Translations under genes and position numbers: made by a program
Notes under the pieces: generated by a model
What the model was told of the DNA's origin: nothing
The model's database searches: none
What the model saw: the letters and a program-made list of their open reading frames with translations, nothing else
Part shown: piece after piece, positions 1-64,000 of the stretch
Position numbering within the stretch: the first letter of the stretch is position 1
Layout: every line of letters starts with the position of its first letter
Origin: Klebsormidium nitens
Lineage: Eukaryota > Plantae > Klebsormidiophyceae
Direction of reading: 5' to 3'
Length of the DNA stretch: 64,000 nt
Assembly: GCA_000708835.1 (NCBI GenBank)
Contig: DF236962.1
Span: forward strand, 1 to 64,000

Positions 1-744
1 GTGTTGCCTTTAAAGTTGGACGTGTTCAGGCTAACAGAGGAGCTGACTGGAGCAACGGAGACAGCTCCAGTTAAGGTGGCCGGACAATCTGCAACCCAAC
101 AGCCTACGGAAGGTAAGCCTAAGGGAAAGTTCCCATAGTATTGTACTGGAATTCATGCATAAATGTTGATCGAACTTCAACATGAATATCCTGCGTCCAA
201 CCTTCCGGGTTGCTTCTACAGGTTCTTTGAGTTCTCGACCACGATACCCGTCAATCCAATCGACGGATGTTGCATCCATTGTCTTACCTAAGCAGACTGA
301 CTAACAGCACTTGCTTTATTTGATGGGGGCTTGAAAGCCTGAGAAGATGTAATCATATCCAAAGGACTTCAGAAAAGGAAAAAGGCCGCTATGGAATCTG
401 TTCTTTGTGATCTGTTCCAAGCCAAACAGCCTGTCCGGCCAAAAAACCCTGATGATTCTTTTTGCTTGTTTAAGTTGCTTTTAGTGCAAACAAAATACTT
501 TCGAAAGGCATGAGCACCTCAAGCCTCTGTCAGGCAGTTCCATATGGTTGGCCAATAGCCTGCAGCTGCTTCTATGATTATTGACAATTTTGCGTCTATT
601 GTCCAGCTCAAGGAAGCCCAAGGAAAGTCAGTGCAAGTGTGCCTCAACAAGTGTCCACTCGAAGTGAGGAAGGTAAGATTAGCCTATCCTTTCAGTCTGT
701 CGTCGTTGGTATTGATGACGTGACAGCGTCTGCAAGAACAAGCA

Positions 745-3700
745 ATGAAGGTGGCAGGATCTCCAATAACGAAGCAGAAAAAGGCACTTGTATCAGACTT
801 TAGCTCAATGGTTAGTAGTCGCACCTTTTATGACCATGCAGCTCTTCAAGAACAACAAGCTCAATCGTACCGTATGTTCCTTCATGTTTCAACAGGGCAG
901 CCCGCAGTTCTAAGGAACATCTTCGTCAAATTGCACACCGGCACAACCGTCTGCTTTTCAGCGTCCTCAAATCAGACCGTGCGGGAGCTCAAGCAGATTG
1001 TTGAGGAGAAAGGAGGTAATGAGCCTCACAGGACTTCTCGTTTGTCAATGTTCCAGACTTGCTGTCAAGTGCCTAGACATTGCCAGGATTGAATCGATCG
1101 GTAAGGTATTGCGTGTAGCTCCATACGCGCCGAGTGCGGCAGTCGGAATCTTGCGGCAGGACCCAGTCTATCTTTCAACCGCATATGCTCTATATGGATA
1201 GAGGGGCGATCCTTCGCTTCTCTTGAAACCCGCGCACTCTTCTACGACTTTCCATTTCCTGCAGGTCTGCCGTGCACAGCACCTCAGGTTCTCCGCATGG
1301 GACCCATCCTCCTGCGTGACGATTGGCTCCTTAGGGAACATGGGCTGGTGGACGGCATTTGCTTGGAAGAAAGTGTGCCGTTGTCTGGTGGCGCGCCTGA
1401 AGCAGGTATGGCATCTGTACCTCCCAACACATCTTACCCAAAGTTGTACACTTGCAACTCTGACCCTGTTTTGCGATGTTTAGATTGATGATCTCAGTGC
1501 ACACTGTATAGAAGAATTTGCCAACTTTGAAGCGGGTTCCAACGGCTTGGTCCTAATCCACTGCAGATCGGAATTCTGACTCTGATGGCGAGCCCCTAGC
1601 AACCTGGGTGAACAAAAAGACCAGGAACGAGAAGTCAAGTAAGTCACAGTACGCGCGGATGCTCTCTGCCGAGAGTGCATCCTCGCATTGGGCACAGCCC
1701 TCTCATGAACGGGCATTACTAGACCGGCTTCAAAGGGTCGATCTCTAAGAGTCTGCACACCTCTTCTTTCCACTGACCTTGAAACTTGCCGGACGATGCA
1801 GGACCAGCGGCGCCGGCTTCAAAAAAAGCAAGGACCGACAAGGGTTCTCACGTGCCCTCGAAGCCCAAACCGGGGGTTGCTGACGCAAGACACGCCCAGC
1901 CTCCCCAGGGTTCGTCAAGCAAGTCTTGCTAGATTCTGCAACTTCTTGAATAGTTGGATTGAAAGGCGTTCATGAGCGATTCATTTTGTGGCCTGTCGCT
2001 GTTGCACCCAAAGCTCTTGTTTACTGCATTGACCTACTTGACAGGGCTTCCAACGCAAGCTTGTCGCTTTTCCAAACCGCTGTGCTTCCTTTCAGCTCGA
2101 ACGGCTCGCACTGAAGCCCAAGGCCAAGGCTCTGAGCTACCTGTCCGACCCGAGCTTGGACGCGGCATGTACGAGACCAGAACCAGGACCTTTCCGCAAG
2201 GTACGACCTACTATCGAAAAACGTACTGATATTGTTGACTGCCAGCAAGCCGCTCATTTTCTGGGATGCTTAGATCCATGGATGCACATGCTCATTCAGG
2301 TCCGAGGACTCAGCTACCTTCAGTCCGATCAGAGATTGAATAGGGTGCGTACGAGATGGATCCGCCCACTGGACAAGGTGCACGCTGGCGCAGGGCGGCG
2401 CGAGATTTGCACTTGAGTCAGGCCAGTCGAGCGACCACTGGGGCCTCCTTCCTGGATTCCTGTGACTTCAAGCTTTCAGTAGATTCATGTGCTTGAGGAG
2501 TGCTCAAAGCCTGTTTCCGACCATCTTACAAACAGGCCGCTTGGCTTGCTTGCTGTGTGCAGATTCTCACAATCCTGCAATCAACTCCGCCGGGGCTAAG
2601 ATCTTCGACCCAGAATATGCCGACCAGCCAAAGTATTTCACGGACATCAACGGCGCTCCTGTCCAATTAGAAGACCTAGAAGCCTTTCTTTGCGGCGAGT
2701 CCAGTGAATGTCATGGAGACCTGGAAGACTGCGACGATGATGACCGTGTCTTTGGTGGCAGGTAATTGCGTCCGCCAATTGACGTAATAGGTCAACTGAG
2801 TCATCAGTGCACCAACGGTTTCCATCTGTAGTGGCACTTTCGCGCGGCTACTTCCCATTCCGAATGTTGTTTACCGGTGGGTGAGAGTTGCTTGCCCTCG
2901 GCTTCTCCGAGATCATTGTCTCTCTCACATGCCGCTACGTACCTTGTCCGTCTGGAAGCAACTCTTTCCGCTTGCAGATTAACTGCGGAACGCCGGAACG
3001 CAATCAATCAAAAACGACAAAATAGTCGGCCGAAGAATACACGCCGCTCTTACTATCCCAAGCTTAAGCACTTTGTGGTGAGTATTGGCTGCAACGGTGT
3101 GAAAAACTTCTTAGGTCGATCATCTGATTCGACTGGTGTTTCAAAGAGGCGTGTTGGACATCGCTGCTCAATGGGCTGCTCGCCAGCTACTCGGTCATCT
3201 GCTCGTCAACTGCTTGACCATTGACTGCTCGCCAAACCCTCGCCAACTGCTTTGGTGCTCATCACGCTCCTCGAGATGTTTCAATGCAGAAGTGGTGCCG
3301 GGAACACGGTCGGTGCATGCCAATACCATTTGCTGATCGGGCTGCTGCTTTCTTGTCGTGGCGGACGAGGAATACGATTGGCCAAGCTGAGAAGGTAACC
3401 ACTCTGCCAACTGTCTGCTTGCGCTTGTCGGCCGTTTGACCAATTTCTAGCCTCACTTTCCCCAAGTGAGTGTCGCTCGACGGGCCACATTCAATGAAGC
3501 ATGACGGCTGGCAGTACGTTGCACGAATCTGATCATTTTTGCCCTCTTGAGGTTGGCCGCGTACTCTGATTGATAAGTCTATGCGTGCTTCCAGATTGAG
3601 TCGAATGCTACCTTCGATATGAATCTTGCCGCTCTCACGGACGCCAAACGACGGCTAGAGGACAATTTCAACTGGGACTTGGGAACCCGCTTATGTGATT

Positions 3701-6700
3701 ACGGGATGATCAAGAATATTGGGGAGAACGTGCGGACAGATGCTGAGCGGGAGAGAGTGGAGTGAGCTGCCCTCCTCTTTTCTCCACTTCTCAGAGCTCT
3801 CTCGATGGTATTAAGTTGGACTAGTGTCTTCTCAAAGACAGCCAGAAAATTGTTGGCGATAAGCCAACGAGATCGTCGTTTCCTTTAGCTCCAGTGAGTG
3901 GAAGAGATAGAATGATGCTTATGCATCTTCATAGGTGTGTGAAAGCACTTGGAGCCGTGCATCAACTTGGAACAGAAATCTTCAAGGCGCCGTCTCAGTC
4001 GTCTTTTGTAGGATGGATCGAAGTTGGGTACTATGAGCTAGTAATTGCGCTTATCTTTTGGCAGGTCGCGCGAGGATCCTCAGCTTAACACTGGAGCCGA
4101 TGCTTTGACAAGAGAAGAATTTGAGAAGTGTTGCGGCTTTCTGGCAGAGAAGGCGAGAGACGAGGCTGCTCTAAGATACGGGTGAGGGCTACTCTGTCAG
4201 CTATGCTGTGTCTTTTCGCATAGGGAGCGCAGGCTGCTTGCAATGAATTTGGCAAGCAGTGAGGTGGTCGACGCAAGAAAATTGCGCGCGCTTGACAAAC
4301 TTGAAGGGTGACCTGTCAGCCTTGAGAGTGGGCTGAGCCGTTTAAGGTGAGCTCGATCTAGCAGGAGCCGATTGCTTTCTAATCTGCTTTCTAATCTGCT
4401 TATTTTTGGTGCAGATCAATGATGAAAGTAGCTCGCCAGGCCATCTTCAGAGGAGATGATCAGCGAGGCGTTCGAATTGCGGACATGTTTTTCCACGACA
4501 TCCCTCTGAAAGCCGTGGGACCAGATCCGTGTGCGTGTCTGTGCATCATCTCCAGGACGGGGAAAACGAACGTGGTAAGGAGCACAAGTCTGCTCTATGT
4601 CCTGTGCTCAAGCATAAGCTTTCCAAGTGGGTCAGACTCAATCCGCCACTTCAATGCTTCAGCCAGCTGGTCACCTTGATCAAATGAGTATTGGCTCCGG
4701 CTAAGCTTCCACGATCTGAAACGTATCGCATGCATCTTTTGTGCTCACATCATCTGCTTCTTTTTACCTTTTTGACAGCAACATAAAGTGGAATATGGAT
4801 TTATGTTCCGCGGGGAGGACTCCAACACTTGTGCCATCGGCGGTCTGGCAAGATATTTGTATCATCGATTCGTGGTGCAAGGAGAACAACCGTTGAAATT
4901 GGTGACTCCTGAGGGCGAACAGGATCCGGATTGGTGAGCAAAGGCGTCGAGTGTAACACCTCAGCATCCTTGCTTCTTGAAAGAGCTTTCTGTCCTTATT
5001 CTGTTGCTCCTTGTTGCTGAGCAGCAATCATTGAGTTCTGTTCGCTGCTTCAAAAGCTATTTGTCCCCGCACTCTGAACCAGTTCAGCTCTACGCGTGGT
5101 ACCGTTTGAGCCTGCTAAGCATCGTGGGGGATGCAAGGCCGATGTCAGACAGATAGTTAACGGAGCACTTCGACTTCCATCATAGAGAAACAATTGCATC
5201 ATCTTCGTCTTACAAATCTGAGTCTCTCTTGCAGGATTGATCGTCTTACTTGGCCGTCTAGTCATCCAAGCAAAACGCAACAGCTCAGCCCAGATGCTCA
5301 TAGCGCGTATGTGAAGGAGGTGTTCAAGAAGAACGAAGTAATCTGCTCAAAGGTCTTACATGCTTTCAGGCCCTCTGCCGCTTTAGAAGCTGCGGTTCAT
5401 GGGTAAGCTGCAGCCTGGGGCGAGCTCCAATCTCTCTGATTGTCTTCACAATGTTGTCTACCGTACCCTGCTAATTTACATGCTTGTAAGCACTTGAAAG
5501 GTATCTGATTAGTTCCCTGTCAGAATTGCGAATTACATGAGGCACGAAAATCGAGCACCTAACCAAAAACCTTCCAACTTATTGCAGGATTTCCTTCGAA
5601 AATATCATGCGAGCAGGTCGTTGGCACTACTCCCAGAATGAAGCCCTTGCTATGTCCTATCTGAGTAGCATTTGCTCCGACGTTGGGCTGGTTTTGGCCG
5701 GGTTTTCCAAGGACGCAAGCTGTCATATCCAACCTCGAAGCTGCTTAAACATAGAAAGAGACTTCCCCGCTTTGTGTGCCTTGGCAAAAAAACAATTGTG
5801 GCCGTGGGTGGAGGCCGAGGAGGAGAAGGTTCGGCAGGTAAGTCTAAAATGAATTTGGGAAATAGCTGTCAATTGAACGCTTCCATTCTACAAGTACACA
5901 TGTGCAAACAGAGGAAGAATCAGTCTAATGTTGCTTGCAAGACCTTCTGATGCGCAGTGGTCAAGAGCAATCTTTGATGGATGTTCGGCTTCGGATGAGA
6001 GGTTTCGAACGGTTAAACAAAAGTTCACTCGCAGTGTCTCTTTTTTTAAAGCAGCACAACAGTCAATGTCGCCCAAAGGACAGATGGGTCGCTGCTGCAA
6101 ACGTTTGCACCATGCTGAAGCGCATGCGGATCATACTGCTCGAAGATGCGGTTTTTCTTACGAACCTGGCTCCTTTCAGTCCGGTTTGTGGGGATCCGCT
6201 TTTCAAAAGGCAAGTCTGAATACTACCTCTCAGTGTGATCGCTGTACAATAGGCCAAGCTTATGATTGAAAACTGCTGGAGTCCTCTTCTCCTTGTGCAC
6301 CAATTTGTAGCTTCACTTGCGCACCAGGTTTGAAGTCTAAACATTAGCACAGAGCGGTGGGCTAGTAGGATGTTAGATGTTGCTGGGCTTTGAGCTTTTG
6401 GTAATCCGTCGTCTGGTGCAGTTCCGAATTTCTCGACTTTGCGGCCAAGCTACGGAACGCTGCTCCACTGCATAAGCAGAAAATGGAGGCGCAGCATTCA
6501 TCTCACACCGGGGTCATTGTGGGTCAGCTTGGAAATTCGATGGTAGGTACCTTGACACCTTTATACGAGTCAGCTAGTATTAGATGGTCAACTTCAACCA
6601 GGACTGAAGTACACCGTTTGAAGCTCGGTGTCCTCAGAAGGAAAGATTGAACTGAGTCAGTTCAGTCCTTCACGTTCATCACCCTCGGTTGCCTAAATTG

Positions 6701-8809
6701 ATTTCTGATTGAACGAGGCAGCTTGTTGCAGTGACTTCTCTACGTAGTGTTTGATCTAGTAGCGCTGTTGTGAGCCAATAGCAATGGAGAAGTGTGAGTT
6801 CAATGGTCTCATTCGGGCACATGTTTGGTTTAAAGGCTCAAGAGCAACAAACCTAGGTTCGAATTGGCAGTATCGAGATTTTCATGGCTCTGCTTTTACG
6901 AGAAGGTGCTGAATAATCCATGATCTCAACGGACTTCAAACATGAGTGAACCCCTATTTGCAGGAACTGGCGTTGGCTCGGCTGAGGGGCAGCCACACAA
7001 GCTTAATGAACGGCCTTCGAAGGCTGTTTAAATGCTTTCAGAATTCCGAAAGTCCTCCTTCAGCGGAAGAAGTTGCGAGTATTGCTCAGCAACAGCTTCA
7101 CGAAGATTTGAACTTTAGCCCATTCAAGACGCCCGAACTGAACCGACAACAGCGTGAGCAGGATTCTCGGCCCAGGAACTTGTTTCCCGATCCGTGCTCA
7201 GAGGAGTTGCGTAGACGCGAACTGACCGGAGCTGTCTCGAGGCTTGCGGAAGCGCAACAAGCAGCTCTAAACCTCTATCACTTGGCAGAGCGGCAGAGCG
7301 CGAGTACTGATCCCCTTGAGTCAGCAAAGGCCGCAGTCACTTTGCAACGGGCAAAGTTACAAGCAGGACTTGCTGACACTCTAGCAAAGAAGGTAGCTCT
7401 CCTTGAGAACTCCACCCCACTTCCCACCTCGACTTCCACCTTCATTCCATCGAGCGCCACGTCTCCCGCAAACCAGCCCTCATCTCAGCCCGCGCCTCAC
7501 GACAACTCGAGTGGTCTGCATTCCGCAGCTGCCGGGATCCACAGTTCTCATGCTTCCTCCCCCATACAGACCCCAACAGTGTTCACGGGAGAAGTTCCGG
7601 AGTCAGCGCCGAGGGGGCCGGAATCAGCCCCCGCTGCCAGGGCTGATGAACGAAGGTCCGACCCCGATCCAGTCAGGCCGGCACGCAAGCCTCAAGCGGC
7701 CCCGGCATCACGTAGAGGTGGCCTCGATGAGTGGGACACCTACCTTCTTCCTTCGAACGTATCTGTCTCAGGTGAATTGCAGCACTTACCTTCAACAGTA
7801 TTGGGAGCCAGGCGTTCACAGTCTGGAAAGAGCTTTGAGGAAGTTACCATCTCAGGTGCATCACAGCACCTACCGTCAAAACTAGTATTGGCAGCCAGGC
7901 TTCTACGGTTTGGAAAAGAGCTTTGATAGTGTTATGAAGATGCTCTCAAGTTGGGTGGAACTTTTTTTCGTTTTCGGTTAGAGGTTCTTGTTTGCACAAT
8001 CTAGATATTCAGACGACCAGTGAAGGGTTGCTACATGTCAGCAGGTTGTTTCTGATGAGCAGCATGTACAGAACATCGAAGCTTTTGGGAGGCAGTACAT
8101 CCGACTGGTCTACACATGCAGCTTCATGCTTCTTTACTTTTGCAGAGATCTGGCGCATCTTTCGAGAAGCTGGGCCAAACGGGAAGCCTTCAATTTTGCA
8201 ACTCATGGTGAGGTGTGGCAATCAGAATCTGTGGTACCACCAAGCCAACACGAAGGAAGGACAGAACAATCGCAAGCACCAGTGGCATGAGAAGTGAGTC
8301 CTACGGCAGTACCCCAAGATCTTTGCTTTAATCTGCTGGCGGTGCCGTTATGCTATCCTCTGTTGCTTTGTTTGCAGCAGCACCGAATGGCAATCCGCTT
8401 GAAAAAGCAGGTGGTACGTACGTGGGTGGCAGATCCAGGTTTGGTAAGGCTTTGCTTCCAATACACGAAATCTGGCCATAATTGCTTAGAGCTTCCCTGA
8501 GTATGATAATTGTGATTCTCTTGACGGTGCAGGTACAAGCCTATTCTGTGGGACATTCTTGCAGACATCACCGACCCCAAGAAACGGCTGACTGCAACGG
8601 CTTCAATTAAAAGACTTGAGGGAATCGAGCAGAAAAGAGAGCTTTCCACCGCTGCACTTGGCAAGTATCTAAATGGTATTTACAAAGATGCTGCAGGCAC
8701 CATAAAAGAATCTGGGAACAAGAAAGCACTTGAAAAGGCAGTCGCTGTGCAAGCTCGAAAAAGTCGAGCTGTGGCTTGGATAGACGATCAGATAAGCAGT
8801 GGACGTTGA
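745..8809 (+). CDS. Crypton-type tyrosine recombinase (NDC10-II/YR-like core plus C-terminal GCR1_C) with an in-frame N-terminal ubiquitin-like domain; ~1225 aa from position 745; probably 5'-incomplete
   Basis: Phase-consistent exon chain: 745-1015, 1265-1405, 1567-1638, 1802-1909, 2045-2200, 2563-2761, 2978-3077, 3290-3394, 3595-3761, 4065-4181, 4415-4574, 4779-4933, 5235-5402, 5588-5837, 6055-6209, 6422-6542, 6964-7771, 8146-8293, 8533-8809. It totals 3678 nt with no internal stop. Crypton-like motifs: RPKNTRRSYYPK..F-KWC; IFRGDDQR (catalytic R); GKTNV-QHKVEYG..R..D..C..GGLARYL..RF; SKVLHAFR (HxxR); RAGRW; AMSYL (Tyr); MRIILLEDAV..P.CGDPLF; SVSEIWRIFREAGPNGKPSILQL (GCR1_C-like). Further candidate exons lie at ~30-107 and ~600-672. 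Confidence 0.85.
919..1392 (+). other. Ubiquitin-like domain split over two exons (919-1015, 1265-1392), ending in Gly-Gly
   Basis: IFVKLHTGTTVCFSASSNQTVRELKQIVEEKG-GLPCTAPQVLRMGPILLRDDWLLREHGLVDGICLEESVPLSGG is 75 aa. It aligns by eye to ubiquitin IFVKTLTGKT...LRLRGG (74 aa from residue 3). Confidence 0.75.
7766..7926 (+). repeat. Diverged tandem duplication (~75 bp x2) that includes a 5' splice site
   Basis: 7766-7838 and 7850-7926 both begin TCTCAG|GTG and end AGAGCTTTGA. Confidence 0.8.
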
Positions 8810-9747
8810 TTTATAGCACGACAAACGCAAACGCTTCCAAAACCTATGCCTCGCCTTGGTTTCCTCTTTTCATGCATGTTTTCACTGACACCGCAACATA
8901 ATTGCATAGACCAACCATTTGACTTTTTGATTTCGGTTAAAGCAAGCTCGAAATATATGCAATGTAAAACCTGCGCTTATGCAGTGGAGCATGAACTGAA
9001 CATCGTTCAAGCCTGCGACCACATGCAGACATATCCAATCAGGTTCAATTGCGTGTATAAGAGCAACGGTTCGATCTTGTCCTCCATCATAGCCTGGCAA
9101 GAGCTTTAGCGCGCATGAATACATGTTGAATTAAGCTGGCTGCCTGAGACAACCAGATCAGTCAATCGAAGGTGAACTTACAACAAAGCAATTGATTACG
9201 CAATTGGGACCAGCTTAACTTCTAACATGTGGGACGAACTGCATGACCATGGTTCATCCGAATCATACTGTATCCGGTTGCATATATTTACGCTCGTATT
9301 GCACCTTCAATACGTCGAGCCATGAACGGTCTTGGGCTATCAATATCAAAGTATCATTCATGTATCTAGGGTTATGCACGCACACATTCACAATTCTGCC
9401 GTTCTGGTTGAGATAATCAATCAGATTATGTAACCTTCGAGTCAATTACCAGGATCAGCAGCATCATGGAAGTGCATACAATACTCGGCCGTGACAGATT
9501 CTGGTATATTTGGAAGGTTATAGAAAGAGCCCTCTTGTTCACCAGTGCGAAACGCAGCACCCGGCCAGTTCCTAAAGGCTTGAGTTTTGAAACCTTAGTC
9601 CCTGCAACGAGTCTGACTTTCCAAGCTGCGCAGTTGGTCCCTGAACGTTTGCACCAGCTGCCTGCTGTCATTGTGCTCAGTAATCCAACTCAGCAGAGAT
9701 CTTACAATATTTCACAATCTTGGAAAAGGGTCGACTGCTCACTTGTG

Positions 9748-9857
9748 ATCTGGATCACCACTGCCTTTGTTTTTTTTTTTTTGTTGGGAAAGACCGTCTA
9801 AGCACGTGCGGCTCATCGGTTGGAGCTCGCAGACTAGCATATCTGGATCACCACTGC
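9748..9857 (-). mobile_element. 5'-truncated non-LTR (LINE/SINE-type) retro-insertion of 76 bp with poly(A) tail and 17-bp target-site duplication
   Basis: ATCTGGATCACCACTGC occurs at 9748-9764 and 9841-9857. A T-rich run (poly(A) on the minus strand) directly follows the first copy. Confidence 0.7.
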
Positions 9858-11231
9858 GTTGACGGGGAATCACAGACAGCAATACTTGGTTTAGAAGTTT
9901 GCGAATTTTGAGGATCAGATTACGAATTCTGTTGAAACAGGCAGAACCTGGTAGCTAGATAAGTTGAGGAGTCGTAAACAGAGGCTTGTGACGTATATTG
10001 AGCTGTACAAGCTGCATCGATCAGCTTGAATGTTTGCAGCTGTACTCAGCAAGCTGCCAGTCACTCATGTGCTGGGTTAGATTCAAGACACTTTCTTTGA
10101 CGTTGAATTTCAATCTGGCTGCTTTTTTAGAGGGCGGGCCAAGGATCTAAGGTGGAAGCTCAAACGAGTGAACGAGTTACAAATAAAAGCTCACCAGGCC
10201 AACCAAGCGGGCCTTCGGCAGCTTTGGTTATGGAAGGCAGGACGAGACCCGGACGAGACCGCTTTCTGGATCTTGAAGCTTGAATTGTGAGTAAATATCA
10301 GCCTTTGAGCTGGTCAAGCTACGTCAATTCACCATCAGCTCTCCCAGCTACTGCATTCTGCAATATACTAGCTGCTAGCACTCAAAGTTCTTTTCACATT
10401 TTCAAGTGACCGAGTAAATTGCAGGTGTGACATTGCGAAGCACAATGCTGACGGAAGGCAGGCTTGATTTGCTGCTTTTCAAGCCTTTTCTAAGCTTAAC
10501 TATCTGTGCTGATGTACAAGATAGGCGACTGCTCGTACTGAAGTACCATCCTTGTCCAGCAACGAATGGCACTGCGGCAGCTGAGCTACCAGCTGCAAGC
10601 TAGCAACTAGGCTTGGCGGTTGCGATGATGCAACTGCAACTGGAGGCTTCCGAGTCCCGACACCTAATACGAAGTTCGAACTTCTCAAACTTTGAGAGAA
10701 TCGGGTTAAATTCTGAGGTTAGTGACGATTGGTCTCCTCTGCATATGGGGGGTGAAGCGAAATAACGAATATGCATAATAGATTGGCCGTCCGATGATGG
10801 TCATCGGACGGTGTGAAGGTCAGAATCCTGCGGTAGCCGCCCGACGGTGGAGCCTCCGCGGAGTTACCGTCCTCCGGAGCCGTCCTCCGGGCGAGGCCTA
10901 CCGTCCGCGCGCCCAGGATAACCATGATTCACCCACCTCGGTGCGATCAGGCGCGAAAGCGGTAGCTGGCAAAGCAGAGACTGAACGTGTTGCAGGGCGC
11001 TCAGGCAAGCTCCCTCGCTTGGCTACATCAGGTCAGGATGGGCGTCTTCTCCTTCTGAAGTGCACACACAATGCTGGCAGCAAATGCCGGAGGTCACTTC
11101 ACAATTCCGTAGTGAGGCCGCAGCAGTCTGTCATGCAGATAACTGCTGGCACCTTGAAACGAAGAGAGCGACGCTTGCTTGAAACTTGAGCGCTGCAAGG
11201 GGTAGGGCCCAGCTCCGCAGGACTTAGCAGC

Positions 11232-14200
11232 ATGGAAGACATGGAGCCCTCAAAGATTTTAGAGAAAATTGTCTTGCAGATCACAAACGGAGGCGCTGAG
11301 TGAGTTTAGCAAAGCTTGGAATCTCTCACAATGCTGTCAGCTGAGAATGCTCGTCGACTTGAGTTCTCAAATTTGTAGGTTGGAAGATGGGTTTGACAGC
11401 CGGTCTTTGTGAATATTTTGTTGTTTGTCAAAGAGTGCGGAATGTGCTTCTTCTGACAAAACTTACCCGTGTCGCCCACATTGTCATATGGTATAGATAT
11501 ACTTGAGTGAGAGCACCACAGTTGTACATTCGCTCTTCAGGAACTCTAAAGCAATATCAGGTGCCACCTTTCTGCTCAGATGTTCAGAGTTTGAAGATCT
11601 TGCTCCATCCTAGTATGGCCTTCCAGATTACGGTGCAGACTCATGTCTCAAGACAGAAAATGGACCAAAGAGGCAACTTTTATTTTTTGAAGAAGGTCTG
11701 ACTTATGGGCAAAAAATCATATCAGGAATTCTGCTGTCACAAGCATGTTTTTACTCTGGTCAAGTCTTCGAGTTCTGTCATTTTCTTGATGCCAAGAAGC
11801 GAATCTTACAGCATTTCTTGGCTTATTAGCAGCTCATGAGCCATCAGATCTAGGGTGAATTTTTTCTATGGGCGTCCTTTTCTGCAAACACTCAACCTTG
11901 GCGCAGACCCCTTCCAGTAAACTTCCACATTGTTCAATGTTATTCTTGTTGAACATTCTGATCTTGGGCATCCTGCCCTCACATGTGTCAAGAGACCTCC
12001 AAACAAATGGCCAGGCTTGGCAGAGGGTGAAACAAAATTTTGGCGTCCAACCCTCCGTCTCACCAGACTGTTCTTGAAAACCAGCCTGCAAGTTTGCTTT
12101 TCCCGCCTGTCTGTCTTGACACCGCACCACCCTTGCAGGTGCGAGATCTACTTGGTGGCAGGCACCGCCAGGCACCGTGTGTCAACCGGGCCACTTGCGC
12201 CCCTGCTGGACCAGCTTGACGCCGTCCGAGAGCAGTACTCTTCGGACGCGTCCGAGATTGTGTTGCAGCCACACGCATCCACAGATGACGTGGGGCCGAG
12301 CCCTAGCGGTGGCTGGAAGGTCTTCAAGCGGAGCAAGTCAAAGGGGAAGAAGGGCAAGAGGGCGAGCACTGGGGGAGAAGAGCCTCCAGCCTGGTTCACT
12401 CGAGAGACTGCCGAGAAGTGAGTGCGGGCTTGGCAAGGGTAATGTGGTGTCTTTTTGAGCTTTGCTGAAACCTTAGTTGCGCAGAGGCCCATTGTGCGTC
12501 TGACTCTGAATTGCTCACGTGAAGTGTCTACCTGCACACAAAGAGCACTTTTCGAGACGCTTCTGGATGGTATCTCAGGTTGAAGGCCTTCGAACTTTGG
12601 CTTCCTTTTTGACAGAAAGTCAAGTGAACTACCCTAACCACCTTCAGGGATGGTTTGGGCAAGTTGAGTGAAAGTAAAGTGACAACAGGCACAGGGTTCT
12701 CCTCACTGATCGTTATGGTAAACGCTGACGCTGTTTGCTATCTGCTATGGGAAAAGTTGCAATCGTCGGCAGCTTAAGTCCATTGCCAAGGGACGGGTAA
12801 ATTCTGATGTCAAAATGCCAACATTTTTATTCTTGACCTCCAGCATAGAAGTGCCGCTCAGAAAAGTAGCATGATGGCCTAACGAGTTTCTGAGTGCTGC
12901 TGCACTTGCCCCCACGGAGTCACTGCCAAGGATGTGGAACCAGGCTTAACTTGTGGACAAGACACTCTGCTTTCTTGCTTAAGACACATTTCCTCTCCAA
13001 CGCTTGTGGATTCTACTTCAGAAACTCAGAAAAGGCCTTTTTCCCCTCCTAATCCCCTTAGGACCTCTTCAAATACTGGGTAGTATGTTGGTCAATGTTG
13101 CTTTACAAGACCTGGTTCCTTCATAATGCTTTTCCGTCCAGACTTTCATCCCACAGATCTGTCAAAATCCGACTAGGGGCTTTCAGGCATAAGTGGAAAA
13201 GGAGACGCATTCAGTCAAAAAGTGTCCATCTTTCCGCAGAGCGTTCCACCTGCTCTCCTCTTTGGAGCTGCTCGAACTGCCGGCCCGCCTGGCGCGAGAC
13301 CTCGAGAAGGTGCATGAGAAAGAGAAGGTGGCGCAGCCGTACCAGCGCGCCAGCCTGGAGACGAGCCGGATGACGCTGCAGCGCGAGTTTGCCAAGGCCA
13401 TGCTGGTGGCCAACTGCGCGGGGTACAAAGCAGAGGACATGGGCCCCGTCAAGAGCTTTGCAGAGGCTTTCAAGGGGAGGAGGCTTGGGTAAGGGGGGCA
13501 CTTTGAGGTGCTCTGTGAGAAAATTTTAGTGACTCCAGAATGTCGATGTGGAGTACATTGTCGCCAGATCTCATCTTCAGATTCAGAATTTTGTTGATAG
13601 CTGAAGTACTGCTCGTGCACAAGGACAAGCCCCCTCCAAAGATCTGACCTCACGGTTTTGGATAGCTTCACGAAGGTTGCCAAGGTCTGACTTTCCACAT
13701 TGTGATGCATCTTCTTTTAAACCAGGACTGCAAGCCCAGCAGCCTGACGATGAATCCTTTCTGCTCCGCAGGGTTGCATGTCAGGCCTTTGAAACGGCTT
13801 GCAGTGCGGCCTTAAGCCGGCTCCCTCCTCAAGCCGCGAAGCAGGTCGCTGCCCCTCCCGCAAGCTGGCCCGCCAACCAGATCCCAGTGATCGAGGCTGA
13901 CGCCTTTGACGACGACAGCGAAGCCCCAGCCGAACCTCAGCAGAGCGTCGGTGAAGTGCAGACACCTACAAAGGTGGAAACAAGAGAAGCGGGCACTGAT
14001 GCAGAAACTGCTGTGGACTCGGGTGTTGCCACTGAGGGGCAGCAGGGTGCGGCGGATGACCTGGTAGATCGTGTTGGGGGAACAAGCAAGGAGAAGAAGG
14101 GGGAGCTAGGGGCGGGCAAACCTGCAGCTGCGGTGGCCAGCAACGGATATCACGGTGTGGAGGGGAAAATGCCCAAGGCTGAGGGGGCAGCACTGGCTAA

Positions 14201-17200
14201 AGCTGTGGAGAACGCAAAAGAAGCCCCTGCAGAAGTTGAGCAAAAGACCCCTGATGCGAAGGAAGCACCGCAGCCGTCAAGTGCGGCGGGCTTGACTTCC
14301 AATGCCCCCGCAAGCAAACGCCCGCAGGAAGTTCTGAGCGCTCCGGATCCTGACACCCCTGAAAAGGGTTCCGCTTCCGATGGCCCCGACCAAGCGCTGC
14401 CCGCCCAGGAGACGCCTGCCAAAGACGGCCCTGCAAAAGCTCCCTTAGCGGCTGCAAAGGACGAGTTTCCAGCTCCGGAGTCACAACCCACTGAGCTTAG
14501 GCAGAACGAAGTGCCCAGCGAAGCCCCGGGTTCAGTCGCCGTCGATGCAGGCTTGCGCGAGATCGAGCCAACTCCAGACCCCTCGTCCCCGGTACTGCGC
14601 GGCAAGCCCGCGCATACCGGAAGCCCCCTCTCCTGGTCGGACGAAGACGAGATGAAGCTGGCGCGGCACAGCTACGGGTCGCAGGGCTTGGCGGGCATTG
14701 GGGCGGCGCCCTTGCACAGCGCAGAGGAACCAGGGGCGTTTGAAAGCGAGGATCTGCCCCTCAGCGCGGCTGCGGGCTCCCAGCCAGTTGACAGCCCATC
14801 TGGAGCGGAGGGGCCTGGGGGGGTCGGAAGAGCGGGGGAGGTGGTGAAGGAGCGGCATTCTGACGAAGCGGCAGAGCCGGAAACGGCTGATGAGGGTAAA
14901 GGGCAGCCGGCAGAGCTTGCGAAGGAGCCCGTCGGGGCGGGGCAAGTTGACGATGAAGGGACAGTACCTAAGGGTAGAGCAAAGGGGGAGCCAGGCAGCG
15001 AGGCGGCCGCTGGAGTAGCGCCCGTGAAGGTGGGGACGTCGCCTGCGCCCAAGGATATCGACGAGCTGTGGCGAATTACAAAGGAGAGGCTCTTCACCCT
15101 TCCCCCTCGGGAGAACATTGTTGAGCACGGTGTTGCTGCCAAGGAGAGAGACCAAGAGGTGGCCTGCGACGTTGCAGAAGCGGGCTCGTCTGAGCACACT
15201 CGCAAGGGCGCAGTATCAGAGACTGGTGCAAGCAGGGGCAGTGAAGCAGCGTCGAACGTTTCGGTGGCTGGGTCGTCGAGGGAGTTGACGAAGATCGGAA
15301 GCGACTCTGGGATGCAGGGAGTGGCGGTGTCCGCCCTAGCGGGCAAGGCCCCTTCTGAGGAAACCGTGGCAGCAGGCTACGGCTCGCGGCTCGCGGCTAC
15401 GGCTGGTAAGTTCCACTTCGGAATCAAGTCGTTCCAAGCGAGGCCCATAAAATTCGGAGTGGGTATGTTGGGAGCATCCCACAAAGTTGGACTTGTGGAT
15501 ATCTGTAGGTAGCCTTTGTGCTTTCAGGCGTTAGAATCGAGGTGTCCTGTCTCGAATTCGGATGTGTTCAAGAGAGCGCTTGTAGACTCAGATGCCGACG
15601 ATTCAATCTGGAAAAAGGGGTGTGCCAGAGGATCGAATGTCCTTGGAAATGCTGTGAGCACTCTGTGTTGTGCCGACCGGAAAAATGAAGAATGTGTTGC
15701 ATTACGGTCTGGTGCCGTATGTGTGGGTCAAAGTCACTGGATGTGAGAAGGACCCACCATACTTGCTCCTCAGATCTTTTGACAGTCTCTTCAATTTCGT
15801 TATCATAGTCGGACGTTTCTAAAGGCTCATCATGCGCTGCTGCTTTGCAGGCGTCCTTTCCGCCACTGCGCTGGCAGCGGAAGGGCAGCGCTTGTCTCAG
15901 CCCCATGAACCCCGTGAAGAAGGCACCGGGCACACAGGCACACCCGTCGACGCTGAGATTGCTCCTCGGGGCGCCTCAACAGCGGTTCCGGAAGGAACAA
16001 ACGGACCGAAAGGCGAGTCAGCGCCCAAGGATGACGCCACGGTGCCAGACACAGCCCCACCGGTCTTAATAAAGGAGAGCGGTGCACCGGCGTCGGAGGG
16101 CGTCGAAACCAGCTTGGCACAGGCGGTCGCTTCCCTTCCCTTTAAAGAGCTGCCGAAGGGAGGAGAGGCTCAGTTGGACGATGGAAGGCGTTCAGTCCCT
16201 GGTGCCAGCACCGACACTCTCCGGGCGTCCGAAGACCCTTCGGACACAGGCCCGATTCCGGTCCTTGAGCAGGGGTCCGAACCAAAGCAGCTAGGCAATG
16301 ACAGCGGTGAGGTGGTCGAGAAAGAGAACACCACGGAGGAAGCCTTCGAAACGCACTCCGACTCCTTGCAGTCTGCCGCTCCCGCTGCCCTGAGTCCGCA
16401 CCCTCCAATTCTTCCCAAAGCGCGCAGCTACGACAAGCCATGGCTGAGCCACTCGGTTCTGCCCGCATCACGGTCGCCCAATGAGGGAGCGCCAGCTGGC
16501 GAGGCGCACGGCCCGAGCAAAGCGGACGCAGGAGCGAAAGACACTGAGCAGCGGGCGTCGGAGGGGCGCGCGCGTCGGGACTCGATGGCGAGCTACAAGG
16601 AGCGGAGGCAGGCCAAGATGAAGGAGCAGGAGGAGCGGATCCGGGGCGAGCATGAGGCGAAACTCAAGGTGAGACTCAGAGGGCAAGGCGGAGGAATACA
16701 TGGAAAAGGCCGACAGGCTTAGGCCGTTCAATTCCTAGTCACATGGAGCTGAAAGCCAACTCAAGGTGACGGCGAAAGGACAAACCTTGAGAGGGCTTAA
16801 CTGAGGCCAAGTTTTTTGTTTTCTCTTTCTGCCGGACTTTTTTCAGTGTTCGTGAGTTATTAGCCGAGCCGACGATCTCCTGTCCGAAGGGGGGGTGAGC
16901 TTTACGAAGTTCGTACGTTTCGAGAATACCAATCCAGAGCATAGGTCCTGAATACTACTTATCTCTCAACATGTGCAGACAATTCGGGGACTGCTTTGGG
17001 AACAAAGTTCGAGATCTTATATTGAATAATAGACATGCTGGGGCCTGGGACGAAGTAAGGACGACGGATTGTAAGGAGATCCATCATTTTCGTATGACCA
17101 CGGTTTTGCAGCCGGGCAATTACCCCACATGTTAGGAGGACTTCCCCTCGAATCGCCTGACTTTAGCAGCAGAGCATGGGGCATTGTCCCGCCCGCTCTT

Positions 17201-20200
17201 GGAAGGCAACTGATCCACCTGCGATACTTTGCAAGCATCTAGAAACGACAAGCGATGGTTTCAATAAGACCCAACCCAACCCAGCAGCAGTCGGTTCTTG
17301 TCTATTCCAAACTCTGTTGGCAAGAAAGTGCGCTAAGCGATTCAAAGGGTGCAAGGTGAACAGTCGGATCATATACTGAACTCAGATCATGAGCACTTTT
17401 CGGACGCAGGCGCTGGAGGACGCTCTCGAGAAGCGGAAGGCCGAGATGGCCGAGCGCAGCCGGCGGTCCGCGCTCCTGTCCGCCACCGCAGCAGACCGGA
17501 GGGCCGCAATGGACGGCACCACAGCAGCGCCGGCAGCACCAGAAGACACCACAGAAGAGGTGAGACAGCGGAATATTGGTCTACGCCCTTAGTTTGAATC
17601 TTGCGAACGCGCTAAGAGGGTGACCTTGAGAGGTGCTGTTCTGCTCTTAGGAGGGCCTAGCTCGCTTACTTTGAGAGCTTAATTTCCAGGAGGCGCTCGG
17701 TCAGTCAGCCACAAGAAGCTGGCTCAACACTTTTGCTCCGGTATTGTGAGAAGAAAGGTTAGAGGTCGGCGTTCCTTTGGAACACTCTGCTTAGTGTCTG
17801 CTCGAGGAGCCTCTCTTTAAGCCCGTTCGCTGCTTTTGAGATGGACAGGAAAAGAATGAGCAAAGTAGAAGTTACAAGAATGTATGCAGCAAATCTGCAT
17901 CTCAAAGTGTAAGCAGTCACATATACATCTTTTTAAATAGCGCAGTGTTCTCAATGCACTCTCTGTTACTTACGACCTCATCGCTGTGCAGCCTTGGGAA
18001 ATCAGAGGGTAGATTTACGATTTTGTGCAACTTCGCAATGGATTGACCTTCGGCGTGCAGGCCAAGGAGCGCGCGCGCGAGCGCCTGCGCAAGTACCGCG
18101 AGGACAAGGGGCTGGCCTCCGCCGAGGCGTCCCCCCCTGTGGGCAGCCGGGTCAACCAGCTGCTGGCCAAGCTGGGGGTCATGGTCGGGAACAGCCCAAC
18201 CGGGCAGTCGAAAACCGGCCCCTCGGCAGCACAAAAGCTTCCCGACGGGAAGAAGTCGGTCGACGGCACACGCGGGAGCTCCATGGAGAGGAGCCAAGAA
18301 GGGCGGAGCCCGTCTATGCCGAAACCCCGAGGGCAGCAGAGCCCCCGGGGGACTTCACCGGGCGCGAGGAACGAGGGGGCAAGCTCCCGGTCAACAAGCG
18401 CTCCTCGCAGGCGCAGCTCCAGCGGACCGCCAGATGGCACGACGGGCGGCCAGACCGCCGCCGACATTCTGAGCCGGTCCATCTCCCCTGGTCGAGCGTC
18501 CATTGTGCGGTCGCCGCAGGCCTCGTCGAGAGGGCCGTCGCCGGCTCGCGCTGCGGCTTCTGTTCTTGGGCCGGGCCAAGCGTCCCCGGGCAGGGCCTCC
18601 CTTGCCAACACTCCCAAATCCGCCGCCTCTCCTTATCCGTCTCCTAGAGGACCCCTCTCAGGCCGGACTTCTCCGAAACCAGGGGGGTGGAACAAGCCTG
18701 CAAACACACCCCCGGCCAAGGTTTCCACGGCAGCGGCCCAAACCACCCCCCGGGCTTGGAACCGGGCGACTTCGGCGCCTCAGGTAGGGGGTCCCCCGTC
18801 GCAGCGAAAAGCACCCCCCCAAGCACCTTCGCCGGGGACGTTCGGACGGACCTCCCGGTCGACATCGTCGGGCACGTTCGGAACTGGCCCCCGGTCTAGC
18901 TCCTTTGGCGCAGCTCCCCGGTTGTCTTCCCCGGGCACTTTTGGTAGGGCTTCCCGCCCAGCCTCTGCGGGGGCGGTAAAGAGCAGCCCGGCAGCGCCGA
19001 AGTTCGTACGGCCCACGAGCGCGTCTGCTGTCGAAAGGAAAGTCGAAGTGCTTCCAGAGGACTCCACGACCGATGGTGGGCGCATTGGGGCGAAGAATGG
19101 GTCGAGCGCGAGGGGCGTCTTCCAGCCCAGGGGACCGTCGAGCGGTTCTCCCTCCACGTCCAGACCGCAAGGTAAGAGTTCTCAAGGGAATTGCTGCTCG
19201 ATACCTGGGTTGTTGCAAGTTTCGTCATCGTCACAGTGGCCTGCTCATCCCGCCCACGCTGGAGATTGTTGGAAGGGCGCTGAGGCCTCTTCAAGTTGTG
19301 GGAGTTGTCCTCTTTGTCTGTAGTCCGGCAGCTGTGATTTCTAATTCTAACTAGGATGACCGGATTGACTCGCTACTTGTAGATAAGGAAATTACGATAT
19401 GGCTAAGACAGACCCAGTCTTTCACTCTATGAAGGTCCACCCTTTACATTCTGTCACGGTGAGTTCGAATTAGCTTTGCCACGTTTCCATCTAAGGTTTA
19501 GATCCCGCTTTCAATTCGAGGCATCAGACCTAGAACCACAACCGCCAGCGACCGCACATCCCTCCGAAACCGGCGCCATTGCAAAGAACCAGCTTCCATG
19601 CTTCAAAAGTCCTCCTTCACTCTGCAGACATCAAACTCCCTCTCTCGTTCTCCCCAGACGGAACCAAGCCCGCCTGGTCCTCCGGCCTGCGCGTCACCGT
19701 CACCGACTCCAATCCCCGCCCCCGCGACCGGTTCGGCAACCGCACCGCACTCCCCCCGACGCCCCACCGGCCCGAACCGAGGCGCTCGCTATCTGCTGCG
19801 GGACCCCCCAGGCGAACGTCGCTTCCAGGAAGCACCCGCAGCGCGTCGACGACGGGGATCAAGCCGGCGCCGGCGAAAGCGGCCGAGGGCTTCAAGAGAG
19901 CGTTCGGTCCAGGTTAGCAACTAACTGCAGACAAGGTATAAACGGTTTAGCCCGGGCTCATCTAGTTTGCGCCCCCGGTGGGCTTGCTACTATGTAAATG
20001 GCGAATGATCCTCTTGTCGAGAAGGTGCATGAAGGGTCTAGAAACACGGCACCACAGATCAGTGGGTTGAGCGGAGACAGCGCAAGCTACTCCCCGTGTC
20101 CAGCAGTCAACCGCTCGGACTTGACTCGACTGCCATTCTGCGACCGATGCTATGCCCGTTAGAACCAGTTCTACTGCTCCGTCGGAATCTGGTTTCGCTC

Positions 20201-21341
20201 GGTGTTATAACCGGCCGCTTCTGGTCACGCAGGCGGGTCGAACCCTTCGACTCCGAGTAGTCAGCCGGCGAATCGCCTCCGGCGAGGCCGCCACAGCATT
20301 GCGGCCGTGCCTTCGGCTCCCAGTCCGGTAGCCACCCCCAGGCGGTCCAGCGGGGGCTTCGGGGCATCGAACACTGCTCGGGAACCCGTAAAGGTTCCCG
20401 CCAACCCAGGGACTCCAGGGTCTGCCCCAAGAACTTCTAGCTATCTCATGTCGGCCAAGGACCGGCTACTCAGCCAGACCAAGGCGTCGCAGGCCAAGCT
20501 GGCCGAGAGGACTACTGCGGCCGTCCAAGATCCGCCGAGCAAGCGGCGGGAGCGGAAGAGCGTCGCCGGAACGGGGCAGGCAGCGTTGGGCGAAAGGAGC
20601 ACCCCGGTTGTTCGCCCTGCAAGGAGAGCGTCTGCCGGAGAAGCGTACCCCCAGGTTGAGACAGATGTGGATAACGCAAGCGTGGAAACCGTGCGAAGCA
20701 CGGGGTCGGTCGCGGGGGGGAGCTTCCCAGCGAGTCCCTTGGTGCACCAGAAAGCCCCGGGTGAAATTCTTGAGACACCGGTGGCGCCGCAAGCGAGCGA
20801 GATTGCGGTGGAGCGGAGCATGGAAGACGCTGGGGTGGAGATGAGGCGGTTGAAAGGGGGGGCGTTGGAGCGGAGCTTGGACAGCGTCGAGCAGTTGTTC
20901 GGGGAGGAGATCGTGCTGGGCGAGGAGGACGGAACGGAAGACGAGCGGAACAAGGCGGAAGCGTTCGCCCGGCAACAGAAGCTGCTGGGGCTGCTGCAGG
21001 CGCGGCAGCAGAGCCCACTTACCGACAACTTGGGGGACATTCGAACGGAGCAAAATTCTGTTGAAAGGAACGGTAACGGCCGGCTCGGAGATGCAAGACA
21101 TGGGCAAATGGCGGAGTCAACTGAGTCTATGTTTGGAACCAAGGGGGAAGGCGGGGGTAGCGATGTTGAGTTCGGCGCTTCCCCCCCGACCAAGATAAGG
21201 AAGCGGTGGGAGGAACCGGTGGAGCCCCTGGTGATGCAGAAGAGCCCGGGGGACAGCGGCGGCACGCTTGGCAAGCTGGGGAAGCTGTTCTCTAGGAAGT
21301 CGAGCAAAGGAGCAGAGGGGGATGCAAGCCCGCTCAAGTGA
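11232..21341 (+). CDS. COP1-interacting protein (CIP7)-like protein with a long low-complexity Ala/Pro/Ser/Glu-rich region
   Basis: Exons 11232-11299, 12139-12417, 13240-13488, 13772-15405, 15851-16668, 17386-17559, 18061-19171, 19628-19912, 20233-21341. The N-terminus (ECEIYLVAG..STGPLAPLLDQL..WFTRET; CAGYKAEDMGPVKSFAEAFKGRRLGVACQAF) resembles the plant CIP7 N-terminal region. The C-terminus has LGKLGKLFSRK. Confidence 0.75.
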
Positions 21342-22120
21342 TGAACCGCGGCGCGGATGCTGGAGAGGGGACCTGTTGTGTTGGGTCGCAAACAGGGGTT
21401 GACGAGGTCATCTCATGGCTTCGTAGATCATAATACTCGCGCAGGCTCTGATGCATTGTCACGCAGATGAATTTTCTCAGTACAGATTGATTATTACTAG
21501 TACAGATTTATTGGTGCAAGTAGTTGGTTGTCGATCTGATTTGGAGTGATTATGATAATTCAGCGAGCTCTGAGGAGCTCTGAGCATCATAGGAACACGC
21601 GTCGTCCTCACTCCGGCCAAGTTATGTAGGCTTAAGTCCAGGCTCGAAGTTCTAGGCTCGCTTATCTGGCTGCATGCGCCACAGCAGAGATGACATTATA
21701 AAACATAAGCAGGGTAAGCATCTGAATAGTTGCGTGCAATGAATAAGTTGGGGCGTGTGAATTTTATGTCGGCATGACCTGCATCGACTACGTTTTGGTC
21801 GAGTCTCATGCCAACTTAGGTACAGTTTTCAAAGTCCTGACAACAAGCTCCCTCAACTCACATCCAACATGTATTTGAGACTGCATGGTTAGTCCATATC
21901 CATGGTGGTGCACAAGAATCATCGTACGTTGTGAATAATAAAGGGAAAGAAGCCATGTGCAAGACTGGAGCTTCGAAGCCCGTCATGAATGCTATTAGTA
22001 TGCCGGCGACAACTCGTCATGCGCTCACGTGCACTGTTGAATGCCTTGAAATTCCAATATCGAAGGCCGACAAACCGGCCTGAATACGATTAACAAGCTC
22101 GCAGTCAGAATCCCGTAATC

Positions 22121-23960
<1,840 letters not shown>

Positions 23961-24524
23961 GACATGCAGCGCCTCCTTTCGAATGCAGCACCTCCTTGCT
24001 CTGTCCTGATCAAAAGTGAGGAGTCTGCTCGTCGTGCCAGCTGTCCCACATTCATACCATCCGCTTATGAGTGGTTACGCGGCCGTATACTCCTCTGGTT
24101 CCAGACGAAAGTCTCCCATACGGAGGCAGGACACAGAGCTGAAGAGCTGAAGACTGAAGAGCTGAAGACTGGTTAAAAGCGCGCCGGGCGGCGGGGCGCA
24201 TGGTTTTTTTGCAGCTCGAATGCAAAAGCCAGAGCCATTTTGATATATGACCATCCTCATGCAAGCAGACGAGGTCGGACCGTGAGGGAGACCTTCTCTG
24301 CAGACTCCAGCTAGCCTGGGGGAGCTAGGCAGAGCTGTCTTCGTCCACTCTCAGGTTTTGCCGTCTGGGCATGGTGTGGAAAGCAAAGCAGAAGGAAGGT
24401 TGGCAAGCCACTTGTGTTTGCATGCAAGCGGTGGCAACGACATGTAACCATAGCTTGTTTCACAAAAGGGTTCTCAGGAACAAAACCAGACTTTTTGGGC
24501 AGACATATGTTTTCTGAGGGGACA

Positions 24525-27500
24525 ATGGCAAAGTCCATTTCTAGAAACCTGTCCGCTTTCAGCCGGCCCCAGAACTCGTTGAGGAGCCTCCTCTCAGGAC
24601 AACAGGATGTCACAGACATGGCCCCGCAAGTGCAGAGGGGAACAGTAACATCCTCTATCAAAGAATTATCCAGTCTAGCTAATGTTGTCTGCAGACAATG
24701 TGCCAAGTAAGCAATTTTTGCTCGAGTGCCTGCAATGAGCTGCCAGAAACAATAGACAAGCTCATTGTATTGGGGGCGGAACACTGTGCATTTCAGCTTT
24801 CCGATGTCCTTTTGTGAACTTGTGGCCTCTTGACATGAAGTTTCTTTCAGAACAAAGGATGATCAAGCACGCACCCCACCAGGATTTTTCTGGACATTGA
24901 GATGTCCTGGAATGTTTTGCAGTCAAGTGAGAGCTTGTTTATCAAATACTGTGTTCGGTAAAAGAGGAAATACTTTCAATATCTAACAAAGTTTTATGTG
25001 CCAGTTGTTGTTGAGTCTCTGGTCTTTGGCCCTGAACGTCCTGGGATACAGCCTTTGCTAAGTCCTGACACGCTGGCATTGAGAATGCGTACTGATGTTG
25101 GTGCAACAATGGACGGACAATGCATCTCTTCTGCTTTGGGAAGCTCCGTTTGAAGGAACAATGTTGAACAAGGGGATTGCACAAGACCTCCTAAAAGCCA
25201 TGCTTTGTTCCATGTTCTCTAACCTCTTGAGGGTGAGGATGCAGGAGCTGCATAAGGAAACCCTTGATGCAAAGGAGAAAGTAAGAGGGCGCTTCAAGGT
25301 GCACTGGAGGACCTAAGTAAGAAAGTCTATTGTCAAAAGTGGCAATCAGAAGGTCCTAAAAGAAAGATATTTATTGCAGGATCCTCCAAGTAGGACTGGA
25401 GGAGCTGCGTGAGCAGTTTGAGTCTGAAGCTTCCGCTGCTGCTAAGGAGCCCCAGCGCTTTGCCCGCAACTTCCTGGAGTATGCCTGTTTCAAAGCCCTG
25501 GCAGTTGCCAATCAGGGCACAGATCCACCCTTGAGAGACCCAGGATTCCGAAGGCTCACCTACGACATGATGGTGGCGTGGGAGACACCAAAAGCAAGCC
25601 AGAAGCCAGTCACAAAGGTGAGGCATTCATTATGGAGCGTGGTTCGATGCCCCTGAAGAGCTGTCTGTAAGAGTTATCCGTTTGCCTGCCCTCGACCACA
25701 CACATTTGGAAGCGGCGGACGATATGGAATACATGGATTTACATCAGTTGCAAGCTCCCACGACTCTTAAGTACTCCTACCATCTGTATGGATCGAAATT
25801 TCAGCAAAGCAGGATATTCCGGAAGTTGCTCGTGTCCGAAGCACGTTCTGTAATGGTGCTGATCAGCTCAATATCCTCTCTTCAGATCGAGAATGAGACC
25901 AGCGTGGGCTTAGAGGCCTTTGCCAGGCTGGCACCTGCGGTGGCCGTTGCAGCAGACAGCATCACGGTGCACTACCTGTTTGATGCCCTCAACGGCAGCT
26001 CGGGCCGCCTCTTGACGTACCCCACCTATGAAAGGTACCTGGTGGAGCTGGACAGGTGAGGCATCAAGATAAGAGGACGTTCTTAAGATTACGAGGACTG
26101 GGCTTTGTTTCTCCTAATCAAGGCACTCTTGGACCTGTCTCATACCCATTCTAGCGCGGATTTGTTAGTTTTAAGTTTGTAGGGGCGATGACTGGTTGCT
26201 GTTTGTGACTCGTACGTTCGTCCTTTCCTGCTTCTTCTGCTCGAGATGTAGTCTAGGACGCTCTAATCAAAGGTCTCTTGTCTTCTGCAGGACGATTCGG
26301 AGCATTCGCAGCAATCACACTGCCACGGCAGCGGCGCAGCTGGGCCTGCAGAAGGGCGAGTCGGTGATTGAGGTCGACGGCAACACTACCACGCCGGTGC
26401 TGCAGCACGTGCGGCTCTCGGCCTGGCCTGGCCGCCTGACACTCACAGATCATGCAGTGTACTTCGAGGTAGGCATCCGCTTGTTTCCTCGCTTTTCCTG
26501 CAGGAACTTGATTCCCGGAGGTTCTAGCAACTTTCGGACGCCATGATGCAGCCTTGAATGGAGCTACAATTTCTGCAGAGCACAACCCCCCGGTTTCACA
26601 CCCTCAGGCTTGTGCAGCCACAGTGCGTCAGGCCAGCTGACACCAGTCCTTTTATTCTCCGCACCATCTCAACGTTTGGGAAACTTCGTTTGACATGGAG
26701 TATGGAGCCATCGGCTCAACATACTTCTTTACAACTCTCATGTCGTAACGACTATCCTCGACCTCTGCAGCCTAGCGGCGTGATGGCATATGACACAGCC
26801 TCCAAGTTCGACCTCACGAGCGACTCGAAACAGCAGATCAAAGCTGACCTGACAGGACCGCTGGGAGCCAAGATCTTTGACAAAGCTGTCGTCTACTCGT
26901 CGAAAGCGAGGTATGTAAGACAAGGGATCTTACTAGAAAGGGGCTCAAGAAAGGGTAAAGGACGCTCTCCACAGATAGCATTCTCAGATCTTTGATTGAT
27001 GTATACCCACCTTCAAGGATCGCCGATAGTTGGTAACTTGCGAAGTTGCAGGCAAGGCTATGGGGTAAAAGCATGAAGAACGGGTCAGTCGTCTGCTGGG
27101 TTACATTGCGATCTGGAGGCTGAAGCAATAAGAAGAGGCTTTTCCAAGTTTCGCTTTGACTCTCTCGCTTTGACCAGGAACTCTTCTCGGGGTCGGGCAA
27201 AGGACTCCTTTTTCATGTGCACGGAAGCAGGGAACTCGATACCCCACTTTTCAGCCACAGCCCTCGCGAGTTGCTGGTCAGACGCTCAGAACCTACAAGT
27301 GGTAAAATAAGAAACAACTAACCCGTTGCCTTCTGTGCAGGCCCGAACCGGTGGCCCTCGAGTTCCCGGAGCTCACGGGCAACACGCGGCGCAACTACTG
27401 GCTGGCGTGCATGCAGGAGATCCTGGCAGTGCACGCGTTCACGCGCACGCACCACCTCGAGGGCATTGCGCGCCAGCAGGCCCTTGCGCGCGCCGTCCTC

Positions 27501-30079
27501 GGCATTGCGCGCCTCAAAACTATCTGGACCATGACCCGGGCGCTCCCGCCGCACCCCACGCAGCTGCTGACGTTTGTGTCGGCGGACTCGCTGCCGAGCG
27601 GAGACAAGGTGCTGAAAGTGCTCGCGAGCAGCCTGCAAGCGCAGGCGGAGGCGGTCGGTGACACCCCGAGGGATCACCTGCAGGTGAGGCGGAATCGTCG
27701 AGAAAGCGTCCGCAGTCAGCTTTAACTTTCGGATTTGTTCGCGTCTTAAGCATACGTAGCAGACAGAACCAACCGAACGAGTCCGCAATTGGATCTGTTG
27801 CTGGGATCGGATTGCTCAACTTTGAGCTTGTCCCGGCCTAGTTCCTTTGGTTGTTGAGATACAAGTGCTGAGTCAGCAAACTCTATATCCAACCACCAGG
27901 GCATGTAGTCAGTGATCTCACGGGATCATCAGCATCTGACTACTCAACGTGATTGCCGTCTAAGTGCTGGAGGAGCTGTACTTTGACGGCTTTTCTCAAT
28001 GGACCACTGCATGCTCGCATCTCAGAATCACTGAATCATTGCACTGCGTTGCACTTTGCGTGGCTTAAAACACCCGAACGTGAAAACTGGTCGCGGATTT
28101 CAACAGAAGGACGCGCTTCGTTTGTACGGCGACCCTGATTTGCAAGTGCTAACACTGTTCAACTTCCCTGATACTCCCACAGAAGAGCGCAGCGGAACCT
28201 GCTCGCGACGGGGACGACCGTGCAGCTGGAGACTCGTTCGCCGCTTCGAGAGGCGCTGCGAACAGCAACTCAGGGCGGCTCGAGAAAATGAAGGCGGCCA
28301 TACGGATGACGGTCACTGGGGGCGACGACGGAGGGGGATCCCCCCGGTCACTACTGGAGGACACGGGCATCGTGGTCGGCGACGAACTCGTGGGGGGCGA
28401 GACGGAACTAGAGCGAGCGCTAGCACAGGCACGGAGCCACAACAAGGCGGTGGAGCGCGCCAAGGCCTCGGTCGAGCTGGCCAAATTCGAGGGGATTGGG
28501 AACAACGTCGCGCTTCTAAAGGTAAGCGGCGGGCTGTCGGTATCGAGATGGTGGAAGAAGGAGACATACTCGCTGGTCCGCAGGGCGGAGAGACTGGATG
28601 CCGATGCCTCCAAGACTTGGATTTGTTGCTGCTGCTCCAGAGGTAGCTTGCATGGTCGTCAAAGCCATATGTCTGAAGTTATCGTCCTGAGTTATGCGAG
28701 ACAAAACAGGCGGGGTCTGCTCATCTGTCCCGCGAGTGACCTGGGTCTGCTCGTGCTGCTTAGGTGCTTAGACACTGCTCATACTGTACCCTGCAGGAGC
28801 TAGCCGTGCCCTTCATTCTGCTCTGGGGAGTCTTCGACTCTCTTCGGAAGTGGGACGACCCGCCCAAGACGATGATCTTCATCTCCGCCGTTATGTACCT
28901 TATCTACTCGTAAGTGATGCAAACAGTCGCTTCTATCTCGACCGTGCATTGCCATCGCTTGCACAGAGTTGCTACATGCGCACAATCTTACCCGCAGTCT
29001 TCCTCGCTTCTTTCTGTGCCAACTCTTATGGAGCGTAGAGCAGTGGCTCGCTTCTTGATTCACAGTCGGAGTCCGTGTTTGCCGTAGCACGTTTTTCCTT
29101 TTTAGAGGGACTAGAACACGGACCCGAGAAAGTTCCCGGGTGAAGACGGTCGTTTATTTCATTGTTGGTACGTTCGTTTCTGCAGCGACTGGATCCGATA
29201 TGCGGTCCCCGTGTTCCTCCTCCTGAACGCGGGCTTCATCCTGTATCTGCGCTACATCAAAAAGTTCGGGCGCGGCAACACGCCCATGGTGGTGGTTCCC
29301 GCGCCGCCGCCGTCCAGCACCGTGGGTCAGCTCATGAGTCTGCAGCAGGCCATCGCGTTTGTCGAGTACGCGCTGCAGGACGTCAACATCGCGCTGCTCA
29401 AGACGCAGGCGCTCTTCTTCTCCGAGTTCACGCAGGTGAGCACTCTGGGCTCCGCAGACACTGCCTTTGGTCGCACCGGGAAGGCAAGTACGGAATAGTA
29501 CCAACCGCTTTGACGCGCAACGCACTTCCACATTAGTGCCTCCGCTCGACGGATCTTATGAGTGCCACGAGGTCGAAGAGGCTGGGTGTACGGGGTCAGG
29601 CCCGCTGTGGAACGCCCCCTGACAGGCTCCAACATTGGGCATGCGTTCTGTATGCTGATGAGGGTCCTATGCTGGGAAGGTCTTCGAAAGTGTGTCACCG
29701 CGGTCCTATACGTGCTAATTTCGAGCTTTCAGGAGGAATGAATGGAAGTGTCATCGAGAGGTTTTCGACGTTTGACCGATGGATAGCAGATAATCTACTA
29801 AGCCGCCCGCTTATGGTGCGTCAAAGTAATTCATACCTTACGTTCATGCAGGCCACGGACCAGCTGTTGGCTGCTCACGTCATCGCTGCCCTCGCTCTTC
29901 TAGTTTTCCCATTCAAGTTAGTTTGCGTAGGCTGGTTCTTGGACACGTTCACCAATGAGCTTGAGTTCCGGCGAGAAAGCACAAGAAAGTTTATCCGGAG
30001 AATGAAGGAATGGTGGTACAGCATACCAGTGGTACCTGTGAAGTTCGTCCAATCGGAGGCAGAAGGCGAGGATGGATAA
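24525..30079 (+). CDS. Plant DUF639 family protein (At1g48840-like)
   Basis: Exons ~24525-24706, 25380-25617, 25886-26055, 26291-26468, 26771-26910, 27341-27683, 28183-28642, 28798-28909, 29186-29434, 29851-30079. Motifs ELSSLANVVCRQCAKIL, ARNFLEYAC, FRRLTYDMMVAWE, AWPGRLTLTDHAVYFE, ALEFPELTGNTRRNYWLA, RRMKEWWYSIPVVPV. An alternative start lies at 24507. Confidence 0.9.
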
Positions 30080-31433
30080 TTGTTGCTTTATCAGAATAGT
30101 GTACCAGCATCCCACTGGTCACTGCATGTATAATGACAAGCAAATAGATTCTGCAGGACACTTGCGTGCATGCTGAAAGTAAAAACCTGTCGGCAACGCC
30201 ACCAAGTTGTAACGTTTCAAATAAACGGACTCCGAAGTAAGTAAACTCTAAATTTTGTGTTTGTTACGATTGGCTTTGTGCTCTAGAAGCCAGGATCCTG
30301 TAAGCTGTCGTTGCCAGGGTCATTGCCAGGTAGTCAGCCCTCGGGCCACTCAGGCGGCGCATATCGTGCATGCATTGGGATGAAGTTTCTGCTGGCAAGC
30401 AATGATTGATATACACACGGAACTACATATCAGGGTATGACAAAAGGGGCCATGGCGCATGGTCGCCAATTCATACGGCCCAATTTATTTGCATATGGAT
30501 CGACGTATGGTGACCTAGGTTCTGCGCCATATGATATTGCTCATATAACCATCTGCGCCGCGGCCGCAGACGCCATGCATGGGGTCACGTATTCCAACGC
30601 CTATCGTACACACATGAGGCCACGTATATACACGTAGATATTGATTGCATCATGGCTTAAATGTACATGATACATATAGGATATTGCATGGTCTCTTTTC
30701 GTACTCGCCGTAGCCAAATAGGCCATAGGCTTGTCATGACATACGCGGTACATGTATATGATTGGTGTGTGTTTCTCGGATCGTTCATGGAGCCATATGT
30801 ATCTTGGGTCAAGCTCGACTTTATACCGACGAAGTTCTAAATAGGTAGGTACCTAAATCCTAAACCAAAGCTGATGTTTCCTATCCCATAGCGTATCATA
30901 GCGACCCAAGCTACGACATACGGTACCTAGGTACCTAGCTAGTAGGCAGCTAGGTACCGTAATAGCGACTCCGCGGCCGGCCAGCCGGCCCCGCCGCACC
31001 GGCCGCGCGGCGCAGCATTCGTAACTTTCCTCATGAAGGCGTCTACCGGGCAACAAGCTGAGCTCGAACCCTAATTTTGATTGCTACCAAACCATTAAAT
31101 GATATAGAGAAAGAAATTTGTAGGTATGCTAGCATTAGTAGGTATATTATTTTTCGATACCAACCACCTTGATAGACAAGGTGCGAGCACCTTGCGATCG
31201 GCCCTTGGCGAGCTTATACCTCAAGACTTGCACAAACCTTCAAGACACAGCTGATTCGAAGCTAGCTGGCTGATGTTGGTAGAGCAAACTTGGAGTCGGT
31301 AGGACAGCTTGAATACTTTCGTTCGCGAGCTGAATCCGGAAATCACTCTTGAGTCCATTCAGCCTGGCATCGACAAATTACAGAGGCAGGCGGTTCATGC
31401 CAAACCATTGTTGCTGAGCTCCTGCAAACAAGC

Positions 31434-34400
31434 ATGGCTGGAAGTGAAGAGGACTTGGACCCCATGAGTCCTCAGAGTATGGGCAATGTGGGAGCTGACG
31501 CATTTGATGACGAAGATGGCGAGCCAGCGCTGCCCCTGGATCCCAATAACCGGCTCCTGGACCGGGCCCAGGCAGCCTTGCGAACGCAGCTCCTCAATCA
31601 AAAGCAGGTGCGTAAGTTCGTGGAGGTGTCGTTTAAAGCAAAGTCAACGGCTGGCCCTATTGCTCTTTACAGTGGTGGCTGGGGATGACATCGCATCGCA
31701 CAATCTCCCAGTCGAACAGAAGTTCGTGGTTTGCTGGCTGGCAATCTGGATTCTGGACGACTCAAGGCACTATAGTGATCTTCATTGAAGGGGCATGTTT
31801 CAAAGAGCAGCCACCAATGAGGACACTCACCAAGCTTTTCCCTCTTAAGCAGAGGCCATAAGGACATCTTCAGCTCCTAGTGGAAGTCGAACTGACATGG
31901 TTAACCTGTGCAGGAGCTGGAGGAGGCGGTACGAGAACGGGGCAAGGAGCTGAAAGACGCAAAGACGCGCAGGGAGGATCTCGGGGTGGAGCTGTATGGC
32001 GTGCAGCAGCAGCTCGCCAAGCTGCAGATGACCCTGGAGAAAGCTCACGAGGAGTATGCTGAGATCAACAGAGTCCGGCTCCAGGTAGGGAGGCACGATG
32101 CATGGGGCATCATCAACACTTCGGAGACATGACGGGGTGTCCGTCTACTCGAGGTCCTTGCTTACCGGTCGCCGTTTAAGGCTGGAGGAGTCTATATGGC
32201 ATTGAGGATAAGGGGCTCGTATTGAAACTATGCTTCCTGAAATTGACGGCAAGCTCGGCGCCCAAAGGCCTCTCTCGACACCTTCTCTTCCATCATCACT
32301 CCCAGCCTCAAACACCTCAAGTAGCTTCCTTGCCAATACTTGAAAGGCCATAGCTTCTGATCCCGCTTTGCATGCATAGGCCGAGAAGGACCTGGCGGCG
32401 ATGCGGCAGACGAATGTGGCGCGGCGCGAGGAGACCGCCGCGGGGCGCGTGCGCGCGGAGCAGTTCCAGGTGGAGCTGGACCGGCTGGGGGCCACTCTGC
32501 GCCAGGTGGAAGAGTACAACGAGAAGGTTAAAAGCGAGATTGCGGTCACGCGGCGGGCAACGTACGCGGCGGAAGAGGCGATCTCCAAAATGGAGAAGGA
32601 GAAGAAGGAGCAGGACCTGCTGATTGACCAGCTGCAGGTGAGGGTGGCACGCGGTAGGGAAGAAGTTCCCCTTGTTGTTGTCTGATGATGGGTGGTCCTT
32701 CTAACACTTCCGATAGAGGACCTTTTCCTTTCTTGCGGTTATGGTTGGATTGCAGTAGGGATGGTGGCATGATCTTGCAGCCCCTCATAAACATATGGGT
32801 GGGTTCGAGACTAGTGGCTTGATCTTGAAGCGACAGCCACTTCTGATCATCGCTACGGGACAGTCTTCTGCAACTCCATCTCCGAACCTGGGTCAATCTC
32901 GTAGAAGGCTCCATCGGCCCCTTTGCAAGAGTCACTTTTTCACACCTGCACTCTCTGACCCCCGACTGTGTCTCCCCTGCCGCAGGAGACGCTCAAGAGC
33001 CAAGGCCAGCAGGTGGCGCTGTACGAGGCCCAGCTCGCGGCGCAGCGGCGCGAGACGCAGGCCGCACAAGACACGCTCACCGAGGCCGCGTCCGAGATGG
33101 AGGCAATCAACTTCGAGAAGAAGCAGCTGACCCTGCAGTGGAAGAGCAGCCTGATTGGGATGGCACGCCGCGACGAGGCGCTCCAGGTAAATCAGTGACT
33201 TAGTGATCGTAAAATGTAGTCAAAAGGAATCTAGTGATCTCGTGAATCAAAGGCTCAGTGATTAATAAGGCTCGACCTGATCAGAAAAGGTCTATGCGCT
33301 CCACACCCGCATCCGCCCAAAATCCCTGGCTAATTCGAGCAGTCTCAGCACTGTCCGTACGGAGTTCGCGAGGGCGAACTCCGTACGGACCGCCTGCCAC
33401 TGTAGCCCCTTCGATCGAGTGTCCAAGTTAGTAGAGTCGATCAGCCCGAACCGTCGATCGTCGAGGGTTATAGCTAGGAGGGGGTCTCTAGGTACCGTTT
33501 CGGAAGTTCACGTTCTCCCTCCTTCCGTTTTGTCTTCGGTTGTTTGCTGAGCTTATTCGTACAGCTTCTCCCCAGCAACCTTCCAGTTTACTGTAAACCA
33601 GATTAGACTGTTTCACTCATTAGCAGAGACCAACTGACACTAAATCTTTCACTAAACCTAGCAGGTTGCTTGGGAGAAGCTGTAACTGCGTTGATTGGAA
33701 TGCGATGCAGGCGCTGGAGGACGCGTTGCGGAAGCAGGGTGAGCAGGAGCGCGCGCTGGAGGGCGAGCTGGACGTGTTCCGGCGCGGGCTACGTGAGGAG
33801 CAGGAGCGGGGGGAGAAGCTGGCGGGCGCGATCGCAAAGGTGGGTATTTGGGGACTGTCAGAAGGGATGGAAGGAGAACAGGGACTTCCGGTGGTCCCTG
33901 GGTAATTCCTTCAACTAGAACCCCTGCATTCGACGGTCAAGTTTGGTGGTTCACTCAACCCAGAACGTCGATCGTAGAGGGTTACAGTTAGGAAGGGTCT
34001 CTAATTGTCGGCTCAGAAGTCCATGTTCTCCCTCCATCCGTTTGTCAGCAGGCGGAGTGCAGAGGTCTGGTCGGCTGGGGGACGGCTCGAAGTCGTGGCG
34101 CTCTTTTGACGGCAGAAGATGGACGCTTCTGATTGGTTGGCAACAAAAGGTTACTTTCTTTGGCCCTGACGCTCTCCATAACCGTGTCCGATTGCCAGTG
34201 GGCCGCTCATGGCTAAACCTTGGAGACTGGGGTTGTTTATCCGAAGATTGGAGCTTCGACACGGTCTTGTGCATGTTAAACGTCTGCAATCCGCCTGTTA
34301 GGGTGTTGGGGGGGATCGTTGTTGGGGGCCGTTGCGAAGGACGCTTCGTCACGTTCAAGGTTTTGTGCAGTTTACGTGAGGGGAGAAAGATAGCAGGGAC

Positions 34401-37400
34401 AATGACAAAGGTGCAGACGATAGGTTCGTTTGATAGTCGGAGCTGAGTGTTCAGAAAGTGGACAAATAGATCTCATTGGCAAGGCGTGTAAGGGTGGGTG
34501 CTTCAGGGGTTTGGATGGATCCTACGCTTCATTTTGGCAATGACAAGCCCGAAGTAGTAAACAAAGCCCTGATCAGCTTGTGGATCTATCTTTTGTGCAA
34601 CCAGAGGGATTCGAGTCATCATTCCTTGTCCCGTGCCGCACTGGGAGTTCACACCGCAACAGCAGGTATTCCCCTTAAGTCCGTAGTCTGATCATCTCAT
34701 GCACGGTTCTATACCCACGAAGACAATCCTTGGAATACGCTCAAGTTGCCGACCTGCCAAAAGCCCATTGAAGCCGATACTTACGAAGTTTCTGTTGTTC
34801 AGATTGAGAGGCAGAGCGAGCAGCTAAAACAGCAGATCGCCGCGACCAAGGAGCGCCGCGACTCCGCCGAGGGCAAGTTGGGTGCGCTGCAAGCGGCGCG
34901 CGAGGAGACGGAGGCGAGCTTCGTGCAGGCCAGGGGGGATGGGAAGCGGCTGCGGGCGGACGTGGACAACGTGGAGAAGGCCATGTTCAAAGCCAACCAG
35001 GAGATCCAGGTGAGCCGATTTTGCGGTTTCACAGTTTAGGGTTCTGGGCTTTAGGGTTTTGAGGAGTGCAAAAGAGGGGCAACGAGCTAGCCGCCTGGAA
35101 AGGATCAAGGATAGAGAGCCTTGAGGCGCTGGCATGTCTGATTCCAGAAAGTGGATCAGGATTCGATGCAATCAAAGTCGCCAAAGGTTGTCGGTTCTCA
35201 GGAACCAGACCGGCTTTCCGACGGTTGGGCAGCTTTTGTTGCTGACGGGGAGCGTGAAGGGGCTGTTTCTTGTCCTCATTAGCCAGCCAACTGTCTTCGC
35301 TCCTTTGAAACCCCGTTGATATGCTTTCTTCAAAGCTTCCAGAACCTCCCTGGAACTCCACTCCTTCAGCAGCTGTCTGTGGTTGCAACTTGTAAGGTCC
35401 ACTCAAACGAACAAAATTACACAGCGCCGTCTAAGGAAGAGGTGAACATCGTCAAGCCCTGGCCATCCGCCCGCGAAAGCCGAAGTCACGCACATACGAG
35501 GGGCTTAAAGTAGCCCCTTCGTGTCCTCAATAGCCAACGGCATGCAATTTCCGGCTCAACAGGTGCCAGGTGCCTTCCCCTTTCCCAAAGCTTTCGAAAC
35601 TCTCTGTGCACTTCAAAATTCATGAAAGTCGGCCACCTGCACGCAGGAGCTCGAGCTGCGCATGCTGACGAGCCCGAGCGAACCACTTCGTGTCCCTCTC
35701 AGCCAACCGAGGGTATATCTAACATTGGAATTCCGTTGTCGTCCCCTCTCTCGAAAGCTTCAAAGCCATCCCTGAATCCGGAACGCCCTCACACCCTAGC
35801 CGGCCGCCCGCAGGAGCTGGAGTCGCCATGCTGACGAGCCTGAAGAGGCCACTTGGCGTCTTGATTGGTCAACCGATCATGTTTCTTACAGCTTTCCCAA
35901 CTCTGGATCCGGACGCCCTCCTCGACTTACGCCCGCAGGAGCTGGAGTCGCGCATGCTGACGAGCCTGAAAAAGCCACCTGATGTTACCGAGCGTCTTTC
36001 TTACTTCCAAACTCCGCTCTTTATTCATCTCAGAGATTCCAAATCTCCTTTCCTCAAATCCTGCCCCCCCGCCCCGCAGGAGCTGGAGTCGCGCATGCTG
36101 ACGAGCCTGAGCGAGCAGACGACGGTGGAGAAGGGCGCCCAGGTGACGGCGCAGGCAACGCAGCGGCTGCGGCAGCGCGTGCGCGAGGAAAGTTTGGCGG
36201 CGGTGCAGCTGCAGAACGAGCTGGCCAAACTGCGGGTGGACGTCCTCACCGCGCACGGCCGCAACGCGCAGCTGCGCGAGGTGCTCGCGGGGGTCGATGC
36301 GGAGATCCGGGAGAAAGGGGCCACCATCGAGAAGTACCAGGTGAGGGGTTTAGGGAGGGTTAGGATGGGTCGGCTTTGAAGCGGGGATTAAGGCGGAAAG
36401 GAACGTCAGAAGCATCTGCCGCCGCACTGACTCTTTGATCAGACATGGGGCCGCTTTAAGACCGTCGGCAATTGCAAGGAAAACAATGCAGCGATGCTTG
36501 GAATATTCTGGAACGATTGCGGGTGCAAACCCCTTCCGCAGGTTTACGGGAAGCCTGCACTGTTGGCGTGGAAAGGCGGTGAGGAGACGTCTCATTGTTT
36601 GAACCCTACGTCTCACTTGCTCGTTGTTCATACCCTGGAGCTTATGCTCCAGTCTCCGAGTCCGACAAACAACGCGGCCAAGACTTGCCAGCCCTACTCT
36701 CCCCTTCGTTCCGTTGCTCACTCCTCAAAACAAGCGCTACCGCTTATCCGGCTCCTGCGCTCACTTTGCTTACTTTCATTTGTTCCGCCCAGATCGAGAT
36801 CCGGCGGCGGAACGACGAGGTGGAGAAGAAGACGAAGGAGGTGGACCGGCTGAACAAGGCATACGACAAGCTGACGGCGGCCGTGGTGGATGAGAATATG
36901 GGCCCGTTGGAGGCGACCATTGCTAACATTTCCAAGGAGATTGTCGCCAAGGCCGCGGAAGCGAAAGATTTGCAGCGCGCCTGGGTCACGTGCCAGACGG
37001 AGCTCGTGGGGCTGATCAACGACAACAACGGCCTCGCCGAGAAAGTGCAGGTGGGTTTGGGTTTGGGTTTGGGTTTGGGTTTGGATTTTGAGTTAGGGCT
37101 TGGCTTTGGGCTTCGTTCTCGGGCTTGAGAGACGAGCCTTGCATTTTCTGGGTTCTGATAAGTACGTGTCATTCGTACCAGCTCCATCCAGTGTTGAATA
37201 GTGTGAACGAAGTAATGAGATTCAGACACGAGTGTGGCGCAGCCATCTGGTTGGGGTCAGCCGACCTTTGGACATACAGTCAACCAGGTGAGAGCTTCGA
37301 TTCAAAATCTAAAGGACATACTCCTTGGCAGCGCAATAACAGTCCATCGGTATCGAAAGGCCTGCAGCACAGAATGACGACTTTGTAAGTTTTCTGCATT

Positions 37401-40278
37401 TCTTCGGCAAAACTGTACCTGCTGATCGTCCCTACAACCAGTCGAGCTCACCGTTGCTTCGCACCGTCCCACTTTATCAACCTAGACCTCGAGCAGAAAG
37501 TCAGATGCTTGGTCGGTCTTGCCGACGTAGCTGAGCCACACAAACCCCCAACCTGTACAGCATTCAATCCAAACGAACTCCAGCAAAAGAGAATTTTAAG
37601 TAATTACACCACGGATCCAGGGTTTTACGGCTCATGACTTTTTTGGGTTACCCTGAAGTTCTCAGTTCTCGGAAAAGCCACCCGTTGTGGTTGACGCACT
37701 AACCCCACTGGTGACTCCTCCCGTGCAGCGGCTCCGCGCGGAGCACACGGTTCTGAAGCAGCGGCGCGCGCGGCTGGACGGGCAGTGCGACGTGCACAAG
37801 AAGGAGATCAAGGACCTGGGGGGCAGCGTGCGAAGCATGCACTCCGACCTGCAAAAGTGAGCACGCCCTACTCGGGACCTTCATTCGCAGGAACAAGTTG
37901 CAGCGCTAGTCTGCATTGCGTAAGAGGTGCAAAATCGTCGATTTCGAACAGTCATCCGGTTTCGAGCATATGTTTCATTCCGGGCTACTCCGCAACAGTG
38001 CGAACACTTTGTCGAAAATCTTTGTCTAGATTGAATCGTTTCTGGCTGAGATTGAGATCCCCGTCTTGATACCTCCCAATCTGGAGTTTCCAAAATGCCA
38101 TACAGAGACCTTCAAATCGGCTTGACGTCATCCATCCGGTGTTTTCCTCGCAGGCTGAACGAGATGATTGCCAAGAACGCGGAGCTGCGAGGCTTCCTGG
38201 CGAACGAGACGTTCACGCTGGAGGCGGGCATCGTCGCGTCGCTGAAAGCGATGGAGGAGGAGATGGTGCACCTGGGCGGCCGCATCGAGGCCGCGCGCGC
38301 AGAGAAGCGCGAGCTGCTGAGCGACGTGGTGGACGCAGAGCGCCAGATCATGCTGTGGGAGCGCAAGATCGCGCTGGAGAAGGAGACGCAGGTGAGGGGG
38401 ATACTTAGTGAAAGTTGTTCTAATAAGCTCAAGCTTAAAAAGAGGACGAGGGCTAACACTGAAACGATAAAACCTAGACATGTACCGGCTACGCTTTTGA
38501 GCACCCCACATCCTATCACTAAACCCACCCGTTCCATGCAGGTTATCTTGTGAGAAGCTGGGCTGGGTATTATCATTCATGTAGATACAAGTGCGAGGGG
38601 GGTAGTGGTGTGTGTCAACGTCGAATCCAAGTGGACCAACCTCTGAGTGAAGAAGCGTCTGATCATGCGAAGCCTGAAACAAGAGCTGTTAGGATAGGGT
38701 TCAGCTCGAGAGGGACCCACAGATTGGGGCCGTTGAGGGTGCTTTTCACAAGAGCGCACACCAAACCAAAAGCGCTGAAGGGCAACCCCTTGAGTCGGAT
38801 GTTACTCGAGACCCCCGCTTTTGGTTAGAGGGGCTTTATCTGGATCCGAGGGTAGTGCATAGACATTTGCGGGGAAGCCAAGCATGTCACTTGGTAGCCA
38901 TCGACAATTCTGGACTAATCAAAGAACACAACGAGGATCGGGCACTCCGCTTGATTACCCACCAGAACCGCAACTCACTCAGCAACTTTACAGCCGTATT
39001 CGTCAAACTTGCCAGCAGGTTGCCAAGTGGTCAAAGCATCACTTGACCGGAAGAAACCATCAAGGGCCGTTTTATTGACAACGGTTACCATCCAACGGGT
39101 CAAGATTGCGGACCACTTTCGAGACTCGGAATTTGGAGTGGCAAGTTTGAAGCCAACAGCTGTTTTCCCATCCGCGCAGGCCGCGATCGATCCGACGATG
39201 GGAAACGAGGTCGTGGTGGTAATGCGGAAGGAGATTCACCGCATGAAGCTGCGCCTGACGGAGGTGCTGGGCCAGCAGGAGCGGCTCATTGGCGAGATGG
39301 AACGCGCGATCCTGAAGCGCGACAACATCGCGACGAAAGGGCGCGCGCAGGGCGCGAAGAAGGGCGCGGGCGGGCTGCTGCTCATGGAGACGGGGCTCGT
39401 CAAGGCGGCCGCGGACCTCAAGCGGAGCGTCAAGGAGACGGAAAAGGAGGTGAGCGGAACGAGGTGCCCTGCTTGGTGAGATTGAGGTGGATCAATAGGA
39501 GTTTCGTGTGTACGAGCGGCGACGCGAAGCTTCGCAGTGGGGGGATGCCTTAGAGTGGGAAACGTCGTTGTTGGCTTCTTGCTTAGAACGGGCAACTTTA
39601 TATCCGGGAGTGTCAATCGTGTGCTACTCCTTGAAGAACCGAAGGGAGGCAGATTCCTACGAAAAGGAACGTTCCAATCGATATACCCCGAAGTTCGTAA
39701 GTTTGGGGGTCTTCAGCATCAGTTGCAGCACCGTTCGGATCTACACCTTTTATTCAAGTGAGCTCTTGTCTCTGCTGGGGTCGGAGGGAGGCGTCAAGCT
39801 CCTGATCTGGTTTCAGATATGACACAGTCCAACAGTTTAAGCGCAGCCAGAGTGTCACTACTTCAAACCAAGACTGTTTTCGCATCCACAGGCGGCGGAG
39901 GCGGACGCACGAATACAGCACGCGGCCGCCAAGCGAGACGCGCTGGCCCAGGAACTAGAGGAGGGGGGGAACAAGATCACCAAGATGCGGGAGGACGAGG
40001 AAGCGCTGGGGCGAGAGTTAGATACCGTGGTCACGAACCGGATGAAAGAGCTGATGAACACGACGAGGCTCCAGAAAAGCGTCAAACGGTTCGAGGACGT
40101 GCAGGCGGGAAAGTGGAAAGGCCTGGGCTTAGCGGAGGCGGACCTCGAAGCGGAGCTTGGCAAGGCGCTGGAGAAGAAGAGGGCGATATCGGACGTCGTG
40201 CAGAAGATCTGCAAGGAGCTGCCGCACCTAGAGGCGTCGCTCACAAAGTGTCTGGCGCAGGTCTCCGTCGAAGGATAG
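31434..40278 (+). CDS. CCDC40: Coiled-coil domain-containing protein 40 (FAP172), axonemal ruler
   Basis: Exons 31434-31607, 31914-32084, 32380-32637, 32986-33186, 33711-33839, 34803-35009, 36080-36340, 36793-37050, 37729-37856, 38154-38391, 39180-39449, 39892-40278. Motifs REDLGVELYGVQQQLAKLQ, KSEIAVTRRATY, KKEQDLLIDQLQ, MEAINFEKKQLTLQWKSSLIGM, MGPLEATI, QIMLWERKIALEKET, MRKEIHRMKLR. Confidence 0.92.
33452..34046 (+). repeat. ~83-bp dispersed repeat in adjacent CCDC40 introns (33452-33534 and 33966-34046)
   Basis: CGTCGATCGT.GAGGGTTA.AG.TAGGA.GGGTCTCTA...GAAGT.CA.GTTCTCCCTCC.TCCGTTT.GTC is present in both copies, about 80% identical by eye. Confidence 0.8.
35642..36110 (+). repeat. Four copies of a 3' splice site plus exon start in CCDC40 intron 6
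   Basis: CGCAG|GAGCT(G/C)GAG(T/C)..CATGCTGACGAGCC with exon-like starts at 35647, 35814, 35939 and 36080 (the functional one). Confidence 0.9.
37053..37084 (+). repeat. (GGGTTT)5 telomere-like G-tract, potential G-quadruplex
   Basis: Five GGG runs separated by TTT, directly after the donor at 37051. Confidence 0.9.
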
Positions 40279-40485
40279 GGTTTCTTTGGGCTGTTACGGG
40301 ATGGGCTCGTACATAAGGGTGGGTTAATTTTGAGTGTTGCCATTGAAAGGGACGGGCTGATGCATGTTCATCGTAGTCCACGGAATTGTGAGAAGCATAT
40401 CTTGCATGCAATTCATGGGCTGCATGGCATTCCGCAATGCACGTGCCTCAGGTTCGATATGACCTTACCTGGGGCCGGCCAAATG

Positions 40486-40533
40486 CCAGAATTATTTGTT
40501 GTTCACTGCCCAGAATTATTTGTTGTTCACTGC
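40486..40533 (+). repeat. Perfect 24-bp tandem duplication
   Basis: CCAGAATTATTTGTTGTTCACTGC x2, between the convergent 3' ends of CCDC40 and the secreted-protein gene. Confidence 0.9.
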
Positions 40534-40889
40534 TAGACTCACTTTGGTAACTCCTAAGACGGGAGATCCAATCGCAAACTGAAAGAGATTTTGGAGTTCT
40601 TCCATGCCTAATGGCTGTCAAAGCGAAGGTGTAACAAACTATCCATTATGGTATTGCCTAGTCGAGTTTATATGCACGTTGTCATGTTCGCCTCAAGGCG
40701 GCATGCAATAATCTGGTACCTAATGCATTAATGAGAGTGATTAGAACATGCCCCCGCAACGCCTGTGCACCAGATTTTGTAGTGTTTAGACCTTCCAATT
40801 GCTGAAGCAGCAACTATCAGATGTGGAGCTACGACGATATACTACTTAAATGCAAATAGTCCGCGTGCAAAGCCGCCTTATAACCACCC

Positions 40890-43800
40890 TCACCCTGGCC
40901 CACCGCCGCCGCCGTTATTGTTAGAAGTGCATAAGCCCGTCACACAAAAAGGAGAGAGGGTCCCGATGCATCGTTTACCACAACGCCCGCAATTCGCGGG
41001 GTCACTGCTGGGGTCACTGCAAGCGTTGTTGCAGCATTTCTGGCCGACAGGGCACGCGACCGTCCCGCACAGACATTGGCACTGCGAGCTTGTGGACGCT
41101 TGAAGGAGCCGCCGACCGGTGACCACGGACAGTCCCGGAGAATTGGAGACACCGGTTGGTGTGCGATCCCTCATGTCAGCCTTCATCTGCAGCAGCATGA
41201 TGTGCGGACGTATCAATGACCCTGCCCTTCGAAATAATACCTCTATCTTGAAGTGGCGAATTGATCACGAGCTTAACTTTGCCACAAAATTGGAAATTTG
41301 AATCCCTACCTTCTATGCCTTTTCCGTAGTTTTCCCAGTCATCAAATGTATCGTTACAGATAGCCTATAGGCACCAGCAAAACGGACTTATGGTTCATTG
41401 TCAGTTGAATAGTTGCTAAAGTGACTCAAAGGATTCTCAAGACGATATGAATTTTCTGTTCGGAATCAAGCGATGGCATTGGCCAAGAAGACTGCGTGAA
41501 CGAGAAGGACCGTAACAATCACACGAAATGGAGCAGAGATGTCCAATAGGTTTTCTTGCAGCATTGGCGTCCTTAAGCACGCCAAAGACATTTGGTTCGT
41601 CGTACCTTCTTGAAGCGACTGAAAGAGCAGTCGGTTGCGGTCAAGCCAGACGTCGCATAGTCATCGTCTGTGCCTTCGACGTACTCTCGGTGCAGCAAGC
41701 CTTCAAGTGTTCCCATCTGCAAGCGCTCCTCGATGGCGCCGGGTGCGTACATCTGGCCGACGAACTGCGGAAAGAAGAGGAGGAACTAGAGTTCGATTAA
41801 GTTTTGTATATATTGCCGCTTCTGCACTAGGGTTAAGCTGGATCACTAGGACTATCTCGCGGCCAACCAAACCTTGGCAGAGCTCTGCCAATATCGGACC
41901 ATCGTTTCCCTAGTCTGAACGTCATGTTGAACGAGCAATCAACGTGCTCCTGCTTACGGTCATGTGTGCCAGCATTGCGACTTCGTACAAGGCTTTTTGG
42001 GCAGCCGTTTGAACGAAGGTCTGAGAAATATTGCATGCGTGCGCGCTACACAAAAAGAGTTTTGCAGCAAGACAGGCGAGCAACAATGGCAGAATCTGTC
42101 ATATTAACGAGGAGCCATGAAGAAGGAATTAGACTAAACCGTGCAGGACAATTTTTGAACCTTCCTATACAAAGCGGCTTGTTGACCAGGTTTGAGACCG
42201 GGCAGATGGCCGGAATGGTCGTCTGCTTCTCAAGTTGCGAAAACATCTCTGGGTCGAACAAAGCATATCGTTGAGAAAATCGTTCGCGGCTTTCTTCATT
42301 TAATTCTTGGTTAAGTGATCACGACACAGGTCTTCGTTGTTTACCAGATTTAATGGCTGTAGAGTACTCACCCCATGGACTTCGGGCGTAGTGGCAATCA
42401 TCTGTATGTCGAAGCTTAGGCTATAGATTGGGGGGTCGGAAATGATCTCGGAATCAGCCTCCACCCTAACCTCCATTTTCAAATGATCAGGGATGGTGAT
42501 CTCCACGAAGGTCCTGAACTCGGAGTGGTACTTTATGGAGAACGTCTCGTCGGGACTAGTCCAGGTAGACACTCCTTCGGGTACCTGCATGAACCACCGT
42601 TGTTCAAATACAGTCCCTCAATCCTAGCGGAACTTATTGTGTCCGAGTCTGATTCGAGCACTGGCTATTTGGCCATGCGACCACATGAGGTAGGGAAGGT
42701 CAGAAACAGTCAGAGAATGAAAGAGTCCGCGACGAAAACTCCAACACGCTGGACTTCTAGAAACTATTTTTTGTGTCCTTGCTACCCCAGGAACTTAAAG
42801 GGAAAGATGTCAGGCAAGAGCTCACCGAGATTTGAGTGTCGTCCCCAGAATACAGAATTGCAAAAGGTTCTTCGAGATCAGTTCGCGCGCTTGTTTGGTT
42901 TAGGACGATCGCCAAAGCTCGTTCATGATTGTCGTCTTCTGGCTTGGAATAGATGACTCCAATTGCATCTATCCAAGTGCCCTCAAAGAAGGAGTCCTCA
43001 GCTTCCACAGCTCGATGGAGGATGTTGACATCTGGAGGCAAATTGAACATGCGTGCATTCAACTGCAGCCAATGAGACCGTCGGGTTAGAAGGGAGAACA
43101 TAGCGATCAGGCACATTGGAAAGATTTCCAGCTAAAGAGGCAAGCACCACTACGAGTAGCGCTGCCGTAAGAAAAAGGTAATGTCTGTCCAAAACAGGCT
43201 TCACATGTCATACTTCGTTTGACAGGGATTTCGCATTGGTTGACGTTGTATAAACCTTAGGCATGGCCGCTCTCCGTTATCTCCTTATGCTGCTTATGTG
43301 TACTGTGAGCCCTGGAAAACCAGCTTGAACAAGGCAAAGATCTCACGGTCTGGGCCTTCTAACTCTGATTTTGTTGGGGCCACAATTTTTACCCCTCGAA
43401 TGACATTGAGCTTTCAGTGCTTGTGATGCCTTCTGCTTACGTAGCTTTGCAGGTTGCCAGTTGGATCAACAGAGCCTTTCGAAAACCAGGACTCTCATAC
43501 TAGGCTCTAAGAGTGTCAAAGCTGCGAGGAAGGCAACAAACTTTGAGCCCCAGCCTGAGGGCCACCTGACTTAAGGGTATGACAAAGCAATACGCAGGTT
43601 ATTGCTTGGAGACGAGCTTTGCACTGAGGAAGCTTCTCTGCTGGTCTTTTCCACTTAAGTTGAAGGGTTCTAGCCAGACGCTTACATGAATGCAGAAGCA
43701 GCTCAGACGCGTTGCCTCCTTAGAATGGTTACGACTTACGCTGAGGGAATTGTCTGTGATCATGCAGTAGCTCTGATTGCCCTTGCCGTGGAAGTCCCAA

Positions 43801-45780
43801 GTGAGCTGCTGGCCACTTTGGGGGACAGTAAGAACGAGATGAGGATCCCCGGTTCCCCCCACAACAACTGCAAGACAGAACTCTGGTCCGCTCTTCGACA
43901 TGCCAAGCTCAACCTGCAAGTTGATTAGATTCCCACAGGGTGCATCCTAAGGGGTGTAATCGGCAATTCATACAGAAACACTAGACCAAATGTTGGGAGC
44001 AATGCAGGAGGGCCACTGCGCATCTCAAGGCCATTGATAGTTGACCCTCTGGCTTGCACTAGCCCAACATTTGATTGACACGCACAAGATAACTGACAAC
44101 TTTCTTCAGAAGGAAGGCCTCAAGAAGGAAGGCCTCAACAGACCTCCATCTCTTCCGTCCCGCCTAAGGCGTTCGATTTGCAGACTAGGTCTGTCCTTGC
44201 CACATTTGAACCAGGCACGAGTGCCAGCAAAGCCTGGGAAAGGCTTCAACCAGCTGGTGCTGAGGGAGGACAGCTATGAGGGAGACGGCTAATCATCAAG
44301 CGGAGGGGACGGCGGCTCGCCAGAGGCAATACCTTCGGATAAGGTACTACTGACTTTTGAGGGCACTCACCGGTCTTCAAGTATGCGGTGATGAACGTAT
44401 CTGCGTATCCAGCTATCATGGTGGAATTGAGCCAGCAGCAGTTTTCAACATTCCTGTACACAATGCCAACGCATGCGGAATCCTTGTCGCAGCGGGAGAT
44501 GCAATCGGAGACTCTCTCCTGAGTCGCACTACTGCCGCACTGGCCAGGGTTGGTGGGGCCTGTCGTGGGGATGATGTCGTTGCCTGGATAGTTCTGCACA
44601 GCAGGCGGACAAAGCGTCTTAAGTGAAGAATGCACATCGCGACACGTGTTCTTCCTGTTCCTAAGAGGGAAGGCCTTGTTGCGTGCCTTGGAGGTGCCTT
44701 TCTGTATCTTGAAGTGTCTTTGAGTGTCGATGAGAAGGGAGCGCTCGCGGGCGTGTTGGCAATCAGATCGGCACTGACACCGAAAACCATTGTGACCAGC
44801 TCTTTTACCTCTTCTTTGAAGTGGACCCTCTACTTTGACCCAACAGTTGGACAACTAGTACTGACAAAGTTGTTGGCGGTCTGAAGGAGAAGGTACGCTC
44901 ATAAACACTTCCGGTCAGACTTCCATACTAACAGACCTCCACTTGCAGGTACACAATTGTGGACTTACCATACCATCCTTGAGATCGTATCCGGGGTAGC
45001 CTGCATTCGGAGTTGCAAAAATAGACTGGGTTCAGATCACAACCCTGGACCACCAAAGTGCCGATCAGGCGCGTAATTGTTCAACAACAGACTTTAATCA
45101 AACACCGCAGCTTGGTTGGAGAGTTGGTCGGTCTCGTAAGGATGGTCACGTGCACAATCCCTGTTCTCTCCAGTTGTGGCCGCTGTTTGAGCACAAAGCA
45201 AGATTGCAATTGTCTTTGCCAAGAAGCTCAAAAGATTCTGTTCGCAGTTCAGCTGTTTCTCTGGCTTTTATCTTGTAGGCAGGCCAATGATGCAGACTGG
45301 AGGAAGATCCTCAACAGATCCTTAGCTACAAGGTGCAGATATCTCTTGCAATGCTGCAACTACGTGCTTCAGCTGTCCCACCGTGTGAAGTCACAAACCC
45401 GAAGCCTTTCTGCAATGTCCAGTCATTCAACAATATATGCAACACCATGGCATACTATGAGCAACATGGTTACAATACTCAGACCAGCTCACCCCCACAA
45501 GAAGCACTATCAGAGGAGGTAGTGCCAGCACATAGGAAACCCCCACCGCAACAGGTGGCGCCACACTTGACTCCACACGACTTGCTGCAACAAATAGGAC
45601 CTTGAAGGGAGTGGGTACAATGGTCGTCGGTGAGGCATGAAGTCGAACTAACTGGAGCCAGGATTGAGCAACTCGTCATGACAAGAAGAGCAAAGCTGCT
45701 CTCAGCAGCGCAGTACTGGCAGAGCCAAAACCCGCGTCGCTGATGATAGTCCGGGCTCTTCCCTTTCTTACTGGCGCCAT
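40890..45780 (-). CDS. Secreted multidomain protein (~520-536 aa): signal peptide, Cys-rich module, PAN/apple, root-cap/VWD-like domain (GDPH), RRLL, STIG1-like Cys-rich C-terminus
   Basis: Phase-consistent exons 45780-45772 (tentative; alternative start at 45679), 45715-45493, 45000-44969, 44593-44371, 43867-43740, 43062-42826, 42584-42372, 41764-41606, 41364-41310, 41221-40890. PAN-like NYPGNDI..DCISRCDKDSACVG..CCWL. Root-cap-like GDPH..WDFHGKGNQSYCMITDNSLSLNA..TWIDAIGV..VHGFVGQ..Y.TSGL..TDCSFSRF. STIG1-like CC...CSDPSSDPANCGRCGKRC. The acceptor of the last exon is weak. Confidence 0.75.
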
Positions 45781-46841
45781 GTCCTCAATACAAACCTAAG
45801 TCAGCCGACAGGTGCGCCCGTTACTGGCTGACCCTGCGGCCGTCCTGAAAGCAGAAAGCAGAGTGAGCTGAAACAAGGACCTGGAGCAACGCCTGAGCTA
45901 CACCCACTCCTTAAAAATAGATGTTGCTTGCACAGAAAAAACCAATATCCTCGCAAGAAGAGCTTCCTATTTTGTAGAACAATTTGACAACGTCACGGTC
46001 TGATTGAAGTTGAACAGCAGACAACAACGACTCTCTGCAAGACTTCTTCCACCACTGACTTCGACTGATCTGCATCATGCATCATACGAATCATGCTGGA
46101 AAGTGACTCACCAGGTCGGACCAGCTAACAGCATCCCCAAGTCACACGCGCATTAACTGTAGTAATTACTGCAGAGAACAAGGCTCAACGGAAAATGGTC
46201 AAAGCGAACAATATGCATCATGCACCTTCTCTTAGACTTTAGCTTTGCGGTACCTACTAGGTACCAACAACCAGCTACCTGTACGGGTACGGGTACTTAT
46301 TAAAACATTGTAGGTATTGCCTCGAGACCCCCAAGTCCCAAGTTCCAACACTGGCAACAGGCGAGCCGGCATGTCATGAAGATACCAGTACTTCATAGGT
46401 GTGCAGTGTACACACTGCACTGCATTTGTCCATGCCAGAAATTGCGAATTGAAAGCAGCCTGAGGCTAATAGAGGCGTCGCTGTGTGGCCGTTCGACCGA
46501 CAGTTCCTGCGTGATTGGACCATCTGATCCGTTGATTGTACGGCGTGATTTGTTGAGGGTAAATGCATCATGCACAAGCAAGTTATAAGGATTTGGGTTG
46601 GGTTAGACCGGGTTTATTGAATCACGTGTCTCACATGGTCAACTTTAACCTACCCTATTGCGAATCTCAATTGTCGATCGCCAATTTGACCCGCGCGTGC
46701 CGGCGGCCGCGCTATCTCGACCACGTGGTTAAACGTGGAACTCACCTTTGAGCTTAACCCGTTCCGAACCCGCTGCGACTGCTGGGCACAGAAGCGAAGG
46801 GAGGGAAGGTGAACTTGAAGGTCGGCCGCCTACAGGGGCCA

Positions 46842-49800
46842 ATGGCGGGCCACCTTAACCTGGTCGACCAGCTTCCAGCAGGGTTGCTCGAAAAGATCAC
46901 CGATGCGGACTGGGCCACTGATGCGAGAAGGGAGCAGAGCTGCGGGCTGGTGGGAGAGTTCCTGAGCCGTCAGGCAGATTTCGCATCTCTAGTTGGCCAG
47001 CTCACGCAGGTGGAGGGGAGCCCCCTGGAAAAGTTTTGGGGTGGTGCTGAAGAATGGAGGAAGAGGGGCAATGAGGCGTTCAAAATTGGGGCGCGGGCGA
47101 AGGCGGTGGAGTGCTATACCAAGGTAAGAAGAATGAACGCAGCGAAGATGTGATGCGGGCAAAGAGTCCAAGGAGTGCCACCTGTACCACCTTTGTTGCC
47201 ACTTGCTACTTTTATTGGAGAATGGATTATCATGCGATCATAGCAGTATTTGATTAGTTGGTGCCACCACCTTCTGTGGTGCAACCAGGAACCTTCTGCG
47301 CCGCCACCTAAGATGAAGGGAAATGCACAATTGTAATCTCATGATTGATCATCATAAGAGGTGCAGAAAAGGGCGCGTTCAAGCGTCCCTTCGGAATAGA
47401 TATGGGTGTTTCAAGTTTTGTTGCCTGCCACCTTCAATGTGCTCATGTGGTGGGGGCCTTGAGCGCAGCTTCCATTCTGCTTTGAAGGAGTGCTGCCGAA
47501 TGCAGTCGCCCGTGACGCTTGACCATGGCAATCTCTGATAGACCATGAACGCCCCCTTAAGCTGTCGCAGCCTGGCTATGCATCGAAACATGATTCAATT
47601 GCGGTAGTTCTCTCCTTTGAAGCCCTCCTTGACACCTCATGATTCAGCCCCCCTTCTCTGCAGGCGCTGCAGTTTGCCCCCAGCGATGGCGCCTCCGGCA
47701 GCGCCCCCCTGGCGCCTCTCTTCTCCAATCGGGCGGCCGCTCTGGAGAAACTGGGAGAGGCTGCCGCAGCACTTACTGACTGCGCTCGAGCCATCGAAGT
47801 GGATCCTCAGTTCAGCAAGGCATGGTATCGGAGGGGAAAAGCACGGGCTGCGCTGAAGGACCTCTCTGGAGCTGTAGGCGATCTTGAAACAGCGCTGGAG
47901 ATTGAGAGTGGGGGATCTTCCTCGCCTGAGTTGAGGGGTGGTGGGGTAGGGGCGAAGGTCAAAAGCTTAGGGAAAGGGGTAGCGGACGCAAGAAGGGATA
48001 CCTCCAAAAGCGGCGCAGAGGCGACAAAGGGGGTGGTAGCGTCAGGGAGCGCCAAGCAGATTGCAATTGAGCTGGAGAAAGTGCGGGCCTTGTTAGCAAG
48101 TGGGGAGCATCCAGCCAAATCAGATGACGCACAAGCAGCCACACGGCAGAAAAATCCGGAGAGAGGGAAAGTTGCCCATTTGGAAAGCCTCTCAGTATCC
48201 GAGTTTGAATTTCGACAGGGGCTCGAGCAGCCAACATCCTTGCTGGCAGGCGCAGAGGTGTTTCATCACTCAGGGAGTGGGCGGGGGCTGAGAGGTACAA
48301 GGTCATTCGCACCAGGGGATGTTGTGTTGGCTGAGGAGCCCTTTGCGGCTGTTCTGCTGAAAGAGCGGCGAGCGACGCACTGTCACCACTGCTTTAAGGC
48401 GCTTCCGCTTAACTCTCTTCCCTGCAGCGGGTGTGCGGGACCGCTGTTTTGTCGGGAGAGGTGCCGGGACGCTGCGCTTGAGAGAGCGTTGGTGGAAGAC
48501 GTAACCTCGAAAGATACTGGAGAGGGGGAAGAGGAGGTTGAAAGGAGAAGCGCAGAACGGAGGTCGATTGAACCAGACAGAGTCGCAGACAGGTCGGTCA
48601 AAGAGGGCTCGAAGAGGGTGTCGGATTGTGAGAGGTCCGAAAGCGGGCAGGGTGCAGAAAGCAAGTGGAACGGAGAACATGCCCACGAGTGTGGGGGTGC
48701 CAGCTGGGCTGCAATTCTCCCCCTCGATGCAGTGCTTGCGGTGCGAGTGCTAGCCAGGCTTGGAAGGAAACAAGCTGCAGGATGCGACGGGCCAGTGGCT
48801 GATGACTTGGGTGCTTCAAAGGTAGGCCGATCAGCTTCCTCGTGAATCCTCCAATGGCAGTGTCAGTGCTAAGTGGCCATCTTCTAGAAGGATCTTGATC
48901 CAAGATGTACGTCTCGTTCCACATGTAAGCAATATCCAAATCTGCTTGCTATGTGGACGCCTCGTACATCTGAATCTTGTGAGCCTGGATTTTCCTGGTT
49001 TTACACCGGCTTCGAGGCGACATTCTAAAAAACCGTTTACATCCAGATGTCTGTGTGTCTCTGTTGTTAAGCTTCTTCTCTGCTTTTGTGGAAGGACTGG
49101 GTGTGATATGAAGCAGATTCTGGTGTCGTTGCCAGCTTCGAAAGCTTTTCCTTGGCTTTAGGCTTTTGCTTGGCGATTACGTTTGATTTTGACATCACCA
49201 GGGGCACATTTCAAGGACCCTCCCGTACAGGAGACAAGAACTTCCAGAATCTTGTTTCCTTTGGCCAATGACCAGCCTCTTTTTCTCCAGGTCTCCTCTT
49301 TGTGCCACCACCTCGACCGCGTCCCAACCTCCGAGCGGCCCACGCTGCTCGTGCTCGCCTGCACTGCCGCTCGGTGCGCCCAAGCCTCGGGGAATGACGT
49401 CACACCTGCAGACGTGCTGCTGACGATCGGCCGCCTCAGAGCGAACGTGATGGCGGTCAATGATGTCACCTGGACTGCTGGGCGCTCAGAAGAGCGGGCG
49501 GAGAGTCCGTTCCAAGGAGCGAATGGTGCAACGGAACGGGAAAGGGCAAAGACTGGTTCCGCAGGGAACCACACGGAAACGCTTCTGAGCGGGAAGAACG
49601 GGGAAGCAGAAGTTGGTCGGCATCCTGCGTTGAAAGACAAATCTAGAGATGGTTTTCTGCGGACAGAGGGGATGACGGAATCACAGTCGAAGGTTGATCC
49701 CAGTCTCGTTTTCGAGCAAGTACAGCTGGGCCAGGCGCTCTACCCGACCGCCAGTCTGCTTAACCACTCCTGTGACCCCAGCGCGGCAGTCTCGTTTGCG

Positions 49801-52338
49801 GGTGACCGGGTCTGTGTCAGGGCGGTGAAGCGGCTTCAGCCTGGGGAGGAGCTGACTCTGAGCTACGGGCCGCAGAAAGGGGAGACGCGGACCGCGGACC
49901 GCAGGAAGTGGCTCTGGGAGCGGTACGCGTTTGTGTGCAACTGCGGGGCGTGTGCAGGGGTGAGCATACTGTAGTTTGTCAAGTTTTCTCTGCGAAAGGT
50001 GCTTGAAGGTTGCGTCGGGGAATTTGTTGAGGGGCGCAGAGCCACACGTCTTTCTTTTTGCGGCCCCTCTTTGCCCCTTCCATTGAAAGTAGAACCCGGG
50101 CGGGGAAATGCTTCATTGTCTTGGAAGATACTTGAGGGGCACATCTGGTTTTTACCATATGTTCAGACCATGCATCCCATTCCAAAGGGATACTTGTTTC
50201 TAATGGCGAGCCGTTCAAGTCTTGCTTGCAATTGACCTCAGAGATGAGCGTTCGACGTGACAGAGCCGGTACCTTAACTTCATTCGGTCACTTTTGCCGC
50301 CATGCTCAGACAAACTCGCTTCCTGACCCCAGGATCAGACGTCGGACGTCCTCATGACCGGCCTCAAGTGTCCGCAATCCAAGTGCGGGGGTGTCGTGCC
50401 CCAGCATTCTGCCGTCGGAACCTTCCGCTTCCTGGTATCAGGAGATGCCCTCCAACCAGACGAAGACCGTGCCGCCACAAACGGTGCCCCATCTAGCCTT
50501 CCGTTGGTTCCTCCGCCAGAGACAGCGGTTACGGAGACGGAACTTGACACTTCCGGAAGGGTTCAGACCGAAACCCAGTCAGGTCAGGCGAGCGGTGTCG
50601 TTGATGCGAAAGAGGGGGTGTGCTCTGACTGCGATCTGGACCCCCCCGACGTGGTGTGCCGCGAGTGCGGCGGCCGCCTGCTGTGCTTGGAGTGCGATAG
50701 CCACGTGCATCAACTGAGGAGTAAGCGGAGAGGGGGCCACGTGCGGGAACGGATACGAAGCAAAGCGGGAAGCGGAGAGAAAAACTTCGTGGGCGGATCT
50801 GAGGGCTCGCGCGAAGCGAGTGAAGCAGCCGTAGACAGTGTGTCAGCGGAAGACAGCATAGGTAAGGATAGGAAGCAGACTGAGAGCGAGGCTTTGGGGG
50901 CCCAGATAGTGGCAAGAACTGCCAATTCGCCAGCGGAAAAAGAAAAAGTCAGCTCCATGAAGGTAGAGGACAGAAACAAAGAGCATGACCGGACTGACTG
51001 TGAAACTGATACCACCGACAGGTCGACTGGGGCTGGAAACGCCCTGCTGCCATCGCAGACCAGCGGGTCTCGAGAGGCGGTCCCCACAGCAGGCGGTTCT
51101 TCCAAAGCGACACAGCATACCAGCATTCAAAATAACCCAGTTCTAATTACGGAACCAGCAAGCAGCCCGATAGATAGTAACGATTTGAGTAAAGTAGAAA
51201 GGGGTCGCTGCGCTGCGTGCGGAACGGTGGTGGACGTGTCGGAGATTATAGCGCGAGTGGAAGCTGCCTGGGCTGCGGCAAAGGGCCGCATGCCGTACCT
51301 GGAAGCAGCAGAAGAAGCGCATGCAGTGGCCACGGGAGCGCTGCACCCGCTGAACAGGAAACTCGCGGAGGTAAGATTGCGGTTTGCTTAGAGTACATTG
51401 TCTGGTTCTAGCTTAAACGGTTTTTATTTGCTTGGTACCCTTCCTATGCTTGTATGAAAGCAGATTCTTCTTCATTCTTCACTGCAGGAAGGTTACCCCT
51501 GTCTCGTCAAAAACAAACAACTAAACATCAGTCGAACAAAATCAAAGACCTTATCTCCTCTACTGTGGTGTCCTCAACATGGAAGCTGCTTCCGGAAGAC
51601 CTTTGCGGTCGGACCCGGTCTGCGTGTGAATCTTTCGCTGTCTCCGCAGCTTTGTAACGTCGCTCTCCGTGCCCTTGCAGTACGAGGACCACCTCGCGGA
51701 AGCGTGCGCCCAGGCGGGCCGCCAGGAAGACGCACGCCGCCACTGCCGCAGGTCTGTCCAGGTGAGATTCAGAATCTGCGCTTCGCTTCGTGACGGAAAA
51801 TTTGGTTCCGTTGTGTGTCCGCCGTGCCATTGATGGACTGATGACCTTCTTGAACGCCATGCTTCTTTGCGAAGCGTGGTTGTAGTTTTCGGCTGACTCA
51901 GTCGGACGAATCAAGGGATTGGCGGCACAGATCCAGCAGAAGAGATGCCCTTTTTTCTTGAAGCTAACATTGACCAGCATTGCAGGCACCAGACACTCAG
52001 GCCTATGCGATCAAAGCAGCCATGGTCATTGGTTCCAAACAGGTCCCGGGTTAACTGAGAGCTCCAGATTAGTCAAGTTGATAAGGGCTCCTTGAAAAGC
52101 AATTACCACTGTGCTGCCCTTGTGGTGGTAGCAATCGCAGTTGAAGGCAGCGTCCAGATTTCTTACCGTTTTGCCTGCGCAGATTCTTGAGTATCACTAC
52201 CCACGTGGCAGCCTCCCGCTGGCTCACGAGTTCGCGAAGCTGTCTTCAATAGCGAGGGCTGCAGCAGATGGCGACGAAGCCGCCCAGATGGCGCGGAAAG
52301 CGGAGGCTATCTTGAAAGCACACTACGGTTCGATTTAA
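46842..52338 (+). CDS. SMYD4: TPR-SET-MYND lysine methyltransferase, SMYD4-like, with an inserted B-box
   Basis: Exons 46842-47123, 47664-48821, 49291-49959, 50333-51370, 51681-51761, 52183-52338. TPR (RKRGNEAF; LFSNRAAA; KAWYRRG), SET-N (GRGLRGTRSFAPGDVV), MYND (CHHCF..C..C...FC...C..H..EC), SET-C (LYPTASLLNHSCDP; GEELTLSYG), post-SET (YAFVCNCGAC). Confidence 0.88.
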
Positions 52339-53396
52339 CGTCTTTGGATCCCGTCAGTCATGGACCCGCAGCCGTGCTCTGTCGTCAAAAGCGTTTCAGG
52401 CCCAGAGACTTCTGGACAAATTACATGGGAACGGCATCAATTGTGGCCGCGGCACCTTAAGGGCTGCCCATTCATGCCAACATACAGTAGTGCCGGCAAT
52501 CATGGATAGATGTTACAGTCTGTACTCCTATCGATCCTTGAATCCAGTCAAGCGTTGCATGGTTTCCACCTTGGGAAGGAGAGAATAGCTTTTGTGTCCA
52601 ATTCCGGAAAGAAAGGACGACGGTACGGATGAAAGCACAATCCGCATAAGTTCCAGAACTGTATGTAAGGGGCAAGCATGTGGCCGATCGAGGCTCACTT
52701 CGCCACTAATGTAACGGGATGTCTGATCAAGACCTGTTTCAAGTACTTGTGAGCATAGTACTGTCCTCACAAGTGTTGCTAAGCGCGGAGTCGAGAATGT
52801 GGTCCAATGCATGCAGTGCCTAACTAAGATACCGAAAGCCTTTAGACTATAGCGGCTGCATCTATTTCGTTTTAAGCTATAGAGCGCCATGAGGGAAGTT
52901 GGCAGTTTATATCAGCTGAAGAGCAGTGGCTCATACTTGTGAAATGGTTTATGTTGATGGTAACTGTAGTCTATTTACGCCCTTAGCCGCCATGGCCATG
53001 TGGAGCACGGTCTCCGGCAGACCCGGGACAGTTTGTTGACTCTGCCGCTTGCTAAGGGTGCAAGTCACATGTCCAAGAAACCAAGAAAGCAAGAGCTTCA
53101 AACCTACCAACGTAAAGTGACTATCCAAAACTGATTTGTATGCATCTTTTGTCTGGTGTGAACTACTGCAGAAACCTTATATTAGTTGTATGGCTGAATT
53201 GTGCGAGGTAAGAGAGACTAGGGCCTATTTGAGTCATGATGCCCTTGGTTGTAATTGATTTGCGAGTGTGTACAAGTGGGAGGGTGCCTTCGAGACGACA
53301 ATCCTCCTTGTACTAACAGCTCGGTTCGTGCCGCCAGTGTATCGCATTTGCCTTTGTCAGGTTCCCAGCAAACAATTCACACAATGCACTAAGCCT

Positions 53397-54293
53397 TCAA
53401 CGGAACATTGCATCTGCAATCGCCTCCATCTCCTTCCATTGCTCAGAGGTAACGCTGGTCGGGAATCCACATGATGTGCGCAGCACCTCGTCAACCATGG
53501 TGGAAGCCGCCAGCTCAAGGTTTGGATTGGCCAAACCGACCATCCACATCTGCTTGCGGAAAATAGAGACCGTCGCGGGTGTGACACGTACCCCCGTCTT
53601 CTCCTCAACTTGTACGCCCACACCGACTGACAGCTTCTCGAGGCGCGCAATCCGCAGCGAGCTGCACCTCCGGGTGGCACGCGGGAACGTGACGGGCTCC
53701 TCGCAGCCCTCTTCAACGGCCTCCCACTCATGCGCGCGCGAAGGAATGCCGGTCGCTGCTGCCAGGAGTGGAGCAATTTCGTGTGCGACAGCCTCCAGCA
53801 ACGACCCCGGCGGCCCCGGCTTCTTGCCCGCGAGCAGCACCTGACGAAGCGCATCAGTGATGCCCAAGACTGAGTACCCCACCCTCCCCAACCGAATCAG
53901 CCTGTTGAAGCTCTCTGTCATGCTGATCTCCTCACTTGGCGAAAGACTTGAATGAAACCTGTGGAACACCTTGGGAAGGCAGTCCATGAGGGCAGGCATA
54001 AGTTTGCAGCTGAGGTCCTCATCGCACTTCCTGGTGTAACCTGTCGTCTCCCCCAAAATGACTATGGCGACGTCACCCTTCTGCTCGAACCCCACCACGA
54101 GAACCTCCTCTCTGCCCGTCCCTTGCAACTGCCCGTTGGCGAGCCTAAGCCTCGTTATCATCCTGATCAGCATCTCCGCGCGCAGAAGCCTTTGCTTCAG
54201 TCTTATTGTAGCCTTGCCCTCCGACTCAGCTCTCGCAGACCTTTGCTCGTCCATGGGAGCGAGAGAGAAGGACGTCCCGCGTGGCGCCGCCAT
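53397..54293 (-). CDS. Hypothetical intronless protein, 298 aa, family not recognised
   Basis: Single long ATG-started ORF with protein-like composition, divergent from RUS1 and sharing a GC-rich intergenic box. Confidence 0.55.
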   Translation of the reverse strand: MAAPRGTSFSLAPMDEQRSARAESEGKATIRLKQRLLRAEMLIRMITRLRLANGQLQGTGREEVLVVGFEQKGDVAIVILGETTGYTRKCDEDLSCKLMPALMDCLPKVFHRFHSSLSPSEEISMTESFNRLIRLGRVGYSVLGITDALRQVLLAGKKPGPPGSLLEAVAHEIAPLLAAATGIPSRAHEWEAVEEGCEEPVTFPRATRRCSSLRIARLEKLSVGVGVQVEEKTGVRVTPATVSIFRKQMWMVGLANPNLELAASTMVDEVLRTSCGFPTSVTSEQWKEMEAIADAMFR

Positions 54294-54539
54294 TGTTCTG
54301 ATCAAAGCAGATAGTTCCTCTGATAGTTCCTCCTTTGAAATGCTTTATGTTGATATTGCACGTGGCCTGTAAATCCTTGGTATATCATGTCTAGCCATGC
54401 CCAGACGTTGACAAAACATGTGATCAAGACCCTGATGTCAACGAGGTTGGAAGTGTTGATGCGGCAGTCACGCGTACGTAGTGAGGGGCGGCTGGCGGCG
54501 GTTTCAGCGGCCAGCACAATTAGTAAATTGATCTCGCGC

Positions 54540-54610
54540 TGGCCGGCAGTTCGCGCCCCGCCGCGCACAGGCCGCGCGGCCGCCGCCGGAGTCCGTGCCG
54601 CGGCCGCCTT
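54540..54610. promoter_or_regulatory. GC-rich box in the divergent orphan/RUS1 intergenic region
   Basis: GCGCCCCGCCGC GCACAGGCCGCGCGGC, with near-copies in other intergenic regions (24188-24199 on -, 30989-31011, 60219-60230). Confidence 0.45.
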
Positions 54611-54836
54611 GGCGCCTGCATGGCAGGGTTTTGCCTACCATTATCAGGGTCGTACCATTACCGCGTACCAACTAGAAAGGTGCATTTTCCTACATACCGT
54701 AGTCCCTGGGCCTGAGACGGAGACTCAGAGTCTGGACAGCATTCTCTGATTATCTCCTGGTCCGTACTAGTCTTTCAGATTCACTTCGGCGCATGGGGAG
54801 CGTGTCCTTCAATTGGTCGCAAAGGTGGATGCTTTG

Positions 54837-57800
54837 ATGGCGGTGCTGAGTGTGCATCTGCAGCAGGCAACCTTTCCTCGATGTGATCTCCAGGGCGCAG
54901 AAAGAAAAACTTACTCTGCGTTAGAATCACTACCGGCAAAGTTAGGGTTTGGCACCCCTTCTTGCATTGCGGGGAGGCTCCGAATTCACCACTTGAGCAA
55001 GCATGAGAGGTTGAAAGGTCCAGAGATCGGTAAACGCAGTCTCTTGGGACCTCAGCAAAGGTCGAATGGTTTGCAAAGTCAAAGGGGCAACTCGACTTCT
55101 GCAGTTGGATTAAGTGCAGATTCTGGCGATGGCCAGGGTGGTAATACAGGGAACGGCCAGGGGGGCGGTGGGGGCAGAGGGGGACAACCCCCTTCTGGTG
55201 GTGGCCCTTCAGACGATGGCAGGAGAAGGTTTGACCTTGAAGAGTGTCTCTTGTACTCGGGGGCTGTGGTCGCTGTAACACTTGGCCTGTGGACCAGCCA
55301 CCACCGGGAATGCAGGGCTGTTTTGCGGTTTCTGCGGTGGGCCTCAGGAATTCTGAGAAGAGAGCCTAAGTCTGCTGGCACGAGCAAAGATGACGGGGCA
55401 GAGGAGGGGGATGTTGCCAAAGTGGCGCTAGAGCAACTTGAAGGGGTGGTGCAATCAGCTCTCCAGCTTCTTTCCAGCCTAGATATCCGGGAACAGATCT
55501 TTGGCAGTACAGATTCTGAAGCATCCACCTCGGAAGAGGCTCCCTTCCCTCTCTCCGCGTTCGCTGCGCTGTCCCTCCCCTTCCCATTTGCCGCGCTTTC
55601 GCTTCCTTTCCTTTCCATCTTCCATCAAAGTCCTGTTGGTGAAGAAGAGGATCCGCCGAAAGTGACCAAAGTGTGGGAGGTCCAAGGAGACTCTTGGACA
55701 CGATTGGTGCCTGGCGGTTCGGACGAAGACGAGTGGGTTCTGGACGGACACTTCAGCGGCCGTCCTGCAGAGAAGCCAAGTGATGACACAGCAAGTGCTT
55801 CAACCTCTGGGAAGGAGGAGGTTTTGAGCAGAGGCCGTCAACTGAAGGAGGGGGTCAGAGAAGCAGCCGACAGGTTCGTTGGTCGGCTGAAGTCAACGCT
55901 CTTGCCAGAGGGTTATCCGCACAGCGTTACAGAGGACTATGCGGAGTACTCAGGGTGGAGGCTTGGGCAGATTGTGTCGAGTCAGGTGAGACGTTTAGTC
56001 GCTGTTTTACTTTGGAAGGATCGTGACACCCTTGTACTGTCAGCCAGAGTCACTCACATTCTTGAATAGTGTTGTGCACATGATGCGGTTGAAGAGAATA
56101 TGACTTACAGTGCGGAGAACCTGTTGATTGATGCTCTTCTTCAGGTGCTTCTTCTGTGCTCCTTCTGTGCTTCGCAAGGAAGAAAGAAAACAAGTTGCCC
56201 CATCTTCACTTTTTGCAGGTGAATGGCGTTCTGTGTACGCAGGCGCTCCTGTACGCTGTTGGACTGGGCAAAGGGGCCATCCCTACAGCAGCAGCAGTTA
56301 ACTGGGTCCTCAAAGTGAGGCTTTTTATATTCTTGACTTGAGATGTTGAAGCCAAGTGGAAAGGGAGGCTTGACTTGTTCGACATACATGTTCTGGCGTG
56401 TTCCAAACAAAGGATTGACCGAGTATTACTAACTTTAATCTGGGCCTGAATTGAAGACTTCCGAGGACGCTCTACATACTGACTCCTCCCCTCGGTACAT
56501 GCCCTTGTGAAAGCTGATTTGAAGTAGCCACCCTCTCGCCTATTGCAGGGTCTGTTATGGCCGCTTTGAAAGGCCCTCGACAAAACCTCGATAGTTAGTG
56601 GACCTTAATTTAGTAACCCCGCAATCTGCTATTGCCTTTCCCTGTAGGATGGCATCGGGTATCTGAGCAAGATTGCGTTTTCCAAGTACGGTCGTCACTT
56701 CGATGTCCACCCGAAGGGCTGGCGCCTCCTTTGCGACGCTGTCGAAGACCTCTCCTGCGGCCTCGAGCTCCTCACTCCCGCTTTCCCCAATCAGTTCCTC
56801 TACTTGGGAGCCGCCGCAAGTGAGGTCCTCCTTTCCCCAAGCTTTTGAAAAACCAGCGTATTCTTGTTAAGTGCTGCCTAGGGACAGCAACTCAATTGGC
56901 CGTTTGAAAGGTGCCGGCTTTGATTGACTTTTATTCTGCACAGGCTGGCTGTCCTGAATTGAGTGTGTCGCTGTTGGTTTGCTTGATACCTGATGCCCTA
57001 GTATGGGAATGATTGAAACGCTTCGCTTCTCTCTTAGACAACCCGGGAAGCCGTTTCTGAGGCTGCGTTTGGATCTTCTTCGTGAGCCAAGCGGTTGCGG
57101 TTTCGATATCCGAGCAGTTCACTAACTTGTCTCGAATACTCCTCAGGTGCCTTCCGTTCGGGCGCCGGGATGGGGCAGGCTGCGACCCGAAACTCCTTTT
57201 ATGCCAGCTTCTCCAAGCAAGGCAATCTGGCCGAACTCGTCGCAAAGGTGAGCTGTGCGAGCAAGGCAGGCAAGCTAACGAAATTGTGTGAATCTGAGTG
57301 TAGAGCATTTGTGGTTAAAAGCAATGACCCGTATAAGTAGCTCGTGCTTTTCCATACCGAATCGGTAAGGGACTGCCGATTGCCAAGGCCTGTCGCGGCA
57401 CCAGCTGGACTTGTGTAGATGCCAAGATAGATCCTGTTAAAGCGCTTGTAACGGACCACATGAGCCACACCTAGTCTTTGTGCAGCATTTAGTTCCTGAA
57501 ACGGGTCTCAAAGACAGTTGACGCTTGAGAGACGTTTGAAGGCTTCGAACGAGTGTGCTTAAGCTGGTCACCCTATCGAAGGGAAGCATTCTTCCGGCAA
57601 GAGCTGCGCCTTCGTGCACGAATAAGTTGGAGAAACGACACAGATAATTCGCTCGAAAGCTAACCGCGCAGATTTGTTCATGCAGGCGGAGGCTCAGGGC
57701 ATGTTTGCCAAGTCCCTCGGGATTCCGCTCGGCATTCTGGTGGCCGGAAGGGTCGGCCACACCGGCCCCGTCCTGGCGCTGACATACGCCGCAGTCACGC

Positions 57801-59791
57801 TCGCGCACCTGTGAGTCGTTGCTGCGCCTCTATCTGATTTGGAGGTTGTTCACCTTGTTCTGCCGCGAAAAGTACTCACGGGGACCTTATTTTTTGCGTT
57901 CTGCCCGGTTCGATACCTGATCTGATATGTTAGAAGTGGAGGGCATGTATAGTTCTGGGTCAAGAGGCCGCTTTAAAATGGCAATTGTTTGCTGGCCAGA
58001 CAATATTTGCCGCCCCTGACCGATTCGCGCCTCACTTCCGGCAGGTTCTGCAACCTTCGCTCGTACCAAGCCGTCCAGCTACGCACGCTCAACCCAGATC
58101 GCGCCACTCTCGTGCTTGCTGAGGTGAGTCGCTAAGCTGTACCACAACGCAAATGCAGAAGGCTCTTGAGTGAAAAAGAAACGTGATGATAGACGGGAAC
58201 GTGGAACCATGCGAAGTCTCCTGGCTGGTGTCTGCACTTAGTTTCTTCCAGAAGCATCTTTCACTCGAGCATTTGCTTTTGCTTCCAGCAGATCTTCTTC
58301 CGTCGCCGGTACGGATTCTTGTGGCTAGCTTGTCGCAAACGACCACCTTTGCGGAGCACATGAATGCAAACGATTTCTCAGCGGCCCAGGTTTGCATGTG
58401 TTACATCTCGGAAGCCGAAGCGTAAGGATTGGTTCAGGGGCGCGACCTGACAAGCTCGTTGTCTGCTTCGTGTTGCAGTTCGTCCGCTCTGGTCGTGTCC
58501 CCTCCATCAAGGCCGTCAATGCAGAGGACCCGCTCTTCCCCGTTGAGTCTATGCTGAACCTGCGAGCGCCTCTCAAAAAGGTGGGCATCTTTTTCGAGAC
58601 GCTCCAAGCATCCGTACGTGGAAGGTTTGAATGCCTGAATAGACAGACTTTCTTGACACGGAACCGATTCACAACTTCGATCTTCTGGTTCAGAAACTCT
58701 GAAAATCTTGCTGCTGATTTGTCGACAGTGTTGGTCTTTCTGCCGCACCATCCTCTTCTATCAATACATGGCGGCAGAATACGGGTTGCAGGGTCCTTAT
58801 CCGCTGAACAACGCTTAGAATTCGCTTTTGTGACGTGAACTTCCTACTTTTCTGCTGCAATCGGCCCTCAAGGACTTTTCGTCCGGATACAGTCCCAAGT
58901 TGGCAAAAGAAAACCCATGCTGTCACGTCCTCTACCCTCACTTGTCGATAACGCAACTTAGTTGTCAGGTCCTGAATGCTCTTCTCCTCCCAAACCGCAT
59001 GCTATCGTGCATCCGGACTCAAGCCAGATGAGCTGTGTAACTTGTTTTTGCAGCTCACCGAAACCTTAGGCCAAGCTGCCCCCCCGGAGGAGCTGTCTGC
59101 TCCCGCCAAGGACCTGGCGCTGGGGCTGGCCGGCAGGATCGAGCTCGGCGCAGAGCTGCGGGCGGTGTGCAGTAAGGCGCAGGAGCTCGAGTCGCTGCGG
59201 CGCCTGTACAAAAAGGAAAAGTACATGCTCGCGCAGCAGGGAGACAAGCTCAAGGCAAGTAAAAGTTCTCTGCAAGACAGGCTCCATGCAGAATCCGGTG
59301 TACGTGGAGCAGAGGAGTTGTTGCTTTCCTTCGATGGCGGGTTCCTTTGCTTGCTTGAGCTTGTCCAAATTGGTACCGAGCTCGGTTAGTTTCTCGGATC
59401 CACCCAAAATGCATGGACAGTCTGTTTGTTAGTAGCCTTTGCCGCGCAAAAGCATCGCAGAGTATTTGGAGCAGAGACCGACACAAAACGTGTGTGCCCT
59501 CCGAGCGTCCAATCTGTTCCCACTTACAGTCCCGGTAACGGCGTCAACTATTTGCTCCGACTGCTGCAGGTGGTGTTGGAGAAGGGCGCTCGGCAGGAGG
59601 ATATGCTGCGTGCGCTGACCCAGGCCGTTTTCTTGGAGACTAGTGGACAGCAGGTCACGAAAAGCAATCCCCTCGAGACGAGTTACAGAAATATGACACG
59701 GTCGTTCGACCAGTTGCAAAAGGAGATCAGAAAAGCGGGCTACATCGGTGAGCTGGTCGTGAGGCCTGGCGCCGCCAGGCTCGTAGCATGA
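54837..59791 (+). CDS. RUS1: ROOT UVB SENSITIVE 1 (DUF647/RUS family), putative plastid transit peptide
   Basis: Exons 54837-55985, 56219-56314, 56648-56819, 57147-57247, 57686-57810, 58045-58123, 58479-58580, 59054-59254, 59570-59791. Motifs [69 protein letters not shown] match RUS1 as I recall it. Confidence 0.93.
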
Positions 59792-61294
59792 AAACGTTAG
59801 CGTTCGGTGTGGGTGCCGATTCGGGAGCTGAGTATGTCTTTTAGCGCTGGAAAATCATTCTACTTATGTCAATATGTTTCCGTCGGGAGGACTCATTGTT
59901 TGCGTTGTAGAAGACGGTCCCCGCTCTTACGTGCGCGCAACATAAACCTTGGGATCTCGTCATTTCATTTGCACTTTTGCAGTTGAATGTTTTCGAATAT
60001 GAGACAACGATGGTGCCTCATTCATCGAGGATTCGGAAAACATCTTCGGCCGGTTTGCTTCTTGTCCAGCATACCGGCCCCCGCTTGAGTGTGAATACAT
60101 AGATTTCGTCACAAGATTTGCAGAGCTCCCGGGTTGGCGAGTCGATCAAACTATGCATGTACGCCGCACCTGGCCACTAGGTGCTACAGTAGCTGGGTCA
60201 CTTTTGCCCATTCAAATGCCGGCCCCGCCGGCGGCTTAATGATCGCACAAGTGCATTCATCTTTACTAACCCACGTAATGTCATGTGCATAGGATTCAGT
60301 GCGCGATTAATCAGCCTGCAGACTGCAGCATGTGCAAGTGATCGTATGGGCGGCGCAGATAGGAAAAAGCTTGGCGCTGTCAAAGTTTGCAGTGCCAATG
60401 ACGGGGTTGGATGTTGGCATGTATGTTTGCAAATAAGTTTGCGGCTTTGCGCAAATTTAATGCATGATGCATGTCACTTAAATATCCAATTCAGAATCAT
60501 AATAGACAAGTGTAGGCGGTTCAACAAGCCAGAAGGTCACTGAGGCGGTAATAATTATAAAGCTGGACGGTGCAGTACACATGCATGCGCACGCTGCGCA
60601 CGCGCTCATGCAGGTGCACGTTCGCGCTCGGCTGCATATAAGCAGGCTGCCGCCGTCACATGATGTTTAGCAAAGCTCTATACGATATATGAATTGGCGC
60701 GGGCTTGCTCTCTAAAATGGCTCTTTATTAGCCTCATGGCTGATCGGGGGTCATGCTGTATACGTACAGAGAACCACTACGCAGTCACGGCAAGAGGACC
60801 GGCAACTAATGTTCAACAGGACCGCCGCCTGCCAAAAGAATGCCGCCATGCAGTCAAGTAAAAGCTTCCAGCTCAATTTGTTGTTTATGTAGGACTTTAA
60901 TTCGATGATCAGCAAGACACGACATGGCACGCGCACGACATGGTCATTCAAATCCAAAAAAGCGGCTAGGCTTGCAGGTCGTCCGCCGCTAGGCGCCTGT
61001 ATCGTGACGTCATAACAGGTTTGGATCTGAGGGTGCCCCCAGCAGCGTAGCCTAGCCGTCCGATGCACAATCTGGACAGTCTGACGAGGCCGAATTTAGA
61101 AACTCGAATGCACTCTCAAGACTTCCACTTGTTCGCCTTGTCTCAGCCTGTGCGGGAAACTTAGGAGCCTGGATTCAGACCCATTCAGACCTTTTGACAG
61201 CAGAAAATCATCTTTGTCGCAGCTCGCGATCGCGAGAATCCACGAAGATTTCATTTTGCCACAGGCCAGGGCGTAGCATCTCTCCGCAAAGCAA

Positions 61295-63656
61295 ATGTCT
61301 CAAAAGCGTTCTGAGATGAGACGGAAGGATATGGCTCCGCCAAAGGTGAACCTTTCAGGCGCTAATGCAGCACTCTCTAGCCTTGACCGCCTCCAAATGA
61401 AAATAAGACACGAATCCACTGTGTCCGGACAAACATCCCCCACCAAGAAGACTCCAACACTATCACCGAGCCGATCTGATCGAAGGACTTCCGTGTTGGG
61501 GAGAACGTCGAAGCAGCTGTTCGTTAACGAAAATGAGAGCTCTGGTCATCGTCCTGTACAAGCGTCATGGGAAACTCTTGCTGAAGAGCTGGACGAATTG
61601 GAAAGAGCTTGGGTGGGGAGTGCTGCCTGTGCAGCAGCTGGAGATGTTGTACAGCCAGATTCAAGTAGGTCGCTTTCGGAACCTTTGCCTCTTGCTAAGC
61701 TGAGAGGGGCCATGAAGCGTGGAGACTCTCGTACTCCGAAGTTGCAGCTTTCTAATAAATTGACAGACGATGAGCCAGAGCGCCAGCGGGATCTGATTGC
61801 AGAGAAGTTCAAGTCCAATGATCTCCTGACGCAGCTCGATGCCATTGAACGACTATCATCAACGGAAATCGCAGAACGTTTCGTGAGCTCCGCGCATGGA
61901 CCTGACCCTGACGCTGGCATGAGCTTTGACAGACCGAACTCGCTTGAAAAGAAGACCCATTTTCAGCGAGGAGCGTCGTTCGAGGCGGCTCTATGCTCCC
62001 AGAAACGTTTTAAAGACGGTGTTGACATCAAGGAATCTACCACACTTTTCAATGGCAAAAAGCTGTCAAAAGGAAGCAAGAAATTGCAGATGCAAAGTCT
62101 GATCACGAAGGCAGCTCCTTTCGGTCGAGAGCACGTTCTCATGGTCCAACGCAGTCGAACAGCTAGTATTCGCAAGCCTACGACCGTTCCAGTGTCTCCA
62201 ACTCTTTGGACAGGTGAGTTCATCTTGACAGGTTCATGAATTATGCTGGCTTCAGATTGTCTAATTCCAGAAAAGCCACGTTGATGCGCATGCACAGTGC
62301 GGACTTCTTTTCAGAGAAGCAGAAATTGTTCCGCTCAGACAAAGTCGACCTGACGACATGTTATGATTGTCACACAGCTGCAAGAGCAAGATCAAGAGCA
62401 GCCAACACTTTTGAGAAGGCCTTTGCAACGGATGGAAATTCCGCTTCAGCATGTTCACCGTCGCTTGGCAAGGCTCCAGCATCACACGAAGATCTTCGAG
62501 CGAAGGAAAGCCACACCTCCACAGGTATCGAGTTGGCAACTGACATTCAAAGCAGTAGCTTCTCCAGCACAGAGGAGTTTCAGCCTGATTCCTAAATCCT
62601 TCACCGCATGATCGCAATTGTCATCGGTAGTTTCATCAAGCGTTCATAAGCATCGAGCTTTTTGCAGAGATTGCGTTTTGATGACCGGTTGATATCGTCC
62701 GAAAAGATTATCTGACCAAACCTGTGTTTTTAATCGATGTACGGAACCTGAAGCGTGGCGGTTGCCTCAGTTGAGCACGTTTCGTGACATCGCAGATTAC
62801 CCCAAGCTTTCAAGCGTCAACCTGAGATTGAAGATCAAGTCTCATTCCAAAATTGTTTCGCCGATCCGTGGGGGTGCCTTTGGCGGTGTGCTCAAAGAAG
62901 GCGTGCGACCTGCTTCATTGTCAACGCCTGTCCCGTCCAAGATGAAGAAGGCCACAGTATTTAGCGAAGGTAATGTGATCCCGGCTTTCTGAAAACTATC
63001 AAAAGCTCAACGATCTTCTGAACTATTCTCGCCAGGTGGACAGAGTAAGACGTATCACTCAAACAAGAAGTTAAGAAGGGATTCCAAGAGGTATGTTGAC
63101 GGGCTTGTATCACAGTTGAGCCTCAAAGCACACCTGCTCATTTTAAGACTGTCCTGTCGGAAACTGCACAAGAGTTTTCAGGAAAGAGGGAGTGGATTGG
63201 CGCGTCGTCTGATAAACCATCCTAACGGTGACAAATGAATCTCGCGCTAAGCTCTTCAACTTCTAGGCAAATCGAGCTCACTATACTGTTTCACAGGGCG
63301 TGAGAAAGCTTCTCCAAGAGCAGTGTCTAATGAGACCACTCCGACTCACAAGCGCCTCCCGAGAACCAACCTCCGACCTGCCACAGGTATTTTAGCTGCT
63401 CATAAGTTCTTCCGCAATAAGACCTGGATAGGGGCAAGTGAAGCTCTGATTGCATATAGTCAACGACGCAAATCATCAGAGGATCTTTCTGGTGCGAAGA
63501 CGCACTAGTCTTGATTGTTGCAAGGGAGTGCGAATTCTTTGAGAGATTTCTCATGCAGTACGGGTCTGCTTTTATCCTGCAGAAGAGCGAGCACGGACAG
63601 TCAGCTTCAAGACCGCAGCAGACCCTTCGCTCTGGCGCCGTTCATCTTTCGGGTGA
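61295..63656 (+). CDS. Hypothetical protein with a TPX2-like motif; 3' exon structure uncertain
   Basis: Large first exon 61295-62213 splices to 62378-62524, giving KPTTVPVSPTLWTAARAR, which resembles the TPX2 T.P.SP.L.T..R repeat. Further candidate exons at ~62798-62969, 63298-63388 and 63583-63656. Confidence 0.55.
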
Positions 63657-64000
63657 TGTGGCTAGGTTCTGAGTCGATGCTCGAACAGTCAAGCAAGCAG
63701 ACCGTGCTTTAACATAGTCGATCGGTTTTATTGACGCATAGCAGATCGAAACTGCTTGTAAATCAAAAATTTGCGTAAGGCGATATAACTACGCGCCGGC
63801 TGGGCCAGCGAAACGTCCCTTTTTGGAAATAAGAAAGATCCGATCATTCTGATGGAGTTGTCGAAACATTTGTGCAGTGTATATGTCAATTGGAGTGCGA
63901 AAAGAAAACATGTGTGTTAACAATTTTGAGTCCACTATACCGTGTCTTAGTCTGCGTTTGAACATGTGCGCATGCGCCCGCACTACGATCAGGTAAATGG

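Follow-up and report, generated by a model that had tools for sequence, protein, structure and literature searches.

A ubiquitin-like domain spliced in frame to a Crypton tyrosine recombinase in the alga Klebsormidium nitens

To our knowledge, no class of eukaryotic DNA transposons is less well understood than the Cryptons, whose mode of expression is essentially unknown. They are already documented in the green lineage, where CryptonF-1_cRei is active in Chlamydomonas reinhardtii (PMC9977147). The locus described here lies in the first 64,000 nucleotides of contig DF236962.1 of Klebsormidium nitens (hereafter, the window). Like the CryptonF-type elements of fungi, oomycetes and C. reinhardtii, it encodes a tyrosine recombinase with the full R-K-HxxR-W-Y set, whose catalytic domain is probably of the NDC10_II type, and it appears to belong to a multicopy family with decayed members. 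It differs in that exons for a ubiquitin-family domain are spliced in frame ahead of those for the recombinase, in a gene of at least 21 exons without a Pfam match to GCR1_C. Close analogs of this arrangement are the natural ubiquitin-fusion precursors, namely polyubiquitin, the ubiquitin–ribosomal protein fusions and FUBI-eS30, in which a ubiquitin-fold domain likewise ends in Gly-Gly and is followed by a protein with a first residue other than proline. Unlike those precursors, the ubiquitin-like domain (UBL) found here ends in VPLSGG rather than LRLRGG, does not keep the Ile44 patch and is internal, with at least 66 residues encoded upstream, while its cargo is a transposon recombinase and its cleavage is putative. 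The N-terminal 2A (StopGo) peptides of retrotransposon ORFs also sit just ahead of the element's enzyme, with the same presumed job of separating it from upstream translated sequence; here, however, separation would be post-translational and performed by host proteases, and no NPGP of the 2A motif D(V/I)ExNPGP occurs in any frame of positions 1–8809 or of the related copies L001–L003. A link between DNA transposons and the ubiquitin system is likewise known from elements that carry ubiquitin-system proteases, such as OTU in Ginger2 and Helitrons and Ulp1 in Mutator-like elements (PMC2836005), but those elements encode the protease, whereas the present one carries a ubiquitin-like substrate module. 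Our literature searches found no description of a UBL–Crypton or UBL–transposase fusion.

RNA contigs from three studies revealed a UBL–tyrosine recombinase fusion mRNA with a continuous ORF, in which the UBL exons are joined to three linker exons and these to the recombinase exons, always in frame (Table 1). The contigs are short assemblies, and the UBL-to-recombinase chain was built from overlapping contigs, whose joints fully connect the exon at 607 to the exon ending at 6209. In particular, record 11 of run X7 joins 1353–1401, 1563–1638, 1802–1908, 2095–2198 and 2561–2607, bridging UBL exon 4 to exon 8, while record 2 of X1 and record 7 of X2 bridge exon 7 to exons 9 and 10; the joint between exons 7 and 8 was present in four runs (X1, X2, X7 and X5) from the three studies. 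Five of the six introns proposed by the sequence-only reading were recovered exactly (1016–1264, 1406–1566, 1639–1801, 2201–2562 and 2762–2977). The remaining one, proposed at 1910–2044, spans 1910–2095 in the RNA, which keeps the frame and removes 17 residues. Eight further introns are also supported by RNA and extend the chain to exon 6055–6209. The coding frame of the RNA-defined mRNA contains no stop in 376 codons, whereas the other two frames contain 10 and 19, and the full model (1217 aa) stays open from base 1 until it stops at 8807–8809. At least seven short 5' exons have lengths that are all multiples of 3 nt and junctions that are all in phase 1; exons 5–7 (72, 108 and 105 nt) supply 95 linker codons without a stop, and frame and phase are preserved at all seven junctions.

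Of the 24 listed runs, few contained transcripts, and contigs with retained introns occur among these. RNA depth was alike on the UBL and recombinase exons and zero on 2201–2560. These data make it very improbable that the locus comprises two separate genes, with the UBL gene ending alone and the recombinase transcribed from a promoter near 2500–2900. Such a division could draw on the in-frame ATG at 2487 and on a contig retaining intron 6 (1880–2124), which would stop a UBL-only protein at 1932, but it is contradicted by the joints 1405>1567, 1909>2096, 2200>2563 and 2761>2978 in several runs. Moreover, the contigs contain no 1405>1483 joint of the kind expected from a separate UBL transcript, and the stretch devoid of RNA is the one where the recombinase promoter would lie.

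Table 1. Features of the fusion gene (window coordinates).
Feature	Positions	Strand	Evidence
Exon 1, partial; gene continues upstream of the window	1–112	+	X1/X2 loose ends, frame analysis
Exon 2, disordered leader, phase 1-1	607–672	+	Joint 670>894 GT..AG in X1, X2; loose end at 605
Intron 2, contains ATG 745	673–895	+	Joint skipping 673–895 in X1, X2
Exon 3, first UBL half from 916 (NIFVKLHTG...)	896–1015	+	RNA joints; Pfam ubiquitin match
Exon 4, second UBL half with Gly141-Gly142, then APEA	1265–1405	+	Joints 1013>1263, 1401>1563; PF00240 29.3 bits
Exon 5, acidic and basic linker	1567–1638	+	X7 record 11
Exon 6, basic linker, NLS-like KKARTDK at 1822 (by inspection)	1802–1909	+	RNA joints
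Exon 7, linker, contains Met231	2096–2200	+	Joint 1908>2095 in all four runs
Intron 7, fusion intron	2201–2562	+	Joint 2198>2561 in X1, X2, X7, X5; zero depth 2201–2560
Exon 8, first with homology to other Crypton copies, from 2595 (AKIFDPEY...)	2563–2761	+	tblastn, BLASTP vs L002/L003
Exon 9	2978–3077	+	RNA joints; homology to L002
Exon 10	3290–3394	+	Joint 3076>3289 in X2; loose end in X1
Exon 11	3595–3761	+	RNA; ORFs P0019–P0021 70–72% identical
Exon 12	4065–4181	+	Joint 3761>4065
Exon 13, Arg491 (GVRIAD, 4473–4475), Lys521 (TGKTN, 4563–4565)	4415–4574	+	RNA joints; inspection
Exon 14, NDC10_II positions 83–131	4779–4933	+	Pfam E 0.008; RNA joints
Exon 15, His618-x-x-Arg621 (HAFR, 5359–5370)	5235–5402	+	RNA joints; P0006 spans region
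Exon 16, GRW (Trp644), nucleophile Tyr656 (MSYL, 5658–5660)	5588–5837	+	14-sequence alignment
Exon 17, NDC10_II 274–312, then GC-AG intron	6055–6209	+	Pfam; joint 5833>6051; loose end 6209 reading 6422 onward
Exon 18	6422–6542	+	RNA loose end; homology to L001 and L004
Exon 19, long low-complexity region, alternative donor 7856	6964–7771	+	Homology to L004, L007 up to residue 1076
84-bp tandem duplication, doubles exon-19 donor site	7766–7926	+	TRF: period 84, 1.9 copies, 82% matches
Exon 20, GCR1_C-like motif by eye only	8146–8293	+	Homology to L002, L004, L007
Exon 21, stop at 8807–8809	8533–8809	+	Sole acceptor in frame with donor 8294; same junction in L002, L004

Both ends of the gene differ from the model originally drawn at 745–8809, of which the fusion itself is upheld at the RNA level. 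The ATG at 745, taken as the start codon, lies inside an intron that contigs of X1 and X2 skip, and the real 5' exons comprise one ending at 112 followed by 607–672 and 896–1015. The UBL, initially placed at the N-terminus, is therefore internal, with further coding sequence upstream that reaches beyond the window. Within the window, the coding frame is open to base 1 with no ATG before the UBL, and the X1 and X2 loose ends before 605 carry 158–211 nt more of upstream sequence, reading window positions 81–110; from these two observations, we infer that the start codon of the fusion gene lies outside the window. The exon-1 peptide (...LKLDVFRLTEE) resembles, by eye, the last strand of another UBL. 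At the 3' end, the gene closes with two exons, 8146–8293 and 8533–8809.

The UBL, described earlier as ending in LSGG followed by APEA, was found at 916–1015 plus 1265–1392, with a spliced length of 76 residues. A search for a ubiquitin fold returned a significant family match, as the spliced domain exceeded the curated threshold of the Pfam ubiquitin family (PF00240; 29.3 bits, cut-off 25.4, E 7.2e-7, profile positions 1–62 of 72). The stretch 745–1014 alone matched profile positions 1–31 (E 5.6e-4), with the matched residues within exon 3. Alignment to ubiquitin covered residues 2–76 with z = 12 against 2000 shuffles and superimposed Gly141-Gly142 (1387–1392) on G75-G76, the next residue being Ala143 and thus not proline. 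In this alignment, Leu73 is kept, while Arg72 is replaced by Pro, Arg74 by Ser and Ile44 by Arg, so that recognition by common deubiquitinases is uncertain. Many UBL-domain proteins stay unprocessed, and the divergence of the tail and hydrophobic patch from ubiquitin would suit a UBL that remains attached and regulates the recombinase, whether the Crypton is active or has given rise to a domesticated host gene; such a domain might direct the recombinase to proteasomal degradation, as in instability of the ubiquitin-fusion-degradation type, or dock on ubiquitin-binding partners. Integral UBL domains, however, usually lose the C-terminal Gly-Gly, which is retained here exactly at the ubiquitin end position, and we consider an uncleaved UBL improbable.

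The Crypton tyrosine recombinase, described as intact in the sequence-only reading, is catalytically complete, with R491, K521, H618/R621, W644 and Y656 all placed in the spliced model; the roles of R491 and K521 were assigned by inspection from established tyrosine-recombinase motifs. Across a 14-sequence alignment, the Tyr was invariant and the Arg and Trp nearly so. Partial, collinear matches to NDC10_II (PF16787) were identified in exon 14 (E 0.008) and exon 17 (E 0.033), and the relative P0006 matched positions 154–266 (E 5.4e-6; 26.1 bits against a cut-off of 26.3). Similarly, for exon 16, the nearest named Atlas clusters with a Pfam family are NDC10_II, with scores of 0.96 and 0.94 at ranks 2 and 3. 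A candidate exon at 3935–4027 is unused, as the joint 3761>4065 skips past it. The GCR1_C domain attributed to the C-terminus was not recovered: exon 20, exon 21 and their spliced 80–82 residues gave no Pfam match to PF12550 at E up to 10, and the Atlas offered no support for GCR1_C in this region. What remains of the C-terminal GCR1_C that characterizes the CryptonF subgroup is here a resemblance by eye.

Diverged copies with the same exon structure were identified in other assemblies (L001, L002/L003 and L004–L007), and intron positions are deeply conserved among the Crypton copies. Compared with L001, identity is 46% at third codon positions and 88% in the protein, a difference that indicates purifying selection. 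Strong purifying selection and conserved introns would also fit the host-gene form of an uncleaved UBL fusion, but a transposon better fits a multicopy family with a decayed member (the L002/L003 copy is frameshifted and lies among Gypsy elements) and with two different copies, L005 and L007, within one run; the restriction of expression to few runs also weighs against an uncleaved UBL. No repeats marking the Crypton termini or target site were found in the window.

The origin of the fusion centers on intron 7. Crypton homology begins 11 codons past the acceptor at 2563, and the element may have its left end within this intron. The ATG at 2487 within the intron is in frame with exon 8 (ORF 2487–2765) and may once have served as the element's own start. 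Among the relatives, a 5' end could be read only for the L002/L003 copy; there, an ATG of its own precedes the conserved region by 22 residues, and the roughly 16 kb farther upstream, which are filled with Gypsy insertions, contain no UBL. Met231 in exon 7 precedes the Crypton homology by the same 22 residues and could act as the start of a UBL-less protein. Apart from Met231, these features are as expected of an accidental host–transposon chimera, in which a (multi-)UBL gene of the host would supply the UBL exons, a Crypton would have inserted just downstream or in an intron with its left end inside 2201–2486, and the host transcript would splice into a cryptic acceptor at 2563, the in-frame fusion being tolerated or recent and devoid of an evolved processing function. 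The likeness of the exon-1 peptide to the tail of a further UBL points in the same direction. We regard such a chimera as a serious possibility, albeit one that we would sooner doubt than accept: at 2200, the contigs continue only to exon 8, with no other joint or loose end toward downstream host exons, the reading frame runs unbroken over the seven junctions and the linker, GC3 does not separate exons 1–7 (0.56) from exons 8–21 (0.54), and the window yielded no host paralogue of these UBL exons.

Our preferred reading, to which we give not quite an even chance, is that the locus is a single transcription unit working as a ubiquitin-fusion precursor, from which the UBL is cleaved from the Crypton recombinase after Gly-Gly. 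Its 5' exons encode a disordered leader, then a ubiquitin-family domain that retains its C-terminal Gly-Gly, and finally a linker that is basic and NLS-like; they are spliced in frame to an intron-rich and catalytically complete recombinase. Since the mature mRNA leaves the recombinase without its own start codon at the usual place, the enzyme would be translated as the C-terminal portion of a fusion with the UBL. Host deubiquitinases would then cut after Gly142, releasing a 1075-residue recombinase that starts with Ala, retains the basic linker and is rid of the upstream-encoded part, an arrangement that may serve the element. By extension, and as an unlikely generalization, Klebsormidium Cryptons may be natural gene traps. 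Lacking a reliable promoter or start codon of its own, the element would rely for its expression on upstream exons that are spliced to an acceptor right where its coding region begins, and the recombinase would then be freed by a release module, here the ubiquitin-like Gly-Gly domain cut by host deubiquitinases. If true, a DNA transposon would here use polyprotein processing as RNA viruses do.

An expressed recombinase that is translatable only as the tail of a UBL fusion possibly represents a new way of borrowing host transcription and host proteases; alternatively, it may be a clean case, found in nature, of a host gene that has captured a transposon. Either possibility can be put to the test in this alga, which grows in culture and for which RNA data already exist. 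Should cleavage take place, the UBL module would join the 2A peptides as a natural release device, and the dosage of the transposase would be tied to the ubiquitin system.

Contigs of the four RNA runs X1, X2, X7 and X5 (three studies) were placed on positions 401-6400 of the window and revealed 15 GT..AG joints, outlining a plus-strand, intron-rich gene of eukaryotic type. Of the six introns that the sequence-only reading had drawn between the ubiquitin-like domain (UBL) and the recombinase, five were reproduced exactly by RNA joints, while the fourth runs to 2095 and not to 2044, a change that shortens the product by 17 amino acids and keeps the frame. One contig (X7 record 11) spans 1353-1401, 1563-1638, 1802-1908, 2095-2198 and 2561-2607, and two others (X1 record 2 and X2 record 7) span 2095-2198, 2561-2757 and 2974-3077 and continue into exon 10; since these contigs overlap, UBL exon 4 is chained to the recombinase exons. 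That a fusion mRNA joins UBL and recombinase in frame is well supported, and we hold this view with high confidence, the RNA support consisting of short assembled contigs as opposed to single molecules. Sampled words from 745-4200 were found in each of four runs of one 2024 study, at a share (33-38%) close to the expectation for spliced exons alone, which make up ~44% of this stretch; three other listed runs contained ~6% of these words, and most remaining runs contained nearly none. The RNA runs are labelled with two organism names and are identical in sequence.

Introns and Crypton relatives identified in this analysis
Feature	Position or source	Strand	Support or remark
Intron	1016-1264	+	RNA contig joint, as proposed
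Intron	1406-1566	+	RNA contig joint, as proposed
Intron	1639-1801	+	RNA contig joint, as proposed
Intron	1910-2095	+	RNA contig joint
Intron	2201-2562	+	RNA contig joint, as proposed
Intron	2762-2977	+	RNA contig joint, as proposed
Intron	3078-3289	+	RNA contig joint
Intron	3395-3594	+	RNA contig joint
Intron	3762-4064	+	RNA contig joint
Intron	4182-4414	+	RNA contig joint
Intron	4575-4778	+	RNA contig joint
Intron	4934-5234	+	RNA contig joint
Intron	5403-5587	+	RNA contig joint
Intron	5838-6054	+	RNA contig joint
GC-AG intron	6210-6421	+	GCAAGT...CAG; RNA loose end at 6209 resumes at 6422
Relative L001	NCBI assembly		88% identity in exon 16
Relatives L002/L003	JGI metagenomes 3300060285 and 3300060284		Crypton relic 6754-13500
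Relatives L004-L007	Logan assemblies, three runs		two different copies in one run

The scenario of two separate genes, with the recombinase transcribed from its own promoter near 2500-2900, was checked against the same RNA contigs and was not seen: they contain no joint from 1405 to 1483, and their coverage of 2201-2560 is zero. As the RNA joints contradict two genes, we regard this scenario as very improbable. Among the unspliced forms, an X1 contig (1880-2124) keeps the intron after 1909 at a depth similar to that of the spliced form, and in this read-through the ORF ends at 1930-1932, which would give a UBL-only protein with no recombinase. A further X1 contig (3069-3392) retains intron 9, and an X2 contig lies within intron 3 (1043-1248). 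A guessed exon at 3935-4027 is unused, the RNA connecting 3761 to 4065.

At the 5' end, an RNA joint skips 673-895, and ATG 745, from which translation had been proposed to start, is therefore intronic. The contigs extend to 605 and then carry 158-211 more letters, which open with positions 81-110 of the window and thus define an exon ending at 112. Across the exons ending at 112 and spanning 607-672 and 896-1015, the frame is open to base 1 with no Met ahead of the UBL; because the loose ends exceed 112 nt, the gene begins beyond the window edge, which makes the UBL internal. In the coding frame no stop interrupts the first 376 spliced codons, vs 10 and 19 stops in the other two frames, and every one of exons 2-7 has a length that is a multiple of 3 nt (phase 1-1). 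By eye, the peptide of exon 1 (1-112), ending in LPLKLDVFRLTEELTG, is similar to the C-terminal part of ubiquitin, strand plus tail (LHLVLRLRGG), minus the Gly-Gly. Judged by this likeness, exon 1 (LKLDVFRLTEE) may supply the last strand of a second UBL encoded upstream, beyond the window.

The presence of the UBL itself was borne out, as its spliced 76 residues reach 29.3 bits on the Pfam ubiquitin profile (E 7e-7; gathering score 25.4), and its first half alone matches the same profile (E 5.6e-4). Local alignment to ubiquitin runs from residue 2 through Gly76 with one gap (z = 12, 2000 shuffles). The predicted Gly-Gly followed by Ala is likewise in place (Gly141-Gly142 of the spliced model, at 1387-1392), within the tail VPLSGG, and an Arg aligns with ubiquitin Ile44. 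This UBL is a diverged family member that retains a processing-type end.

Downstream, exon 14 aligns with positions 83-131 (E 0.008) and exon 17 with positions 274-312 (E 0.033) of the Pfam recombinase domain NDC10_II, and a relative protein ORF in which exons 15-16 are fused without an intron (P0006) covers positions 154-266 (E 5.4e-6). Of the named clusters in the Atlas, the nearest with any Pfam assignment have NDC10_II, ranking 2 and 3 with scores of 0.96 and 0.94. The catalytic set R491, K521, H618/R621, W644 and Y656 was placed by the motifs GVRIAD, TGKTN, HAFR, GRW and MSYL, respectively. Searched as a profile against the PDB, the alignment of exon 16 gave nothing meaningful.

For the 3' end, the model rests on homology. 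Donor 8294 has a sole frame-keeping canonical junction, to 8533, which is shared by the relatives L002 and L004, and the full model, with its stop at 8807-8809, encodes 1217 aa in 21 exons. A candidate exon at 8378-8446 ('HRMAIRLKK') was rejected, having no canonical junction in frame; L002 and L004 splice exon 20 straight to the last exon. The GCR1_C domain that had been claimed for the C-terminus gave no Pfam match, whether single exons or the spliced region was scanned, and the element is therefore not filed as CryptonF on the GCR1_C criterion. A tandem duplication of 84 bp at 7766-7926 (1.9 copies, 82% matches) copies the exon-19 donor site; either donor (7772 or 7856) keeps the phase, and the two products would differ by 28 aa.

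Among possible relatives, an exhaustive representative search with exon 16 returned short ORF fragments only. When the word index was queried with the ORF of exon 8 and with exons 11 and 19, it gave nothing, or fragments from two other samples only. The contigs of the fragments recovered by these searches display the same exon structure as the window copy. Exact look-up of the window ORFs matched no record, and of the 224 pattern matches that the alignment of recombinase exons produced in a metagenome scan, none was confirmed. Identity to L001 is 86% at first, 93% at second and only 46% at third codon positions, a pattern that indicates old divergence under purifying selection, a statement that is qualitative only, as synonymous sites are saturated for dN/dS. 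One run (Logan SRR14092358) contains two different Crypton copies, L005 and L007, with ~70% identity to that of the window, and their sequences show the family to be multicopy there.

The L002/L003 copy is frameshifted, lies among nested Gypsy elements and has the same exon structure. Its homology to the window begins at 2595, which lies 11 codons inside exon 8, and its own ATG (L002:6754) stands 22 aa ahead of the conserved region (TKIL). No UBL was found upstream of this copy, even in 10 kb more (L008), where only nested Gypsy elements occur (one LTR pair at L008:11374-11807 and 16521-16954, 95% identical); because these retrotransposons occupy the region, the absence is a weak negative. In the window, intron 7 contains an ATG at 2487 whose frame, read through 2562, continues into exon 8; this ATG may be the former own start of the element. 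The main rival explanation is an accidental chimera, in which a Crypton was inserted behind a host UBL gene, and we consider it plausible, if somewhat doubtful. CryptonF-1_cRei is active in Chlamydomonas and favours 5' UTRs and gene-proximal sites (PMC9977147). GC3 does not differ between the UBL and Crypton exons, and the linker exons are strictly in phase.

Met231 (2167-2169, exon 7) precedes the conserved AKIF by 22 aa, a spacing that matches the own ATG of L002. A 2A motif is absent from the gene (1-8809), and the proposal of LLCADSHNPAI as a 'degenerate 2A relic' is unsupported, the stretch before AKIF not aligning with L002. NPGP tetrapeptides elsewhere in the window, in stop-bounded frames at 45041 (+) and 52052 (-), are probably due to chance. 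Downstream of the Crypton, the stretch 12000-22000 is G+C-rich (55-63%), with long low-complexity plus-strand ORFs, one of which (13677-15512) has 611 aa and a GC3 of 0.61-0.66; this stretch is a host-like neighbour gene.

Some transposons are known to bear proteases of the OTU or Ulp1 type (PMC2836005); a fusion of a UBL to a Crypton or another transposase did not turn up in our literature search. We judge it rather unlikely that the UBL remains uncut in a regulatory role or that the gene is a domesticated one. Our favoured working explanation, held tentatively and at a little under even confidence, is a ubiquitin-fusion precursor, since the Gly-Gly is preserved with Ala next, the linker keeps its phase, and the observed RNA shows no other recombinase start. 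A cut after Gly142 would free a 1075-aa recombinase that retains the basic linker and begins with the neo-N-terminus APEADRNSDSDGEPLATWVNK.
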